64,000 bases of DNA from Spirochaetia bacterium (GTDB lineage: Bacteria; Spirochaetota; Spirochaetia; SZUA-6; Bin103): contig CBDBDQ010000005.1 of the NCBI GenBank assembly GCA_965203905.1, positions 4,160,001-4,224,000 on the forward strand, read 5' to 3'. Position numbers and translations under genes: made by a program. Below the pieces are notes generated by a model. That model worked only from the letters and a program-made list of their open reading frames with translations. It made no database searches and had not been told where the DNA came from. Positions 1 to 64,000 of the stretch are shown piece by piece; the first letter of the stretch is position 1, and each line of letters begins with the position of its first letter.

Positions 1-846
1 ATCACCGGAGAGAGCGGGGTAGGCAAGGAACTGGTGGCCAGCGCGATCCATTCCCTGTCGCCCCGGCGCGGATCGAAGTTCGTCCAGGTGCATTGCGCGG
101 CGCTCACCGAGACGCTGTTGGAGAGCGAGCTGTTCGGCCACGAGCGGGGCGCGTTCACCGGCGCGGTGTCACGGCGCCGCGGGCGCTTCGAGCTGGCCGA
201 CGGCGGCACCATTCTGCTGGACGAGATCGGCGAGATCAGCCAGAACATCCAGATCAAGCTGCTGCGAATCCTGCAGGAGCGCGCGTTCGAGCGGGTGGGC
301 GGCGAGCAGACCCTGCACGTCGACGTGCGGGTGATAGCCGCCACCAATCGGGACCTCAAGGAGGAGATCGACCGGGGGCGGTTCCGGGAGGATCTGTACT
401 ACCGGCTCAACGTGGTGCACATCCACGTACCGCCGCTGCGGGAGCGGCAGGCCGACATCGCACTGTTGGCGGCCGGATTCCTGAGGGAGTTCGCCGCGGA
501 AAACGGCAAGGACCTGGCCGGCATCAAGCCGGCGGCGCTGACCGCGCTGCGCCGCTACTCCTGGCCGGGCAACGTACGCGAGTTGCAGAACGGCATCGAG
601 AGCGCGGTGGTGATGGCGCGTGGCAGTGCGATCGAGCTGCATGATCTGCCGCCGGCGGTGCGCAGCGCGGAGGACGCCCCCGCGATCTGGCTGCCGCTGG
701 GATCGACGCTGGACCAGGGAGAGAGAGCGATCATCCGCGCCACCCTGAGTCACCAGCAGGGTAACAAGTCACGCACGGCGGAGGTCCTCGGCATCAGCCG
801 CAAGACCCTGCACCGCAAGATGCGGGAGTACCAGCTCGAAGACTGA
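1..846 (+). CDS. sigma54-dependent transcriptional activator (NtrC/Fis family), 5'-partial
   Basis: Frame open from base 1: [10 protein letters not shown] Walker [16 protein letters not shown] motif, [15 protein letters not shown] and C-terminal Fis-type HTH ([16 protein letters not shown]). Confidence 0.95.
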
Positions 847-860
847 CCAGTCCGCTCGCG

Positions 861-1997
861 TCACGCCTGGCGCGGGCCGCTGCCATGAGCGTCGCCGTGG
901 GCCTCGCCGTCGCCGCGCCGCTGCTTGCGCCGATGGGTGTGGACCGCGACCAGCGTGGCGTACGCCAGCAGCACGCCGGCCCAGGCCACGAACACCAGGT
1001 AGAGCGCAGCCTCGCGCAGCAGCACCGTCGCGGTGATCGCGACCGCGGCCAGGTAGCCGCATACCGAGTACACGGCAAGCAGGATCTTGTGGTCCGACAG
1101 GCCCAGGTCGCGCAGCACGAAGTGGATATGGTCGGTGTCGGCGGTCCCCAGGGAGACGCGCTGTCGGACGCGGCGCAGCACGGCGGCGCCGCAGTCCAGG
1201 ATCGGGATCAGCATCAGGGTCGCCGGAACCATCAGGGTGCGCAGGGTAGCGGCCCCGCCGATGTCCAGCAGCGGCACTACCGCCAGCGAGAAGCCGAGCA
1301 GGTGGCTGCCGGAATCTCCCATGAAGATCGACGCCGGCGGCCAGTTGTAGAGCAGGAAGCCGCACACCGCGCCGAACAGCGCTACCGCGACCACGGCGGT
1401 AAGCAGGTGTCCCTGGAGCATGGCGACCACCGCCAGGCCGGCGGCGGCAAACGCGGCAATGCCGCCCGCCAGGCCGTCCCGTCCATCGATCAGGTTCAGC
1501 GAGTTGACCATGCCGACGATCCAGAACACGGTGACGGGGACGGCGGCGAAGCCGAGTTCCAGGCGGCCGAGGAGAGGCAGGGCGATGGAATCGATGCGCA
1601 TCCCCCCCGCCGCGATGACGCTGGCGGCGACGGCCTGCAGCAGCAGCTTGGTCCGGGCGCGCAACGGCACGAAGTCGTCGAACAGACCGACGCCGAAGAT
1701 CAACGCCACGCCGGCGGTGGCGGCCAGCAGGGGGGAGAGCGCATCCGGCAGCGGGACGTCCAGGAGTGCCATCGCGGCCGTACCGGCGCCGATCCCCAGG
1801 GCGGCGGAGAGGAAGATGGCGAGTCCGCCGATGCGCGGGATCAGCCCGGTGTGGAGCTTCCGGGAATCGGGGATGTCGTACCACTTGAAGCGGTGCGCGA
1901 GGCGCGTAACCAGGGGCGTGAGCACGCCATTGGCGGTGCACGCTACGACCACCGCCGCCACCAGAGCAACGGTAAGACTGGCTTCGCTGGTGGCCAT
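861..1997 (-). CDS. MraY/WecA-family undecaprenyl-phosphate GlcNAc-1-phosphate transferase
   Basis: RKLH..IPRIGG, GLFDD, NSLNLIDGRDGLA, YNWPPASIFMGDSGS, D..HIH motifs; many TM segments. Start at ATG 1997 preferred over ORF start 2072. Confidence 0.9.
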   Translation of the reverse strand: MATSEASLTVALVAAVVVACTANGVLTPLVTRLAHRFKWYDIPDSRKLHTGLIPRIGGLAIFLSAALGIGAGTAAMALLDVPLPDALSPLLAATAGVALIFGVGLFDDFVPLRARTKLLLQAVAASVIAAGGMRIDSIALPLLGRLELGFAAVPVTVFWIVGMVNSLNLIDGRDGLAGGIAAFAAAGLAVVAMLQGHLLTAVVAVALFGAVCGFLLYNWPPASIFMGDSGSHLLGFSLAVVPLLDIGGAATLRTLMVPATLMLIPILDCGAAVLRRVRQRVSLGTADTDHIHFVLRDLGLSDHKILLAVYSVCGYLAAVAITATVLLREAALYLVFVAWAGVLLAYATLVAVHTHRRKQRRGDGEAHGDAHGSGPRQA

Positions 1998-2074
1998 GCC
2001 TGCGCCGACTGTAGAGTATGTACGTAATCCTGTCACCGGACGACGGATGCTGTTGTTGACGATGATGTCCATAG

Positions 2075-2566
<492 letters not shown>

Positions 2567-3215
2567 GGCGGCCAGAACCGTGCAAAAAAGCTTGTTGACA
2601 CGACGCTCGTTCTGTGCCCTCCTGTTTTCGGGAGTGCCATGTACGTCACTCACCTCGTGTCCATAGCCGTCCCCCCCGCCCCCCGGCGGGGACTTGGTCA
2701 CATACCTGACGATCGAGAATCACCTCCACTAACCGCTCGGGCTGAGCGCGTAGCAGCAGCGCCGGGGGGCATCTTCGCCTTCAGCACGGCTGCGGCGACC
2801 ACCCGGATAACAGCGCTGCACGCGGCGCCGGTTCGGGCCACGTCACCTTCACCGCCGACCGCCACCGTCCCTGATCCTCCCGGTTCACACCTCGGAACCC
2901 ACCGCCGGCGTTGCCGGCCCATCGGACTCGCGGCTTCGCCGAGCCCACCACCGCCATACCTCGACACCACGTCACGTGGTGTTGTGATGCAGGTACGACG
3001 CCGGCCGCGCGGTCGGTGTGTCCAAGTCGACCAAAGGAGGAAGGGAAGCAACCCAAGACCGGTTTACGACTAACGCCCGGGCGGCGAGCCGCCGCGTCGG
3101 GACGATCCAGGGTGTCGCCCTCGCTCTCTGATTCGCCTGCGATTGCAGGCATGCCTCGAGAGTAGGCGAGGGGCGGGCAGTGAACGTCGTACTCTCGAGT
3201 GAGAGGAGCTATCGT

Positions 3216-5018
3216 ATGCATTACGCAACGTTCCGAACCTGCCTCGCGGTGCTGTGCGGTCTGGTCCTGACCGCAACCGGCCTCTGGGCGAGCCCGGCCG
3301 GGGAAGAGGAGCCCGCCGCGGCGATGGAGAAGGAAATGGTGCTCGACCCGAGTACCGGCAAGATGGTGAGCGCGCCGGAGTACGGCGGGACGTTGACCGT
3401 CGCCAACTTGCTTGAGCCAGAGAATGCTGACATGCATTTCAGCCATGTCCCAGCACTGGTCTCCGGCGCCACGGTAGAGAAGCTGGGAATGATGGACTGG
3501 GCAATAGATAGGGACATGTTTTCCTTCAGCAGCCAGTACCAGCCTCTATCCCTCTTTAGACCGCATCTGGCAGCGAGCTGGGACACCCCCGACCCCCTCA
3601 CGATCGTCTTCAACATCCGCAAAGGGGTTAAATGGCAAGACAAGGCACCGATGAATGGGAGAGAGCTAACCGCTGATGATGTCGTATTCAATTTTCAGCG
3701 CATGCTGGGCCTGGGCGACTTTGCGGAAGCCGGACCGAGCCCCGTTACGTGGCAGCTGTTCTCTGCCGAGTCGGTAACGGCCACCGACCGATACACGGTT
3801 GTTATCAAGCTGCCGGAGCCCAGTAGCGCAGCTCTTGGACGGTCCCTTGGCCAGGGCAGCATCTTCTACATAAATCCCCCCGAGGTCATCAAGGAGCACG
3901 GTGACGTGAAGGATTGGAGGAACCTGGTCGGAACCGGGCCCTATTTCCTCACCGACTGGACCGACGGAAGCTCTATTACCTTGCAGAAGAATCCTGACTA
4001 CTGGAAAGACGATGAGAAGTACCCGGGGAATCGGCTACCCTATTCTGACGAGATACACAGCCTTTTCATCGCAGAGGAAGCGACCCGTCTGGCGGGACTG
4101 CGCTCAGGTCAGATTGATTTCCTGGGTTTCCCTGCCGGTGTCTCTGACATCACATCGGTCGAAGTGCTCGAGAGCCTGCAGAAGAACAACCCCGAAATCG
4201 TGCTGCAGGCCTGGTGGGACCGTTCGGAAACCTCTTTTGCTCTGGACGCGACCAAGCCGCCCTTTGACGACGTCAGGGTGCGCAGAGCCATGCAGATGGC
4301 AATCGACCTTGAGGGCATCGACCGCGACTTCTACAAGGGCACTTCAGTCTGGCAGCCTCACGGGATAGTGGGGGAAGGCATCACCGGGTATTTCACTCCC
4401 TTTGAAGAGTGGCCCGAAGAGGTCAAGAACGGCTATCGGTACGATCCGGCAGGGGCGGAAGCTCTGCTGGATGAGGCCGGATATCCGCGCGGCGCCGACG
4501 GCACTCGATTCAAGACCGCAATGAACCTTCATTCTTCGTTGCCTTTAGGCTATTTCGAACTGGCTGCCACCTACTGGGCTGAGGTTGGCGTTGATCTGGA
4601 GATCAACCCCTTGGATGGAGCCCCCTGGTCGGCTGCTCGAAGGGACCATACTTGGGAAGGTCTGATGTGGCAACCTCTTGGCTGGAATGCCGATCCGGTG
4701 AATTTTGTACGCAACTACGTACACTCGAGCCAGGCGGAAGACTATCACGGAATCAGGTACCCTGAGTTGGATGCCCTTGTTGAAGCCGCCGAAGCCACTA
4801 CCTCCATTGAGGAGCAACAGAGGCTGGTCAAAGAGGTGGATATGTACACCATAGAGAACCACTGGTGGATATGGGGTCCCAAAGCCGGAAAGTACATGGC
4901 GCACCAGCCATGGGTCGTCGGCTTCAACGGTGAAACCCAGTTTTCATCTTTGGACCGCCTCACGATCCTCGCGCGCCTCTGGATTGACAGTGCGCTAAAG
5001 GCAGAAATGGGCTATTAG
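3216..5018 (+). CDS. ABC transporter substrate-binding protein, family 5 (peptide/nickel)
   Basis: Signal peptide, GAGGAG RBS, YGGTLT, GRELTADDVVFNF, GTGPY, PFDDVRVRRAM, YDP..A..LLDEAGY. Confidence 0.93.
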   Translation: MHYATFRTCLAVLCGLVLTATGLWASPAGEEEPAAAMEKEMVLDPSTGKMVSAPEYGGTLTVANLLEPENADMHFSHVPALVSGATVEKLGMMDWAIDRDMFSFSSQYQPLSLFRPHLAASWDTPDPLTIVFNIRKGVKWQDKAPMNGRELTADDVVFNFQRMLGLGDFAEAGPSPVTWQLFSAESVTATDRYTVVIKLPEPSSAALGRSLGQGSIFYINPPEVIKEHGDVKDWRNLVGTGPYFLTDWTDGSSITLQKNPDYWKDDEKYPGNRLPYSDEIHSLFIAEEATRLAGLRSGQIDFLGFPAGVSDITSVEVLESLQKNNPEIVLQAWWDRSETSFALDATKPPFDDVRVRRAMQMAIDLEGIDRDFYKGTSVWQPHGIVGEGITGYFTPFEEWPEEVKNGYRYDPAGAEALLDEAGYPRGADGTRFKTAMNLHSSLPLGYFELAATYWAEVGVDLEINPLDGAPWSAARRDHTWEGLMWQPLGWNADPVNFVRNYVHSSQAEDYHGIRYPELDALVEAAEATTSIEEQQRLVKEVDMYTIENHWWIWGPKAGKYMAHQPWVVGFNGETQFSSLDRLTILARLWIDSALKAEMGY

Positions 5019-5023
5019 CCTTG

Positions 5024-5054
5024 CGGAGGGGGACCAGGGAATCGTCCCCCTCCG
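5024..5054 (+). other. intercistronic stem-loop
   Basis: Perfect 11-bp inverted repeat CGGAGGGGGAC/GTCCCCCTCCG right after the SBP stop; no U-tract. Confidence 0.6.
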
Positions 5055-5094
5055 AGGGTGCAAATGACGGGAAGATCGCGGTGAGGTGCGGCAC

Positions 5095-6048
5095 ATGAGA
5101 GCCCACATCATCAGGCGGTTGTTGCTCATCATCCCTACCCTGTTCATCCTGAGCATCCTCGTCTTTCTCTCGGTCAGTTTCATCCCGGGCGATGTCATAG
5201 ACGTCATGCAAAGTAGGATGGATGGCCTGGGGCGGGTCGACCGTGAACAGCTTGAGCAGATGCTGGGACTGGACCAGCCGGTCTACGTGCAGTACGGCCG
5301 CTGGTTGAGAGATATCCTGCTGCACGGCAGCCTGGGCCGCTCACTGATGGGCGATTGGCTGGTAGAGGAGAAGATTCTCGGTCGATTGCCGGTCACCATC
5401 GAGCTGGGTGTCCTGTCCATCGTCATCGGGCTGTTGATCGCCCTGCCGGTCGGCATCTACTCGGCAATTCGCCAAGATACGGCGGTCGACTACGCCGGCC
5501 GTTCCATCGCCATCCTGGGCCTGGCAACTCCCAACTTCTGGCTCGCCCTCATGGTCATGATCTACCCGGCCATCTGGTGGGGCTGGTCGCCGCCGATGCG
5601 GCTGATCAAGTTCAGCGAAGACCCGCTCGGGAACCTCGGCATGTTCCTGATCCCCAGCCTGATTCTGGGGACTTACCTGGCTGCGGCTACCATGCGCATG
5701 ACGCGCACCATGATGCTGGAGGTGCTGCGGCAGGACTACATCAGGACCGCGTGGTCCAAGGGTCTGAAGGAACGGGTGGTGGTGGTGCGGCACGCGGTCA
5801 AGAACGTACTGATTCCGGTGGTTACGCTGATCGGCCTGCAGTTGCCCATCCTGGTGGGTGGCGCCGTGATCATCGAGAACATCTTCAACCTGCCCGGGTT
5901 GGGCCGCCTGATGCTGGTGGCTCTCAACGACAGAGACTTCCCGGTGGTCGCCGGCATCAACCTGGTGTTCGGCACCGCGGTGATGGGGATCAACCTGGTG
6001 ATAGACCTGGTCTATGCGGTCCTGGATCCCCGTATCCGCTATCAGTAG
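5095..6048 (+). CDS. peptide ABC transporter permease (DppB/OppB-like)
   Basis: IIRRLL, GLDQP..VQY, DYIRTAWSKGL EAA loop, LDPRIRY end. Confidence 0.93.
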   Translation: MRAHIIRRLLLIIPTLFILSILVFLSVSFIPGDVIDVMQSRMDGLGRVDREQLEQMLGLDQPVYVQYGRWLRDILLHGSLGRSLMGDWLVEEKILGRLPVTIELGVLSIVIGLLIALPVGIYSAIRQDTAVDYAGRSIAILGLATPNFWLALMVMIYPAIWWGWSPPMRLIKFSEDPLGNLGMFLIPSLILGTYLAAATMRMTRTMMLEVLRQDYIRTAWSKGLKERVVVVRHAVKNVLIPVVTLIGLQLPILVGGAVIIENIFNLPGLGRLMLVALNDRDFPVVAGINLVFGTAVMGINLVIDLVYAVLDPRIRYQ

Positions 6049-6965
6049 TGGGTCAAACAGTGGTGGGGCAAAGCAGTCAGCGCAGCGGGCGCACGCGGTT
6101 CTTGACCCGGCTGGTCAGGGAGAAGCCGCTCGGCACGGCCAGCGGCATTGCCGTAGTGATCCTGATTCTGGTGGCCGTTCTGGCCGACGTCATCGCTCCC
6201 TATCCCTATGGTGAACGGCACCTGCCCGACCGACTGCAGGGCTCATCGGCCCAGTATCTGCTCGGTACCGACCACCTGGGGCGCGACCTCCTGAGCCGCA
6301 TCATCCACGGCGCCCGGGTTTCCTTGACGGTGGGTCTGGCAGCCACCACGCTCAATGTTCTGGTCGCCGTGCTGATCGGCGGCACGTCGGGATTCCTTGG
6401 CGGCAAGCTGGATCTGGTGGTGCAACGGTTCGTGGATGCCTGGATGTCGTTCCCGGGGCTGCTGCTGTTGTTGACCATCATAGCGATCGTCGGCCAGGGG
6501 CTGGTGCAGCTGATCGCGGTCCTGGGCATCTCGGGCGGCATCGTCGGCTCGCGCGTGCTCAGGAGCGCCGTGATCGGGGTAAAGGAGAACGACTATTTTC
6601 AGTCCGCGGTGGCGATTGGCGCCTCGCAATCGAAGATAATCGTCCGCCACGTGCTGCCCAACATCGCGGCACCGATCATCGTGGTGTTCAGCATCAACGT
6701 GGGGGGCGTGATCATCTCGGAGGCTGCCTTGAGTTTCCTGGGCTTCGGCCTGCCGATCGAGGTTCCGAGCTGGGGCGGTATGCTGAGCCGGGAGGGCCGG
6801 CAGTACATGGAGGCGGCGCCCCACCTCGCCTTGTGGCCCGGCCTGGCGTTGACGGCTACCGTCTACAGCCTGAACATGCTCGGCGACGCGGTGCGCGACC
6901 TGCTCGACCCGCGGCTGATCGGCGGTGCGGGCCGTCTGGGCGCGCAAGACACCCGGTCCGTGTAG
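6048..6965 (+). CDS. peptide ABC transporter permease (DppC/OppC-like)
   Basis: LLGTDHLGRDLLSRII.GAR, RHVLPN, PSWG.ML, GDAVRDLLDPR; GTG overlaps upstream TAG (start approximate). Confidence 0.92.
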   Translation: MGQTVVGQSSQRSGRTRFLTRLVREKPLGTASGIAVVILILVAVLADVIAPYPYGERHLPDRLQGSSAQYLLGTDHLGRDLLSRIIHGARVSLTVGLAATTLNVLVAVLIGGTSGFLGGKLDLVVQRFVDAWMSFPGLLLLLTIIAIVGQGLVQLIAVLGISGGIVGSRVLRSAVIGVKENDYFQSAVAIGASQSKIIVRHVLPNIAAPIIVVFSINVGGVIISEAALSFLGFGLPIEVPSWGGMLSREGRQYMEAAPHLALWPGLALTATVYSLNMLGDAVRDLLDPRLIGGAGRLGAQDTRSV

Positions 6966-7180
6966 CGGTAGTGAGGCGAGGGTGCGTGCTGCGGGCATTC
7001 GCGGGACTTACGCAACGGGCTGGCGGCGTGCGTCCGCCGCAGGCGAAAACCGCTGACGATATTGACGTATCGCGGGACAGGTGTAATGTACCAAAGACTG
7101 CAGGTGAGGGCCGCCGCGACCCGGCGCCCCCCCTGGACGGTCGCGGCAGCACCAGACAGCCGCCCGTTGGAGCTGATCCC

Positions 7181-7456
7181 ATGGAGATAACGTCCAGACG
7201 AATGACTCCGGAGGAGGCCGAACGATTCCGGCGGGACGATGCCGCGTTCAGAAAGTCCAACCAGATGATGTGCGACCGACGTGACGAACTGGTCCAGCAG
7301 TACCCGGACCAGTGGGTCGGGCTCCATCATAGCCTTGGGGTGCTGCACAGCGACACCTACCAAGGTATCTATCAGGAGCTGAAGGATCATCAGTTTCCCG
7401 AGGCCCAGACGGCCATCGAACTTCTGGAGAAGAATCCTCGGATTTTGAACCTGTAG
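7181..7456 (+). CDS. small hypothetical protein (DUF5678-like)
   Basis: 91 aa, GGAG RBS, 'ELVQQYPDQWVG' signature resembling DUF5678 proteins. Confidence 0.6.
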   Translation: MEITSRRMTPEEAERFRRDDAAFRKSNQMMCDRRDELVQQYPDQWVGLHHSLGVLHSDTYQGIYQELKDHQFPEAQTAIELLEKNPRILNL

Positions 7457-7463
7457 GCCGGGC

Positions 7464-7665
7464 ATGGAAATCGCGGGGTTCTTTGATTGGGTTGGTCGGC
7501 CCAGAGTGGAAGCCCGAGTGGGTTTCACCGGTTGAATCTGGGCGGCGAGGTGTACTCGCGTCCGCGGCGGTTCGGCAAGAGTCTGCTTCCGGACACGCTG
7601 AAGGAGCTGTTCGAGGGCAACGAGGCGCGGTTCACGGGGCCCCACATCCATGACCGCGGCGTCTT
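7464..7665 (+). pseudogene. chimeric remnant: 5' end of an aspartyl-protease-like gene joined to an AAA-ATPase Walker A fragment
   Basis: MEIAGFFDWVGRPRVEARV / RLNLGGEV followed directly by SRPRRFGKSLLPDTLKELFEGNEARF, which matches SRPRRFGKSLFVDTLKELFEGSEALF of the ATPase at 47877-49424. Confidence 0.7.
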
Positions 7666-7690
7666 GAAGCGCGCGCGTCCCGCTCGAACC

Positions 7691-9247
7691 TCACATGCCC
7701 CACACGTCGACCGGCACGGCGCCATCGCCGCGCCGGAGATGGAATACCTTCTCCTCCCAGCTCCGGTTCTCCCGCCGGTCGATGACCACCAGGTGCCCTG
7801 CCTCCGCCGCGCTGCGGTCCACGTAGCGCGCCGTCTGCTCCACGCCCTCGTCCACCACGCTTTCCAGCCCGTCGTGCTCGCGCACCACCTTGCACTCCAC
7901 CACGAACTCCTGCACCCGGTCCGCCAGCGGCCACACGATCAGCAGGTCGACCCTGCCGCTCCCCAGTGCGTACTCCCGCTCGATGCGGCCGCCGCTGTTC
8001 ACCACGCCCTGCAAGTACGCCTGCAGGAGCAGCTGCGGCCACGCCTCCTCGTAGGCGAAGCGGTTCCGCCAGTGCTCGGAGTGGCGGCGGAAGAAGCTCT
8101 GAAACTCCACCATCAGCAACTCCGCGTCCAGGCTGCCGTCCGCTTTCACGTACCGCGGCGGCGACAGGTCCAGCGTCTCCTGCACCACCCACGCCAGTTC
8201 GCGCGGCAGCACTTCGGCGTAGATCGGGTTCGCCACCCGCAACGGCGCGTCACGGGCCACCAGCCCCAGGTCGCGTGCGTACCCGATGTCGCGGTCCGTG
8301 AAGGTGTGCCGCTCCGTGCCGCTCAGCATCGGCTCGATCACCCGCCGCACGCGGTCCTCGCGCAGCTTGTCCGCCAGGTAGTCCAGGTGGGTGACCCGGT
8401 TCACGACAAGCTTCTCGCGCACCGCGGCGATGTCGTCCGCGGTCACCGTGAGCGAACGATCTTCGCGCAGCGTCCTGTTCTCGAAGCAGGCACCGTACGC
8501 CAGCGCGTTCACCAGCCACGGCTGGCCGCGCGTCTGCGTCCACACCGCCTGCAGCGCCTCCGGGGCGAACGCCTGGCCGGTCTCTTCGGTGTGCTGACCC
8601 AGCAGCGCCAGCGTCTGCTCGCGCGTGAAGTCGCCCAGGCGCAGCGACGCGGCGGCGATGTTGAACGGGCTGCCGGCGGCGCCCATGCGGTAGTCGCGCA
8701 CGTCGCGCATGCCGCACAGGACCACGCTGTGCGGAAAGCGCTCCGGACGCCCGGGGTAGCCGGCGCGGAGTTGCTGGAGCACCGACAACAGCGAATCGCC
8801 CACCAGCGTGTCGATCTCGTCGATCAGCAGCACCAGCGGTCCCGGCGACGCCTGCGCCCAGCGATACAGCGCTTCACCCAGTGCCTCGTCGGCACCGACT
8901 CGCGCCAGGACGTCCGGCCAGATGTCGTCCAGAAAGCCGTCATCGAGCGTCGCCCGCGCCTGCGACGCCAGCCTGACGAGCACCGAGCGCATTGCCCGTT
9001 GCACGTCGTCGCGCGCGGTGCGAGCGGTTTCGACCGTAACGTACACGCACCGGTAGCCGCGCCCGTTCAGCACTTCGGCCAGCGCCAGCAGCGCCGATGT
9101 CTTGCCAGTCTGCCGCGGCGCGTGCAGGACGAAGTACTTCTTGTCTCGTACCAGGCCGAGCACTTGGTCCTGGTCGATCCTCGATAGCGGCGCGATCAGG
9201 TAGTGATCGGTCTGATTGACGGGGCCGGCGGTGTTGAACGAACGCAT
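7691..9247 (-). CDS. AAA-like ATPase with C-terminal PD-(D/E)XK-type nuclease domain
   Basis: MRSFNTAGP, APRQTGKTS Walker A, LLIDEID Walker B, C-terminal EREY..GSGRVDL...VVECK. Confidence 0.85.
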   Translation of the reverse strand: MRSFNTAGPVNQTDHYLIAPLSRIDQDQVLGLVRDKKYFVLHAPRQTGKTSALLALAEVLNGRGYRCVYVTVETARTARDDVQRAMRSVLVRLASQARATLDDGFLDDIWPDVLARVGADEALGEALYRWAQASPGPLVLLIDEIDTLVGDSLLSVLQQLRAGYPGRPERFPHSVVLCGMRDVRDYRMGAAGSPFNIAAASLRLGDFTREQTLALLGQHTEETGQAFAPEALQAVWTQTRGQPWLVNALAYGACFENRTLREDRSLTVTADDIAAVREKLVVNRVTHLDYLADKLREDRVRRVIEPMLSGTERHTFTDRDIGYARDLGLVARDAPLRVANPIYAEVLPRELAWVVQETLDLSPPRYVKADGSLDAELLMVEFQSFFRRHSEHWRNRFAYEEAWPQLLLQAYLQGVVNSGGRIEREYALGSGRVDLLIVWPLADRVQEFVVECKVVREHDGLESVVDEGVEQTARYVDRSAAEAGHLVVIDRRENRSWEEKVFHLRRGDGAVPVDVWGM

Positions 9248-9412
9248 GGACCGGGCGCTCCGGTCCGCACTGTATCACAAGCGCTCGATGCGACCTGACA
9301 CGGCCAGCGTCGCGGCTCAACGCCGGGTGGCAATCAAGCGCGTGACCGCGAAACCACACAGCGGGTACATTACAAGCGACGCGAGTCCTCTCGCCAAGGA
9401 GCCCCCTCTACC

Positions 9413-11122
9413 ATGTCCAGACTACGAACACCGATTCTCACGGCGCTGGCGGTCGTTACGCTGGCGGTGGCAGCCGCGGCCGAGCGCGGTACCGACGGCG
9501 AGCTGAGGATGCTCTATTGGCAGGCGCCGTCGATCCTCAACCCGTACCTGTCGGGAGGCACCAAGGACATCCATGCGGCCTCGCTGATCCTGGAGCCGCT
9601 GGCACGCTACGACGAGCACGGCGAGATGGTCGCGTGGCTGGCGGCCGAGATTCCCACCCTGGAAAACGGCGGCGTGGCGCAGGATCTCAGGTCGATCACC
9701 TGGAAGCTGCGCGAAGACGTGGTGTGGTCGGACGGCACGCCGTTCACCGCCGCGGACGTGGCCTTCACCGCGGCCTACTGCCGGGACCCGAGTGGCGGCT
9801 GCGCGTCGCTGGCGGCGTTCCAGGGCGTCGGCTCGGTCGAGGCGGTCGGCGACCACACGGTGCGGATCAACTTCGACGTGCCCATGCCGTTCCCCTACGC
9901 GCCGTTCGTGGGCTCGGTCATGCCGATCCTGCAGCAGCGCCAGTTCGAGGACTGCAGGGGGGCGCGCGCGCCGGAGTGCACCAGCGAGAACTTCGCTCCT
10001 GTCGGCACCGGTCCGTTCGAGGTGGCGGAGTTCCGGCCCAACGACGTGGTGCGCTACGTGGTCAACGAGCGTTACCGCGACCCCGACCGGCCGGCCTTCT
10101 CGTCGGTGCTGCTGAAGGGCGGCGGCGACGCCGTCTCGTCCGCCCGCGCGGTGCTGGTGACCGGCGAGTTCGACTACGGCTGGAACCTGCAGGTGGAGCC
10201 CGAGATCCTGGCCGACATGGAACGCGCCGGCAAGGGCGAGGTGCTGTCCGCCTTCGGCACCTTCGTCGAACGGCTGGTGATCAACCTGACCAATCCCGAC
10301 TCGGCGCTCGGCGACAAGCGCTCGACCCACCAGGGCGGCAGCAATCCGCACCCGTTCCTTGCCGAACCGGCGGTGGTGCGTGCTTTGTCGCTGGCGATCG
10401 ACCGTGACATCCTGGTGGAGGCCGGCTACGGTCCCGCCGGCCGGGTGACCTGCAACGTGTTGCCCGCCCCGGCGGCGTACGCCTCCACCGCCAACGACTG
10501 GTGCCTGACGCAGGACATCGAGTACGCCAACCGGATCCTGGACGATGCGGGCTGGGTGCGCGGCCGCGGCGGCATCCGCGAAAAGGACGGCGTGCGGCTG
10601 TCGATCCTCTACCAGACCTCGACCAACTCGGTGCGCCAGGGCACGCAGGCGCTGATCAAGCAGATGTGGCGCGAGATCGGCGTGGACACCGAGCTGCGCA
10701 ACATCAACGCCTCGGTGTTCTTCGGCAGCGACCCGGCCAGCCCCGACACCTACCAGAAGTTCTACGCCGACATCCAGATGTATACCAGCAACTTCGATGG
10801 CACCGATCCGCAGGCCTACATGGCGGGCTGGGTATGCGACAAGATCCCGGGCCCCGAGAACCAGTGGAACGGCAGCAACATCTCGCGCTACTGCAACCCG
10901 GAGTACGACGCCCTTGCCGCCGAGTTCGCCGAGACCGGCGGCATCGAGCAGCGCGCGGCGATCGCCAAGCGCATGAACGACCTGCTGATCGAGGACGGAG
11001 CGCTGATCCCGCTGATCCACCGCGGCGAGGTCGCCGCCCGCTCCCTGACCCTCGGCGGCATGCGCCACAACGCCTGGGACGCGACGCTGTGGAACATTCA
11101 CGAGTGGCATCGCATCGAGTGA
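9413..11122 (+). CDS. peptide ABC transporter substrate-binding protein
   Basis: AAGGAG RBS, signal peptide, WQAPSILNPYLSGGTKD, WSDGTPFTAADV, GTGPF. Confidence 0.95.
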   Translation: MSRLRTPILTALAVVTLAVAAAAERGTDGELRMLYWQAPSILNPYLSGGTKDIHAASLILEPLARYDEHGEMVAWLAAEIPTLENGGVAQDLRSITWKLREDVVWSDGTPFTAADVAFTAAYCRDPSGGCASLAAFQGVGSVEAVGDHTVRINFDVPMPFPYAPFVGSVMPILQQRQFEDCRGARAPECTSENFAPVGTGPFEVAEFRPNDVVRYVVNERYRDPDRPAFSSVLLKGGGDAVSSARAVLVTGEFDYGWNLQVEPEILADMERAGKGEVLSAFGTFVERLVINLTNPDSALGDKRSTHQGGSNPHPFLAEPAVVRALSLAIDRDILVEAGYGPAGRVTCNVLPAPAAYASTANDWCLTQDIEYANRILDDAGWVRGRGGIREKDGVRLSILYQTSTNSVRQGTQALIKQMWREIGVDTELRNINASVFFGSDPASPDTYQKFYADIQMYTSNFDGTDPQAYMAGWVCDKIPGPENQWNGSNISRYCNPEYDALAAEFAETGGIEQRAAIAKRMNDLLIEDGALIPLIHRGEVAARSLTLGGMRHNAWDATLWNIHEWHRIE

Positions 11123-11148
11123 CGTAGCACGGAGGCGCGGGCATTGGC

Positions 11149-12162
11149 ATGCTGCGCTACGCGATCCGCCGCCTGCTGTTCGCCATCCCCACCCTGCTGG
11201 CGATCAGCTTCGTCGTGTTCGCGCTGCTGGATCTGGCACCGGGTGATCCCACCGCGCAGCTTCCGCTGACCATCCCGCCGGAGACGCGGGAGCTGATCCG
11301 GCAGAGTCTCGGACTGGGGGAGTCGTTCCACGTGCGCTACGTGCGCTGGCTGGAGCAGTTCCTGGCCAACGAGCCGCTCAACCTGGTCGAGGTGCTGCTC
11401 GGCATCGAGATCGGCGATTCCGCAGGCCGCCTGCGGGTCAGTTCCTGGGCTACCCGCTCGCCGGTGGTGGACCTGATCGCCCAGCGGCTGCCGCAGACCA
11501 TGACCGTGGTGGGCGTCTCCTACCTGGTGGCGATCCTGATCGCGGTGCCGGTGGGCGTGTTCTCGGCCTACCGCCAGTACTCGCTGTTCGACCAGGTCGG
11601 CACCCTGGTCACCATGGTGGGGTTCTCGGTGCCCACCTTCTTCACCGGCACCGTGCTGATCGTGATTTTCAGCGGCCTGCTGGGCTGGCTGCCGTCGATC
11701 TACGACACCACCCACCGAGTAACCGACCTGGCCAGCTTCGGCTACCAGCTCAAGCAGATGGCGATGCCGGTGATGGTGCTGGCGCTGTTCAGCGCCGCCC
11801 AGATCAGCCGCTTCACCCGCTCCGCGGTGCTCGACACCCTGCACCAGGAGTACGTGCGCACGGCGCGCGCCAAGGGCCTGTCGGAGCCGCTGGTGATCCT
11901 GGTGCACGTGCTGCGCAACAGCATGATCCCGGTGGTCACGGTGATCGCGCTGGGCCTCCCCACCACCTTCGCGGGCGCCATCATCACCGAGCAGATCTTC
12001 CGCATCAACGGCGTCGGGGCATTGCTGATCGGGGCGATCGAGGGCGCCGACATCCCCACCGTGCAGACCGTGACCTTCATCTTCGCGGGCCTGATCGTGT
12101 TCTTCAACCTGGTCGCCGACCTGCTCTACGGGATGCTCGACCCGCGCATCCGCTATGACTAG
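11149..12162 (+). CDS. peptide ABC transporter permease (OppB-like)
   Basis: YAIRRLL, EYVRTARAKGL, LDPRIRYD. Confidence 0.94.
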   Translation: MLRYAIRRLLFAIPTLLAISFVVFALLDLAPGDPTAQLPLTIPPETRELIRQSLGLGESFHVRYVRWLEQFLANEPLNLVEVLLGIEIGDSAGRLRVSSWATRSPVVDLIAQRLPQTMTVVGVSYLVAILIAVPVGVFSAYRQYSLFDQVGTLVTMVGFSVPTFFTGTVLIVIFSGLLGWLPSIYDTTHRVTDLASFGYQLKQMAMPVMVLALFSAAQISRFTRSAVLDTLHQEYVRTARAKGLSEPLVILVHVLRNSMIPVVTVIALGLPTTFAGAIITEQIFRINGVGALLIGAIEGADIPTVQTVTFIFAGLIVFFNLVADLLYGMLDPRIRYD

Positions 12163-13150
12163 CGACCCTGCTGGCGCCCCCGCGGCGTCCGCCCGCGCCG
12201 CAGGGCACGGGGTGCCGCGCGCCCAGCCGGACCGCGCCCACAGGCACGCCGTGTGGCACCGGCTGCGCCACCATCCAGGCGCCATCGCCGGCGCCGCCGT
12301 GTTCGCGGTGGTCGCGCTGGCGGTGCTGTTCGGCTCGTTCGTGCACGGCGTCGATCCTCACTACCTCGACTACCGCGCCAAGAACCAGGGCATGTCGCTG
12401 GCGCACCCGCTCGGCACCGACAACCTGGGCCGCGACACCTTCGCCCGCCTGCTGGCCGGCGGCCGCCTGTCGCTGGCGGTGGGCGTGGCCGCGATGACCC
12501 TGTCGCTGACCGTGGGCACGGTGATCGGCGTGTTGTCCGGCTTCTTCCGCCGCCTCGACGGCCCGCTGATGCGCTTCACCGACCTGTTTCTGGCGCTGCC
12601 CGTGCTGCCGCTGCTGATGGTCAGCACCATGCTGTTCCGCGAACCGCTGCGCGCGGCCTTGGGGCTGGAGGCGGGCATCTTCGTTCTCGTGGTGGGCGTG
12701 ATCGGCATCACGAGCTGGATGCAGACCGCCCGCATCGTGCGCGGACAGGTGCTCGCCATCCGCGTACGGGAATACGTGGTGGCCGCCCGCAGCATCGGCG
12801 CCCGCCCCTGGCGCATCATCCTGCGGCACGTGTTCCCCAACACGCTGAGCCCCATCGTGGTCGCCGCCACCCTGGACATCGCCCAGGCGATCATCACCGA
12901 GAGCGCCCTCAGCTTCCTCGGCCTCGGCTTCCCCTCCGACTTCCCCACCTGGGGCCGCCTGCTCTACGACGGCGTGCCCTTCCTCACCCTCACCCCGGAC
13001 CGCGTCATCTGGCCCGGCCTCGCCATCTCCCTCACCGTGCTCAGCGTCAACTTCCTCGGCGACGGCCTCCGCGACGCCCTCGACCCCCACGCCATATCTA
13101 TGAATCGCCGTACACGACGGGACGCTACCACGCCTCCCTCCGCGTCATAG
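12155..13150 (+). CDS. peptide ABC transporter permease (OppC-like)
   Basis: HPLGTDNLGRD, RHVFPN, PTWG, GDGLRDALDP. Confidence 0.94.
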   Translation: MTSDPAGAPAASARAAGHGVPRAQPDRAHRHAVWHRLRHHPGAIAGAAVFAVVALAVLFGSFVHGVDPHYLDYRAKNQGMSLAHPLGTDNLGRDTFARLLAGGRLSLAVGVAAMTLSLTVGTVIGVLSGFFRRLDGPLMRFTDLFLALPVLPLLMVSTMLFREPLRAALGLEAGIFVLVVGVIGITSWMQTARIVRGQVLAIRVREYVVAARSIGARPWRIILRHVFPNTLSPIVVAATLDIAQAIITESALSFLGLGFPSDFPTWGRLLYDGVPFLTLTPDRVIWPGLAISLTVLSVNFLGDGLRDALDPHAISMNRRTRRDATTPPSAS

Positions 13151-13936
13151 AATCTGCCCACCAAGCGATACAGCCGTTGCATCCTCAGCACCCAATAGCT
13201 TGAATTCATCTGCCTCCATTGGTTCATAGCCCTGAGGCCAATGACCGCCCAACTCGATCAGGACCCTCTGCTTCGACGGTGCCGGGACGGGATTCATTCT
13301 CACCACACGGGCCCGGTAATCGCCCGGTGAATGAGCCATCGCAGTCACTAGATCGCTGACCAAATACCGTGGAGCCCAGCCGATCATGTGGTACTTCGTC
13401 GTTTGAATCTGAACCGCCAGCGTAGTCTGTGGGTTAGTAAGCTCGATAGTCACGAAGAGCTTGTCATCGGGCTCCAGACGATCGATCGCTGCCTGAGCAT
13501 CAGTGTTCGTATGACGCCATCCGTGCAGAAAAAACCGGCAACTGAATGACCCATCAGGCTGTTTCCTGATCTTGGGAAATACCTGAAAATTGTCGGTCGC
13601 TCGGTAACCACCGTCTACCGCTAGGATCTCTAGCGGATCGGGAGACTCGTCGACAATATCGAGAAATGAAAGGTATTCGTAGAAGCTCCTACGCTGATAG
13701 TTCATGACACGATTCTTGAACAGTGGGAATAACCAAGAGGACGTATAGCGGTGATTGAAGTTTGGGAAATCGTACAGCGGAGCGAATCCACTCCGTGCCG
13801 CGGCCTCCGCCGCTCCTTGTGTGTAACCGAATGAGTACTGAGGCGGGGAGTCATCCACATCTAGCCTCCCAACCGGGTACCAGCGATGCGCACGGGGGTC
13901 TCGCCAGCCCAAGAACAGCGTTTTTTGATTGTTCAT
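13145..13936 (-). CDS. HIRAN-domain protein with HipA-N/HipS-like N-terminal region
   Basis: W..VGRL..Y.F.Y, LFPLFKNR, DPLEILA..GG.RATD N-terminal half; FFLHGWRH...E.TNP....AVQI....IGWAPRYL HIRAN-like C-terminal half; ATGA overlap with upstream kinase. Confidence 0.8.
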   Translation of the reverse strand: MNNQKTLFLGWRDPRAHRWYPVGRLDVDDSPPQYSFGYTQGAAEAAARSGFAPLYDFPNFNHRYTSSWLFPLFKNRVMNYQRRSFYEYLSFLDIVDESPDPLEILAVDGGYRATDNFQVFPKIRKQPDGSFSCRFFLHGWRHTNTDAQAAIDRLEPDDKLFVTIELTNPQTTLAVQIQTTKYHMIGWAPRYLVSDLVTAMAHSPGDYRARVVRMNPVPAPSKQRVLIELGGHWPQGYEPMEADEFKLLGAEDATAVSLGGQIL

Positions 13937-14853
13937 ACCAATGAATGTAACTCGCCGAGATTGTACGTGACAAGACGCACGACGAATTCTCTCGCCAAGC
14001 CACTCATCCAGGAAACAGGAATCTTGGAGACGATCTCCTGAACATGTTCTACGGTCAGATTATCGACCTTTCTCAGTGCATTACGAAAGAACATCCCGTA
14101 GTCGGGCTGTTCCACACCCCATCGAATCAACCCTAGGGGAGACGGTCCACGACGGCTGTCCTCGCTTACGAAAATCGCGCCAGGAGCCCGCTCGGAATAC
14201 CGATCGATTCCTAGTTCGTTCAGAATACGGTGTCGGCTCTTACCTCTTCCGGTATCCAGCAACTCGCGACCCAGTGAGGACGCGTGGTCGAATGTAGGTG
14301 CCAGACGACCCTTCAGATTGCCGTCAACAACCTTACCTAGGATGCCCCAATTTTCGTGATGGCGGTCTACATTGCCAATCACGGCATCAAGAAGGAGGTA
14401 CTCTGCAAGTCGCGATCGACATCGATCAGCGAATTCATCCGACGGGAAAACGCTCATACTGTGAAAGATCCGCTGAACCGTGTGCATACTGTGTCCGAAG
14501 CGTTGCGCAGGGTTGTAGGCTTCGTCAAGGCCGGCCAGAATCTGGTTGCCATGATACAACTCGTAGCCCGAAGCGAAACTCCTTGCCACCGATCCTCGCC
14601 TCCGCCCGCCACCCTGCTCGCAATACTGTGCAAGCTCTACCTTGGGTGCCGTTATACGCATCCTACGTGCGATCTCGTAGGCGACCTTCTCCGCCCAATG
14701 CTGACCAGTGTTCTCGGTGGGAAACTTGAACAACCAGTCACATTCTTGGGGGTCATCCGGATCTCGAAACCAAAATTTATCCTTGGTGCCCATTTGCTCG
14801 GACTGCGTCTCCCAGTGAGGATGGACATCCATGACAGGATAGTCTGAGCACAT
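13933..14853 (-). CDS. HipA-like Ser/Thr kinase (HipA C-terminal domain only)
   Basis: GTKDKFW, WLFK, HWAEKVAYE, DAVIGNVDRHHENWG catalytic loop, LAPTFDHASSLG. Confidence 0.85.
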   Translation of the reverse strand: MCSDYPVMDVHPHWETQSEQMGTKDKFWFRDPDDPQECDWLFKFPTENTGQHWAEKVAYEIARRMRITAPKVELAQYCEQGGGRRRGSVARSFASGYELYHGNQILAGLDEAYNPAQRFGHSMHTVQRIFHSMSVFPSDEFADRCRSRLAEYLLLDAVIGNVDRHHENWGILGKVVDGNLKGRLAPTFDHASSLGRELLDTGRGKSRHRILNELGIDRYSERAPGAIFVSEDSRRGPSPLGLIRWGVEQPDYGMFFRNALRKVDNLTVEHVQEIVSKIPVSWMSGLAREFVVRLVTYNLGELHSLV

Positions 14854-14859
14854 TCTTCG

Positions 14860-15072
14860 CTACATCCACTGCCTGATTGACCCGATTGGATCGGGGGCAT
14901 CTATCGGCCAGCACTCTGCCTCGTAGGCCTCTACCAGCGTTACCAGGACGTCCAGGGTGTCACTCTCAGGTGTGTTCGGTACGGCGCCCATCAGATTGTC
15001 GATGACTGTCAATTCCGCTTCGTAGTCGGCCTCGGTCTTGATTGGCTTGATTACTTCCGATGACACCCCCAA
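14860..15072 (-). pseudogene. truncated HigA-type antitoxin (N-terminal half, HTH missing)
   Basis: IKPIKTEADYEA...TPESDTLDVLVTLVEAYE...PIDAPDPI is the HigA N-terminal signature; stops where the HTH would begin. Confidence 0.75.
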
Positions 15073-15162
15073 CCTCCCATCATTCTACTATAGTCGACTG
15101 GTGCGCTCGACACGAGGCGACATCGGCTTGACGGACTGCCGGGCATGACACACTTTGTGCGC

Positions 15163-15405
15163 ATGAAGCGGATCGCGGTCCGGACACAGCATTTGACGAC
15201 CAGCGAATGGGTCCGCCGCGCGGCGCTCGGCGAGGGGGTGGTGATCACCGACTGCGGGCGCCCGGTGGCGTCTCTGCCGCCCGTTCGCCCAGGTGACCTG
15301 AGCACACCGTTCCGGCAGCGCTGCACGTTGCCCGAGTTCGATGCCCTGCCGCCGGTGTGCGGCTGCTCCGGCGTGCATGTATCGCAAGACCGCGACCGCG
15401 GGTGA
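15163..15405 (+). CDS. Phd/YefM-family antitoxin, possibly decaying
   Basis: MKRIAVR..H..TSEWVRRA..GEGVVITD.GRPVA.L pattern; upstream TTGACG-17-CACTTT-6-ATG. Confidence 0.7.
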   Translation: MKRIAVRTQHLTTSEWVRRAALGEGVVITDCGRPVASLPPVRPGDLSTPFRQRCTLPEFDALPPVCGCSGVHVSQDRDRG

Positions 15406-15471
15406 CAGCGTCTGCTGGATGTGGCTGCGGCGTTGGGCATTCAGGGGCGCAACGTGATTCGGATGGAGTAG
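15406..15471 (+). pseudogene. 3'-terminal remnant of a PIN/VapC-like toxin gene
   Basis: After the antitoxin GTGA junction the sequence reads QRLLDVAAALGIQGRNVIRME*, resembling the last helix of PIN domains. Confidence 0.45.
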
Positions 15472-15476
15472 CAAGG

Positions 15477-16904
15477 ATGTATCAACAGATCTTTGCGCCG
15501 GAGACGTTTCGCATGCGGCGGCGGCGGGTGGCGGATCGGATCGGGGCTGGGGCCGTAGCGGTCGTTCAGGGGGCGCGCGGTTCGGGGTCGCATGACCAGT
15601 TTCGGCAGAGCAACGAGTTGTTCTACCTGTGCGGGGTAGAGGTGCCGCATGCCTACCTGGTGATCGACGGCGGCGATGGCACGGCCGCGCTGTTCCTGCC
15701 GCACCAGGACCGGCACAGCGTCGAGGCGGAGGGCGAGCACCTGTCTGCCGACAACGCGGATCGGGCGCGAGAGCTTACCGGCGTGGACCGGGTGGCGGCG
15801 CTCGCGGCGCTGCCGGCGGCGCTACGTGGGGTGGCGGCGATCTGGACGCCGCTGTCGCCGGCGGAGGGGGCGCGTTCCAGTTGGGACACGCTGCGGCGCG
15901 CGCAGGAGGAGGCGGAGGGCGACCCGTTCGACGGCGGCCCGGCGCGGGAGGCGGCGTTTGCCGGCCTGCTGCGGCAGCGGTATCCCGCGGCACGCATCGA
16001 AGACCTGTCGCCGGTGCTGGACGAGATGCGGCTGGTCAAGGACGCGCAGGAGGTGGCGGTGCTGCGCGAGGCGGGGGCGGTCTGCGCCGATGCGTTGACT
16101 GCCTGCATGCGCGCCACGGCGCCCGGGGTGATCGAATACCAGCTCGCCGGCGTGCTGGAGTACCACTACCGGGTCAGCGGATCGCGCGGCGCCTCCTACC
16201 ATCCGATCATCGCCGGCGGCAGCAACGCCTGGTACGGGCACTACAACGCCAACGACGCGCCGCTCGCCGCCGGCGACCTGGTGCTGCTGGACTGCGCTCC
16301 CGATCACCACTACTACACGTCGGACATCACCCGCATGTGGCCGGTGAACGGCACCTACAGCGACACTCATCGCGCCTTGTACGGGTTCATGGTCGCCTAC
16401 CACAAGGCGCTGCTGGCCGGCATCCGGCCCGGACGCACCGACGACGAGATCCACCGCGAGGCGGCGCAGGCAATGGCCGCCTACCTGGACCGGACGCCGT
16501 TCGCCGACCCCGTGCACGAGCGGGCCGCCCGCAGTGCCCTGGAGTTCCCGCACCACCTGTCTCACCCGGTAGGCATGGCGGTGCACGACGTCAGCCACTA
16601 CCGCGGCAAGCCGCTGCGGCCCGGCATCGTGTTTTCGGTGGATCCGCAGATGCGCATCCCCGAGGAGCGGCTCTACCTGCGGGTGGAGGACACGGTGGTG
16701 GTCACCGAGGACGGCTGCGAGAACCTCACCGCGGGAGCGCCGCTGGAGATGGACGACGTCGAAGCGACGATGCGCGAACCCGGGATGATCCAGCGGAGGG
16801 ACGAACGGGTACTGGGTAGCATGCGCGACCGTACGAAACTCGTCGGCGACATCGTCTCACCGGCATCGGACCCATCGGACTGGGAGGTGCTGCGTCAGAC
16901 TTGA
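15477..16904 (+). CDS. Xaa-Pro aminopeptidase (peptidase M24B)
   Basis: FRQSNELFYLCG, MRLVKD..E, HY, LLD, YTSDITR.WP, H.VG..VHD, RVED.VVVT. Confidence 0.92.
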   Translation: MYQQIFAPETFRMRRRRVADRIGAGAVAVVQGARGSGSHDQFRQSNELFYLCGVEVPHAYLVIDGGDGTAALFLPHQDRHSVEAEGEHLSADNADRARELTGVDRVAALAALPAALRGVAAIWTPLSPAEGARSSWDTLRRAQEEAEGDPFDGGPAREAAFAGLLRQRYPAARIEDLSPVLDEMRLVKDAQEVAVLREAGAVCADALTACMRATAPGVIEYQLAGVLEYHYRVSGSRGASYHPIIAGGSNAWYGHYNANDAPLAAGDLVLLDCAPDHHYYTSDITRMWPVNGTYSDTHRALYGFMVAYHKALLAGIRPGRTDDEIHREAAQAMAAYLDRTPFADPVHERAARSALEFPHHLSHPVGMAVHDVSHYRGKPLRPGIVFSVDPQMRIPEERLYLRVEDTVVVTEDGCENLTAGAPLEMDDVEATMREPGMIQRRDERVLGSMRDRTKLVGDIVSPASDPSDWEVLRQT

Positions 16905-16948
16905 ATCTGTTCAGGCGCAAACTGCTCACGAGCCTGGTTCAGAACACG

Positions 16949-18826
16949 CTATGATTTGTCGGGCCAGCGGTAGTAGGCGGTGGAGCCTTCGATGGCCTCC
17001 ACGGCGCGTTCCATCGGGAAGCGGTACTGGACATCGTGCAGGCTGCCGCTCAGCACCTTGATGGCGCGCCGCAGCGGCTCCAGGGCCGGGCGCAGGTGGG
17101 GGGCCGCGGAGGGGGGTTGCGAGTCGAGCACGTTGGCGGCGCGGCCGCGGGTGACCGGCAGCGCGTGCTCCAGGGCGGCGATCAACGTCGGCAGCCCGGC
17201 GGGGTAGCGGCGCAGGCGGAACAGGCCGTCGGCGGCGGCGATGCGCACGCTCACCGCGGGGTCTTCGAGCGCGGCGGTGAACGCATCCACCACCTCCTGG
17301 TCGGCGCACTGCAGGATCACCAGCCCGGTGACCGCCCAGAAGCGGACCGCCGAATCGGGGTCGGCCAGCCGGCGCAGCAGCTCGGCACGCTGCCCCGGCC
17401 CGTGCCGGCTCAGGTCGGCGGTCTCAAGGATAGCCTCGTAGTTGTCGCACCGCTGCCCGACCAGCCACAGCGGGCCGCCAGCGGCGCGCTCGTGCAGCTC
17501 CGGCTCGTCGATCAGGCCCAGGTCGCGGTGCTCGATCATCCAGTCGTAGAGCTGGCGGCGCATCTCGTCCACCACCTCGGCGTGCTCGCCGGCCGGCACC
17601 AGGTCATCGACGAACCAGGGGTCCGTGGCACCGTCGTAGAGTTCCTCGAACGGCTTGCGCCGGGCTGCGATCTGGCGCTGCGGGCCGACCAGCTTGCCGG
17701 CGCGCGCCAGGCGGTCCCAGGCGTGGATGTAGCCGGACCAGTAGATCGAGGTCTCGTACGGGAAGTAGGGCAGGTGCGGGAAGAAGTTGCGCTGGTAGCG
17801 GAGGTGGCGGGCGCGCAGCGAACGGATCAGCTCGAAGCGGGTGTCGAGGCGGTCGCGGCCGGTCACCACGTGCGGGCGGTGCACGGCGCCGGCGCACAGG
17901 ACCGGGCGGCTGTGCATGTAGTCCGGCACCGGCAGCCCGGTCATCCTGAGCGTGGAGGCGGTCAGGTCGAGGGTGGTGATCGGCTCCTCCACCACCGCTC
18001 CCGGTTCGGCGGGAGCGAGGTGCTGCCAGCGCGGCGGGAAGCGCACGATCAGCGGCACGTGGTCGCCCTGCTCCCACCCCCAGTGCTTGGCGCGCAGCAT
18101 GCCGGTGCCGTGGTCGGCCCAGAACACCACGATGGTGTCGTCCCACACCCCGTCCTCCTGCAGCTCGGCGACGTGACGCCCGACGTGGTAGTCGATCTGG
18201 GTAATTGCGTCGTAGTAGTGCGACCACGCCGTGCGGAACTCGGGGATGTCGGGATGAAAGGGCGGCAGCGGCGCCTGCTCGGGATCGTGGAAGTCCTCCG
18301 GCTGCAGCAGCGTCACGCGCTCGGCGAGGATGGTCCCCTTCCGGTCCCAGGTCACGGACGAGTGGCACTCGGTGTAGTTGAACACCGAGAAGAACGGCTG
18401 GCCGGCACTCCGCTGTCGCCAGCGAGCACTGGCGCTCCATGCGTCCCATGCCTGCGCCATGATGGGGGCCGCAGCGTCGCTCCGCGGGTTTGAGGTGGCG
18501 GCCAGGTTGTAGTCGGTCTTGACGCAGTTGGAGGTGAAGTAGCCGGCGTCGCGCAGCCAGGCGGGCAGCAGGCGCAGGTGCTCCGGTGCGGCTACCCGGG
18601 AGCGGTGGTGGTGGGTGCCGAGTGCGAACGATACCACCCCGGTGATGATGGCCGCGCGGGAGACCGAGCACACCGGCGCCAGGGAATGGGCATTGGTGTA
18701 GCGGATGCCCTCGGCGGCCAGCGCGTCGAGGTTGGGGGTCCTGGCGTAGCGGTCGCCGTAGCAGCCGAGCAGCGGATTGATGTCTTCTACCGACACCCAG
18801 AGGATGTTCGGTTGCCGGCCATTCAC
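16949..18826 (-). CDS. Cys-type sulfatase with C-terminal HEAT-like repeats
   Basis: QPNILW, CSVSRAAIITG formylglycine motif, ADHG, EELYD...DP; C-terminal L.DPDSAVRFWA / LEDPAVSVRIAAA repeats. Confidence 0.92.
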   Translation of the reverse strand: MNGRQPNILWVSVEDINPLLGCYGDRYARTPNLDALAAEGIRYTNAHSLAPVCSVSRAAIITGVVSFALGTHHHRSRVAAPEHLRLLPAWLRDAGYFTSNCVKTDYNLAATSNPRSDAAAPIMAQAWDAWSASARWRQRSAGQPFFSVFNYTECHSSVTWDRKGTILAERVTLLQPEDFHDPEQAPLPPFHPDIPEFRTAWSHYYDAITQIDYHVGRHVAELQEDGVWDDTIVVFWADHGTGMLRAKHWGWEQGDHVPLIVRFPPRWQHLAPAEPGAVVEEPITTLDLTASTLRMTGLPVPDYMHSRPVLCAGAVHRPHVVTGRDRLDTRFELIRSLRARHLRYQRNFFPHLPYFPYETSIYWSGYIHAWDRLARAGKLVGPQRQIAARRKPFEELYDGATDPWFVDDLVPAGEHAEVVDEMRRQLYDWMIEHRDLGLIDEPELHERAAGGPLWLVGQRCDNYEAILETADLSRHGPGQRAELLRRLADPDSAVRFWAVTGLVILQCADQEVVDAFTAALEDPAVSVRIAAADGLFRLRRYPAGLPTLIAALEHALPVTRGRAANVLDSQPPSAAPHLRPALEPLRRAIKVLSGSLHDVQYRFPMERAVEAIEGSTAYYRWPDKS

Positions 18827-18830
18827 CGCG

Positions 18831-19853
18831 TTATCCCAGGGGAGCCGTACCCGGCCGGTCGCCGAGCGCGGCGAACAGCCGCCGCGAGCCGGTGAACGTG
18901 GAGCGCCCGTGCGCGGTCAGCATGTTGTCGAGGATGATCACGTCGCCGCGGCCCAGGGCGTAGGGCGTCTCCAGGTCGCAGACCATCCGGAACCACGCTC
19001 GGCACTCCTCGACGGTTATGGACGTGCCGTCTTCCATGATCATGCGGTGGAGGCTCTCCGGAGCGGCGGCCATCGTGTGCGCCAGGCGTTCGGCATCCGC
19101 CTGCCTGCCGTCCCGCTCCGCCGCCAGGCGCAGCGACTCCGGCTGAAAGGTCAGCGCCTGCGTGCACCACAGCTCGCCGTGGATCGGGTGTGAGCGGAAG
19201 AAGCGGGCCGGCTCCTGGGTGATCTCCAGGCACTCGTCGGCGGTCCACGCCAGCTCCCAGCCACGCTGTCGTGCGACCCGCTCGGCTTCCCGGCGATCGG
19301 CGGTGCCGAGCGACTCCTGCCAGCTCTTCCTGTCGGTGTAGGCCCCGTTGCTCTCGCTGGCCGGTGGCAACCGGCGCCGCAGGCGGGCGCGCTTGCCGCG
19401 GAACCTGCGCGTGAAGCTCTTGGGCAACCCCTTGGTAAAGGTGCGCATGTCGCCGATCAGGTTGGTCTTCTGGCCGTGCTCCGCCGGTTCCTGGCAGTAG
19501 AACGCAACATAGTCCGGTACATCGTCCAGGTACGCCATTTCCTGGTGCAGCAGGATGCACCGGTTGGGCGGCAGGTCGGTCGCCGAGTACACTCCGGCGG
19601 CGTACTCGGTGCGCGGGGTGGTGCCGCCGACGTACGAGTGCGGATGAAAATCAATCGCCTGGAGGAACGCGGCGAACTGGTGCGGGCCGCTCAGGCCGGT
19701 GTCCCGAATGAGCAACGCCCCCTCCGTGTCCACCAGCCGAAAGATCTCCGCGGCCAGCCCAGGGAGCGCCGTCCGGCCGCCATTCTCGGCCAGGCGCAGG
19801 CGCGCGCTGGGCACCGAGAAACCGTCTCCAAGCTGCTCCCGTTCGTATCGCAT
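18831..19853 (-). CDS. TauD/TfdA-family Fe(II)/2-oxoglutarate dioxygenase (SyrP-like)
   Basis: Y.GGT.PR, I.LHQEM, P....FYC, GDVIILDNMLTAHGR..F.G.R; GGAGG RBS before ATG 19853. Confidence 0.88.
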   Translation of the reverse strand: MRYEREQLGDGFSVPSARLRLAENGGRTALPGLAAEIFRLVDTEGALLIRDTGLSGPHQFAAFLQAIDFHPHSYVGGTTPRTEYAAGVYSATDLPPNRCILLHQEMAYLDDVPDYVAFYCQEPAEHGQKTNLIGDMRTFTKGLPKSFTRRFRGKRARLRRRLPPASESNGAYTDRKSWQESLGTADRREAERVARQRGWELAWTADECLEITQEPARFFRSHPIHGELWCTQALTFQPESLRLAAERDGRQADAERLAHTMAAAPESLHRMIMEDGTSITVEECRAWFRMVCDLETPYALGRGDVIILDNMLTAHGRSTFTGSRRLFAALGDRPGTAPLG

Positions 19854-20025
19854 ACCGCCCTCCAGGACCCGCGTCATGATATACCTCAAGCCGCCGGATG
19901 CTCCAGGCGCCGCTGGACTGGGCCTCCCGCGGTGCCATTCCAGGCCACCGCCGGTACCGACCTCGTTGACGTACCCCCGAGCGTGGCCAATACTGGCTCA
20001 TTCGCAGACTCCCAAGGAGGATCAG

Positions 20026-21357
20026 ATGAATCGACTTCGTGTCGTACCGACAATTGCCGTGCTGCTGTCCGCTTTCCTTGCCGGAAGCGTGTTCGCCAGC
20101 GGGACCGAGGAGGGCGCCACCGAGGAGCGCGGGCCTATCACCATGACCTACCTGCGCTTCGGCGGGCCCGACGACATCACCCAGGACGAGGCGTTGATCG
20201 CGCGCTGGGAGGAGCGCAATCCCGGCGACAAGATCGAGCCCCTGATCGCGCCGTTCCCGCAGTGGAAGGAGAAGCTGGACACCATGGTCGCGGGCGGACA
20301 GGCGCCCGACATCATCTTCGGCTGGCCGACGCCGTTCGCCAACCTGTGGGCCAACGAGCGCATCATCTCCCTGAACGAGCTGGTGCAGGCCGACGTCGAC
20401 TTCAACATCGACGACTACCCGCAACACAAGCAGTTCATCTTCGACGGCGAGCTCACCGGCATCCCCTACAACGCCACCGCCCACATCCTGGTCTACAACA
20501 AGACCATGTTCGAGGATGCGGGGCTGGAGACGCCGATCGAGATGTACAACCGCGGCGCCTGGAACTGGTCCAACGCCATCGAAGTGGCCAAGCAGTTGAC
20601 GGTCGACGAGGACGGCGACGGCGTGCCCGACCAGTACGGGATGGTGAACATGGGCGACAACCCGGTGCCGATCATGACCGCGGTGTGGGCTCACGGCGGC
20701 CGGCTGTTCAACGAGGACTTCACCGAGATCACCTTCGACACCCCCCAGGTGCACGAGGCGCTGCAGTTGCTGGTCGACCTGGTACGCACGCATGAGGTGG
20801 CGCCGCCGCCGGAGATGCAGGCGAGCGAGATCGGGATCTCCTTCAGCTCCGGCAAGGTGGCGATCGGGCGGCAGAGCGCCGCCACCATCATGCTGCGCCA
20901 CATCCGCTGGGAAGAGCCGTGGGAGTGGGACATCGTGCCGTTCCCGGCCGGTCCCGAGGGCTTCGCCGCGTGGGCGGACGGCAACAGCCTCGGCATCTCC
21001 GTCGGCGTGCCCGACAAGCACCTGGCGTGGGACTTCGTCACCTCCATGGTGGATGAGGAGTCGTGGCAGGTGCGCTTCGACCTGGGTCTCCCGTTCCGGC
21101 TGCCGCCCAACATCAAGGTGATCAACTCGGCCACCTTCCGCGAGCTGTGGAGCTATGTCGACGTGGACATGATCATGGACGTGATGCTCGGCGACAAGGC
21201 GCTCACGCCGCTGGTGCCGCGTCAGGCGGACGCGTTCCGCATCGCCTACAACGTGATGGACACCGAGGTGGAGAACGCGGTGCGCGGCGACATAACGGTC
21301 GAAGAAGCGATCGCCGCCACCGTCAAGCAGGCCAACGACATCCTGGCCGGCTTCTAG
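20026..21357 (+). CDS. carbohydrate ABC transporter substrate-binding protein
   Basis: AAGGAGG RBS, signal peptide ending VFASGTEE, GQAPDI, LVYNKTMFEDAG, WDIVPFP.GP. Confidence 0.9.
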   Translation: MNRLRVVPTIAVLLSAFLAGSVFASGTEEGATEERGPITMTYLRFGGPDDITQDEALIARWEERNPGDKIEPLIAPFPQWKEKLDTMVAGGQAPDIIFGWPTPFANLWANERIISLNELVQADVDFNIDDYPQHKQFIFDGELTGIPYNATAHILVYNKTMFEDAGLETPIEMYNRGAWNWSNAIEVAKQLTVDEDGDGVPDQYGMVNMGDNPVPIMTAVWAHGGRLFNEDFTEITFDTPQVHEALQLLVDLVRTHEVAPPPEMQASEIGISFSSGKVAIGRQSAATIMLRHIRWEEPWEWDIVPFPAGPEGFAAWADGNSLGISVGVPDKHLAWDFVTSMVDEESWQVRFDLGLPFRLPPNIKVINSATFRELWSYVDVDMIMDVMLGDKALTPLVPRQADAFRIAYNVMDTEVENAVRGDITVEEAIAATVKQANDILAGF

Positions 21358-21372
21358 CTTTCGATCGGTTTC

Positions 21373-21897
21373 TCAGGCGCTGCCCCGGCGTTCAGCCGCG
21401 GCAGCGCAGGGGGACGCGACGGGCGCCGTAGCCGGGCAGGCGGACCTGCTCGGCGCAGTAGTCCACGGCCGGGGAATCTTTGCCTCCCTACTCGGACGGT
21501 ATCCCAATCCCCAGACTCGGAGCAGATTGCGGGCTCCCTGTTCGAAATCCTGCGTAAAGTCAACCATCTGAAATCCTGACAACGTCCAAGAGAGATCCTC
21601 GTAGTCGCAAGATTCAAACATCAGTGGCACGATTCTGGCGTTCAGAGGGTCCTGTCGGAGAGCATAGGCAAGTTCTCGCTTGACCCAGGTCGAATTGACC
21701 GCACCCGGTGATAGCACAAGCACGAACCAGTCACATCGACGCAGAGCTGATCCAATCTCGTCGTGCCACTGCTGCGCTCCAACGATATCGGTACTGCTAT
21801 ACCAAACGGGGAGTCCGTGCCGCCGTAGCATCTCCGCCAGCCGGACGACGAAGCCCCGATCTCGATCCGAGTGTGAGAGGAATATCTCCTGCGGCAC
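21373..21897 (-). CDS. stand-alone TIR-domain protein
   Basis: IFLSHS..D, G...W, EI..AL, VLVLSP.AV.S.WVKRELAYA with the conserved Glu; last ~35 codons are read-through into a repeat. Confidence 0.9.
   Translation of the reverse strand: MPQEIFLSHSDRDRGFVVRLAEMLRRHGLPVWYSSTDIVGAQQWHDEIGSALRRCDWFVLVLSPGAVNSTWVKRELAYALRQDPLNARIVPLMFESCDYEDLSWTLSGFQMVDFTQDFEQGARNLLRVWGLGYRPSREAKIPRPWTTAPSRSACPATAPVASPCAAAAERRGSA
21401..21461. repeat. direct repeat copy A (duplicate of GH42 gene 3' end)
   Basis: 56 of 61 nt identical to 22502-22562 by manual alignment; minus strand reads YCAEQVRLPGYGARRVPLRC then RG*. Confidence 0.9.
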
Positions 21898-21933
21898 AGT
21901 ATGCTTCGGTTCGGGCGGCTGCGTGCGTGCGTC

Positions 21934-22356
21934 TCAGGCGACTTGCAGAAGAGTCCGAGCGACTTCCCTGATGCCCTCTTCTTCGCTCTCGTGTTCAGTA
22001 AGATTGATCATCTTCTGACGCCGGAGAATCCAGGGAACATCCTCGGTATCCAGCACGCTCGGATCGCCGGCAACAACGGGTATCAGACGTCTGCGGAAAC
22101 GCTTCTTGGTGAGGGCATACTCAATCTCCCAACGCATCTCCCAACGCGCCCATTGCGAACGCACCGAGTCTGGTGTCAGAAGTACGACCATTGCCTGGGA
22201 CTCTTGCAGCGCGTTACTTACTTCCTGTGCCCAGTTATCTCCTGGCAGGATCTCGCGCGTGGCATCCCACACCTCCAAGCCAGACTCCTGCAGGGTCGCG
22301 GCAACCTTGTGGGCCAGCCGTTCATCGGAATGTGCGTGGCTGATGAATACCTTCAC
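21934..22356 (-). CDS. stand-alone TIR-domain protein
   Basis: VKVFISHAHSD, GLEVWD...ILPGDNW, VVLLTPDSVRS..W...EIEYAL, LIPV; GTG start at 22356. Confidence 0.9.
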   Translation of the reverse strand: MKVFISHAHSDERLAHKVAATLQESGLEVWDATREILPGDNWAQEVSNALQESQAMVVLLTPDSVRSQWARWEMRWEIEYALTKKRFRRRLIPVVAGDPSVLDTEDVPWILRRQKMINLTEHESEEEGIREVARTLLQVA

Positions 22357-22447
22357 TTCTACCTGCCGACCACGTGGCTCGACTCCGATGCTTGGCGAGC
22401 GGCGACTTGCGCTGGCCGACCAAGCGGGAAGCGTGCCCGGAGCGGTT

Positions 22448-24496
22448 TCAGGATACCTCACCAGCCTGACAGCCGGCAACTCCCGGGGCAGGCTGCTCCG
22501 GGCGGCGCAGGGGGACGCGGCGGGCGCCGTAGGCGGGCAGGCGGACCTGCTCGGGGCGGTAGCCGCGCGCGGCCGCGGTGACCGTCCAGGGGTATCCGGA
22601 GCGGTTGATCAGGAACAGCAGGCTGCCGGCAGTGCTCTCAAGCACCCGCGCCTCGACCAGCGAGCGGTATTCCTCCGGCACCTCGCCGGTCAGTTCGATG
22701 TCGGGCGGCAGGGTGGCGGGCAGCCAGCCCGCCAAGAGGCGGCGCAGGCCGCGGTGCAGGGACCACAGGTAGGAGCGGCCCAGGGCGAAGGTGGCCACCA
22801 GGAGGCGGCCCTCCGGGCCGGTGGCGACCAGGCCGGGCGCGTCCACGTCGCGGTAGCGCGCCAGTTCCGAGCCGGCGAACCGGCCAGCCAGCACGCGGTC
22901 GAAGAAGGCGAAACCGCCGAAACCGCCTTGCGCGTCGTTCAGGCTCCAGCCGGCCATCCAATGGTCGGGCCGGATCCACTCGCGGCACTCCATGCCGAAA
23001 GCGGCGGCCGCCCGCCGGCTGTCCTCGAGGCCGGTCATCGGCAGTTCCACGACCGCGCGCCCGCCGCCGGCCACGAAAACGGTGAGACCATCCAACTCGT
23101 CAGCCGACAGTCCCAGTGGAAACGGAACGGCCACCAGCTCCAGGCCGCCACCCGCCGGCGGGAAGCTGCCCCCGGTAACGAAGGTCACCTCGTAGCCCAG
23201 GTCCAGGAACAGCCCGTAGAGGCCGTACACGGTGTCCGCCAACGGCGCTCCGCGGGCGTTGGCCTGCCACACCATCTCGCGGCTCAGGTAGATCGCCACC
23301 CGCGCCGGCACCGTGCGCGCCCCCGCCAGCAGCTCCGCATCGGCACGCAACTCGGCGATCACCCGCTTCGTCGCCAGCCGCCGCTCGGTGTCGTACTCGT
23401 CGGCGTCCACCATGTGGTTGATCCATGGTTCCGGTCCGCTCAGCAGCGGCTCCCAGCGGTAGAAGAACAGGGCGTCGGCGCCGTGGCTTGCCACCTGGTT
23501 GACCTCCGCCTCGATCTGGATGCCGCGCCACAGCAGCGAGGCGCTGGCGTCGCGGCCGGCGCCGGCGTACGGGAACGGTCCGCCCTGAAACTCGGTGATC
23601 CACAGCTCCTGCTCCGGGGCCAGCGCCTTCAGCAGCGCCAGGTGGGCGCCGGAGATCGCCGCGGTCTGCGCCCCCGAGCCGTGGTACAGGCTGGACGAGG
23701 TGTAGTCGAGCCGTGGCAGCAGCCACCAGTCCTGGCCCTTGGCCTGCAGCCCATCGAAGTGGGTGTAGTTGAAGCTCACCCGTACGCCGGGACACTCGGC
23801 GCGGATGATGTCGGCTCCCTCCAGCAGAAAGGCCGACAGCCGCCGCGCCGAGAACTCGCGCCAGTCGCGCCACAGGCCGGCGGGGTCCGGGTCGGCCTCG
23901 CGCGGCGGCTCAAGGTCCGCGAAGCCGGCGAACGCGGTGCCGAAGCGCGCGTTGACCGCCTCGATGCTGCCGCAGCGGCGCTCCAGGTCGGCCCGGTAGC
24001 CGGCCACCGAGTGCTCGCAGTAGCAGGGATGGTCGCCCACGCCCAGGTTGGGCTCGTTGTGGATGTCCCAGTCGAAGATCGCGGGATGGCCGCAGAAGCG
24101 GCGCGCGCTGGCCCGCACCAGGTCGTCACGGCGGCGCCGGTACGCGGGATGGTCGACGCAGGCACGCGGCCACAGGTAGTGGTGCGGGCCCTCCGGATAG
24201 GCGTTGCCGCCGCGATCCACCACCTTGGCGTCGGGGTGCTCCTCGAAGAACGGGTAGCCGACGTAGAAGGTGGCGAACCCGAACAGCACCCCCACCTCCA
24301 GCTCGGCGCACAGGTCGAGCAGCCGCCCCACCTCGTCGCTGTCGCTGTCGAAGCCGATGCGGATGCGGATGGCGTCGAACCCGGTGTCCTTGATCAGCGC
24401 CAGGTCGCGGCGCCAGTCCTGCTCGCCGCGCGGCAGCCACTCGGGACGCGTCGCCATTCCGCCGAACGGATACTCGTAGTGGGTGCCGAAGATCAC
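22448..24496 (-). CDS. GH42-like beta-galactosidase family glycoside hydrolase
   Basis: WRRDLALIKDTGF, WDIHNEP acid/base, CYCEHS, WITEFQGG nucleophile, trimerisation-type C-terminal domain. Confidence 0.85.
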   Translation of the reverse strand: MIFGTHYEYPFGGMATRPEWLPRGEQDWRRDLALIKDTGFDAIRIRIGFDSDSDEVGRLLDLCAELEVGVLFGFATFYVGYPFFEEHPDAKVVDRGGNAYPEGPHHYLWPRACVDHPAYRRRRDDLVRASARRFCGHPAIFDWDIHNEPNLGVGDHPCYCEHSVAGYRADLERRCGSIEAVNARFGTAFAGFADLEPPREADPDPAGLWRDWREFSARRLSAFLLEGADIIRAECPGVRVSFNYTHFDGLQAKGQDWWLLPRLDYTSSSLYHGSGAQTAAISGAHLALLKALAPEQELWITEFQGGPFPYAGAGRDASASLLWRGIQIEAEVNQVASHGADALFFYRWEPLLSGPEPWINHMVDADEYDTERRLATKRVIAELRADAELLAGARTVPARVAIYLSREMVWQANARGAPLADTVYGLYGLFLDLGYEVTFVTGGSFPPAGGGLELVAVPFPLGLSADELDGLTVFVAGGGRAVVELPMTGLEDSRRAAAAFGMECREWIRPDHWMAGWSLNDAQGGFGGFAFFDRVLAGRFAGSELARYRDVDAPGLVATGPEGRLLVATFALGRSYLWSLHRGLRRLLAGWLPATLPPDIELTGEVPEEYRSLVEARVLESTAGSLLFLINRSGYPWTVTAAARGYRPEQVRLPAYGARRVPLRRPEQPAPGVAGCQAGEVS
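22502..22562. repeat. direct repeat copy B (within GH42 3' end)
   Basis: Encodes YRPEQVRLPAYGARRVPLRR; matches 21401-21461. Confidence 0.9.
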
Positions 24497-24499
24497 CGG

Positions 24500-25369
24500 T
24501 CAGCCCTTGATCCCGGTGGTCACCACGCCGTGGATGTAGTACTTCTGCGCCACGAAGAACAGCGCCACGCTCGGCACCAGCACGATGATCGACACCGCCA
24601 TCAGGCTCGTCCAGTCGGTGAAGTCCTGGTCCTGAAAGAAACGCAGGCCCAGCGACAGCGTCATCTTGTCCATCGAGTGGATGTAGATCAGCGGCTCCAG
24701 GAAGTCGTTCCACACCCGGATGAAGGCGAACACCCCCACCACCCCGAGCACCGGGCGCGACAGCGGCAGGATGATCAGCAGGAAGCTGGCGAACACCCCC
24801 GCGCCGTCGATGGCGGCGGCATCCTCCATCTCCAGCGGAATGGTGAGAAAGAACTGGCGCACCAGGAATATGAAGAACGGCACTCCCCCGAAGAAGAACG
24901 GCACGATCAGCGGCAGGTAGGTGTCGATCCAGCCGAGAAAGCGGAAGGTGATGAACATCGGAATCAGGCGCACGTGGAACGGCAGCATCATGGTGCTCAG
25001 CAGGATCACGAACAGGGTGGTGCGGCCCGGGAACTCCAGGCGGGCGAAGCCGTAGGCCACCAGCGAGGAGGAGATAACGGCGCCGGACACCGACAGCAGG
25101 GTGATGACCGAGGTGTTGAAGAACCAGCGCGTGAACGGCAAGGCGGTCCAGCCGTCGCTGAAGTTGTTCCAGCGCAGCGGCCGGGTGAACAGCTGCGGCG
25201 GATAGATGAACTCGGTGCCCGGCACCTTGACCGCGGTGGACAGCATCCAAATGAACGGCGCCAGGATCACCACGCCGCCGGCGGCCAGGGCCAGGTAGAC
25301 GAACGCCAGGGTGATGCGGCGCTTGAACGATTGCCGTTCGTAGTAGCGGACCAGGGTCACGCTCGACAT
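24500..25369 (-). CDS. carbohydrate ABC transporter permease (MalG-like)
   Basis: P.EMEDAAAIDGA EAA loop, WNDFLEPLIY, QKYYI.G...TGIKG. Confidence 0.95.
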   Translation of the reverse strand: MSSVTLVRYYERQSFKRRITLAFVYLALAAGGVVILAPFIWMLSTAVKVPGTEFIYPPQLFTRPLRWNNFSDGWTALPFTRWFFNTSVITLLSVSGAVISSSLVAYGFARLEFPGRTTLFVILLSTMMLPFHVRLIPMFITFRFLGWIDTYLPLIVPFFFGGVPFFIFLVRQFFLTIPLEMEDAAAIDGAGVFASFLLIILPLSRPVLGVVGVFAFIRVWNDFLEPLIYIHSMDKMTLSLGLRFFQDQDFTDWTSLMAVSIIVLVPSVALFFVAQKYYIHGVVTTGIKG

Positions 25370-25376
25370 GCCGATG

Positions 25377-26240
25377 CTACTTCCGCGACTCGTAGTACAC
25401 CCAGGCCGCGGACGAGCGCAGCACCACGAGGGTCATGCCGAGGATGAGAACGAACAGGATCCACGCCTGTGCGGCGGCGTAGCCCATGCGATACCACTGG
25501 AACGCGTGCCGGTACAGGTACAGCACGTACATCAGGCTGCCGTGGTTGGGACCGCCATCGGTCATCACGTAGGCGGGCGTGAACACCTGGAACGACTGGA
25601 TGATGCCCATGATCAGGTTGAACAGGATCACCGGCGAGATCATCGGCACGGTGATCTTCAGGAACCGCTGCCAGGCGTTGGCGCCATCCACGATCGCCGC
25701 CTCGTAGTAGGAGGTGGGTACGTTCTGCAGCGCCGCCAGGTAGATCAGCATCGGCCCGCCGACGCCCCACAGGCTCATGATGATCAACGCCGGGATCACC
25801 CAGGTCTCGTCCGCCAGCCAGGCCGGTCCCTCGATCCCGAACACCTCCCTCAGAAACAGGTTGAAGATGCCGAAGCGCGGGTTGAAGATCCATACCCACA
25901 GCAGCGACACCGCCACTCCTACGATCACGCTCGGCAGGTAGTAGATGGTGCGGAAGAAGCCGAGCCCCTTGATCTTCTGATTGAGCAGCACGGCGATCAG
26001 CAGCCCGAACACCAGGTTGAGCGGGATGCTCAGCGAGTAGAGGGCGGTGACCTTGAGCGACTTCCAGAACAGCGGGTCGTCGAAGAACAGCTTGGCGTAG
26101 TTCTTGAAGCCGATGATCTGCGGCTTGGAGAGCGCGTTCCAGTTGGTGAAGCTCAGGAACAGCGACGCCAGCAGCGAGCCCACCACGAACACCAGGAAGC
26201 CGATCACCCACGGCGAGATGAACACGTACCCGGCGATCAT
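25377..26240 (-). CDS. carbohydrate ABC transporter permease (MalF-like)
   Basis: GYVFISPW.IGF, YEAAIVDGA, TDGGP, MGYAAA.AW. Confidence 0.95.
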   Translation of the reverse strand: MIAGYVFISPWVIGFLVFVVGSLLASLFLSFTNWNALSKPQIIGFKNYAKLFFDDPLFWKSLKVTALYSLSIPLNLVFGLLIAVLLNQKIKGLGFFRTIYYLPSVIVGVAVSLLWVWIFNPRFGIFNLFLREVFGIEGPAWLADETWVIPALIIMSLWGVGGPMLIYLAALQNVPTSYYEAAIVDGANAWQRFLKITVPMISPVILFNLIMGIIQSFQVFTPAYVMTDGGPNHGSLMYVLYLYRHAFQWYRMGYAAAQAWILFVLILGMTLVVLRSSAAWVYYESRK

Positions 26241-27053
26241 GCGTTTCTGGTGGTAGGTATACAGGGCCGGCCCCCGGCGCCGAGACTATCACAGCCCCGC
26301 ACCTCCGGCCACCGCAGACCGGCATGAGCCACGTGTGGCCCGTCGTAGCCACACGCCTCGCGCGCCGGCTCGCCGTACCGCCCGCCGTGGAGCGCCCTGG
26401 ATCCGCTGATGGGTCGCCGTGGTCACCGTGACCGACAGGATGCCGCGTCAGCCGATGAGCGAGGTGTGGTGCCTCTGCAGCACGGCGGAAACATCCGCTG
26501 CTAATCTTGGTCATCCGAGTAAACAGGTGGGCTCACGTGAAAGGCATGCCGAAGCCGGGAGCCGCCCTTACCACGTCCTCGACCTCGTCACGCGCGAGCC
26601 TGTCGAGCGGACGTACCGTGTCATGGGCAAACGGCCAATCCTGGGTCAGAAACGCCCAAGCGTTCATGAGAATCAAGGTGTCACCCGTCGGTCCGTTCGC
26701 GAAATGGCGAATTTGTTGTCAGTTTCGCGACTGCTACGCCAATTCGTGAATTTGGCAGATTGATTTCGTCGCATTGCTCTACGATCTTGACTGTTCCCAT
26801 CAGATTGTTGTAGAGGAACGATTTACTCATGCTGGTTCTGAATCGTGCATAGGATCAGACCTGTCGCGAAATCGCGAACTTCAGGGTAGATTCGGGAAGT
26901 TCCGCCGATTCGCGAATTCGCGAGAGAGAATCAGGTGCTTGGCGAGAATTGGGGCCCAACATCGTGCTTGCCGTCACTCGTTCCGGGACGCTAAAATGTG
27001 GACAGAGGGTTTGTTATTCCACCCATCACTTACCCTCCAATAGGAGGCCCACC

Positions 27054-27539
27054 ATGGCGAACCAGGAAGGCACTTCCGGCCACGACGTGATTCACGGCGA
27101 CGCGGACGGCGACAGGATCGAGGGCGGCGCCGGCTACGACTTCATCTATGGCGGCAGTGGTGCGGACGAACTGTATGGCGGCGAAGGCAAGGACCACCTG
27201 TTCGGCGGCGAGGGCGACGACACACTCGTAGGCGGTGCGAGCGTCGACCACATGACCGGCGGTGCGGGCGCGGACACGTTTGTGTTCGGCCCGGGACACG
27301 GATACGACTACATTCACGACTTCACCGATGGTGAAGACGTAGTCGACCTCACCGCGCTCACCGGCATCTCCGGTTTCGAGGACCTCACCATCACCGCCTA
27401 TGGGGAGGACGCCATCGTCGACCTGACCGCACACGGCGGAGGCCACATCCACCTTCGCAACGTCGACGTCGCCGATCTGGACGCCAACGACTTCCTGTTC
27501 TACGTGCCTACTACGGAGGCTGCCCAGGACGGCATGTAG
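27054..27539 (+). CDS. small RTX/hemolysin-type calcium-binding repeat protein
   Basis: AGGAGG RBS; tandem GGxGxD nonapeptides, D.I.DFTDGED.VDL and C-terminal DFLF motif. Confidence 0.88.
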   Translation: MANQEGTSGHDVIHGDADGDRIEGGAGYDFIYGGSGADELYGGEGKDHLFGGEGDDTLVGGASVDHMTGGAGADTFVFGPGHGYDYIHDFTDGEDVVDLTALTGISGFEDLTITAYGEDAIVDLTAHGGGHIHLRNVDVADLDANDFLFYVPTTEAAQDGM

Positions 27540-27744
27540 CGACGCAAACGGGCCGGAGAGCGTCCCGTCTCGGTGGCGGCACGCGCCGGTGCCCGTTCAA
27601 ATGACGACGCGCATGGCACTCAATAGTCGCATCTGGCCTCTACCCGAGCTGTTTGAGCCCCCTGCATTCCGGCCGCCTTCGATAACGCTGCTATAACCCT
27701 ACGGCGCCGTCCGCCGCACGCGAGTGACCGAGCTGACGGCGCGA

Positions 27745-28002
27745 CCCCGGCGCTTGTCGGGCAGCCCCAGGGCCCGTCCGCGTCGAGCCGCTCCAGGAAC
27801 TCCCGGCACGAGCGGGCCTTCAGCCGCCCGTTGGGGCCGCCGCCACGGCAACAGCTCCCACACGGTAGCGCGCCGGCTCCATCCGGCTCACGCTCACAAC
27901 CCACCCATGAGGGAGTATCGGTTGCCATAAACCTTTATGGATGAGTGAGATATCTCTCTGTGCGAAGGCGCCGCACCCGTTGTCGTCGCCAGAGACTGCC
28001 AT
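27745..28002 (-). pseudogene. frameshifted 5' remnant of a DUF4338-type (IS-associated/DruA-like) gene
   Basis: Piecing frames gives F.QRDISLI...VSRMEPAR/TVWELLPWRRP/NGRLKARSCREFLERLDADG../LPDKRRGR, resembling DUF4338 N-termini. Confidence 0.55.
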
Positions 28003-28092
28003 TTGAGCCAGCCTTCGCTACCTCCTACGCAAACGAAGATGTCCCCACCCGGGGCCCAGGGACGAGGGTCCCCGTGCCGAGAGAAGCCAAGC

Positions 28093-28126
28093 TTGACAAT
28101 AACTGAGAATCGATTATTATTTCTCT
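28093..28126 (+). promoter_or_regulatory. sigma70 promoter with overlapping Fur-family operator; leaderless start
   Basis: TTGACA (28093-98)-16-TATTAT (28115-20)-6-ATG; AT-rich imperfect palindrome TGAGAATCGATTATTA between the boxes. Confidence 0.75.
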
Positions 28127-28495
28127 ATGCAGAGAGCGAAGCAGCAACTGGCCGTCTTCCGAGCCCTTGGCGAGGCGGACGGTCCCCTGTCCGCCAGGGA
28201 ACTGTGGACCCGCCTGAGCGGAACGGGTGTCGGTCTCGCCACGGTATACCGCGCTCTCCAACGGGGTGTTGAGGAGGGCACGCTGGAGTCCATCGAGGTG
28301 CTGGGCGGCGGCGTTCGGTACGAGCCCAAGGACCGCGAGCATCACCATCACTTTCTTTGCTCGACCTGCGACCACGCGTTCGACCTCTTCGGTTGCGTCG
28401 AGGGCCTTGAGTCCCTGCTCCCTGAGGGGTTTCAGATGACGGGACATGAGGTGGTGTTGCTCGGAACCTGTGATGCGTGTGGCAACGCGGCATGA
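28127..28495 (+). CDS. Fur-family metalloregulator (Zur-like)
   Basis: GLATVYRAL, HHHHFLCSTC and C-terminal CDAC. Confidence 0.92.
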   Translation: MQRAKQQLAVFRALGEADGPLSARELWTRLSGTGVGLATVYRALQRGVEEGTLESIEVLGGGVRYEPKDREHHHHFLCSTCDHAFDLFGCVEGLESLLPEGFQMTGHEVVLLGTCDACGNAA

Positions 28496-28529
28496 CGGTC
28501 GGCAACGCGCGTCGTCTTACTGCAAGCGT

Positions 28530-28838
28530 ATGTTGATCGGCACCTCACGACGCTACCCGAACCTCGAACGGGTTCGACGTATCAAGAAGGCATTGCGCGA
28601 AGCGCTGAGCCTTTCCGATGACATTACGGTCACGGTCACCGAGTTGGCTTGTCTCGAAGAAGGCTGCGCCCCCGTCGAAACTGCGATTGGCCTGCTTCGG
28701 CCCGACGCACCACAGCTTCAGTGCAAACTACACAAACCCATGGACGCCGTTGACGCAAAGGACCTGGTTCAGGTCTGCACGGCGTGGGGATTCGACGTAA
28801 AGATTCCGGTGCTCGCACCGCTACTCCAGGAGGACTAG
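28530..28838 (+). CDS. small conserved hypothetical protein with C-x4-C-x-P-x-ET motif
   Basis: VTELACLEEGCAPVET...K.HKP; abuts the cobW start. Confidence 0.7.
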   Translation: MLIGTSRRYPNLERVRRIKKALREALSLSDDITVTVTELACLEEGCAPVETAIGLLRPDAPQLQCKLHKPMDAVDAKDLVQVCTAWGFDVKIPVLAPLLQED

Positions 28839-30260
28839 ATGAACACGTCTCGACAGGTACCTGTTACGATCCTTACCGGCTTCCTTGGCTCCGGCAAGAC
28901 GACCCTGCTGAACCGGATCTTGAGGGATGAGCACGGCAAACGCATCGCCGTGATCGAAAACGAATTCGGGGAGGTTGGCATCGACCAGGCGCTGGTCATC
29001 AACGCTGACGAGGAAATCTTCGAGATGTCGAACGGATGCATCTGCTGCACGGTGCGCGGAGACCTGATTCGCGTACTCGGCAACCTGATGAAGCGCCGAG
29101 ACAAGTTCGACTACGTGTTGGTGGAAACCACGGGGCTCGCCGATCCCGGTCCGGTCGCTCAGACCTTCTTCATGGACGACGAGATTCGCGCGGAGTTCGC
29201 GCTGGACGGGATCGTCACGCTGGTCGACGCAGCCCACATCGAGCAGCAGCTCGGGCGCAGCGACGAAAGCACGGAACAGGTCGCGTTCGCGGACGTTCTT
29301 GTGCTCAACAAGACGGACCTCGTCGACGGCGAAGCGCTCGACCGGCTCGAGGCTCGGCTCCGGGAGATGAACCGAATGGCGCGGGTCATCCGCAGCGAGC
29401 GGGCGGACGTCTCCATCGATACGGTGCTCAACCTCGGCGCCTTCGACCTGGACCAGGTGCTCGGCCGTCGTCCCACATTTCTCGAGCCGGAATACCCGTT
29501 CGAGTGGACTGGAGTCTATGCGCTCGATAGCGGCCGCTACGAACTCAGCCTGGCCGATGGACCTGATCCGGCGATGTCTCTGGTCGTCGTACCCGACCAG
29601 GGCACGGATGACTCGGCACTTCGTGAGAGTGCTGAGTGGTGTGTGCGGCGGTATGCCGAGCCTGCCGTGCTCATTCGCCCGGGGGAAGAGATCCCCGTCG
29701 GAAAGCATGTGAACCTCCCGCTCGATTCCCCAGGGCGCAAGTCGTTCTTCCTGGAGGTCGATACGCAGGTGCGGGTTGGCCTCTACGCCCAGCACACCGC
29801 GGACGAGTTCGATCTGCAACTGACGAACGCGAATGGAGCGACAATCACGCAAAAAGACAGTCCGCGCTCCGAGCCTGTCACCCCCACGGAGACCGGCGCC
29901 CCGCGCATTGAGAAAGCGGTTCCCGTCGAAGTCGAGCGCACCTGGGTCGCACAGCATGAGCACGACGACGAAGTCGGCTCGATCGCAATCGAGCGGGACG
30001 GCGACGTCGATCCCAACAGGCTCAACGCGTGGTTGAGCGAACTGCTCTTCAATCGCGGGGTGGACATCTTCCGTATGAAGGGCTTCATCAGCATCGCGGG
30101 TGAGTCGCGTCGCTTCGTCTTCCAGGGGGTTCACATGCTCTTCGACGGACAGCCGGATCGTCCATGGGGCGACGCGCCCCGCCGCAATCAGCTCGTCTTC
30201 ATCGGCCGCAACCTCGATGAGCAGAGCATGCGGCGGGGGTTCGAAGCATGCCTGATTTGA
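28839..30260 (+). CDS. COG0523/CobW-family G3E GTPase metallochaperone
   Basis: GFLGSGKTT, ENEFGE, GCICC, ETTGLADP, NKTD, C-terminal FRMKG / FQGVH / LVFIGRNL. Confidence 0.96.
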   Translation: MNTSRQVPVTILTGFLGSGKTTLLNRILRDEHGKRIAVIENEFGEVGIDQALVINADEEIFEMSNGCICCTVRGDLIRVLGNLMKRRDKFDYVLVETTGLADPGPVAQTFFMDDEIRAEFALDGIVTLVDAAHIEQQLGRSDESTEQVAFADVLVLNKTDLVDGEALDRLEARLREMNRMARVIRSERADVSIDTVLNLGAFDLDQVLGRRPTFLEPEYPFEWTGVYALDSGRYELSLADGPDPAMSLVVVPDQGTDDSALRESAEWCVRRYAEPAVLIRPGEEIPVGKHVNLPLDSPGRKSFFLEVDTQVRVGLYAQHTADEFDLQLTNANGATITQKDSPRSEPVTPTETGAPRIEKAVPVEVERTWVAQHEHDDEVGSIAIERDGDVDPNRLNAWLSELLFNRGVDIFRMKGFISIAGESRRFVFQGVHMLFDGQPDRPWGDAPRRNQLVFIGRNLDEQSMRRGFEACLI

Positions 30261-30281
30261 AGGTCGACGGGAGGAGTCTGC

Positions 30282-31412
30282 ATGAGCGGCGCCGAGAGTA
30301 GTGAAAGCGTGTACGACGTAGTGGTCGTCGGCGCCGGCGCCGCGGGCGTGGGTGCCGCCGTGGCTCTCAAGCATGCCGGCATCGACAACTTCGTGGTCTC
30401 CGAGCGTCACACGGTCGGCGCCTCGTTCGCCTCATGGCCGGCCGAGACGCGCTTCATCACGCCGTCGTTCCCAACCAATTCGATTGGCATGCTCGATTTG
30501 AACTCGATCGCGATTGGCACTTCACCCGCGTTCAGTCTGGGGGTCGAGCATCCGACCGGTGAAGAGTACGCGATGTACTTGCGTGGAGTCGCACAGTTCT
30601 TTGAGCTGCCGATACGCCAGAATACCGATGTGAAGCAGATTGCAGAGGTGGACGACGGCTTTCGCCTCGATACGGCCGACGGAACCTTGCAAGCCAGGCA
30701 CGTCATTTGGGCCGCTGGCGAGTTCCAATACCCACGCTTGAATGGGTTTGTTGGTAGCCAATTGTGTCGCCATACCGCGACCATACCCAGCTATGAAGAG
30801 CTTGACGGTGACGACTTCATCGTTGTCGGTGGCTACGAAAGTGGTGTCGACGTGGCCTATCACCTGGCCTATCGCGACAAACGAGTGCGGTTGTTCGACC
30901 AGGGTTGCCCGTGGGAGGACGAGAGTTCCGATCCCAGTGTCGCACTTTCCCCGTTTACGCTCGAACGCATGCGGGAAGCCCAGTTTGATGAGCAAGTGGA
31001 ACTGTTTCCGCACACACCTATCGAATCGGTCACTCGCGGGGACGCCATGTATGAAGTAACGGCTCGCGACGGACAGCGGTTTCAAACCCGCGTGCCGCCA
31101 CTATTGGCAGGCGGGTTCGAGCGCAGCCACAAGTTGGTCGCGGATTTGTTTGAACGCCACGACGATGGCTCTCCGCTTCTGAGCGAACACGATGAATCGA
31201 CCATCGTACCGGGGGTGTTTCTCTGCGGCCCCACCGTTCGCCATGACAATCACGTCTTCTGCTTTATCTTCAAGTATCGGCAACGGTTCGCCGTTGTCGC
31301 CAAGGCAATTGCGACCTCGTTAGGGCTGCCGGCGGAAGAGTTGGAAGAGTACCGCGAATGGGGCATGTATCTCGATGACCTCTCCTGCTGTGGGTTGGAG
31401 TGCGTGTGTTGA
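30282..31412 (+). CDS. NAD(P)/FAD-dependent oxidoreductase with Cys-rich C-terminus
   Basis: VVGAGAAG FAD motif, WAAGEFQYP, GGYESG.D, FCFIFKYRQRF, ends YLDDLSCCGLECVC. Confidence 0.88.
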   Translation: MSGAESSESVYDVVVVGAGAAGVGAAVALKHAGIDNFVVSERHTVGASFASWPAETRFITPSFPTNSIGMLDLNSIAIGTSPAFSLGVEHPTGEEYAMYLRGVAQFFELPIRQNTDVKQIAEVDDGFRLDTADGTLQARHVIWAAGEFQYPRLNGFVGSQLCRHTATIPSYEELDGDDFIVVGGYESGVDVAYHLAYRDKRVRLFDQGCPWEDESSDPSVALSPFTLERMREAQFDEQVELFPHTPIESVTRGDAMYEVTARDGQRFQTRVPPLLAGGFERSHKLVADLFERHDDGSPLLSEHDESTIVPGVFLCGPTVRHDNHVFCFIFKYRQRFAVVAKAIATSLGLPAEELEEYREWGMYLDDLSCCGLECVC

Positions 31413-31645
31413 CGGGAAACGACGGAGGCGCCGTCACCTCTGGCGCGGGCCGCAGCCGACTAGCCAGGGTGCGCAGCATCGAGTGGCTCGGACAAACGGC
31501 CGCCAGCGTTTGCTGGATTGGCAGCATGCTGACTTACGGGATCAGGTCCGGTGGGGATTGGTTGCAGTTGTGTGCTGCATCCGCATGGCTGTTGGCCAAC
31601 ATCGCAGCGGTTGCGACTGCCGACGCTGATTCGAAGCATGTCTGA
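31409..31645 (+). CDS. small two-helix membrane protein
   Basis: Overlaps both neighbours; EWLGQT.ASVCWIGSMLTYG...GDWLQLCAASAWLLAN hydrophobic pattern. Confidence 0.6.
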   Translation: MTGNDGGAVTSGAGRSRLARVRSIEWLGQTAASVCWIGSMLTYGIRSGGDWLQLCAASAWLLANIAAVATADADSKHV

Positions 31646-32681
31646 TTCGATGGTCAGCAGCCCGAGGGGTGTTCTTCGCTGGGACTGGTCTGCGGCGGTC
31701 GGTGACTACGCCATCGCCGGGGGCTGGACCCTGCACGGCGAGGCGCTGGTGGTCGGTGATGCCGCGGGTGGCGTCTACGCGTTCGACGGCAAGACTGGCG
31801 CGACCATCTGGACGCAGCGCGGAGTCCATGAAGGTGGGGTGCTCGCGGTGGCGATCCACCCAAACCGACCCACGTTCGCTACGGCCGGCCAGGACGGCCG
31901 AGTCCTGGTCTGGAGTGCCGCCGAAGGTCGGGTCAGCCTAGCTATCGAAGTCGGGAACGGTTGGGTGGAGAACGTGGCGTGGTCGCCGGACGGAAAGTGG
32001 TTGGCAGCATCCTGCTCCCGGCAGGTTCACGCGTATGGTGCGGATGGCGTGAAAACCTGGCGATTTCACGATCATCCCAGTACGGTCAGCGCGATCGCGT
32101 GGTCCAGTGCAGAGGAGCTGGCGACGGCCTGCTACGGTCGGGTGACGTTCTTCGACGCGTCCACTGGGGAGCTTCGCCAGAAGCTGGAGTGGATGGGCTC
32201 CCTGGTGTCGATGGTATTGAGCCCGGACGGAGAAATCGTGGCCTGCGGCAGCCAGGACAACTCGGTGCACTTCTGGCGTCGCTCCACGGAGCAGGACGCG
32301 ATAATGTCAGGATATCCTGCGAAGCCGTCGGTCTTGGCATTCGATGACACCAGCACCCTCTTGGCCACCGGCGGAGGCGAGGCGGTGACGGTCTGGAGCT
32401 TTCGGGGAAGTGGTCCCGAAGGCACGCGGCCCGGCGTTCTGGAACATCATGTTAAAACCGTTACCGCGCTCGCCTTCGCTCGCCGCGGTATGCGCTTGGC
32501 CTCGGGAGCTCGGGATGGCGGCGTCGTGGTGTGGTCACTTGGGCGCGATGGGCAAGGCTATCCGATCGGATCTGCACCAGTGGCAGATGTGGTCGGCACC
32601 TTGTACTGGCGACCGGATGGACGTGCGCTTGCTGCACTCGACGCTCAGGGTGGCGCAACGGTTTGGCGAGTGAACAACTAG
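31638..32681 (+). CDS. WD40-repeat beta-propeller protein
   Basis: Repeated ATAGQDGRVLVW, VAWSPDGKWLA, ACGSQDNSVHFW, LASGARDGGVVVW. Confidence 0.92.
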   Translation: MSDSMVSSPRGVLRWDWSAAVGDYAIAGGWTLHGEALVVGDAAGGVYAFDGKTGATIWTQRGVHEGGVLAVAIHPNRPTFATAGQDGRVLVWSAAEGRVSLAIEVGNGWVENVAWSPDGKWLAASCSRQVHAYGADGVKTWRFHDHPSTVSAIAWSSAEELATACYGRVTFFDASTGELRQKLEWMGSLVSMVLSPDGEIVACGSQDNSVHFWRRSTEQDAIMSGYPAKPSVLAFDDTSTLLATGGGEAVTVWSFRGSGPEGTRPGVLEHHVKTVTALAFARRGMRLASGARDGGVVVWSLGRDGQGYPIGSAPVADVVGTLYWRPDGRALAALDAQGGATVWRVNN

Positions 32682-32742
32682 TGAAGCACGGCCGCAACGG
32701 GATGGTCCGATCCGGCATCCAGCAGACAAAGAAGGCACGTCC

Positions 32743-33225
32743 ATGAACGCTCAGACTCGCCGCATCCGCGAAACGCTCAGCAGACACGAACCAATGGTTA
32801 CGGCCCGAGGCCGCGTTCTTGGGCAGATCGCGTTGTGCGAAGGCTGTTGCTGCGGTCGGACGGACAAGGGGTTCAAGCCGTTGCCCCGCGACTGGATCAA
32901 GCAGCAGTGGAAAGACGAGAAACTCAACAAGTCAGTGCAACTGACGATCTCCGGATGCCTTGGCCCGTGCGATCTGGCCAATGTCATCTGCGTCATCTCG
33001 CCCAAGGGGATGCAGTGGTTTGGAGGCCTCCAGGAACAGTGGCAATTCGACTTGCTCCTGGATTGGGCCAAAGCCTCGCGTGATGCGGGTGTTCTACTCG
33101 AATTGCCTGCTGAACTGAATCGCCACCGGTTTGAACGGTTCGCTGTTGGGTGTGGCTCTTCTTGCACGGAGAGCGATCGTATTCAGGTTAATGGCAACGG
33201 ACACGCCGTCTTCGGTGCGCTGTGA
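32743..33225 (+). CDS. thioredoxin-like (2Fe-2S) ferredoxin-domain protein, Cys-rich
   Basis: CEGCCCG and SGCLGPCDLANV motifs. Confidence 0.75.
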   Translation: MNAQTRRIRETLSRHEPMVTARGRVLGQIALCEGCCCGRTDKGFKPLPRDWIKQQWKDEKLNKSVQLTISGCLGPCDLANVICVISPKGMQWFGGLQEQWQFDLLLDWAKASRDAGVLLELPAELNRHRFERFAVGCGSSCTESDRIQVNGNGHAVFGAL

Positions 33226-33245
33226 GCGGGACGCTGTGAGCGGGA
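33218..33245. repeat. 14-bp tandem duplication
   Basis: CGCTGTGAGCGGGA twice in tandem across the stop codon of the ferredoxin-like gene. Confidence 0.85.
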
Positions 33246-33639
33246 ACAGCGTCCTGGTCAGTGTCCGGCGCCAGCTGCTCGCTCATGCGCCGGCCCCGAA
33301 ATTTGTGGGGCGGCCCGATAAAGCCGATCCTGCGACCGGTACACTCATTCGTCAACGGGGCGTCGTTTCCTGACGCGGCCACGGGTCGGCAAGTTGCTTG
33401 CCGGCGGTCAGCACGGCGGCCTCGCGAAGCTTGCCGGCCGCCAGCAGGGCGTCGACACGTTGCGCCGTGAGGTAGCCGGAATCGTCATCCACATCGGGGC
33501 CCGGTGGCGGTCCGAAGGTGCGGGCCGTTCGGCAACGTCCCGCTTGAAGTCGGGATCTCCGCGCAGGGTCATAATTGGTATCAGCTCGGGTGTGGCAGGT
33601 AATTTCGTGAAGGCAGATGAAGCAATAAGACTGTCCAGA

Positions 33640-33932
33640 CGGCGCCGGGACTTCGCGACGTAGTGATCGACGGTGGGATCGGTCGGGATGCGGACGCAGA
33701 GGTAGGCGCACACCCGATCATAGGCAGCCTGGAGATCGCCGAGGGCGTGGCGCCAGTAGGGCGGGAAGCTCGTGGCCGGAATCATGTCCCTGGAGTCGGC
33801 AACCTGATCGAACGGTATGCCCGCGCGCCGCTGCGGCGTTTCCCCGACGAGTTCCGCGACAGCCCGCAATCCCGGCTGTCGGACAGTGCGGTCGAAGTCC
33901 GCCGGTTCCGGAGCCGGCGTTATCGGAATCAC
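33640..33932 (-). pseudogene. truncated HNH-like endonuclease partner of the ATPase
   Basis: GTGA overlap with ATPase; PEPADFD..VRQPG...FPPYW...AY..VCAY...TVDHYVAKS then similarity is lost before the CN motif. Confidence 0.7.
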
Positions 33933-35257
33933 GGCGTGCCGCCGCACCGTTCGACAAATGCATTCCAGCGCACCCAGAACGTGTCCATGTCGGGCAGTGC
34001 CGCGCCCAGCGCTCTGTGCGCCGCCATGACGTCTGCCAACCGGGGTTCTGGCTCGCGCAGCAACGCCCGCGCGCGAACAATCGCCTCCTCTGCCTCGACA
34101 CTCCCGCGATCGGTCGGCAAGTCGAAGGCTTCGCTGGTGAGCCACGCACCGGCGCCGCCCTGGGGCAGGTAGTGGCGCTCCCGCAAGACGGCGTGCGGGG
34201 GATCACCCTCCAGATCGAGGTCGAACCAAGCGTCCTGCTCCGGGTCGAACCACGCCTCGGCGGAGGCCATCACCAGAGGCGAGTGTGTCGTCGCGACAAG
34301 CTGGAGGTTCGCGTTGCCCAGTAACTCGTTGCCGAGGTTGCGAAGCGAACTCAGAATCGTGCGCTGCCATCGCGGATGCAGGTGACTCTCGACCTCGTCG
34401 AACAGCATGACAACGCTGTCCGTCGCTCTTCGACCGAAATGGCGTGCCGCGAGGCGATGTTCGATCCACGCCCATGTGAGAATGTAGGCCAAGGCACACA
34501 CGCGACGTACGCCGGAAGCGGCGTGCACAATCGGGACTGCCCCGGCGTATGCAGTGAGAATGGTCGGGATGTCCCGGGAGTCCTGAATGCTCAGACGACG
34601 AGCCGGGCCCACGCTGAGGGGGTCGCCATCTGCGGGAGACAAAGTTTCAAGTGCGGCCCGCATGGCGTCGGCGTTACTCCGGTCGCGATCCTTGATCCAA
34701 CTGGACCAGTCGAACAGCAAGCCGTTGCAAGCAGGAACTCGGCGGCCGCGAGACTCTTCCCACAGGCCGTCCCAGACCTCGGACTCGGAGAACACATACG
34801 CGGGCCACTGGTCAACACCGCGAAGGCTGCGCTTCTCCAGACCCGGAGGAGTGTTGTTTTCGAGGCCGCCTAGGTAGTTACGTAACGGATCCCATACGGA
34901 CATGGAGCCATCCGCGTGGGCATACACAACCAAGCTCTCTCCCCCTGCGGCGGAACGGAGCCATCTCTCCTGCACCTGCGACCATTCTCCCGTGATGGCC
35001 CGCGCGTTCGCGGCCGCGCCGATTCTGGCTTCGATCGTCGCCGACGCTTCCATGTCCCCAGGTCTTGCCGGAAACCCTACGGTCAACCGTGGGTTCACAT
35101 CGTGAGGCCAATGCCCAGTAAGAACCCACCAAGCCGCATCCATGACGAAAGTCTTTCCCAGGCCGTTGTCGCCAGTGAGCAAGTTTACGCTGCGCCCATA
35201 CGCAAGTTCCATATCAGGAGCAGGTCCGACATTCCGGAGTCTCAGGTGGTCAAGCAT
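33929..35257 (-). CDS. ABC/SMC-type ATPase (AAA_21-like, PtuA/AbiEii-like)
   Basis: LRNVGP, TGDNGLGKT, ASG.RR signature, FDEVESHLHPRWQR, ATTHSPLV. Confidence 0.88.
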   Translation of the reverse strand: MLDHLRLRNVGPAPDMELAYGRSVNLLTGDNGLGKTFVMDAAWWVLTGHWPHDVNPRLTVGFPARPGDMEASATIEARIGAAANARAITGEWSQVQERWLRSAAGGESLVVYAHADGSMSVWDPLRNYLGGLENNTPPGLEKRSLRGVDQWPAYVFSESEVWDGLWEESRGRRVPACNGLLFDWSSWIKDRDRSNADAMRAALETLSPADGDPLSVGPARRLSIQDSRDIPTILTAYAGAVPIVHAASGVRRVCALAYILTWAWIEHRLAARHFGRRATDSVVMLFDEVESHLHPRWQRTILSSLRNLGNELLGNANLQLVATTHSPLVMASAEAWFDPEQDAWFDLDLEGDPPHAVLRERHYLPQGGAGAWLTSEAFDLPTDRGSVEAEEAIVRARALLREPEPRLADVMAAHRALGAALPDMDTFWVRWNAFVERCGGTP

Positions 35258-35498
35258 GGTCCGAGCGCCGTGCCTTCTTCATCTGTTACCATCCGTCTTG
35301 CACGATCAGACGGGGACTCAAGAACCGTCATCCATACCCTTCGATGCCGGAGCAGCATGATGGACCGCATTCTATCTGAGTAGCCACGACGCAAGATTGC
35401 CACGACTGGACCGATAGGCGCGACACTTCAATCACGAGAAGCCGGTCCGGACATGTGTCGGCCACCGCGTGCATCGTTGCGAAGCAGGGACTGTGGGG

Positions 35499-35963
35499 TC
35501 AGCCGGTGCGGTCGGCGCGTTCGATGCGGGCGTAGGCGTCGTTGATGCGGGCGGCCTTGCGGGTGGCGGCAGCCTGTTTTCCGGGGTCGTTGGCGAAGCG
35601 GTCCGGGTGGTGCGCCCGCATGAGCCGCTTGTAGGCGCGTCTGACGTCACTCATCGGGGCGCCGAACGGCACCTCCAACGTCTGGTAGTCGGCGCGCAGG
35701 TGAGCGCGCGGATCCTTCTTGGCGGCGGTGCGGTCGCCGCCCGTGTCGCCGGGACGGTGCTGCCGGCGGCGCGCGCCGCCAGCGCCGGACGCGGGGTCGT
35801 CCGAGTCCAGGTAGTCCTCCAGCTCGTCCCAGGCGGCGGCTAGGTCGGGGTCGTCGATGTGGGACGGTCGGCCCGGGCGCCGGCCGCTGCCGGTAGTGGT
35901 GCCGCCGTCACCGCCGAGCACCGTTCGCAGCAGGTCGCCGAGGCGGTCGAAGAGCCGATCCAC
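35499..35963 (-). CDS. J-domain (DnaJ-like) protein with C-terminal J domain
   Basis: Y..LEVP.GA...VRRAYKRL...HHPDR ... INDAY; TAGAAT-6-GTG start. Confidence 0.88.
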   Translation of the reverse strand: MDRLFDRLGDLLRTVLGGDGGTTTGSGRRPGRPSHIDDPDLAAAWDELEDYLDSDDPASGAGGARRRQHRPGDTGGDRTAAKKDPRAHLRADYQTLEVPFGAPMSDVRRAYKRLMRAHHPDRFANDPGKQAAATRKAARINDAYARIERADRTG

Positions 35964-36060
35964 GGCGTCATTCTACCGAATCGGCGGCCTCGGCCGAAAG
36001 CCGGACTCGCCAGCGCCCGCGCGGCGCGGGATCGCGGTGCGGACGGCCGCGCCGCGGCGC

Positions 36061-37248
36061 TCAGAAACGGGCTTTGCGCAGCAGCTCCGCGGCGCGCTCG
36101 GTGTCCGCCACCGACGGCACCAGGGCGAAGCGCACGTAGTCCGCGCCCGGGTTGGGCTGGCCGGGATTGGTCTCGGCGATCCACGATCCCGGGGTGGTGA
36201 CAATGCCGATCTCCGGGTGCAGCAGCGCGGTCGCGAACTCCACCGCCGACAGGTGCTCGGGCACGCGTTGCCACACGTACAGCGTCGCGGCCGGCGTGCA
36301 GTCGGGCAGGCCGGCCTCCACCAGCGCCGCGCACAGCAGGTCGCGCTTGTGCCGGTACTCCTCACGGAAGGCCTGCACGTGAGTCTCGTCGTTCAGGGCC
36401 GCCACCGCCCCGTCCTGGATGAAGGTCGGGGTACCGGAGTCGAGGTTGGTCTTCACCTGCCGGAACAGGTCCACCAGGTCGGGATCACCGGCCACCCAGC
36501 CCACGCGGTAGCAGGTCATCGCCGAGCGCTTGGACAACGAGTTGAACGCCAGCACCCGCTTCTTGCTCACGTTGAGCATCGACAGCGGGGGCTCGCCGAA
36601 GTAGATCTCGGAGTACGCCTCGTCGGAGGCGACGATCAGGTCGTGGCTGGCGGCGAACTCCAGCACCTCCTGCAGGAACGAGCGCGGCGCCACCGCCCCG
36701 GAGGGGGAGTTTGGGTAGTTGATCCACAGCACCTTGGCGCGGCGCGCCACCTCGGAGGGTACGGCGCCGAGGTCGAGCAGGAAGTCTCGCTCGGCCGGCA
36801 GCGGCAGGTGGTAGGGCTCGCCCTCGGCGAACAGGGTGCCGCGGCTGTAGGGCGGGTAGCCGGGCGTGGGACACAGCACCAGGTCGCCCGGATCCACCAC
36901 CGCCTCGTGGAAGTTGAACACCGCCTCCTTGGCGCCGGCGGTGGAGGAGACCTCGGTGGCCGGATCGAGCTGCACACCGAAGCGGCGTTCGCTCCAGGCG
37001 CTTACCGCTTCCCGGAACTCGTCGGCGCCGATGTAGCTGGGGTAGCCGGCGCTGCGCCGGGTCTCGATGCCCTCCGCGGTCGCCCGCCGCACCACCTCCG
37101 GGGTCGGTACCGTGGGGTCGCCGACGCCGAAGTCGATCGGCTCGATGCCGCGATCACGCAGCTTGGCCACCTCGCGGTCCACTTCCGCGAAGGCGTAGCT
37201 GCCGAGGCTGGCCAGCCGCCGGCTGGCGTAGCGGTCAGCGCTCGCCAT
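36061..37248 (-). CDS. dapL: LL-diaminopimelate aminotransferase (class I/II PLP)
   Basis: DFGVGDP, GAKE, NYPNSP.G, DEAYSE, SLSK...M..YRVG; last gene of a lysine operon. Confidence 0.82.
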   Translation of the reverse strand: MASADRYASRRLASLGSYAFAEVDREVAKLRDRGIEPIDFGVGDPTVPTPEVVRRATAEGIETRRSAGYPSYIGADEFREAVSAWSERRFGVQLDPATEVSSTAGAKEAVFNFHEAVVDPGDLVLCPTPGYPPYSRGTLFAEGEPYHLPLPAERDFLLDLGAVPSEVARRAKVLWINYPNSPSGAVAPRSFLQEVLEFAASHDLIVASDEAYSEIYFGEPPLSMLNVSKKRVLAFNSLSKRSAMTCYRVGWVAGDPDLVDLFRQVKTNLDSGTPTFIQDGAVAALNDETHVQAFREEYRHKRDLLCAALVEAGLPDCTPAATLYVWQRVPEHLSAVEFATALLHPEIGIVTTPGSWIAETNPGQPNPGADYVRFALVPSVADTERAAELLRKARF

Positions 37249-38113
37249 GAGAATCCTCCTGCGTATCGTTCCAGTGGTAGGTGCCGCTGAACGCGTACTC
37301 CGCCGGCCCGGTCATGTAGACGTGGTTGTCGTCGGGGGTCCAGTGGATCTCCAGGTCGCCGCCCAGCAGGTGCAGCGTGACGCGCCGCTCGCTGCGGCCG
37401 GTCACCACCGCCGCCACCGCCGCTGCACAGGCGCCGGTGCCGCACGCCAGGGTCTCGCCGCTGCCGCGTTCCCACACCCGCATGCGCAGCCGGTCGCGGC
37501 TCAGGGGCACCACGAACTCGGTGTTGGTGCGCTGCGGGAAGCGCGGGTGGTGCTCGAACTTGCGGCCCAGGGCCGGCAGGTCGAAGTCCAGGTCGTCCAC
37601 GAACACCACGGCGTGGGGGTTGCCCATGCTCACCGGCGTGAACGCGTAGTCGGTGCCGTCGATGGTGAGGGTCTCGGGCGGCAGCGGCTCGGCGCACAGC
37701 TCGGCGGCGTGGTCGAAGGTGTGCGGCGCACCCATGTCGGCGCGCACGCGGCCGTCGGCGAGCATCTCCAGCGCGATGTCACGGCGCATGGTCTGCACGC
37801 TGAAGCTGGTGCGCTCCGCCAGGCCGTTGTCGCACGCATAACGCGCGACGCAGCGGATCGCGTTGCCGCACATCTCCGCCTCGGAGCCGTCGGCGTTGAA
37901 CATCCGCATCCGCAGCGGCTGGGTGTCGCCCGGCACGATCAGCACCAGGCCGTCGCCGCCGACGCCGAAGTGACGGTCGGCCATGCGCCGCGCCAGCTCG
38001 GGCAGCACGGCTTCTTGCAGCGCCGGGCCACCGTTGGCGCCGGCGCGGGGTACCTGGTCCAGGTACACGTAGTCGTTGCCGATGCCGTGCATCTTCACGA
38101 ACGGTATCTGCAT
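37235..38113 (-). CDS. dapF: diaminopimelate epimerase
   Basis: KMHGIGNDY, NADGSEAEMCGN, SMGNPH, ERGSGETLACGTG. Confidence 0.97.
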   Translation of the reverse strand: MQIPFVKMHGIGNDYVYLDQVPRAGANGGPALQEAVLPELARRMADRHFGVGGDGLVLIVPGDTQPLRMRMFNADGSEAEMCGNAIRCVARYACDNGLAERTSFSVQTMRRDIALEMLADGRVRADMGAPHTFDHAAELCAEPLPPETLTIDGTDYAFTPVSMGNPHAVVFVDDLDFDLPALGRKFEHHPRFPQRTNTEFVVPLSRDRLRMRVWERGSGETLACGTGACAAAVAAVVTGRSERRVTLHLLGGDLEIHWTPDDNHVYMTGPAEYAFSGTYHWNDTQEDSHGER

Positions 38114-39357
38114 CACACTTCCTCCTCCGCCGGCAGCGGCGGCACGTTGCTCAGGAGCTGGTCCAGCGTATCGCGGCGCCGGATCAGCGTCCCGCGTCCA
38201 TCCTCGACCAGCACCTCGGCGGGCAGCGGGAACGAATTGTAGCGCGAGGCCATCGAGAAGCCGTAGGCGCCGGCGTCGCGCAGCGCGACCAGGTCGCCCT
38301 CCTGGAGCGGCGGCAGGTCGCGTGGCTCGATACCCTCCTCGTCGCGGGTGAACACGTCGCCCGACTCGCAGATGTTGCCGGTCAGCACGGTGGGCCGGGT
38401 CGCGCCGGAGCGCGGCTGCACCGGTTCGATCTCGTGGTAGGAGCCGTACATCGCCGGCCGCACCAGGTGGTTGAAACCGCTGTCGGTGCCGACGAACAGG
38501 TACTTGCGCGCCTGGTTCACCGCCGTCACCCGGCACAGCAGGGTGCCGGAGCGCGCCACCAGGAACCGGCCCGGCTCCAGGCACAGCGCCGGACGGGCGC
38601 CGTATTCGGCGCAGAAGCGCTCGTACTCGGCGGTGAGCAGGGCGCCGAGCCGGTCGACCGCCAGTTCCTGCTGCTCCCGGCGGTAGGGGATGCCGATGCC
38701 GCCGCCGAAGTTGACCTGCTCCAGCCCCGGGAAGCGCCGCGCCACGGTCAGCAGGTTGGTCACCGCCTGCACGAACCGCTCCGCCTCCAGCACCCCGGAG
38801 CCGATGTGGCAGTGCACCCCGGCCACCCGCAGGCTCCCGGCCGCGGCCACCTCCTGCGCCTCGCCGGCCTGCTCCCAGTCGATGCCGAACTTGCTTTCCG
38901 GGCCGCCGGTGATGACGTGGGAGTGGTGGCCGCCGCCGACGTAGATGTTGAAGCGGATGCTGATGGCGGTGCCCGGTGCCAGCGCTCCCAGGCGCCGGAG
39001 CTGCGACAGCGACTCCACGTTGATGCGCACGCCCTGGTCCACGGCGGTGCGCATCTCCCCGTCGGAGGCGGAGTTGCCGTTGTACAGCAGGCGCCGCGGC
39101 GGGAACCCGGCGGTGCGCGCCATCAGGATCTCCCCCGGCGAGACCACGTCGGCCCAGGCGCCGGCACGGCGCAGGAGGCGCAGGATCCAGGGATTGGAGT
39201 TCGCCTTGGTGGCGAAGTGGATGCGCAGGTCGTCCACCGCGAAGGCGCGCGCCAGGGTATCGAAGGCGCCGCGGATGCGCGCCGCCTCGTAGACGTACAG
39301 CGGGCTGCCGTACTGGTTCACCAGGGTGGCCGCGGGGAGGCCGCCAAGTCTCAGCAT
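38113..39357 (-). CDS. lysA: diaminopimelate decarboxylase
   Basis: YGSPLYVY, FATKAN, SKFGI, HCHIGS, EPGRFLV, GNICESGD, GAYG.SMAS.YN. Confidence 0.96.
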   Translation of the reverse strand: MLRLGGLPAATLVNQYGSPLYVYEAARIRGAFDTLARAFAVDDLRIHFATKANSNPWILRLLRRAGAWADVVSPGEILMARTAGFPPRRLLYNGNSASDGEMRTAVDQGVRINVESLSQLRRLGALAPGTAISIRFNIYVGGGHHSHVITGGPESKFGIDWEQAGEAQEVAAAGSLRVAGVHCHIGSGVLEAERFVQAVTNLLTVARRFPGLEQVNFGGGIGIPYRREQQELAVDRLGALLTAEYERFCAEYGARPALCLEPGRFLVARSGTLLCRVTAVNQARKYLFVGTDSGFNHLVRPAMYGSYHEIEPVQPRSGATRPTVLTGNICESGDVFTRDEEGIEPRDLPPLQEGDLVALRDAGAYGFSMASRYNSFPLPAEVLVEDGRGTLIRRRDTLDQLLSNVPPLPAEEEV

Positions 39358-40697
39358 GAGTGTTGCTCGAAGAATTTGCGGTGCAGCGAGCGCACCGCGG
39401 TCTCGGTGGCGGCGTCGGCCACCACCAGCGAAAGATTGATATCGGAGGAACCCAGGCACATCATCTTCAACGGCACGCCGTCGAGGGCGCCCATGGCGCC
39501 GGCCAGGAACCCCGGCTGCTCCCACAGGTCCTGGCCCACGATGGAGACCAGCCCGGCGTCGCCGTCCACGGTCACCGCGCCGACCTCCTCCAGGTCGGCG
39601 ACGATCGGCTCCAGCCGGGTGGCGTCGTCGATGGTCATCGACACCGACACTTCCGAGGTCGCCACCAGGTCCACCGCCGTGCGGTGATGCTCGAAGATCT
39701 CGAAGATGCGGCGCAGGAAGCCGTACGCCAGCAGCATGCGCGAGGAGGTGACGTTGATCAGGGTGATGCCGCGCTTGCAGGCGATCGCCTTGGCGCCCGC
39801 CTCCGCCTGCGCCACGATGCTGGTGCCGGCTTCCCGCGGCTGGCGCGTGTTGCGCACCGCCACCGGGATTCCGCCCTGCACCGCCGGCTGGATGGTAGCC
39901 GGATGGATCACGCGGGCGCCGAAGTAGGCCAGCTCCGCCGCCTCCTGGTAGCTGATCCGCGGCAGGGTGCGGGCCCCCGCAACCAGGCGCGGGTCGCAGG
40001 TCATGATGCCGGTCACGTCGGTCCAGATGATCACCTCGCCGGCCTCCAGCGCGGCCCCGAACAGGGTGGCGGTGTAGTCGGAGCCGCCGCGGCCCAGGGT
40101 GGTGGGGATGCCCTCCGCGGTGGCGGCGATGAAGCCCTGCGCCACCAGCAGCTCGCCCGCTGCCGGCCGCGCCTGCGCCCGGATCCGCCGGGCGGTCTCC
40201 GGCTGCGCCACGTTGGCGTGCATGAAGTGGTCGTCGGTGGCGATCAAGGCGCGGCAGTCCAGCAGCCGGGCGGCTACACCGCGCTGTCGAGCGCGCGCCG
40301 CCAGCAGCACCGTTACGGCGCGCTCGCCGAAGCCGAGCACGGCGTCGTTGCTGCGCGGCGTCCACTGCCGGAGCAGCACCATGCCGGTGACGATGGAGCG
40401 CAGCTCGTCGAACAGCTCCCGGAGCTGCGCGGTGGCACGCGCGTGCTCGGAGCCGTCCAGCAGCGCGTCCGCGGCGGCGAGGTGCTCACCGGCGAGCCGC
40501 TCCACCACCGCGTCGGCTTCCTGTCCTTCGCCGCGGCCGGCGGCATGCGCCGCCTGCTGCAGGTGATCGGTGGTGTCGCCCATGGCGGAGGCCACCAGGA
40601 CCACGCCTTGCTCCAGCGCACCGGAGGCGATCTCGAGTGCCCCTTCCAGCAGCTCGGCGGACGCCAGCGAGGTGCCGCCGAACTTCATCACCCTCAT
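39351..40697 (-). CDS. lysC: aspartate kinase
   Basis: MKFGGTS, TTLGRGGSDYTA, WTDV.G..T.DPR, two ACT domains. Confidence 0.96.
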   Translation of the reverse strand: MRVMKFGGTSLASAELLEGALEIASGALEQGVVLVASAMGDTTDHLQQAAHAAGRGEGQEADAVVERLAGEHLAAADALLDGSEHARATAQLRELFDELRSIVTGMVLLRQWTPRSNDAVLGFGERAVTVLLAARARQRGVAARLLDCRALIATDDHFMHANVAQPETARRIRAQARPAAGELLVAQGFIAATAEGIPTTLGRGGSDYTATLFGAALEAGEVIIWTDVTGIMTCDPRLVAGARTLPRISYQEAAELAYFGARVIHPATIQPAVQGGIPVAVRNTRQPREAGTSIVAQAEAGAKAIACKRGITLINVTSSRMLLAYGFLRRIFEIFEHHRTAVDLVATSEVSVSMTIDDATRLEPIVADLEEVGAVTVDGDAGLVSIVGQDLWEQPGFLAGAMGALDGVPLKMMCLGSSDINLSLVVADAATETAVRSLHRKFFEQHSC

Positions 40698-41731
40698 GCT
40701 GGCAGCAGCTCCAGCTCCAGCATCGTCTCGGCGTTGAGCACGGCCGCCGCGGCCGCGCCGCGTACCAGGTTGTGACCCAGCACCAGCATCTTGATGGAAT
40801 ACACCGGGCAGCGGCGGATGCGCCCCACCGCGGCCACCATGCCGTCACCCAGGTTGGCGTCGAGGCGCGGCTGCGGCCGATCCTCCTGCGCGAACACCTC
40901 GATGGGACGCACGGGTGCGCTGTGCAGGGCGCGTTGCTGCGGCACGCCGCGGAACGCTTCCAGGGTGGCCGTCACCTCCGCCGGGTCGGGGTCGGCGGCC
41001 AGCCGCACGGACACGGTTTCGGTGTGGCCGTCGATCACCGGTACCCGGTTGCACTGGGCGCTGACCGGGAACGGCGCCGGCACCACCTGGTCGCCCGCGA
41101 GCCGGCCCAGCATCTTCTGCGTCTCCCGCTCCATCTTCTCCTCCTCGGCGGGCAGCGGAAACACGTTGCCGAGGATGTCCAGGCTGGCGACGCCGGGATA
41201 GCCGGCACCCGACACCGCCTGCATGGTGGTCACCTGCACCGCTTCCACCGTGTAGCGGCGATGCAACGGCGCCAGCGCCAGCGCCAGGAACATGGCGGCG
41301 CAGTTGCAGTTGGTGACGATGCCGCCGCTGGTGCCCTGGCAGCGCACCAGCGCCAGGTGATCGGCGTTCACTTCAGGGATCACCAGTGGTACGCGCGGGT
41401 CCATCCGGTGGCTGCTGGAGTTGCTGATCACCAGGTGTCCGGCGGCGGCGTACTGCTGCTCGATGGCGCCGGCAGGGCCGGAGGGCATGCTGGAGAACAC
41501 CACGCGGCTGTCCAGCGGAGTGCCCCCCTCCTTGAGGCGCAGGCTGCCGACCCGCGCCGGAAGCGGCGTGTCCAGGCGCCACGTGGTGGCCTCGGCGTAG
41601 CTCTTGCCGGCGGTGCGGGCAGAGGACGCGACCTCCTGCAGCTCGAATTGAGGATGATCCTCGAGCATGGCGATGATTCGCTGTCCCACCATGCCGGTGG
41701 CGCCGACGACGGCGGCCGGTATGCGTGCCAT
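40694..41731 (-). CDS. asd: aspartate-semialdehyde dehydrogenase
   Basis: VVGATGMVGQR, SNSS.HRM, PEVN, NCNC, QAVSGAG, HNLVRGAA. Confidence 0.96.
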   Translation of the reverse strand: MARIPAAVVGATGMVGQRIIAMLEDHPQFELQEVASSARTAGKSYAEATTWRLDTPLPARVGSLRLKEGGTPLDSRVVFSSMPSGPAGAIEQQYAAAGHLVISNSSSHRMDPRVPLVIPEVNADHLALVRCQGTSGGIVTNCNCAAMFLALALAPLHRRYTVEAVQVTTMQAVSGAGYPGVASLDILGNVFPLPAEEEKMERETQKMLGRLAGDQVVPAPFPVSAQCNRVPVIDGHTETVSVRLAADPDPAEVTATLEAFRGVPQQRALHSAPVRPIEVFAQEDRPQPRLDANLGDGMVAAVGRIRRCPVYSIKMLVLGHNLVRGAAAAAVLNAETMLELELLPA

Positions 41732-41796
41732 GAAGCACCTCGCTTTGTAACGCTGCTGCGGGAGGGAGGGCACGGCTTTCCGGCCGTACCGGAAAG

Positions 41797-41974
41797 GGAC
41801 CACATAGCGCTCCACCCGCAGCGGGTGACAGTCCCGGGGATTTAGCCCCGGCAACCAGCAGCCTCCCGGAGTCGGCGGGCGACCGCTTCGGCGACCCATC
41901 CCTTTCGGTAATCCCGGACAGCGGATCCAACCATCCTCCGGGCCTACTGATGACGGCCGCGCCTCTACTGATCC
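41797..41974 (-). ncRNA. lysine riboswitch
   Basis: Minus strand reads AGAGGCGC...AGTA...GAAAGG...GCCGAA...TAAAT...ACTGTCA...TGGAGCGCTA with closing P1, directly upstream of asd-lysC-lysA-dapF-dapL. Confidence 0.93.
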
Positions 41975-42124
41975 TGTGAGGTGACCCATGAATACTACGC
42001 GCGCCGCCCAGGGTCAAGGCGAGTGCGGGCGCAGACCGCCGCCTTGGCGTCGCTCTGCGCCCAGCCTGACCTGGCGGTAGGAGCTTGTCGGTAGCCCGCC
42101 AAGCTCCTACAGTGAAGCTGGGCT

Positions 42125-44653
42125 ATGGCGGGGGAGAGCGGCAGGCGGCCGATGGAGGTGTCGGCGTGGCTGGCCGAGCCCGCCGTCGCCGGGCTGCGGG
42201 CCGCGATCCAGGAGGCGGGCGGCCGCGAGGTGTTCTGCGTGGGCAACGCCGGTGCCGGTGGCGTGGTGCACGAGGTCACCATCGCGGCGCGCGGCAACCG
42301 TCACGCGGTGGCAGTGCTCGCCCCTTACGTCGACGGCGCCGACCTGCTGATCCACAATCACCCCTCCGGCGAGCTGCAGCCGAGCGCTGCCGACCTCGCC
42401 GTCGCCGGCTACGTCGGCGACCAGGGCAAGGGGTTCTGCATCGTCGACAACGAAGTCACCCGGATCTACGTGGTCGCCGAGCCGGTGCCGCGACGGGAGC
42501 TGCAGCGCCTGGATACCCGTGAACTGGCGTCGACCCTGCGTGCCGGCGGCGCGCTGCAGCGGCTGCATCCCGGCTACGAACAGCGCGCGGGCCAGATCGC
42601 CCTGCTGCAGTCGGCGTGCGACGCCTTCAACGACGAGGTGATCGTGGCGGCCGAGGCCGGGACCGGCATCGGCAAGTCGCTGGCCTACCTGATCCCGGCG
42701 GTGGCGTGGGCCGCGGCCAACGATGAGCGGGTGGTGGTCTCGACCGCGACCATCAACCTGCAGCAGCAGTTGCTGGCCCAGGACCTGCCGTTGGTGCAAC
42801 GCATCCTGGGTACCCGGGTGAAGAGCTGCCTGGTGCTGGGGCGCAGCAACTACCTGTGCCTGCGCCGCCTGCGTGACGCCTACGCCGAGGCGCAGGGGAT
42901 GGCGAGCGCGACCGCGGCGGGCGCCGAGGAACCGCTGGACGAGTCCACCGCCGCCGAGGTGCGGGCGCTCTACGACTGGTCCCTGGCCAGCCCCACCGGT
43001 AGCCGCAACGACCTTCCGTTCTCCACCGCGGCGGCGTCCTGGGAGCTGGTGTGCTCGGAGGGAGATGCCTGCAGCGCCCTGCGCTGTCCCGATCGCGAAG
43101 CCTGTTTCGTGCTGCGGGCGCGGCGCGAGGCCGCCGCCGCCCGCCTGCTGGTGGTCAACCACCACCTGCTGTTTGCCGATCTTGCGGTGCGCCTCGCGGG
43201 TGCCCGGGGCAGGGGCGCCCTGCAGAGCGCCGCGGTGCTGCCCGGTTTCGCGCGTGTCGTGCTGGACGAAGCCCATGCCATCGAGAGCAGCGCCCAGTCG
43301 TTCTTCTCGGAACGACTCTCGCGCTCCGGCCTGGAGCGTCTGGCAGGGCGGCTGGTGAACCGTCACCGCGGGCGCCTCCGCGGCCTGGTCCCGCGTCGTG
43401 CCGACTGGTTCGTCGGCGCCGGGCAGGAGGTAGCCGCACTGGTCGCCGAGGTGGAACGGCTGCGCCGGCTGGGCCAGCGCCTGGAGCGAGCCGGCGGTGC
43501 ACTGCTGGCCGGTGCGCCGGCCGTGGTGCTGGGCGGACCGCACCTGGATGCGGTGTTGGAGTCGCTGGCGGCGGTGGCCGCGGCGGCGGCGCGGATCGCC
43601 GCCGCGGTGGTGGCGACATTGGACCACCTCGATCCCGCCGACCAGGAGAGCGGGGATGCGGTGGAGCTGCGCATCCAGGTACGCCGCCTGCGCGCCGTCG
43701 CACAACTCTGCGAGCAGCTTGCGGTCACCGCCGACGCGTCGCACGGCGCTCCGGCGGCGGCTGCCGATACGGTGCGCTGGGTGGAGGGCCGTCGCCGGCG
43801 CGACGGCAGCACGGCAGCCTGGCTGGTGATGACGCCGATAGAGGTGGCTCCGCTGCTGCGCGCGGCGTTGTTCGAACGCTACCCCAGCGTGGTGCTCACT
43901 TCGGCCACCCTGACGGTAGCCGGCGAGTTCGGATTCTGGTGCGGTCGGGTGGGGCTCGACGGCGAACTCGGCCGGGACGTGTTCACGGAGCAGTATCCGT
44001 CACCGTTCGCCTTCCGCGAGCAGGTGCTGCTCGGCATTCCGTTCGATGCACCGGAGCCCACCAGCGCCGATCATCAGGCCTGGCTGGGTCGCTACCTGGT
44101 GCCGGCCCTGCGCGCCAGTCGCGGCCGGGCGCTGGTGCTGTTCACTTCCTACGCCATGCTGGAGCGATGCTACGCCACGGTGCGGGGAGCGCTGGCCCGG
44201 GACGGCATCGTCGTGTTGCGGCAGGGGGAGGAAGATCGCCATCGCCTGCTGCGGCGCTTCCGCGAGGACACCGCCAGCGTGTTGCTGGCCACCGATTCGT
44301 TCTGGGAAGGGATCGACGCCCCGGGCGAGACCCTGAGCCTGGTGGCGATCTGCCGCCTGCCGTTCGAGGTGCCCACCCATCCGGTGGCCGTGGCCCAGAT
44401 GGCGCGCGTTGCGGCGACGGGCGCGGACCCCTTTGCCGGCCTGACGCTGCCGCGTGCGGTGATGCGCGTGCGGCAGGGCTTCGGACGCCTGATTCGGCGC
44501 CACGACGATCGCGGGGTGGTGCTGCTGCTGGATGCCCGGCTGGCGCGTCGCGGCTACGGCGAGGTGTTCCTGCGGTCGCTGCCGGAGGTACAGTTGGAAG
44601 TTGCTCCGGGAGCAGAGCTGCTGCACCGCGTACAGGCCTTCTTCGAACGCTGA
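42125..44653 (+). CDS. DinG/YoaA-family helicase with N-terminal JAB/MPN-like domain
   Basis: HNHPSG...PS.AD JAB motif; EAGTGIGKS, Fe-S Cys, VVNHHLL, DEAH, SATL, FWEGID, QG.GRLIR. Confidence 0.93.
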   Translation: MAGESGRRPMEVSAWLAEPAVAGLRAAIQEAGGREVFCVGNAGAGGVVHEVTIAARGNRHAVAVLAPYVDGADLLIHNHPSGELQPSAADLAVAGYVGDQGKGFCIVDNEVTRIYVVAEPVPRRELQRLDTRELASTLRAGGALQRLHPGYEQRAGQIALLQSACDAFNDEVIVAAEAGTGIGKSLAYLIPAVAWAAANDERVVVSTATINLQQQLLAQDLPLVQRILGTRVKSCLVLGRSNYLCLRRLRDAYAEAQGMASATAAGAEEPLDESTAAEVRALYDWSLASPTGSRNDLPFSTAAASWELVCSEGDACSALRCPDREACFVLRARREAAAARLLVVNHHLLFADLAVRLAGARGRGALQSAAVLPGFARVVLDEAHAIESSAQSFFSERLSRSGLERLAGRLVNRHRGRLRGLVPRRADWFVGAGQEVAALVAEVERLRRLGQRLERAGGALLAGAPAVVLGGPHLDAVLESLAAVAAAAARIAAAVVATLDHLDPADQESGDAVELRIQVRRLRAVAQLCEQLAVTADASHGAPAAAADTVRWVEGRRRRDGSTAAWLVMTPIEVAPLLRAALFERYPSVVLTSATLTVAGEFGFWCGRVGLDGELGRDVFTEQYPSPFAFREQVLLGIPFDAPEPTSADHQAWLGRYLVPALRASRGRALVLFTSYAMLERCYATVRGALARDGIVVLRQGEEDRHRLLRRFREDTASVLLATDSFWEGIDAPGETLSLVAICRLPFEVPTHPVAVAQMARVAATGADPFAGLTLPRAVMRVRQGFGRLIRRHDDRGVVLLLDARLARRGYGEVFLRSLPEVQLEVAPGAELLHRVQAFFER

Positions 44654-44688
44654 AGCTGGCCGGCGAACCCTACCGGGCCCGGAAGCAC

Positions 44689-44718
44689 AAAAAAGCCCGG
44701 CCGCGGAAGGACCGAGCT
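44689..44718 (-). terminator. intrinsic terminator after groES
   Basis: Minus strand AGCTCGGT-loop-GCCGGGCT followed by a T run. Confidence 0.7.
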
Positions 44719-44737
44719 TCAATGACGAAGGACAGGC

Positions 44738-45001
44738 TTAGCTGTAGACGGCGAGAATGTCCGCGGCCTTGAGAATGAGCTGTTCCTCGTCGTTCACCTT
44801 CACGCTGGTGCCGGCGTACTTGTCGTAGATGATCTTGTCATCCACCTTGACCGTGATCTCTTCGTCGTCTCCAACGGCGAGAACCACCCCGTTCTGGGTC
44901 TTTTCCTGCGCCGTATCCGGAATGTAGATACCGCCGGCGGTCTTCTGGTCCGCTTCCTCGACCTTGACCAGAACGCGATCACCGAGAGGCTTGATGGTCA
45001 T
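44738..45001 (-). CDS. groES: co-chaperonin GroES
   Basis: IKPLGDRVLV, KTAGGIYIPDTAQEK, KYAGT, DILA; AGGAGG RBS. Confidence 0.97.
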   Translation of the reverse strand: MTIKPLGDRVLVKVEEADQKTAGGIYIPDTAQEKTQNGVVLAVGDDEEITVKVDDKIIYDKYAGTSVKVNDEEQLILKAADILAVYS

Positions 45002-45174
45002 GGTAGATCCTCCTGTGAACAATGAGAAGTTCTTTGTGTTTTGGGGTTCGGGCGCAATATACCGATGGAGCGAATTTGGGGTCAACCGGAACCGGCGTTT
45101 GCTTTCCAGGTCCCCGGAGCCCCCGGAGCAGGGTCGGGTGGCCGCCGGACACCGGTGCTCAGTATCTTCAGCCG

Positions 45175-45858
45175 GTGACGGCGCCACGTCGCAGTCCGCG
45201 CTGGCGGCAGCAGTTCAACAACGGCCGGCGCGCTCTCCGCGGCCATCGCAACCGCCGCGCCCTGGAGTTTCTCACCGCCGCGCTGGCCTCGTGCCCGGCT
45301 TCCGGGCGCGCCGATCTGGCCGCCGTGCTCCGGTCGCTGGGCTTCGCCTGTGCCCGTCTGGGACGCCGGGATGCCGCGTTGCGCTGCTGGGTGGATGCAC
45401 AGCGGACGCACAAGGATCCGCATCTGGCGCGCCTGATTCGCGCCTGCAGCAACGATCACGGCATGGCCCGCCAGGGCCACCGCCTGCTCGACGACTGGCG
45501 GGCGTTCCATTCGCTGCAGCTTGCCCGTTACGTTCGCGCCAAGGCACGCCCCCGTCTCGGCGCGGCGGAGACCGACATGCTGCGTGACCTGCTGTGGGGC
45601 CACTTCACCGAGCTGGTGCGGAGCGGCGTGCTGCACGGCCGGACCGCCGAGCAGCGGCGCCGGCTGTTCGCCGGCATGCAGATCTCGTTGCCGCTGCTGC
45701 TGCCGGCGGCGACCGACGCCGAGCGCGTCGTGGCGGTCGATTTCGTGCGCCGCCGGCGTGCGCTGGACGCCGATCCGTGCGTCTGCGGCAGCGGATTGCC
45801 CTACGTGGTATGTTGTGGGCGCATTCCTACCAGCGAAGAGATCGCGATTGGTTCATAA
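45175..45858 (+). CDS. hypothetical protein with TPR-like helices and C-terminal SEC-C motif
   Basis: DPCVCGSGLPYVVCCG at the C-terminus; start inferred from TATCTT-6-GTG. Confidence 0.7.
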   Translation: MTAPRRSPRWRQQFNNGRRALRGHRNRRALEFLTAALASCPASGRADLAAVLRSLGFACARLGRRDAALRCWVDAQRTHKDPHLARLIRACSNDHGMARQGHRLLDDWRAFHSLQLARYVRAKARPRLGAAETDMLRDLLWGHFTELVRSGVLHGRTAEQRRRLFAGMQISLPLLLPAATDAERVVAVDFVRRRRALDADPCVCGSGLPYVVCCGRIPTSEEIAIGS

Positions 45859-46000
45859 TGCGCCACATTCCACCTGCAGTCGGGCCAAGTGGGTCGCTTT
45901 GACCCACTTGCGGCACCCCCTTCCGTCGCAACGTTTCTTAAACCTCTCAGTAATTCTTTCCGATATAATAAAATAAGCAACACTGAACGACGCAAATAAG

Positions 46001-46017
46001 TTGGTACGGAAATTGCA
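46001..46017 (+). promoter_or_regulatory. sigma54 (-24/-12) promoter
   Basis: TTGGTACG-GAAA-TTGCA matches TGGCACG-N4-TTGC with correct GG/GC spacing; AT-rich tract upstream. Confidence 0.8.
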
Positions 46018-46046
46018 TACAAGTGAGCGAACGAGTTAGTATCATC

Positions 46047-46946
46047 ATGTCTCAGACGTCAAAATCCAAGCGCACCACCGGAACCCGGCTGCGCACGACC
46101 ACCGATCACGGTGACGACAGCGTCCTGTCGCTGTACCTGCGGGACATCAACCGCATTCCGCTGCTCACCCGCGAGCAGGAGATCGACTTCGCCACCCGCG
46201 CCCGCGATGGTGACGAGGCCGCCAAGGAGCACCTGGTTCGGGCCAATCTCCGCTTCGTCGTCAATGTGGCCAAGAAGTATCAGAACCAGGGACTGCCCCT
46301 CACTGACCTGATCAGCGAGGGCAACATCGGGCTGATGAACGCCGTCGAGCGTTTCGACGTGACCAAGGGCTACCACTTCATCTCCTACGCGGTGTGGTGG
46401 ATACGGCAGGCTATCCTCAAGGCGGTGTGCGAGAAGTCGCGCATGATCCGGTTGCCGCTCAACCGGGCCAACGAGCTGGTGCAGATCGAGAAGGCGCGCA
46501 AGCAACTCCAGGGCGACCGCTCCGCGGAACCCAAGCTGGCGGCGGTGGCGAAGGCGGTGGACATGCCCTCCACGCACGTCGAGTCGCTGGTCAGCATCTC
46601 GCGCGACCTGGTGTCCCTGGACAGCCCGGTAGGCGTGGATCGCGACGCCTCGACCATCGGCGACTTCGTGGCCGACACCGACTACCAGTCTCCGGAGGAG
46701 CAGGCCCAGGACAGCGCCCTGAAGGACCAGATCAACAAGGTGCTGGCAACCCTGACCGAGAAGGAAGCCGACATCATCGTGCGCCGCTTCGGTCTCAACG
46801 GCAAGCAGCCGCTGTCGCTGAAGGAGATCGGCGCCCGCTACCGGCTGACCAAGGAGCGCATCCGCCAGATCGAGAAGAAGGCGTTGCGCCGCCTGCGCCA
46901 CCCCTCGCGCAGCCAGTACCTGGAAGCGTTCGCCTCCTCCGCCTGA
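46047..46946 (+). CDS. sigma70-family RNA polymerase sigma factor lacking region 1.1 (RpoS-like)
   Basis: YLRDI..IPLL, ANLRFVV.VAKKY, DLISEGN.GL, F.SYAVWWIRQAI, TKERIRQIE. Confidence 0.92.
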   Translation: MSQTSKSKRTTGTRLRTTTDHGDDSVLSLYLRDINRIPLLTREQEIDFATRARDGDEAAKEHLVRANLRFVVNVAKKYQNQGLPLTDLISEGNIGLMNAVERFDVTKGYHFISYAVWWIRQAILKAVCEKSRMIRLPLNRANELVQIEKARKQLQGDRSAEPKLAAVAKAVDMPSTHVESLVSISRDLVSLDSPVGVDRDASTIGDFVADTDYQSPEEQAQDSALKDQINKVLATLTEKEADIIVRRFGLNGKQPLSLKEIGARYRLTKERIRQIEKKALRRLRHPSRSQYLEAFASSA

Positions 46947-47019
46947 ACTCCTATGCCAGCCGCTCCTTGGTGATGCGGCTGGCATAGGCTTGCCAGAATC
47001 CGATTCTGCGTCCGCCGGC

Positions 47020-47769
47020 ATGGAACTGTATCTCATCAGACACGGACAGTCGGCCAACAACCGGCGCAAGGCCCGGCTGGCTGAAGGAGCACTACCCAGG
47101 TCCGAGCAGCGCCGGTCCGAGCAGCGCCGGTCCGAGGCCTTTCCGAAGCCCGAGCCCCGGATCCCCGACCCGGAGTTGACCCCCCTTGGGGAACGACAGG
47201 CACGTTTGGCCGGTGAGTGGCTCAAGGGAGAGGGGATCACCAGACTCTACTGCGGGCCGATGTTGCGCACGTTGCAGACGGCACGGATCATCGGCGACAT
47301 AGTCGATTCCCCGCCGCATGTCTTCGTTGGGCTGCATGAGTGGGCAGGCGTATGGCAGTTCCCGGGCAAACAAGGCAGTGCTCAACTGTACGGGCTGACC
47401 CGAGGAGAAATGAGCACGATGTTCCTCGGTTTCGTGTTGCCTGACGAAGTCACCGACCGGGGTTGGTGGTTCCACGACTGGGATGGCGACCGGGCGATGC
47501 TGGACCTCGCCCATCGCAACGCGTTGTCCTTCATTGCCCATCTGGAGACACACCACATCGATTCAGAGGAACGGGTCGCTGCTGTACTGCACGGTGGGTC
47601 CGGCTCCAGTCTCGTCGGCGCGCTACTGGGTGTCCCTCAGGATGTGAAGTATGCGCGGTTCAACCATGATAACACCGGGGTGAGCCGGATCTCGATCACC
47701 CCGGAACGCCGGCAACTGCGCTACCTGAACCGCATCGATCACCTGAGCGACACGGCCGCGCGGTCGTAA
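47020..47769 (+). CDS. histidine phosphatase family protein
   Basis: LYLIRHGQS, D..LT.LG..QA, R.LQTA, V.HGG, N.G.S, YLNRIDHL. Confidence 0.9.
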   Translation: MELYLIRHGQSANNRRKARLAEGALPRSEQRRSEQRRSEAFPKPEPRIPDPELTPLGERQARLAGEWLKGEGITRLYCGPMLRTLQTARIIGDIVDSPPHVFVGLHEWAGVWQFPGKQGSAQLYGLTRGEMSTMFLGFVLPDEVTDRGWWFHDWDGDRAMLDLAHRNALSFIAHLETHHIDSEERVAAVLHGGSGSSLVGALLGVPQDVKYARFNHDNTGVSRISITPERRQLRYLNRIDHLSDTAARS

Positions 47770-47876
47770 CGTCAGAACGTAAGCGTCAGTCAGTTCCGTC
47801 CCACCGTTGGGAGTAGCGTGGTGCCGTAGCGTATCAACGGGAGCCGACGACGGCGCGCGCGGTGAGCATCGCGCCA

Positions 47877-49424
47877 TCAGGCGGGAGCCACGTCGAAGGC
47901 CGTGATGTCGCGGCTTTCGGCGCTGACTTCCACGCCGATCAGATGCACCGCTCGGCCCGGGGAGCGGTGCTTGTCGGCATACCTCCGCGCCTTGAGTTGC
48001 GTCAGCGCGGCGCCTCGTTCCGACCGCTCCGCCACCTTGAACTCGAACAGACACGCGTTGCCATTGATCCGTACCGCCAGGTCCAGCCGGCCGCGGCTCG
48101 ACGCGTCCTCCACCGACACGTAGTCCAGCGACGCCTGGAAGAAGGCGTAGAACACGCTCGCCCAGTACCCTTCGTAGCGGGCGATGTCGTTGCGGCGGTG
48201 CCAGTCGTGGGGGATGCCCGCCAGCAGCGTGCGCAACAGCGCCTCCAAGCCCGGCCAGTCCTCCGCCGCCAGCAGTCGCCGCAGCGCCCCGCCGTCCGCA
48301 GCGCGCCGCCAGTTCGGCGCCAGCGCGTCGAGCAGGCTCCCGTTCAGGCCCCGTCTCACTTCCCGGTTGGGATACCCCAGACGATACCGCAACGGGCCGC
48401 CGTTCCGCTCCACGTCCACGATCGTCAGATAGCCGGTCTGAAACAGCAGCGCCTCCGGGGCGATGTGGTCGATGTCGAAGGACGACAGCAGGGCGGAGTC
48501 GGCAAGGACGTGTTCCAGGTCCGGGGCGGTGAAGCCGCGCCGAATCAGCGTCTCCACCAGGAATCTCGGCGTCGCGGTCTCGAACCAATGCTCTTCGAAC
48601 TCGCGGCTGCGGAACAGCTTGAGCAGGCCGTAGGGGTTGTAGACCGGCTCGGCGCCCCGCCAGCAGTAGCCGTTGTACCACGCGCGGATAGCGTCCCGGT
48701 CCAGGCCCGGCAGCTCGGGCGCGAACACCGCGTCCAGGTCCGCCTCCGTGTAGCCGCAGATCGCCGAGTAGGCCGGGTCCAGGGTGAGATCGGTAAGGTT
48801 GTTCAGGTCCGAGAACAGGCTCACCTTGCTGAACTTGCTCACGCCGGTGATGAAGGTAAGCTCCACGTAGGCGTCGCACGCCTTGATCGTCCCGTACAGA
48901 CCGCGCAGGTCGTCGCGGTTGGTGCGCGCGATCTCCGGCTCGTCCATCGCATCCAGGATCGGCTTGTCGTACTCGTCCACCAGCACGACTACCCGCCGGC
49001 CGGCGTGCTCGCTCAGCGCTTCGATCAGGCGGCGGAACCGCACCGGGGCGCTGATGCCGGGCGCATCGACGCCGGCCCGCCGACCCGTGTCCTCGATCTG
49101 CGCGACCGCGCTCTCCTCCAGGACGCCGGGCCGCTTGAAGTTGCCGCTGCTGAAGTCCAGCCGCACCACCGGATGGCGTCTGGACCATTCCCAGCCAGCG
49201 TGGACGGCCAGGCCGCGGAACAGCGCCTCGCTGCCCTCGAACAGCTCCTTGAGCGTGTCGACGAACAGGCTCTTGCCGAACCGGCGGGGGCGCGACAGGA
49301 AGAAGTGCTTGCCGCCTTCGTCCACGAGTTGGCGCGCGTAGGCGGTCTTGTCGACGTAGTAGTAGTCTTCCTCGCGGATACGTCGGAAGGTCTGGATGCC
49401 GATGGGGAGCCTGCGTCTGCCCAT
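47877..49424 (-). CDS. AAA-family ATPase with C-terminal PD-(D/E)XK nuclease
   Basis: LPIGIQTF, YYVDKT, SRPRRFGKS, LVDEYDKP, GRLDL...FEFK. Confidence 0.93.
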   Translation of the reverse strand: MGRRRLPIGIQTFRRIREEDYYYVDKTAYARQLVDEGGKHFFLSRPRRFGKSLFVDTLKELFEGSEALFRGLAVHAGWEWSRRHPVVRLDFSSGNFKRPGVLEESAVAQIEDTGRRAGVDAPGISAPVRFRRLIEALSEHAGRRVVVLVDEYDKPILDAMDEPEIARTNRDDLRGLYGTIKACDAYVELTFITGVSKFSKVSLFSDLNNLTDLTLDPAYSAICGYTEADLDAVFAPELPGLDRDAIRAWYNGYCWRGAEPVYNPYGLLKLFRSREFEEHWFETATPRFLVETLIRRGFTAPDLEHVLADSALLSSFDIDHIAPEALLFQTGYLTIVDVERNGGPLRYRLGYPNREVRRGLNGSLLDALAPNWRRAADGGALRRLLAAEDWPGLEALLRTLLAGIPHDWHRRNDIARYEGYWASVFYAFFQASLDYVSVEDASSRGRLDLAVRINGNACLFEFKVAERSERGAALTQLKARRYADKHRSPGRAVHLIGVEVSAESRDITAFDVAPA

Positions 49425-49915
49425 GGCGGCACCCTACGCCGTTCGATCAGCCTCCGCAACCAATACGCCCACGTGGCCGCGTGAGGAAGCCGCCACCTCA
49501 CTTGAGTCAGCACGGTCACTCCGTGACACGGAGAGACCATGAAAACGGCGCATGGGGCCAGTGCACGGTGGCCGCCATTTTCGGACCAGGGCACAGTGTG
49601 CAAGTAGAGAGTTCCGACGACCGTACGGCGCACGATTACCGGATGCCAGCGCGCCTTCTCCCGGTGCCGGTAGCGGGAGACGCGCGCGGACGGGAACGAC
49701 TCACGAGTTGCAACGCAAGGGCGGAACCAGGGGACAGTCAGGCACTCAGGCAGGTGTTACCCCATTATGTGGCACCGGCGTGATGCAGGGGCATTCGGCC
49801 CGCTATGCTGCGCTGGCGGCGGCTCCATAAGCGAGTTGCCACGTTTTGGGGTCGCATCCCACTCAGGCAAGTCTTGACAGGGGCGTTTCAGAACTCCGAC
49901 TCTTCGTCCGCCGGC

Positions 49916-50668
49916 ATGGAACTGTATCTCATCAGACACGGGCAGTCGGCCAACAACCTGAGAAAGCAGGCCTTAGCAAAACAGGCACTGGCCGAGCACC
50001 CGCGCACTTCGCCCGCGACATCCGTGCCGCGCATGGCTGACCCGCCGCTAACGGATCTCGGCGAGCTGCAGGCGCGATTGGCCGGCGAGTCACTCAGGGA
50101 CGAGGGGATCACCAGACTGTACTGCGGGCCGATGCTGCGAACCCTGAAGACGGCGCAGATCATCGGCCGCTACCCAAGCTCTCCCCCCACGTGTTCGTTG
50201 GACTTCACGAGTGGGCGGCGTGTGGGAACCGCGCGACGCCGCCAACAGCGTTCAGCTCCCCGGACTAACCCGGAAGGAAATGAGCGCGCTGTTTCCCGGC
50301 TTCGCGCTACCCGCCGACGTCACCGACCGCGGCTGGTGGTTCCACAACTGGGAGGGCGACCGGGCGATGCTGGACCTCACCCATCGCAATGCGCTGGCGT
50401 TCGTCGCCCACCGGAAGCCCACCACATCGACACGGAGGAACGGGTAGCCGCGATCCTGCACGGAGGGTCCGGGTCAAGTCTCGTCAGTGCGCTGTTCGGC
50501 ATCCCGGCGAAGTGGCCGGGCAGTGCGAACGTGGAGACGGCCTCGCGCTACGCACGCTTCGTCCACGAAAACGCCGGGGCGAGCCGGATCTCGATCACCT
50601 TGGAATGCCGGCAGCTGCGCTACCTGAACCGCATCGATCACCTGAGCGATACGGCGCTGCAGTCGTAA
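49916..50668 (+). pseudogene. second, frameshifted copy of the histidine phosphatase
   Basis: Same start/end as 47020-47769; frame shifts near 50175, 50215 and 50412 relative to the intact copy. Confidence 0.8.
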
Positions 50669-51300
50669 CCGCTACAGCCGGGGATAGATTAGGATGTGCG
50701 GTTGCCGGATCGGAGGACAGGTTGCCGTGGCTTCAGCCGCGCCTATGATCGTCGTCCTTCCGAGCGCATCTATCGATCGGGAACGGTAGATGCGGTTCTG
50801 CAGGACTGCTCGGTCGAGATCTGCGACGGCACGCTGCGCAGGTTCATGCGTCCCTCAGATGTCAGTGACCGCGACGTAACGGTTCTGCGCCGGAGGCACC
50901 CAGTGCTGGCGCACTTTTTGGATCACGCAGTTCGGGCGTAATCCTGCGAACTGCGAGGTCATGTCCCAGGCGCTCTTTTTCACGCATATAGAGGCTGAGT
51001 TTCCATCACCCGAGTACTCGGCGCTCGGCGGACACTACTCATCCCCCGATGACTATGGGGCGGAGTAGAGGAGTTCAACGATTGGTGTGCGGAGTTGGCC
51101 CGTGTGTTATGTGCGCTCTGTGAGATGATGGGAGTTCCGGGAATTACATATTGGTCGTAACAGCCAGGGACGAAATTCAGCACTTGACGGCACCGGAAGG
51201 ACTTGCTGGTCTGGAGCACCGACAGTGCTGCACGTTGACCTAATCCGTGGGGACGGGCTACGATAGGAGACGGTCGGGGAAGTAAAGTCCCCGGCACGAG

Positions 51301-51376
51301 ACGCCCGTAGCTCAAACGGACGGAGCAACGTGGATTTACGACCCGTAGGTTGCAGGTTTGAGCCCTGCCGGGCGTG
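51301..51376 (+). tRNA. degenerate tRNA-Arg(ACG)-like element (probable pseudo-tRNA)
   Basis: Perfect acceptor stem ACGCCCG/CGGGCGT, D arm GCTC/GAGC, T stem GCAGG/CCTGC; T loop TTTGAGC and bulged anticodon stem are non-canonical; no CCA. Confidence 0.7.
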
Positions 51377-51469
51377 TCGCCTGACCAGACCATATCAGAC
51401 CGGTCGATTCATGTCAGGCCAGAACCGCTGGGAAGGCTGCCGGGAAGCCGACCGGGAGATGAAGAACAG

Positions 51470-51652
51470 GTGCAACACACATTATCGAGGAAAGCTGCCC
51501 AAGTCGTGACATGTCGTAAGTGTCGGGCCGAGAGCCGGATAAAATACCAACCGTACGACGGGACGATCAGCATGCCGTGCTGGTCGTGTGGAACATCGCT
51601 TGAGATAGACCTTGGGGTGCCAGTGATACCATGGCCAAAATCTCGAAAGTAA
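51470..51652 (+). CDS. small zinc-ribbon protein
   Basis: 60 aa with CRKC and CWSC pairs. Confidence 0.5.
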   Translation: MQHTLSRKAAQVVTCRKCRAESRIKYQPYDGTISMPCWSCGTSLEIDLGVPVIPWPKSRK

Positions 51653-51768
51653 ACTGACGCTCTACCGTCCTGGCCTCCCACTTGACACTTTGACGCCCGT
51701 CTGATAAGGTGGACGCATGATCGAAAACAGCAATACCACCGCGCTCATCACGTTCGGAGGTTGAGATT

Positions 51769-52899
51769 GTGGACCCTGCCCTTGAAGGGATAGACTTGGT
51801 CGATCGCATGACCGAGGTCTCTAAACGTATGCGTGCGCGTCTGGATCGCGTGAGCACCGAGGAGGCAACTAAGAATGCGTTGGTGATGCCGTTCATCAAC
51901 AACGTGCTGGGTTACAACGTTTTCGATCCACATGAGGTTGTTCCGGAATACACTACCGACGTCGGTACCAAGAAGGGCGAGAAGGTAGATTACGCCCTCA
52001 TGCAGGATGACGATCCGATCGTGCTGTTCGAATGCAAGAAGTATCAGACCAACCTGGATGATGAGCCGGCATCGCAACTTTATCGATACTTCAGCGTTTC
52101 GCAAGCACGGTTTGGGGTGCTGACTGATGGTGTCGTCTATCGGTTTTTTGCTGATCTTGATGAAGCCAACAAGATGGACCCGAAGCCGTTCTTTGAGATC
52201 AATATGCTGGATTTCACCGACGCGGAGGTCGAAGGTCTGAGACGGTTCACGAAGCCGTTCTTTAACTTGGATCAGATACTCAGCACTGCCAAGGATCTGA
52301 AGTACACCCGTGAGATCAAGCGCATTCTAACTAACGAGTGGTCCGACCCGTCAGAAGAGTTCGTGCGGTTTATTGCGGGTCAGGTCTACTCGGGACCGAG
52401 GACAAAGGCTATCATCGAGCAATTCTCTCGCATCACCAAGCGTGCTCTTAGTCAGTTCCTTAACGAACGTATAAACGCACGCCTTACGTCGGCGCTACAA
52501 GAAGCACCAGCAGAACCACCAAGTGAAGATGATGTGAAGCCAGATTCTGAAACTCCGGATGAGGATGACGGAATCATCACCACTGAGGATGAATGGCAGG
52601 CATTCTTCATCCTAAAGGCAATCTTGATGTCAGAGGTGTCTCCTGATCGTGTAACCATCAGAGACCGTAAGACCTACTGCGGGATCTTGCTCGACAATAA
52701 TACCCGCAAGCCGATCTGTCGACTCTACTTCAACCGTAAGCAGAAGTACATACGTCTCTTCGACGGAGAGTCTCAAGAACGCGTATCGATCGATTCCTTA
52801 GATGATCTCTTTCGATACGGCGATAGGTTCAAGGCCACATTGAAGTCGTACGAAACCGCCGATTCCGATTCTGAGACAGCTACCAGAGGGGACAACTAA
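51769..52899 (+). CDS. type I restriction enzyme HsdR N-terminal-domain (PD-(D/E)XK) protein, stand-alone
   Basis: TEEATKNALVMPFI..LGY.VFDP.EV.PEY..DVGTKKGEKVDYA, ECK, QLYRYF, LTDG, LLDNN.RKPICRL.FN. Confidence 0.88.
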   Translation: MDPALEGIDLVDRMTEVSKRMRARLDRVSTEEATKNALVMPFINNVLGYNVFDPHEVVPEYTTDVGTKKGEKVDYALMQDDDPIVLFECKKYQTNLDDEPASQLYRYFSVSQARFGVLTDGVVYRFFADLDEANKMDPKPFFEINMLDFTDAEVEGLRRFTKPFFNLDQILSTAKDLKYTREIKRILTNEWSDPSEEFVRFIAGQVYSGPRTKAIIEQFSRITKRALSQFLNERINARLTSALQEAPAEPPSEDDVKPDSETPDEDDGIITTEDEWQAFFILKAILMSEVSPDRVTIRDRKTYCGILLDNNTRKPICRLYFNRKQKYIRLFDGESQERVSIDSLDDLFRYGDRFKATLKSYETADSDSETATRGDN

Positions 52900-53228
52900 A
52901 TGAGCAAACTAGAACGGGTCGGCAAGGCTTGCGTCCAACATCGGCAAGCATGTAAGAGGCTTGAGGATGCACGCAAGAATATGAAGAATTTGGGCGAGGA
53001 AATGAAGCAACTGCAAGCACACTCCATGACATAGCCGACGTGCCAGATAGCCTAGTGTCAACAGGCAGCAACCTCGAACGAAAAGGGACAAACGGCGGTT
53101 GGACCAACGTAGCATCTTACCCGTCATTTGAGGAATTGAAAGCCGCCGCCGACGCGGTTCGGGACGCCACGAACGCTCTTGCGGATGCCGACAGCAGATT
53201 TGAACATGAGCTAAGTGTCATAGAATAA
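52900..53228 (+). pseudogene. frameshifted hypothetical (coiled-coil) gene
   Basis: ATG 52900 directly after the previous stop gives 44 aa; an overlapping frame continues to 53228. Confidence 0.4.
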
Positions 53229-53299
53229 CACCTAAGCCGGCAGGAGCCAGCATGTTGGTTGCATGCTGGAGGGCCGGCCGTCCACCAAGCAGTGCGATA

Positions 53300-53430
53300 C
53301 GCCCGAATCTACCAGAGGATGGCGACCTGCAACAACATCGTACTGGCGCTGATCCTGCACCACCGCCGCTGGGACAACGCCGCGCAGGCTCTGCGCTACT
53401 TCAGCCTTCAAGGCGCTGCTGGCGCACGTC
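53300..53430 (+). pseudogene. possible 3' remnant of an ISAs1-type transposase
   Basis: ATCNNIVLALILHHRRWDNAAQALRYF resembles ISAs1 C-termini (recalled, unverified). Confidence 0.35.
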
Positions 53431-53751
53431 TGAGGCGACCTCAGAACACCGCTACGCCAAGTCCCGCCAGCGACCTCTTCTGCTTCCGAATCCTACATTG
53501 CGCCAGCACTCTGAAGCAGTAGCGCTCCCGCACGCCTCTTTGATCCACACTCTGCTGCTACCGGCCCCAGTTACTGCTATTGGGGGCGCCACAGCACGTC
53601 CCGAATCCCCGAATCGTCCACTGCATCCGTCAGTTCCATCTCGCCAAGCCTCAGTGCCCTACTCGGCCACCTTCTTGCCGATGTTCGCATCAGTGCGCTC
53701 GTCACTCAGCCAAAGCATGGGATCGCCGTGGGATGATCCGGGGATCGGTGC

Positions 53752-54099
53752 CTACCGCAGGCCGAATTGGGCTTTGGAGACCACCCGACGATTCTGGAGC
53801 ATGACGTTCATGTTGCCGCCGTCACTGTTCTCCCACTGAATCATGACGGTAACGTGGCCGAGCATCTCAGACTCCGCTATGACCTCCCCCGGTGCCCCGA
53901 TGATCGCGGTTACCTGGCTGCGCGTCATACCCATCTTGATCTGGTTGAACTCGGCGAGCGTTGCGACTTGAGGAATGAGCCGCGCCTGTTACTCGGCTTC
54001 CAACTGTCGTTGGAACCGCTCCCAAGCGGCGTCCGCCTCCCTGTTTCCACAGGCTGCCAGCAACAGCCTGGCGGGACCGAGAACAATCCGGTGAAGCAA
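53752..54099 (-). pseudogene. DUF3862/BLIP-like lipoprotein with internal stop
   Basis: LLLAAC lipobox, in-frame TAA at 53989-53991, then TLAEFNQIKMGMT..QV..IIG.PG...SKAQFGL. Confidence 0.65.
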
Positions 54100-55075
54100 C
54101 TGTCTACTGGGCCGCACGGATACGCCCGGGGGCGTTCACGACCGCGACATCCCCGTACCGGAGTCGTTTCCCCACGATCCCGAGCATCTGGACCTCGGTG
54201 TCCGCGTCACGTTGGTTGTGCCGACCGGCGAACTCGTTCACGTACCGCTGCCGGTGCGCCGGGCTCATCCGGTGGTGGGTGCCGTAGTAGCCCCGCTTCA
54301 ACATCGACCAGAACGACTCGACCCCGTTGATGTGCGCCTGCTCGTTCACGTACTCCCCGACGCTGTACCGGACTGTCCGGCGCTGGAACGGGAGTCTACG
54401 GTAAGCAGTGTTGTCGTCCGTGAAGATCTCCGCTCCCTCATCGGCCGTATCCATCACGAAGTTCTGCAGCACCCACGCGGTAGTGTCCGGCATCACCCTG
54501 GCGGTGATCTGGCCTGAAGCCTGATCGCGGGCGGCCGCGACGGCCGTCCGCCACTCAGTCCGAGTCGCTTGCTGGAGTGCTTGTTCTTTTCGAGCCCGCC
54601 GAAGAACGCCTCGTCGACCTCGACCGGTCCAGTTCGCCCCTGCCCCCAGCAAGCCCGGATCCGCATCGCCATGAACCAAGCGGACTTCTGGGTGATCCCG
54701 AGATCCCGGTGGACGTACATGCTGCTGGTGCCTTTTAGGTTCGTGGCCATCAGGTAGAGCGCGAACACTCACTTCTGGAGACCGATGTTGCTACTCTCCA
54801 TCACGGTCACAACCTTCACGCTGAAGAACGGCCGGCACTTACTGCAGTGGTACGTCATGCTGGCGTGGGTCCGACGGTGAACCGTCTCGGTCTGGTGGCG
54901 GTGGGGGCAGCGGGGACCGCAGGCCAACGACCCTCACTGAACCAGCGTTCCGCAGCTGCATCGTCCGGGAACATCCTGGCGAGCTCAATCAGGGAGATGC
55001 CCTTCGATAGGCTCGGCCGGGTCCCTTCGAGCTCTCGATTGTTGAGGCTCATCGACAGCGACTGTCAGACAGTTG
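54097..55075 (-). mobile_element. degenerate IS1595-family (ISXO2-like) element
   Basis: ISLIEL..MFPDD.AAERWF, HRDLGITQKSAWFM, VEVDEAFFGG, FTDD..AY, HINGVESFWSMLKRG, YVNEFAGRHN; frameshifted; 9-bp inverted repeat CAACTGTCT/AGACAGTTG at the ends. Confidence 0.88.
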
Positions 55076-55103
55076 GAACGCTACGGCGGCTCGCGCGTAA
55101 CCG

Positions 55104-57782
<2,679 letters not shown>

Positions 57783-57917
57783 CGGGTTACCTCGTCTTCG
57801 TCATGGTGGGATTGCGCGTTAGAGACGTGGGAGAGTGGGCGCGGTTTCGCGCCTGTCACGCTGCACGGAACCTAAAGAAACCGCTGCTCTCTGTCAAATG
57901 CGGCCGCGTGACCCAAG

Positions 57918-60056
57918 TCAACCGGAGCCGAGGCGGCGCTTGAGGTCGGCGAACAGGGCACTGACCTGCTCGGGCGCCAGTTCCTCCTCGTCCGTGGCGC
58001 CGTCCACCAGGTCCGCGGGGATCTCCTGCAGAAAGCGTGATGGCTCGGTGGCGAACTCCTCGGGGCGGCCGCCGCCGACCCGCCGCCGGCGCGTGCCGGG
58101 GCAGGTGATGAACAGGCGGCGGCGGGCGCGGGTGGCGGCCACGTAGAACAGGCGCCGCTCCTCCTCGAGGTTCGCCTCGCTGTCCGCCAGCGAGCGCGCG
58201 TGCGGGATGGAGCCGTCGTCGGCGCCGGCGATGAACACGGTGTCGAACTCCAGCCCCTTGGCGGCGTGGATGGTCATGAGCTGCACCCGGCCGCGCGCGT
58301 CGCCGCCGCGGTCGGGGGAGTCGTCGTCCCGGCTCACCAGCGCGGTGCGCGCCAGGTAGTCCGCCAGGGTGGGCTCGATCCGGTCGGGGTGCTTCTCGAA
58401 GTCGGCCAGCGAGTCGATCACCGCGTCGACGTTGGCCAGCTTCCAGCGCGCCACGTCGAGACGGGTGCCGTCCAGCAGGTGGTTGCGGTACTGCAGCTCT
58501 TCCACCAGCTCCGCGAGCACCGGCGCCATGGCCCGGCTCCGCTCGGCGCCGCGGATGCGCGCCGCGTAGCGTTCCAGCAGCTCGACCAGCTCCCCGGTCA
58601 AGGTCGCCAATCTTGCCTGCGCACTCGCCACCTTGCCGCTGCCGAGCAGCACCATGGCCGAGAACAACGAGCAGTCGTGCGCCGCCGCGGTTGCGGCGAT
58701 GTGCTCCAAGGCTGCGGCGCCGAGACCGCGGCGCGGCGTGTTGACGATGCGCCGCATGCTGACGTCGTCGTCCGGGTTGGCGAGCACCCGCAGGTAGGCG
58801 ACCAGGTCGCGCACCTCGCGGCGGCTGAAGAAGCTCATGCCCCCGGACACCTGGTAGGCGATGTTTTCGCGCAGCAGCACCTCCTCCAGGGCGCGGGTGA
58901 GGCTGTTGGCGCGCACCAGCACCGCGCAGTCGGCGTAGCGCAGCCCGCTGCCCAGCGCCAGGCTGCGTATCTGCCGCACGATCCACTCCGCCTCCTCGGT
59001 GTCGCTTTCGGGGTACTCCGCCACCACCCGCGCGCCGGCGCCGCCCCTGCTCCACAGCCGTTTCGGCCGGCGCGCGCTGTTGTGGCTGATGATGGCGTTG
59101 GCGAACGCCAGTATCGATCCCGTCGAGCGGTAGTTCTGCTCCAGCTTGACCTCCAGCCGTTCCGGGAAGTCGCGGCTGAAGTGGTCGAAATTCGCGGCCT
59201 CCGCACCGCGCCAGGAGTAGATCGACTGGTCGTCGTCGCCCACCACGCAGACATTGCGCGCTGCCGCGGTGAAGGCATGCAGGAGCTGGTACTGGCGCCG
59301 CGAAGTATCCTGGAACTCGTCCACCATCACGTGGCTGTAGCGCGCGCGAATGGCGTCGCCGGCGGTTCCGCTCAGCAACTCCAGCGGCAGCAGGATCAGG
59401 TCGTCGAAATCCACCGCCTGGTGCAGGCGCAGCCGGCGGCGGTAGGCGGCGACCAGTCCGCGCAGTTGCTCGCTCGCGGCTTCCAGATCAGGGATGTTGG
59501 CGCCGGCGCCCATGCGCAGACCCGACACCAGCCGCTGCAGCAGCGCGGGGTCGGCGTCCGCGAGATCGGCATCGAGGCGCAGGTCGCCGGCCACCTCGCG
59601 CAGGAGCTGCGCGCTGTCCTGCTGATCGTACACGGTTACCGGCGTCGCGGCGCTGCCGGCGCGGAACCCCAGCTCGGCGCTGTAGCGGCGCACCAACTGC
59701 AGGCCGAAGGCGTGGAAGGTGCACACCGTCGGGACCGCCCGCCGCGCCCGCCGCGAGATGCCGGCCCGTTCGCGCATCTCGGCCGCGGCCTTGTTGGTGA
59801 AGGTCAGGGCGACGATCGCGCGCGGGTCGATTCCGCGCTGCAACAGGCGCGCGAGGCGCGCCGTGATGACGCGGGTCTTGCCCGATCCGGCTCCGGCCAG
59901 CACCATCACCGGCCCGTCAACGGTGTTTACCGCCCGATCCTGTTCCGGATTGAGAGGCACACCGCGGCCGGACAGCGGCGCACCATGGCGGTGCGCGCCG
60001 GCGCGGGTTGCTGCCCGTTCCTGCTCCGGATTGAGGGTCACACCGTGGCCGGACAC
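57918..60056 (-). CDS. UvrD/Rep/PcrA-family DNA helicase
   Basis: LNPEQ, AGAGSGKT, TFTNKAA, DEFQD, GDDDQSIYSWRGA, LEQNYRS, MTIHAAKGLEF, EERRLFYVA.TRA. Confidence 0.96.
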   Translation of the reverse strand: MSGHGVTLNPEQERAATRAGAHRHGAPLSGRGVPLNPEQDRAVNTVDGPVMVLAGAGSGKTRVITARLARLLQRGIDPRAIVALTFTNKAAAEMRERAGISRRARRAVPTVCTFHAFGLQLVRRYSAELGFRAGSAATPVTVYDQQDSAQLLREVAGDLRLDADLADADPALLQRLVSGLRMGAGANIPDLEAASEQLRGLVAAYRRRLRLHQAVDFDDLILLPLELLSGTAGDAIRARYSHVMVDEFQDTSRRQYQLLHAFTAAARNVCVVGDDDQSIYSWRGAEAANFDHFSRDFPERLEVKLEQNYRSTGSILAFANAIISHNSARRPKRLWSRGGAGARVVAEYPESDTEEAEWIVRQIRSLALGSGLRYADCAVLVRANSLTRALEEVLLRENIAYQVSGGMSFFSRREVRDLVAYLRVLANPDDDVSMRRIVNTPRRGLGAAALEHIAATAAAHDCSLFSAMVLLGSGKVASAQARLATLTGELVELLERYAARIRGAERSRAMAPVLAELVEELQYRNHLLDGTRLDVARWKLANVDAVIDSLADFEKHPDRIEPTLADYLARTALVSRDDDSPDRGGDARGRVQLMTIHAAKGLEFDTVFIAGADDGSIPHARSLADSEANLEEERRLFYVAATRARRRLFITCPGTRRRRVGGGRPEEFATEPSRFLQEIPADLVDGATDEEELAPEQVSALFADLKRRLGSG

Positions 60057-60123
60057 CGGCGCACCTTAGCGGCGCCGGCCGGCGCTGGTCAAACCTTCCC
60101 GCACGCGCAACAATGGCGCCGCG

Positions 60124-60891
60124 ATGCATACGGTCGAGTTGCGCGGCGTGAGCTACGCCTACCCCGAAGGCACGGAGCTCGTGTTCCACGATCTATCCCT
60201 GCGCCTGCCGGCGGGAGTAGTGGCCCTGGTGGGCCAGAACGGCACCGGGAAGTCGACCCTGATGCTGCTGGCCAGCGGCATTGCGGTGCCCAGCGACGGC
60301 ACGGTGCTGCTGCGCGGCATCGACACCCAGCGGCTGCGCGATCCGCACACGCGCCAGCGCCACGTGTCCTTGATCCACCAGAACATGGAGTTCGAGACCG
60401 AGCAGTCGATCGGCGATCTGATCGCCTACGTGTACCGCACGGGGTATCACGAGCAGCACAGCGAGGAGTTCGTGCGCGAGCTGGTGGACGTGTTCGAGTT
60501 GCGCGAGGTGCTCCACAAGCGCACCCAGGAAGTGAGCAAGGGCGAGCTGCAGCGCACCCTGTTGGCGTTCTGCCTGCTCTACGGGTCGCGCGTGCTGATG
60601 ATGGACGAGCCGGTGTTCGCACTCGAGGAGCGCCAGAAGCGCATCGTGATGGGCTACCTGTACGAGTATGCCCATCGCGAGCAACTGAGCTGGTACTACT
60701 CGGTGCACGAGCTGGAGCTGTCGCAGGAGTTCTCGGACTACGTGGGGCTGTTCCGTCCCGATCAGCCGCCGCTGATCGGGCCCACCGCCGAGATCCACAC
60801 GCGCGACCGGCTGGAACGCGCCTACGACGTGCCCTACGACTTCCTCAAGCGCCGCGAGGCTCTCTACCGGCAGGCCCTCCGCGGCCTGTAA
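60124..60891 (+). CDS. orphan ABC transporter ATP-binding protein
   Basis: GQNGTGKST, divergent signature VSKGE, LMMDEP, SVHE. Confidence 0.85.
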   Translation: MHTVELRGVSYAYPEGTELVFHDLSLRLPAGVVALVGQNGTGKSTLMLLASGIAVPSDGTVLLRGIDTQRLRDPHTRQRHVSLIHQNMEFETEQSIGDLIAYVYRTGYHEQHSEEFVRELVDVFELREVLHKRTQEVSKGELQRTLLAFCLLYGSRVLMMDEPVFALEERQKRIVMGYLYEYAHREQLSWYYSVHELELSQEFSDYVGLFRPDQPPLIGPTAEIHTRDRLERAYDVPYDFLKRREALYRQALRGL

Positions 60892-60932
60892 CGCCAGACA
60901 ATTACCGGCATTCATACAAATCTGGCGTAGCG

Positions 60933-60954
60933 CTCACAATACCCTAACAATCGA
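60933..60954 (+). promoter_or_regulatory. possible Pho box (11-bp direct repeats)
   Basis: CTCACAATACC-CTAACAATCGA immediately upstream of pstC. Confidence 0.45.
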
Positions 60955-61952
60955 TGCCGAAACTTGGCGCGGAGGTGCCGTTGTCCACGACGGAGAGGGC
61001 CGAATCGACCAGTGCCCCGCGCGTGAGCGGCGCTACGTCCAGCAGGCGCGCTCACGCGCTCTCTCGCAGGCCCCGGCCCGGTGAGGCCATCATTCAGGTC
61101 TTACTGTTCTTCTGCGGCGCCCTGTCGATCTTCGTCACCGTGGGCATCGTCATCGTGCTCGGCCGCGAGTCGATCGTGTTCTTCCGCAATGATGCGGTGA
61201 ACCTGTGGATGTTCCTCACCACCACGGAGTGGCAGCCCGCGATAGGCAGGTTCGGGATCATCCCCCTGGTCAACGCTACCCTGATGACCAGCCTCACGGC
61301 GATGCTGGTGGCGGTGCCGATCGGCATGAGCGTGGCGATCTACCTCAGCGAGTACGCCCACCCGCGGATGCGCGCCTTCCTCAAGCCGATCCTGGAGGTC
61401 CTTGCCGGCATCCCCACCGTCGTGTATGGCTACTTCGCCCTCACCTTCATGACTCCGTTGCTGCGCGGCGTGTTCGGCGTGGAGGTGGTGCAGATCTACA
61501 ACACCGCGTCCGCCGGCATCGTGATCGGCATCCTGATCCTGCCGCTGATCTCCTCCATGGCCGAGGACGCGCTGTCGGCGGTGCCGCGGTCCCTGCGCGA
61601 GGCGGCGCTGGGGCTGGGAGCGACCCGTCTGGAGACGGCGGTCAAGATCGTGGTGCCGGCGGCGTTCTCCGGCATCGCCGCCGCCTTCATCATCGGGCTG
61701 TCGCGGGCCGTCGGCGAGACCATGATCGTGGCCCTGGCTGCCGGCGCCGGATCGGCCTTCACTTTCAACCCGTTCCACGCCGCCGAGACCATGACCGGCC
61801 ACATCGTGCGCATCAGCGGCGGCGACCTGAGCTATCAGTCGATCGACTACAACAGCATCTACTCGATCGGCCTGGTGCTGTTCTTCATCACCCTGGGACT
61901 GAACATGCTCAGCCGCCGTATCGTGCGGCGCTTCCGCGAGGTATACGAGTGA
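60954..61952 (+). CDS. pstC: phosphate ABC transporter permease PstC
   Basis: AIYLSEYA, LAGIPTVVYGYFAL, SRAVGETMIV, RFREVYE; start uncertain. Confidence 0.93.
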   Translation: MPKLGAEVPLSTTERAESTSAPRVSGATSSRRAHALSRRPRPGEAIIQVLLFFCGALSIFVTVGIVIVLGRESIVFFRNDAVNLWMFLTTTEWQPAIGRFGIIPLVNATLMTSLTAMLVAVPIGMSVAIYLSEYAHPRMRAFLKPILEVLAGIPTVVYGYFALTFMTPLLRGVFGVEVVQIYNTASAGIVIGILILPLISSMAEDALSAVPRSLREAALGLGATRLETAVKIVVPAAFSGIAAAFIIGLSRAVGETMIVALAAGAGSAFTFNPFHAAETMTGHIVRISGGDLSYQSIDYNSIYSIGLVLFFITLGLNMLSRRIVRRFREVYE

Positions 61953-63181
61953 GCGACACCACGGCCAACCTGGCGGCGCGCCACCGGATGGGGCTGGTCT
62001 GGCGGCTGGTGTTTCACGTGGCCACCGCGGTGGCGATCGTGATGCTCACGGCACTGCTGCTTACGGTCGCCAACCGCGCCTTCGGCCTGGTGGCGATCCA
62101 GAACGCGATCGAGCCGCAGGAACTTGCCCGCGACGGCGTTGCCCTGGAGCGCATGGACAAGGAGACGCTGCGGGCCGTGCTGGGCGAGCATGTTTCGCGC
62201 GGCCTGATGCGGCGCTTCGAGCGCGAACGACCGTTCGCCGAACGCAGCCGCGACGAGGTCTACGCGCTGGTGATCGAGCGGGTGGTGGATCCGTCGGTGG
62301 TGCAGGCGTGGCCGCTGTGGGACTCGCTGTTCCGGCGCCAGGCGGTGGTCGAGGAGGCGACGGCCAGGTATCCCCAGGCGCACGTGGCGTTCCGTTCCTG
62401 GCTCACGGGTACGTTCATCAGCCGGGCCCAGTCCAGCCGGCCTGACGACGCCGGCGTACGGGCGGCCATCAAGGGTTCGCTGTGGACCATCCTCGTCACC
62501 GTGCTGTTCGCCTTTCCGGTGGGTGTCGGCGCCGCGATCTACCTGGAGGAGTACGCGCAGGATACGCGGCTGAACCGGGCCATACAGACCAACATCAACA
62601 ACCTGGCGGGGGTACCGTCCATCATCTACGGGATGCTCGGGCTGACGGTGTTCGTGCGCGCCATGGAGCAGGTCACCAGCGGTGCCGTGTTCGGGCTGGC
62701 CAGCGACGCCAGCGCCAGCGGCCGCACCATCCTCTCCGCGGGGCTTACCCTCGGCCTGCTGATCCTCCCGGTGATCATCATCAACGCCCAGGAGGCGATC
62801 AAGGCGGTGCCCGACAGTCTGCGCCAGTCGAGCTACGGGCTCGGCGCGAGCAAGTGGCAGACCATTCGCTATCATGTGCTGCCCGGCTGCTTCGACCGCA
62901 TCATGACCGGCACCATCCTGGCCGTTTCCCGCGCCATCGGCGAGACCGCTCCCATGGTGGTGGTCGGCGCCTCCACGCTGGTGACGCTGGATCCCACCGG
63001 CCCGTTCTCCAAGTTCACCACGCTGCCGATCCAGATCTACCAGTGGACGGCACGGCCGCAGGCGGAGTTTCGCAACGCGGCGGCGGCGGCCATCCTGGTG
63101 CTGCTGGTACTGTTGTTGACGCTGAACGCCACGGCGATCCTGTTGCGCAACCACTACGCCAGGAAGCGGCGGGTCGCCTGA
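61949..63181 (+). CDS. pstA: phosphate ABC transporter permease PstA
   Basis: [36 protein letters not shown]; GTGA overlap with pstC. Confidence 0.93.
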
Positions 63182-63215
63182 TGGATCGCGTTTCCGTCGC
63201 GCCGGGAAGGAGCCG

Positions 63216-64000
63216 ATGTCTACCCAGGTAACCTCGCATCCCGCGGACCTGCCGGTCCCGTCCGCCGAGTCCAGCGCCCTGTCGGTGGATGCCCTGCACG
63301 TCTCTTACGGCAGCTTTCTGGCGGTGCGAGACATCGGCATGAGCTTCGGCACGCGCCGCATCACCGCGCTGATCGGCCCCTCCGGCTGCGGCAAGACCAC
63401 AATGCTGCGCTCCCTGAATCGGATGAACGAACTGGTGCCCACGGCGCGCACGCAGGGCTCGGTGCTGTTTCACGGACGCAACATCTATGACGCGGACGTG
63501 GATCCGGTCGAGGTGCGGCGGCGCATCGGCATGGTGTTCCAGAAGCCCAACCCGTTTCCCAAGTCGATCTACGAGAACATCGCCTGGGGCGCACGCATCA
63601 ACGGTCTGAACGGCAACATGGACGAGCTGGTGGAGAAATCGCTGACCCAGGCCGCGCTGTGGGACGACGTGAAGGACAAGCTGCAGGACAGCGGCCTGAG
63701 TCTTTCCGGCGGCCAGCAGCAACGCTTGTGCATCGCGCGTGCCATCGCGGTGGAGCCCGAAATCATTCTCATGGACGAACCCTGCTCGGCGCTGGATCCC
63801 ATTGCCACGCTACGCATCGAGGACCTGATGAAGGAACTGGCGGCACGGTTTACCATCATCATCGTCACCCACAACATGCAGCAGGCGGCGCGGGTGTCCG
63901 ACTACACCGCCTTCTTCATGATGGACGAAGAGCGGGCCGGCTACCTCGTAGAGTACGGGCCCACCGGCCGCATCTTCACCAATCCCGACGAGCAGAGCAC
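63216..64000 (+). CDS. pstB: phosphate ABC transporter ATP-binding protein PstB, 3'-partial
   Basis: [60 protein letters not shown]. Confidence 0.96.

Follow-up and report, generated by a model that had tools for sequence, protein, structure and literature searches.

What two adjacent genes for bare TIR domains could do with no effector gene beside them is the question raised by a locus in the window studied here, a 64,000-nt stretch of DNA from a member of the Spirochaetia. TIR domains are a currency of innate immunity common to animals, plants and bacteria. In the available text of three reports (PMC12578639, PMC11350192, 10.64898/2025.12.03.692087), every bacterial TIR signalling system has a TIR protein and an effector distinct from it, and those E. 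coli TIR systems that lack an effector are single genes. A first-pass annotation of the locus had proposed a minimal two-TIR system with three options for its mode of action: a hetero-filament NADase, a toxin/inhibitor pair, or sensors signalling to an effector in trans. The analysis presented below indicates that the pair is a mobile two-gene, TIR-only cassette, and that it is probably a so far undescribed minimal module that consumes NAD in defence or in a toxin-antitoxin-like manner.

Two adjacent genes encode bare TIR domains

Both TIR open reading frames (ORFs) are carried by the minus strand and are co-oriented (21373..21897 and 21934..22479), with a spacer of 36 nt between them. The genes were defined as follows:

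21934..22356, minus strand: TIR-B, the upstream gene, 140 aa, a bare TIR domain
21373..21897, minus strand: TIR-A, the downstream gene, 174 aa, a bare TIR domain at residues 1-137

The TIR-B frame is open to 22479, and a GTG at 22356 (VKVFISH...) that is kept in relatives gives the protein of 140 aa; with this start, the span 21373-22356 assigned at first was exact. Each protein matched the whole TIR_2 domain (Pfam PF13676, cut-off 28 bits), TIR-A with 99.8 bits (E 1.9e-28) and TIR-B with 89.8 bits (E 2.4e-25), and a Pfam scan of both proteins returned nothing outside the TIR families. The two proteins share 29% identity across 133 residues (E 7e-20), which agrees with the initial description of two mutually divergent, same-strand, TIR-only frames. 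Relatives of TIR-A terminate in ...GYRPE* at 137 aa, and the last ~38 residues of TIR-A in the window are a read-through tail. A 1-nt deletion near 21490, immediately 5' of the ancestral stop, carries the reading frame into a flanking repeat; therefore, TIR-A is 174 aa long. The GC content, noted at first as lower than that of the flanks, is indeed 0.57-0.61 across 21250-22499 compared with 0.67-0.74 on either side.

The pair was inserted into the 3' end of a GH42 gene

The pair is a ~1.04-kb insertion into the 3' end of a GH42 gene, with a 62-nt imperfect direct repeat on both sides (two copies, 92% identity, spacing 1101). The elements of the site are the following:

21462..22500, minus strand: inserted segment, ~1039 nt, with leader/promoter, TIR-B, the 36-nt spacer and TIR-A, its GC content below that of the flanks
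22501..22562, no strand: direct repeat, upstream copy, 62 nt, serving as the functional 3' end of the GH42 gene
21400..21461, no strand: direct repeat, downstream relic copy, 62 nt, the duplicated GH42 3' end
22448..24496, minus strand: GH42-family glycosidase, host gene (Pfam Glyco_hydro_42, E 3e-29)
19699..21357, plus strand: solute-binding protein, convergent host gene (Pfam SBP_bac_1, E 1.2e-27)

The downstream copy of the repeat is translated in a different frame as the tail of TIR-A, and the final codons of the GH42 gene are now derived from the cassette; at the empty site, the native end of the gene is ...RIPLHRPG*, followed by a hairpin. The gene for the solute-binding protein borders the insertion site from outside the cassette and is kept beside the site in relatives.

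The orthologous site is empty in a congener (G007), where the 62-nt repeat is present in a single copy, whereas the inserted segment occupies it in G004 and G006 and is degraded in G001, from which TIR-A has been deleted. In G014 an ISAzo13-family transposase interrupts the pair, and in G005 and G018 it is found at another location, the G018 copy adjoining helicase/NACHT/AAA_21 genes. An intact TIR-A orthologue was present in 6 of the 81 genomes of the order, and copies 60-73% identical were found in other phyla.

Recent insertions are flanked by unusually long, host-specific target duplications of 46-77 nt at the 3' ends of host genes. Plasmid and phage collections contained no orthologue, the best matches being 41.7% and 31.1% identical, respectively, and on this basis the cassette could not be assigned to a plasmid or phage vehicle. 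An integron cassette was dropped as a candidate, as inspection by eye showed no attC-like hairpin. A transposon was also dropped: no recombinase or transposase is conserved beside the pair, and the IS elements of G005 and G014 are local events. How such small cassettes move, with long target duplications recurring and no recombinase linked, is a question of its own.

TIR-A and TIR-B are strictly linked across many phyla

Homologues that never co-occur had been named beforehand as one of three outcomes that would speak against a two-gene system. In 79 of 80 TIR-A-anchored loci, TIR-B was immediately upstream on the same strand, and locus L069 was the only one in which TIR-A lacked it. In one-genome-per-species contigs, 279 relatives of TIR-A were found. 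A complete adjacent pair was present in 133 of 156 loci, yielding 113 distinct pairs. By the ends of the tblastn matches the gap between the genes is mostly 20-60 nt, and by heuristic start calls the spacer has a median of 21 nt and is at most 60 nt in 109 of the 113.

The homologues are not pieces of longer genes either, since almost all representatives at 50% identity or more have a single TIR and a length of about 95-200 aa, with one exception of 636 aa (P0016). Fused TIR forms are a minority and more distant, and one protein of 288 aa (P0006) is a natural fusion of a B-like and an A-like part in the same order as the genes.

The distance matrices of TIR-A and TIR-B were correlated (r=0.71), a value reached in 0 of 999 Mantel permutations, with TIR-B as the faster-evolving partner at about 1.37 times TIR-A. 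Median dN/dS, obtained from 28 non-overlapping pairs, was 0.18 for TIR-A (n=23) and 0.17 for TIR-B (n=27), and purifying selection is acting on both genes.

The titles of the records that carry the pair name at least a dozen phylum-level groups. Many carriers are in records titled Poribacteria, Latescibacterota or Binatia (sponge-associated) or Nostoc, and related sequence is also contained in runs labelled sponge metagenome. Such carriers would suit eukaryote-like TIR proteins directed at a host, with which a symbiont would block animal or plant TIR immunity or phagocytosis in the manner of TcpB/BtpA, and the best solved matches of the TIR-B profile do include metazoan TIR-STING and MyD88 TIR domains. 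This role is, however, highly improbable. Neither protein has a domain except TIR, no secretion-system gene was linked to the pair, and the pair is equally present in records titled soil Pyrinomonadaceae/Blastocatellia, Planctomycetota, Verrucomicrobiota and Competibacteraceae; moreover, a host-directed function would leave unexplained both the strict two-gene linkage and the one-sided decay described below.

No third gene recurs beside the pair

The neighbourhood of the 113 distinct pairs contained no recurrent third gene. The homologues are not beside a ThsA-type effector, as the best neighbour cluster was found in 9/113 loci and none in more. Recurrent neighbours sampled from those clusters were mostly housekeeping genes, and defence-, toxin-antitoxin- or mobile-type neighbours were detected in about 9 of 29 sampled loci. 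Occasional neighbours related to NAD or ADP-ribose were a NUDIX gene by a solo TIR-B, an ADP-ribosylglycohydrolase gene and NadC (6 loci).

These occasional neighbours, the insertion sites mostly among housekeeping genes and the purifying selection on both genes would also be compatible with a function outside conflict, either a regulated pair for NAD+/ADP-ribose signalling or turnover, or a selfish addiction cassette of no benefit to the host. We find this explanation hard to credit, given a patchy distribution in which presence and absence vary within a genus, and the frequency of pseudogenes and of disruption by IS elements. Copies that have spread between phyla at 60-73% identity are, moreover, characteristic of selfish or conflict genes and not of core physiology.

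In the window, 46 ORFs were scanned (6 at E<=0.01 and 40 at E<=1e-6; the ORFs at 24500-25369 and 25377-26240, ABC permease-like by eye, were omitted), and neither SIR2, Macro, STING, Argonaute or SLOG families nor STAND/NLR-type families (NACHT, NB-ARC) were found among them. The early statement that no SIR2, Macro, STING, NLR or Argonaute gene lies nearby therefore holds for these 46 ORFs. A generic AAA_35/AAA_22 ATPase is encoded ~12 kb from the pair (7691-9247). The genome from which the window derives (98.7% complete) gave no match to SIR2_2 and none to STALD, the latter a weak negative as the STALD control was silent in all control genomes.

Two Thoeris-type, ThsB-like signal synthases, whose cADPR-type product would activate an effector with its gene at another place in the genome, were considered as another explanation. 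TIR-B scored above the cut-off of the Pfam family ThsB_TIR (28.7 vs 21.2 bits), with TIR-A under it at 18.0 bits, and PADLOC ThsB models matched both proteins (E 1e-7 to 1e-10); SAVED_TIR and Aga_TIR models gave stronger matches. Thoeris systems with several TIR genes, such as type III, are known from the accessible text of 10.64898/2025.12.03.692087, and at one locus (L022) the pair directly follows genes for a ThsB_TIR protein and for an 8xMP membrane protein. Against these similarities, an effector-like gene was linked to the pair in none of the 113 distinct loci, the window's genome lacks a match to either SIR2_2 or STALD with the reservation given above, and a two-gene cassette crossing phyla would seldom meet a matching effector. 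The NCBIfam model for ThcB4 of type III Thoeris gave 29.6-33.7 bits compared to a cut-off of 220, and the search of NCBIfam and PHROGs returned no family at or near its cut-off. A pair of signal synthases is thus improbable.

TIR-A and TIR-B differ in their catalytic motif

The first-pass annotation had assigned a Glu at the catalytic position to both proteins, and the alignments agree with it. E75 of TIR-A (STWVKRE) was aligned to the Glu in the W-x-x-x-E stretch of AbTir, and the first E of EIEYA in TIR-B to the Glu of BtTir. In the TIR-A family, W71 and E75 were present in 114 of 114 sequences, and by its sequence TIR-A has the W-x-x-x-E feature of enzymatic (NADase) TIR domains. The TIR-B of the window has E77 at the catalytic position, and a lineage-specific insert of 4 aa (RWEM) brings in a second Glu. 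Across the TIR-B family (n=114), this column reads E (80 sequences), D (20), N (12) or S (2). The Trp is found in only 34 of the 114.

AlphaFold models predicted a flavodoxin-like alpha/beta TIR fold for both proteins, with a pLDDT of 91.7 for TIR-A and of 82.9 for TIR-B. The Foldseek matches listed at E<=0.001, 135 chains for TIR-A and 172 for TIR-B, were all TIR domains, and the top ones of TIR-A were SPARTA TIR-APAZ (8oz6_A, E 4.4e-7), SARM1 and AbTir. When the TIR-A profile was compared with solved structures, AbTir was retrieved first (E 4.3e-11) and PdTIR and BtTir came next; in these matches the W-x-x-x-E stretches were aligned. TIR-A's top PADLOC matches included Aga_TIR models (E 2.4e-15), with only model positions 4-130 of 430 covered.

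Decay of the pair is one-sided

Beside a recognisable TIR-B (76 loci), 52 copies of TIR-A were intact and 16 broken, and 8 loci lacked the gene, so that it was lost or broken in 24/76; beside an intact TIR-A, TIR-B was intact in 78 of 79 and lost in the remaining one. These counts are not phylogenetically independent (one site, for example, is common to four B-only loci titled Poribacteria), and the two locus lists were differently ascertained (the top 80 of 279 in one, 80 of 89 in the other). One-sided decay is the pattern expected if the loss of B alone is harmful and the loss of A is not.

This pattern bears on another division of labour, in which TIR-B would recognise a phage protein and recruit or activate TIR-A, in the way of ThsB1 towards ThsB2; TIR-A would then deplete NAD+, and B would be an activator. 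A two-TIR system with one sensing partner, whose Glu is dispensable, is described in the available text of PMC12578639. The faster evolution and greater variability of TIR-B are as would be expected for a sensor in an arms race, and the catalytic motif is present in every TIR-A sequence. Nevertheless, an orphan activator and an orphan enzyme would both be useless and should decay equally, whereas the losses found were 24/76 and 1/79. Furthermore, TIR-B is a bare domain of ~136-140 aa without a sensor domain, and the residues F242 and E318 given for ThsB1 in the same text place its TIR behind a long N-terminal part. This activator role is an unlikely one for TIR-B, if the most serious of the alternatives.

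Because the motif of TIR-A is invariant, TIR-B is often without the Glu and decay is one-sided, the asymmetry read from these sequences favours an enzyme with a regulator or inhibitor; a hetero-filament of symmetric build, or a pair of signalling sensors, is less favoured. Among the three options offered at first, the toxin/inhibitor pair is thus the one that gains, and the hetero-filament NADase and the sensors signalling in trans lose ground.

Proposed function of the pair

The minimal two-TIR system suggested by the first-pass annotation is supported by the strict linkage, the single-TIR proteins and the lack of a ThsA-type neighbour. We give an even chance to a self-contained TIR module in which TIR-A would cleave NAD+ and TIR-B would be a largely non-catalytic restraint or regulator, in abortive infection or in a toxin-antitoxin-like manner. 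TIR-A would be the enzyme, an NAD+-cleaving TIR of the AbTir/SARM1 type, and TIR-B its cognate partner, a paralogous TIR that may largely have given up catalysis. TIR-B would most likely bind and restrain TIR-A as an antitoxin does, and perhaps also sense the trigger, most likely phage infection. Once triggered, TIR-A would self-associate and then consume NAD+ or make a cADPR-type product, and the growth of the infected cell would stop without a separate effector, in a putative defence role.

Three observations speak against this module. The L069 locus can mean that a lone TIR-A is tolerable, or that it is silent there. The Glu retained in 80 of 114 TIR-B sequences, that of the window included, may mean that B is catalytic in many lineages. 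Finally, most of the sampled insertion sites are among housekeeping genes and not in defence islands.

A bolder and more tentative version of the enzyme-and-restraint module would make it the most compact complete TIR immune system to date, effector-less, in which the TIR pseudo-enzyme paralogue TIR-B guards, neutralises or senses for the TIR NADase TIR-A, and which moves among a dozen or more phyla as a unit of ~1 kb, without a recombinase and perhaps with a promoter of its own; jointly with this, the long target duplications without a recombinase would reflect a route of insertion not yet described.

Comparison with known systems

In staphylococcal Thoeris ThsA-ThsB1-ThsB2, one TIR senses, with a dispensable Glu, and the other catalyses (Roberts et al. 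2025, PMC12578639). As far as its available text describes it, that system resembles the present pair in having two distinct TIR proteins, adjacent genes and a division of labour, and differs in requiring the ThsA effector and in the large non-TIR part of ThsB1. Here both partners are bare TIRs of ~140 aa, and an effector was linked in 0/113 loci. More generally, the adjacent effector gene found in Thoeris operons (types I-XI) was absent from the 113 loci and from the window ORFs scanned.

Short single-protein TIR systems have been reported to protect E. coli (2024, PMC11350192). According to the accessible part of that report, TIR-V, -VI and -IX are, like the pair, effector-less and TIR-only, and their anti-phage activity consists of an active-site-dependent killing or arrest of the infected cell; compared by description, they are single genes each, whereas two divergent TIR genes are obligatorily linked here.

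The NADases AbTir, PdTIR and BtTir (7uwg/7uxu, 3h16 and 7uxr) share the fold of TIR-A and are the best solved sequence matches of its profile, but their identity to TIR-A is only ~23-26% and the solved chains are TIR domains alone. The native proteins have additional N-terminal regions, and we know of no TIR-TIR gene pair formed by them. With SPARTA, whose TIR-APAZ is the top structural match of TIR-A, the pair would share a TIR acting as NAD+-depleting effector; however, TIR-A and TIR-B both end after the TIR, with no APAZ, and no Piwi/Argonaute family was found among the scanned neighbours.

The toxin-antitoxin modules RES-Xre and MbcT-MbcA target NAD+ and are small mobile two-gene modules scattered among unrelated genes. 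Their first product neutralises the NAD+-destroying second one, orphan first genes are common, and the antitoxins are DNA-binding proteins of Xre type, unrelated to the toxin. In the present pair, by contrast, the candidate antitoxin TIR-B is a paralogue of the enzyme and has no DNA-binding domain. The likeness to type II modules lies in two small, adjacent, co-oriented genes with the putative neutraliser first (B, then A). Because TIR-B lacks a DNA-binding domain in the Pfam scan, with matches to TIR families only, the pair is not a classical autoregulated type II module.

In plant RPS4/RRS1, two TIRs form a heteromer and one of them holds back its partner, both being domains of large NLR receptors. 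Its structure (PDB 4c6t) was among the fold matches of TIR-B, and the homology seen to the pair is that of the TIR fold.

No description of a TIR-TIR-only operon or of a TIR-based toxin-antitoxin pair was found in the literature, although the supplementary tables of 10.64898/2025.12.03.692087 might list such clusters. The available text of that systematic TIR survey states that standalone TIR proteins were discarded, and effector-centred surveys would miss this widespread module. Two bare TIRs split into enzyme and non-enzyme would offer a very small, tractable model of the control of one TIR by another, through hetero-oligomerisation, inhibition or licensing, and of the origin of catalytically dead 'scaffold' TIRs, as in animal TLR adaptors, from enzymatic ones.

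Expression signals in the cassette

A putative promoter was identified by eye ~94 nt 5' of the TIR-B start:

22450..22479, minus strand: putative cassette promoter, TTGCCG (22479-22474), 18-nt spacer, TATCCT (22455-22450)

Similar boxes were seen in the cassettes of other genomes (TTGCCG/TTGCGG-N17-18-TA(A/T)GCT), and a loose promoter pattern was found in 39 of 111 loci compared with 16.7 expected from shuffles. A scan for consensus promoters and terminators gave 0 sites at the cassette, so that the evidence for a cassette-borne promoter is weak. An Rfam scan of 21200-22700 detected neither a riboswitch nor any known RNA in the leader; its one match, to a lncRNA, was at chance level (E 0.91).

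In RNA libraries from two studies, contigs of ~90-97% likeness covered both genes and bridged the spacer; as these are assembled contigs, carry-over of DNA is possible. By heuristic start calls, TIR-B begins with ATG in 104 of 113 pairs and is preceded by an SD-like motif in 43, compared to 65 and 18, respectively, for TIR-A. This bias fits an excess production of TIR-B.

The TIR gene pair of the window

The pair and the features that border it upstream lie on the minus strand as follows:

21373-21897, minus strand, TIR-A, the downstream gene, ORF of 174 aa
21934-22479, minus strand, TIR-B, the upstream gene, as the ORF is listed; 21934-22356 from a conserved GTG start (VKVFISH...), 140 aa
22479-22450, minus strand, putative promoter TTGCCG-N18-TATCCT upstream of TIR-B, with similar boxes in other cassettes
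22448-24496, minus strand, GH42-family gene, whose 3' end is the upstream copy of a direct repeat

The GTG at 22356 was taken as the start of TIR-B because it is conserved in the alignment with relatives, and the span of 21373-22356 proposed in the first-pass annotation is exact at both ends. That annotation had also described two adjacent, co-oriented, TIR-only genes of divergent sequence and lower GC than their flanks, and this was borne out: the Pfam family TIR_2 spans the entire domain and was the sole match in each protein (99.8 bits for TIR-A and 89.8 for TIR-B; cut-off 28), the two are 29% identical, and GC is 0.57-0.61 over the pair versus 0.67-0.74 in both flanks. AlphaFold models built from family alignments were confident (pLDDT 91.7 for TIR-A and 82.9 for TIR-B), and only TIR domains were among the Foldseek matches listed for either model, headed by SPARTA TIR-APAZ, SARM1 and AbTir for TIR-A and by MAL and MyD88 filaments, AbTir and SPARTA for TIR-B. 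Alignment with relatives placed the ancestral TIR-A end (...GYRPE*) at 137 aa; in the window one base was lost just ahead of this stop, resulting in read-through into a relic repeat with the TIR domain intact.

A loose promoter pattern was found at 39 of 111 loci, versus 16.7 expected, and a consensus promoter scan called none in the region upstream of TIR-B. Both genes were covered at about 90-97% likeness by RNA-library contigs from two sponge-metagenome studies, three of which bridged the spacer (X17 record 13, at 21764-22381; X15 record 5; X16 record 12); as assembled contigs, these may include DNA carry-over and have no readable transcript ends. Outside the window, the same contig has at least three more TIR_2 matches, one of them in a 285-aa protein whose TIR domain is N-terminal (L003:1480-2337, plus strand, E 7.1e-15; the others at L004 and L005).

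Insertion between two host genes

A 62-nt direct repeat, 92% identical between its copies at 22501-22562 and 21400-21461, brackets the pair. The downstream copy is a relic directly before the stop of a convergent solute-binding-protein gene. When the site was compared in 30 related genomes and the window's own, a congener (G007) was found to have an empty site, in which both host genes abut with one copy of the repeat sequence and the GH42 gene ends in ...RIPLHRPG*, with a hairpin beyond the stop. Relative to that site, the pair is an insertion between the GH42 and solute-binding-protein genes.

In genomes G004 and G006 this site is likewise occupied by the pair (protein identity 83-84% for TIR-A and 70-77% for TIR-B), and G001 carries TIR-B with a TIR-A that has an internal deletion. 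A different insert occupies the same spot in G008 (L011:891-1490, plus strand, orthologous to window ~21360-22500): a 199-aa Uma2-family gene (Pfam E 4.7e-31), a putative restriction endonuclease gene. This intergenic spot seems to be a hotspot for small cassettes.

Imperfect, host-specific direct repeats of 46-77 nt flank the cassette in the window and at four of 108 other loci tested (L098, L077, L044 and L088; scores 32-37 versus a control maximum of 11), in organisms with different record titles. At L077, as in the window, the 3' end of the preceding host gene forms the upstream copy. Because their sequence differs between hosts, these repeats are read as target duplications and not as a fixed attachment site. 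No recombinase accompanies the cassette, and cassettes cease to be homologous at the stop codon of TIR-A on one side and within ~100-150 nt ahead of TIR-B on the other.

Distribution and linkage of the two genes

Relatives were collected by alignment search of one-genome-per-species contigs (best 80 of 279 used for TIR-A, 80 of 89 for TIR-B), and linkage was counted with a tblastn script over 156 loci. TIR-B lay immediately upstream on the same strand in 79 of the best 80 TIR-A loci, the exception being L069, and a full adjacent pair was present at 133 of the 156, giving 113 distinct pair sequences. The search for conservation of the arrangement proposed in the first-pass annotation thus found it firmly kept.

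Counted by eye from record titles as deposited, the carriers belong to a dozen or more phylum-level groups: Spirochaetia, Poribacteria, Latescibacterota, Binatia, Gemmatimonadota, Chloroflexota, Planctomycetota, Verrucomicrobiota, Armatimonadota, KSB1, Caldithrix, Acidobacteriota (many Pyrinomonadaceae, Blastocatellia), Cyanobacteria (Nostoc, Leptolyngbyaceae) and gamma-, alpha- and delta-proteobacteria. Of 81 genomes from the window's order, just 6 had an intact TIR-A orthologue at E<=1e-30 (4/11 in its own genus, 2/9 in a sister genus and 0/61 in the rest), and despite this patchiness the best foreign copies are 60-73% identical. Such scattered occurrence across phyla is the pattern of an accessory module that moves horizontally. 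The plasmid and phage collections yielded no orthologue (best matches 41.7% and 31.1% identical, respectively).

Sites unrelated to the one in the window are occupied as well. The G005 copy has a TPR protein on one side and IS1595/IS110-type transposases on the other. Neighbours of the pair in G018, which belongs to another genus, are a 1979-aa DEAD/Helicase_C/MZB/S24 protein, an Xre-type antitoxin, an AAA_21 ATPase and a 1421-aa NACHT protein. In G014, an ISAzo13-family transposase splits TIR-B and TIR-A is reduced to its first ~30 codons.

Search for a third gene

When 3314 ORFs within 4 kb of the 113 distinct pairs were clustered, no third gene recurred: the commonest cluster was present at 9 of 113 loci, the top clusters reflected lineage-specific synteny, and their sampled members were mostly housekeeping (UppS, CdsA, TruA, enoyl-CoA hydratase, XdhC, NusB, IleRS, NadC, RadC, PRK). 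The pair is therefore not normally next to a ThsA-type effector. Pfam searches of 145 flanking ORFs from 29 diverse loci likewise revealed housekeeping genes (GyrA, PriA, DnaE, aconitase, AMO etc.), with restriction, TA, phage or defence-like neighbours at about 9 of those loci. Action directed at the host and a role outside conflict were both judged less likely for the pair.

As first claimed, no SIR2, Macro, STING or Argonaute family, nor SLOG, was found in the 46 window ORFs scanned. NCBIfam models yielded no score close to a cut-off. The 98.7%-complete genome gave no SIR2_2 or STALD match, the latter a weak negative as the STALD search was also silent in every control genome. That a Thoeris effector acts with the pair in trans was considered less likely. 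The best-supported reading is that the pair would constitute an effector-less two-TIR module.

At one Latescibacterota-titled locus (L022:4406-5479, plus strand), a ThsB_TIR gene (E 1.2e-16) and an 8xMP octameric-membrane-protein gene (E 3.9e-38) lie directly upstream of the pair, and an HNH gene and a type I RM S-subunit fragment downstream; these surroundings look like a small defence island.

TIR-A and TIR-B differ in motif conservation

Both window proteins have a Glu at the catalytic position, as had been noticed at first: in profile searches against solved structures, W71 and E75 of TIR-A aligned with the W-x-x-x-E stretch of AbTir, and the TIR-B position with the Glu of BtTir. In an alignment of 114 pairs, W71 and E75 were kept in all TIR-A sequences; TIR-B has Glu at the equivalent position in 80 sequences, Asp in 20, Asn in 12 and Ser in 2, and retains the Trp in only 34. 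The window TIR-B carries here a lineage-specific 12-nt tandem duplication (22126-22137, minus strand, codons 71-74; RWEM-RWEI) that provides a second Glu, found in 2 of 114 sequences and restricted to copies at the GH42 site in the genus (G000, G001, G004 and G006); past it, G004 has NIAYAL in place of EIEYAL.

TIR-B diverges about 1.37 times as fast as TIR-A. Their distance matrices correlate (r=0.71, reached by 0 of 999 permutations), which is taken to show joint inheritance and transfer, not binding. Median dN/dS over 28 non-overlapping sequence pairs was 0.18 for TIR-A (n=23) and 0.17 for TIR-B (n=27); judged from these ratios, both are under purifying selection. At the level of sequence, the two genes are not equivalent.

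One-sided decay, translation signals and fusions

Decay was scored beside TIR-B at 76 loci (80 minus four with TIR-B less than 38% identical) and beside TIR-A at the best 80 of 279, counts that are phylogenetically non-independent and come from differently ascertained lists. TIR-A was intact at 52 of the 76, truncated, frameshifted or stop-containing at 16 and absent at 8; TIR-B was intact at 78 of the 80 and absent at one, the other locus being at a contig end. Separate TIR-A losses numbered ~18 by eye. In-frame stops in TIR-A were found in two cases (L063/L114 and L126), TIR-B stands alone at one common site in four Poribacteria-titled genomes, and L069 has TIR-A without TIR-B. Such asymmetry is predicted by a toxin/neutraliser relation, but not if both genes were merely needed together.

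With heuristic start calls at 113 loci, ATG starts were assigned to 104 TIR-B and 65 TIR-A genes, and SD-like motifs to 43 and 18, respectively. An exhaustive TIR-A search of representative proteins gave 35,416 matches at E<=0.001, 81 of which reached E<=1e-30. The orthologue-like ones, at least 50% identical, almost all consist of a single TIR in about 95-200 aa (P0016 has 636 aa), so they are not fragments of longer genes. A 288-aa protein (P0006) joins a TIR-B-like to a TIR-A-like domain in gene order, and P0096 joins a TIR-B-like domain to a TIR-A-like one with an internal deletion. Remoter TIR-A-like domains are N-terminal in other architectures in the fashion of effector domains, with NB-ARC/TPR (P0114), TPR (P0146) and others.

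In the favoured reading, TIR-A would be an NAD+-cleaving enzyme under the control of TIR-B, a paralogue that would be largely non-catalytic. Asymmetric decay, translation signals and the fusion favour antitoxin-like restraint by TIR-B, from which a trigger such as phage infection would free TIR-A. A variant in which TIR-B senses and activates TIR-A is kept alive, with a precedent in ThsB1/ThsB2 as described in the consulted part of PMC12578639.

Conflict systems built on TIR NADases are of an already known kind, and short effector-less TIR proteins are reported to defend E. coli in the part of PMC11350192 consulted; a survey preprint left standalone TIR proteins out, according to its main text (10.64898/2025.12.03.692087). 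In the literature searched, which included the consulted parts of the two PMC papers and of the preprint's main text, no strictly linked effector-less bare-TIR pair with an enzyme/pseudo-enzyme split was described.

Further TIR loci and accessory genes of the window

The top TIR-A bit scores belonged to P0001-P0005 and many more proteins of about 1200-2300 aa, in which 5-7 TIR stretches show about 27-31% identity apiece. A single chimeric gene at L172:2205-2595 (plus strand), with a TIR-B-like N-terminal third and a TIR-A-like C-terminal part, apparently arose by deletion between the paralogues. At L018 a solo TIR-B-like gene (9020-9442, plus strand), 62% identical to that of the window, is directly followed by a NUDIX hydrolase gene (9485-9961, plus strand) in TIR-A's place, the same place as at L118:5962-6942; the hydrolase is a possible alternative TIR-B partner tied to ADP-ribose chemistry.

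Other host context and accessory-type genes in the window are:

16949-18826, minus strand, sulfatase with C-terminal HEAT repeats, host context
18831-19889, minus strand, TauD-family dioxygenase, host context
26949-27539, plus strand, small RTX calcium-binding-repeat protein, host context
33929-35257, minus strand, AAA_21 (AbiEii-like) ATPase, accessory type
47877-49424, minus strand, AAA-ATPase_like plus PDDEXK_9 nuclease, accessory type
51769-52899, plus strand, HSDR_N restriction-enzyme N-terminal fragment, accessory type
54104-54772, minus strand, IS1595-family transposase, accessory type

A lower-GC patch (0.53-0.58) at 13145-14853 on the minus strand contains a HipA_C kinase-like gene (E 9e-11) and an adjoining HIRAN-domain gene, and may be another acquired toxin-type module.
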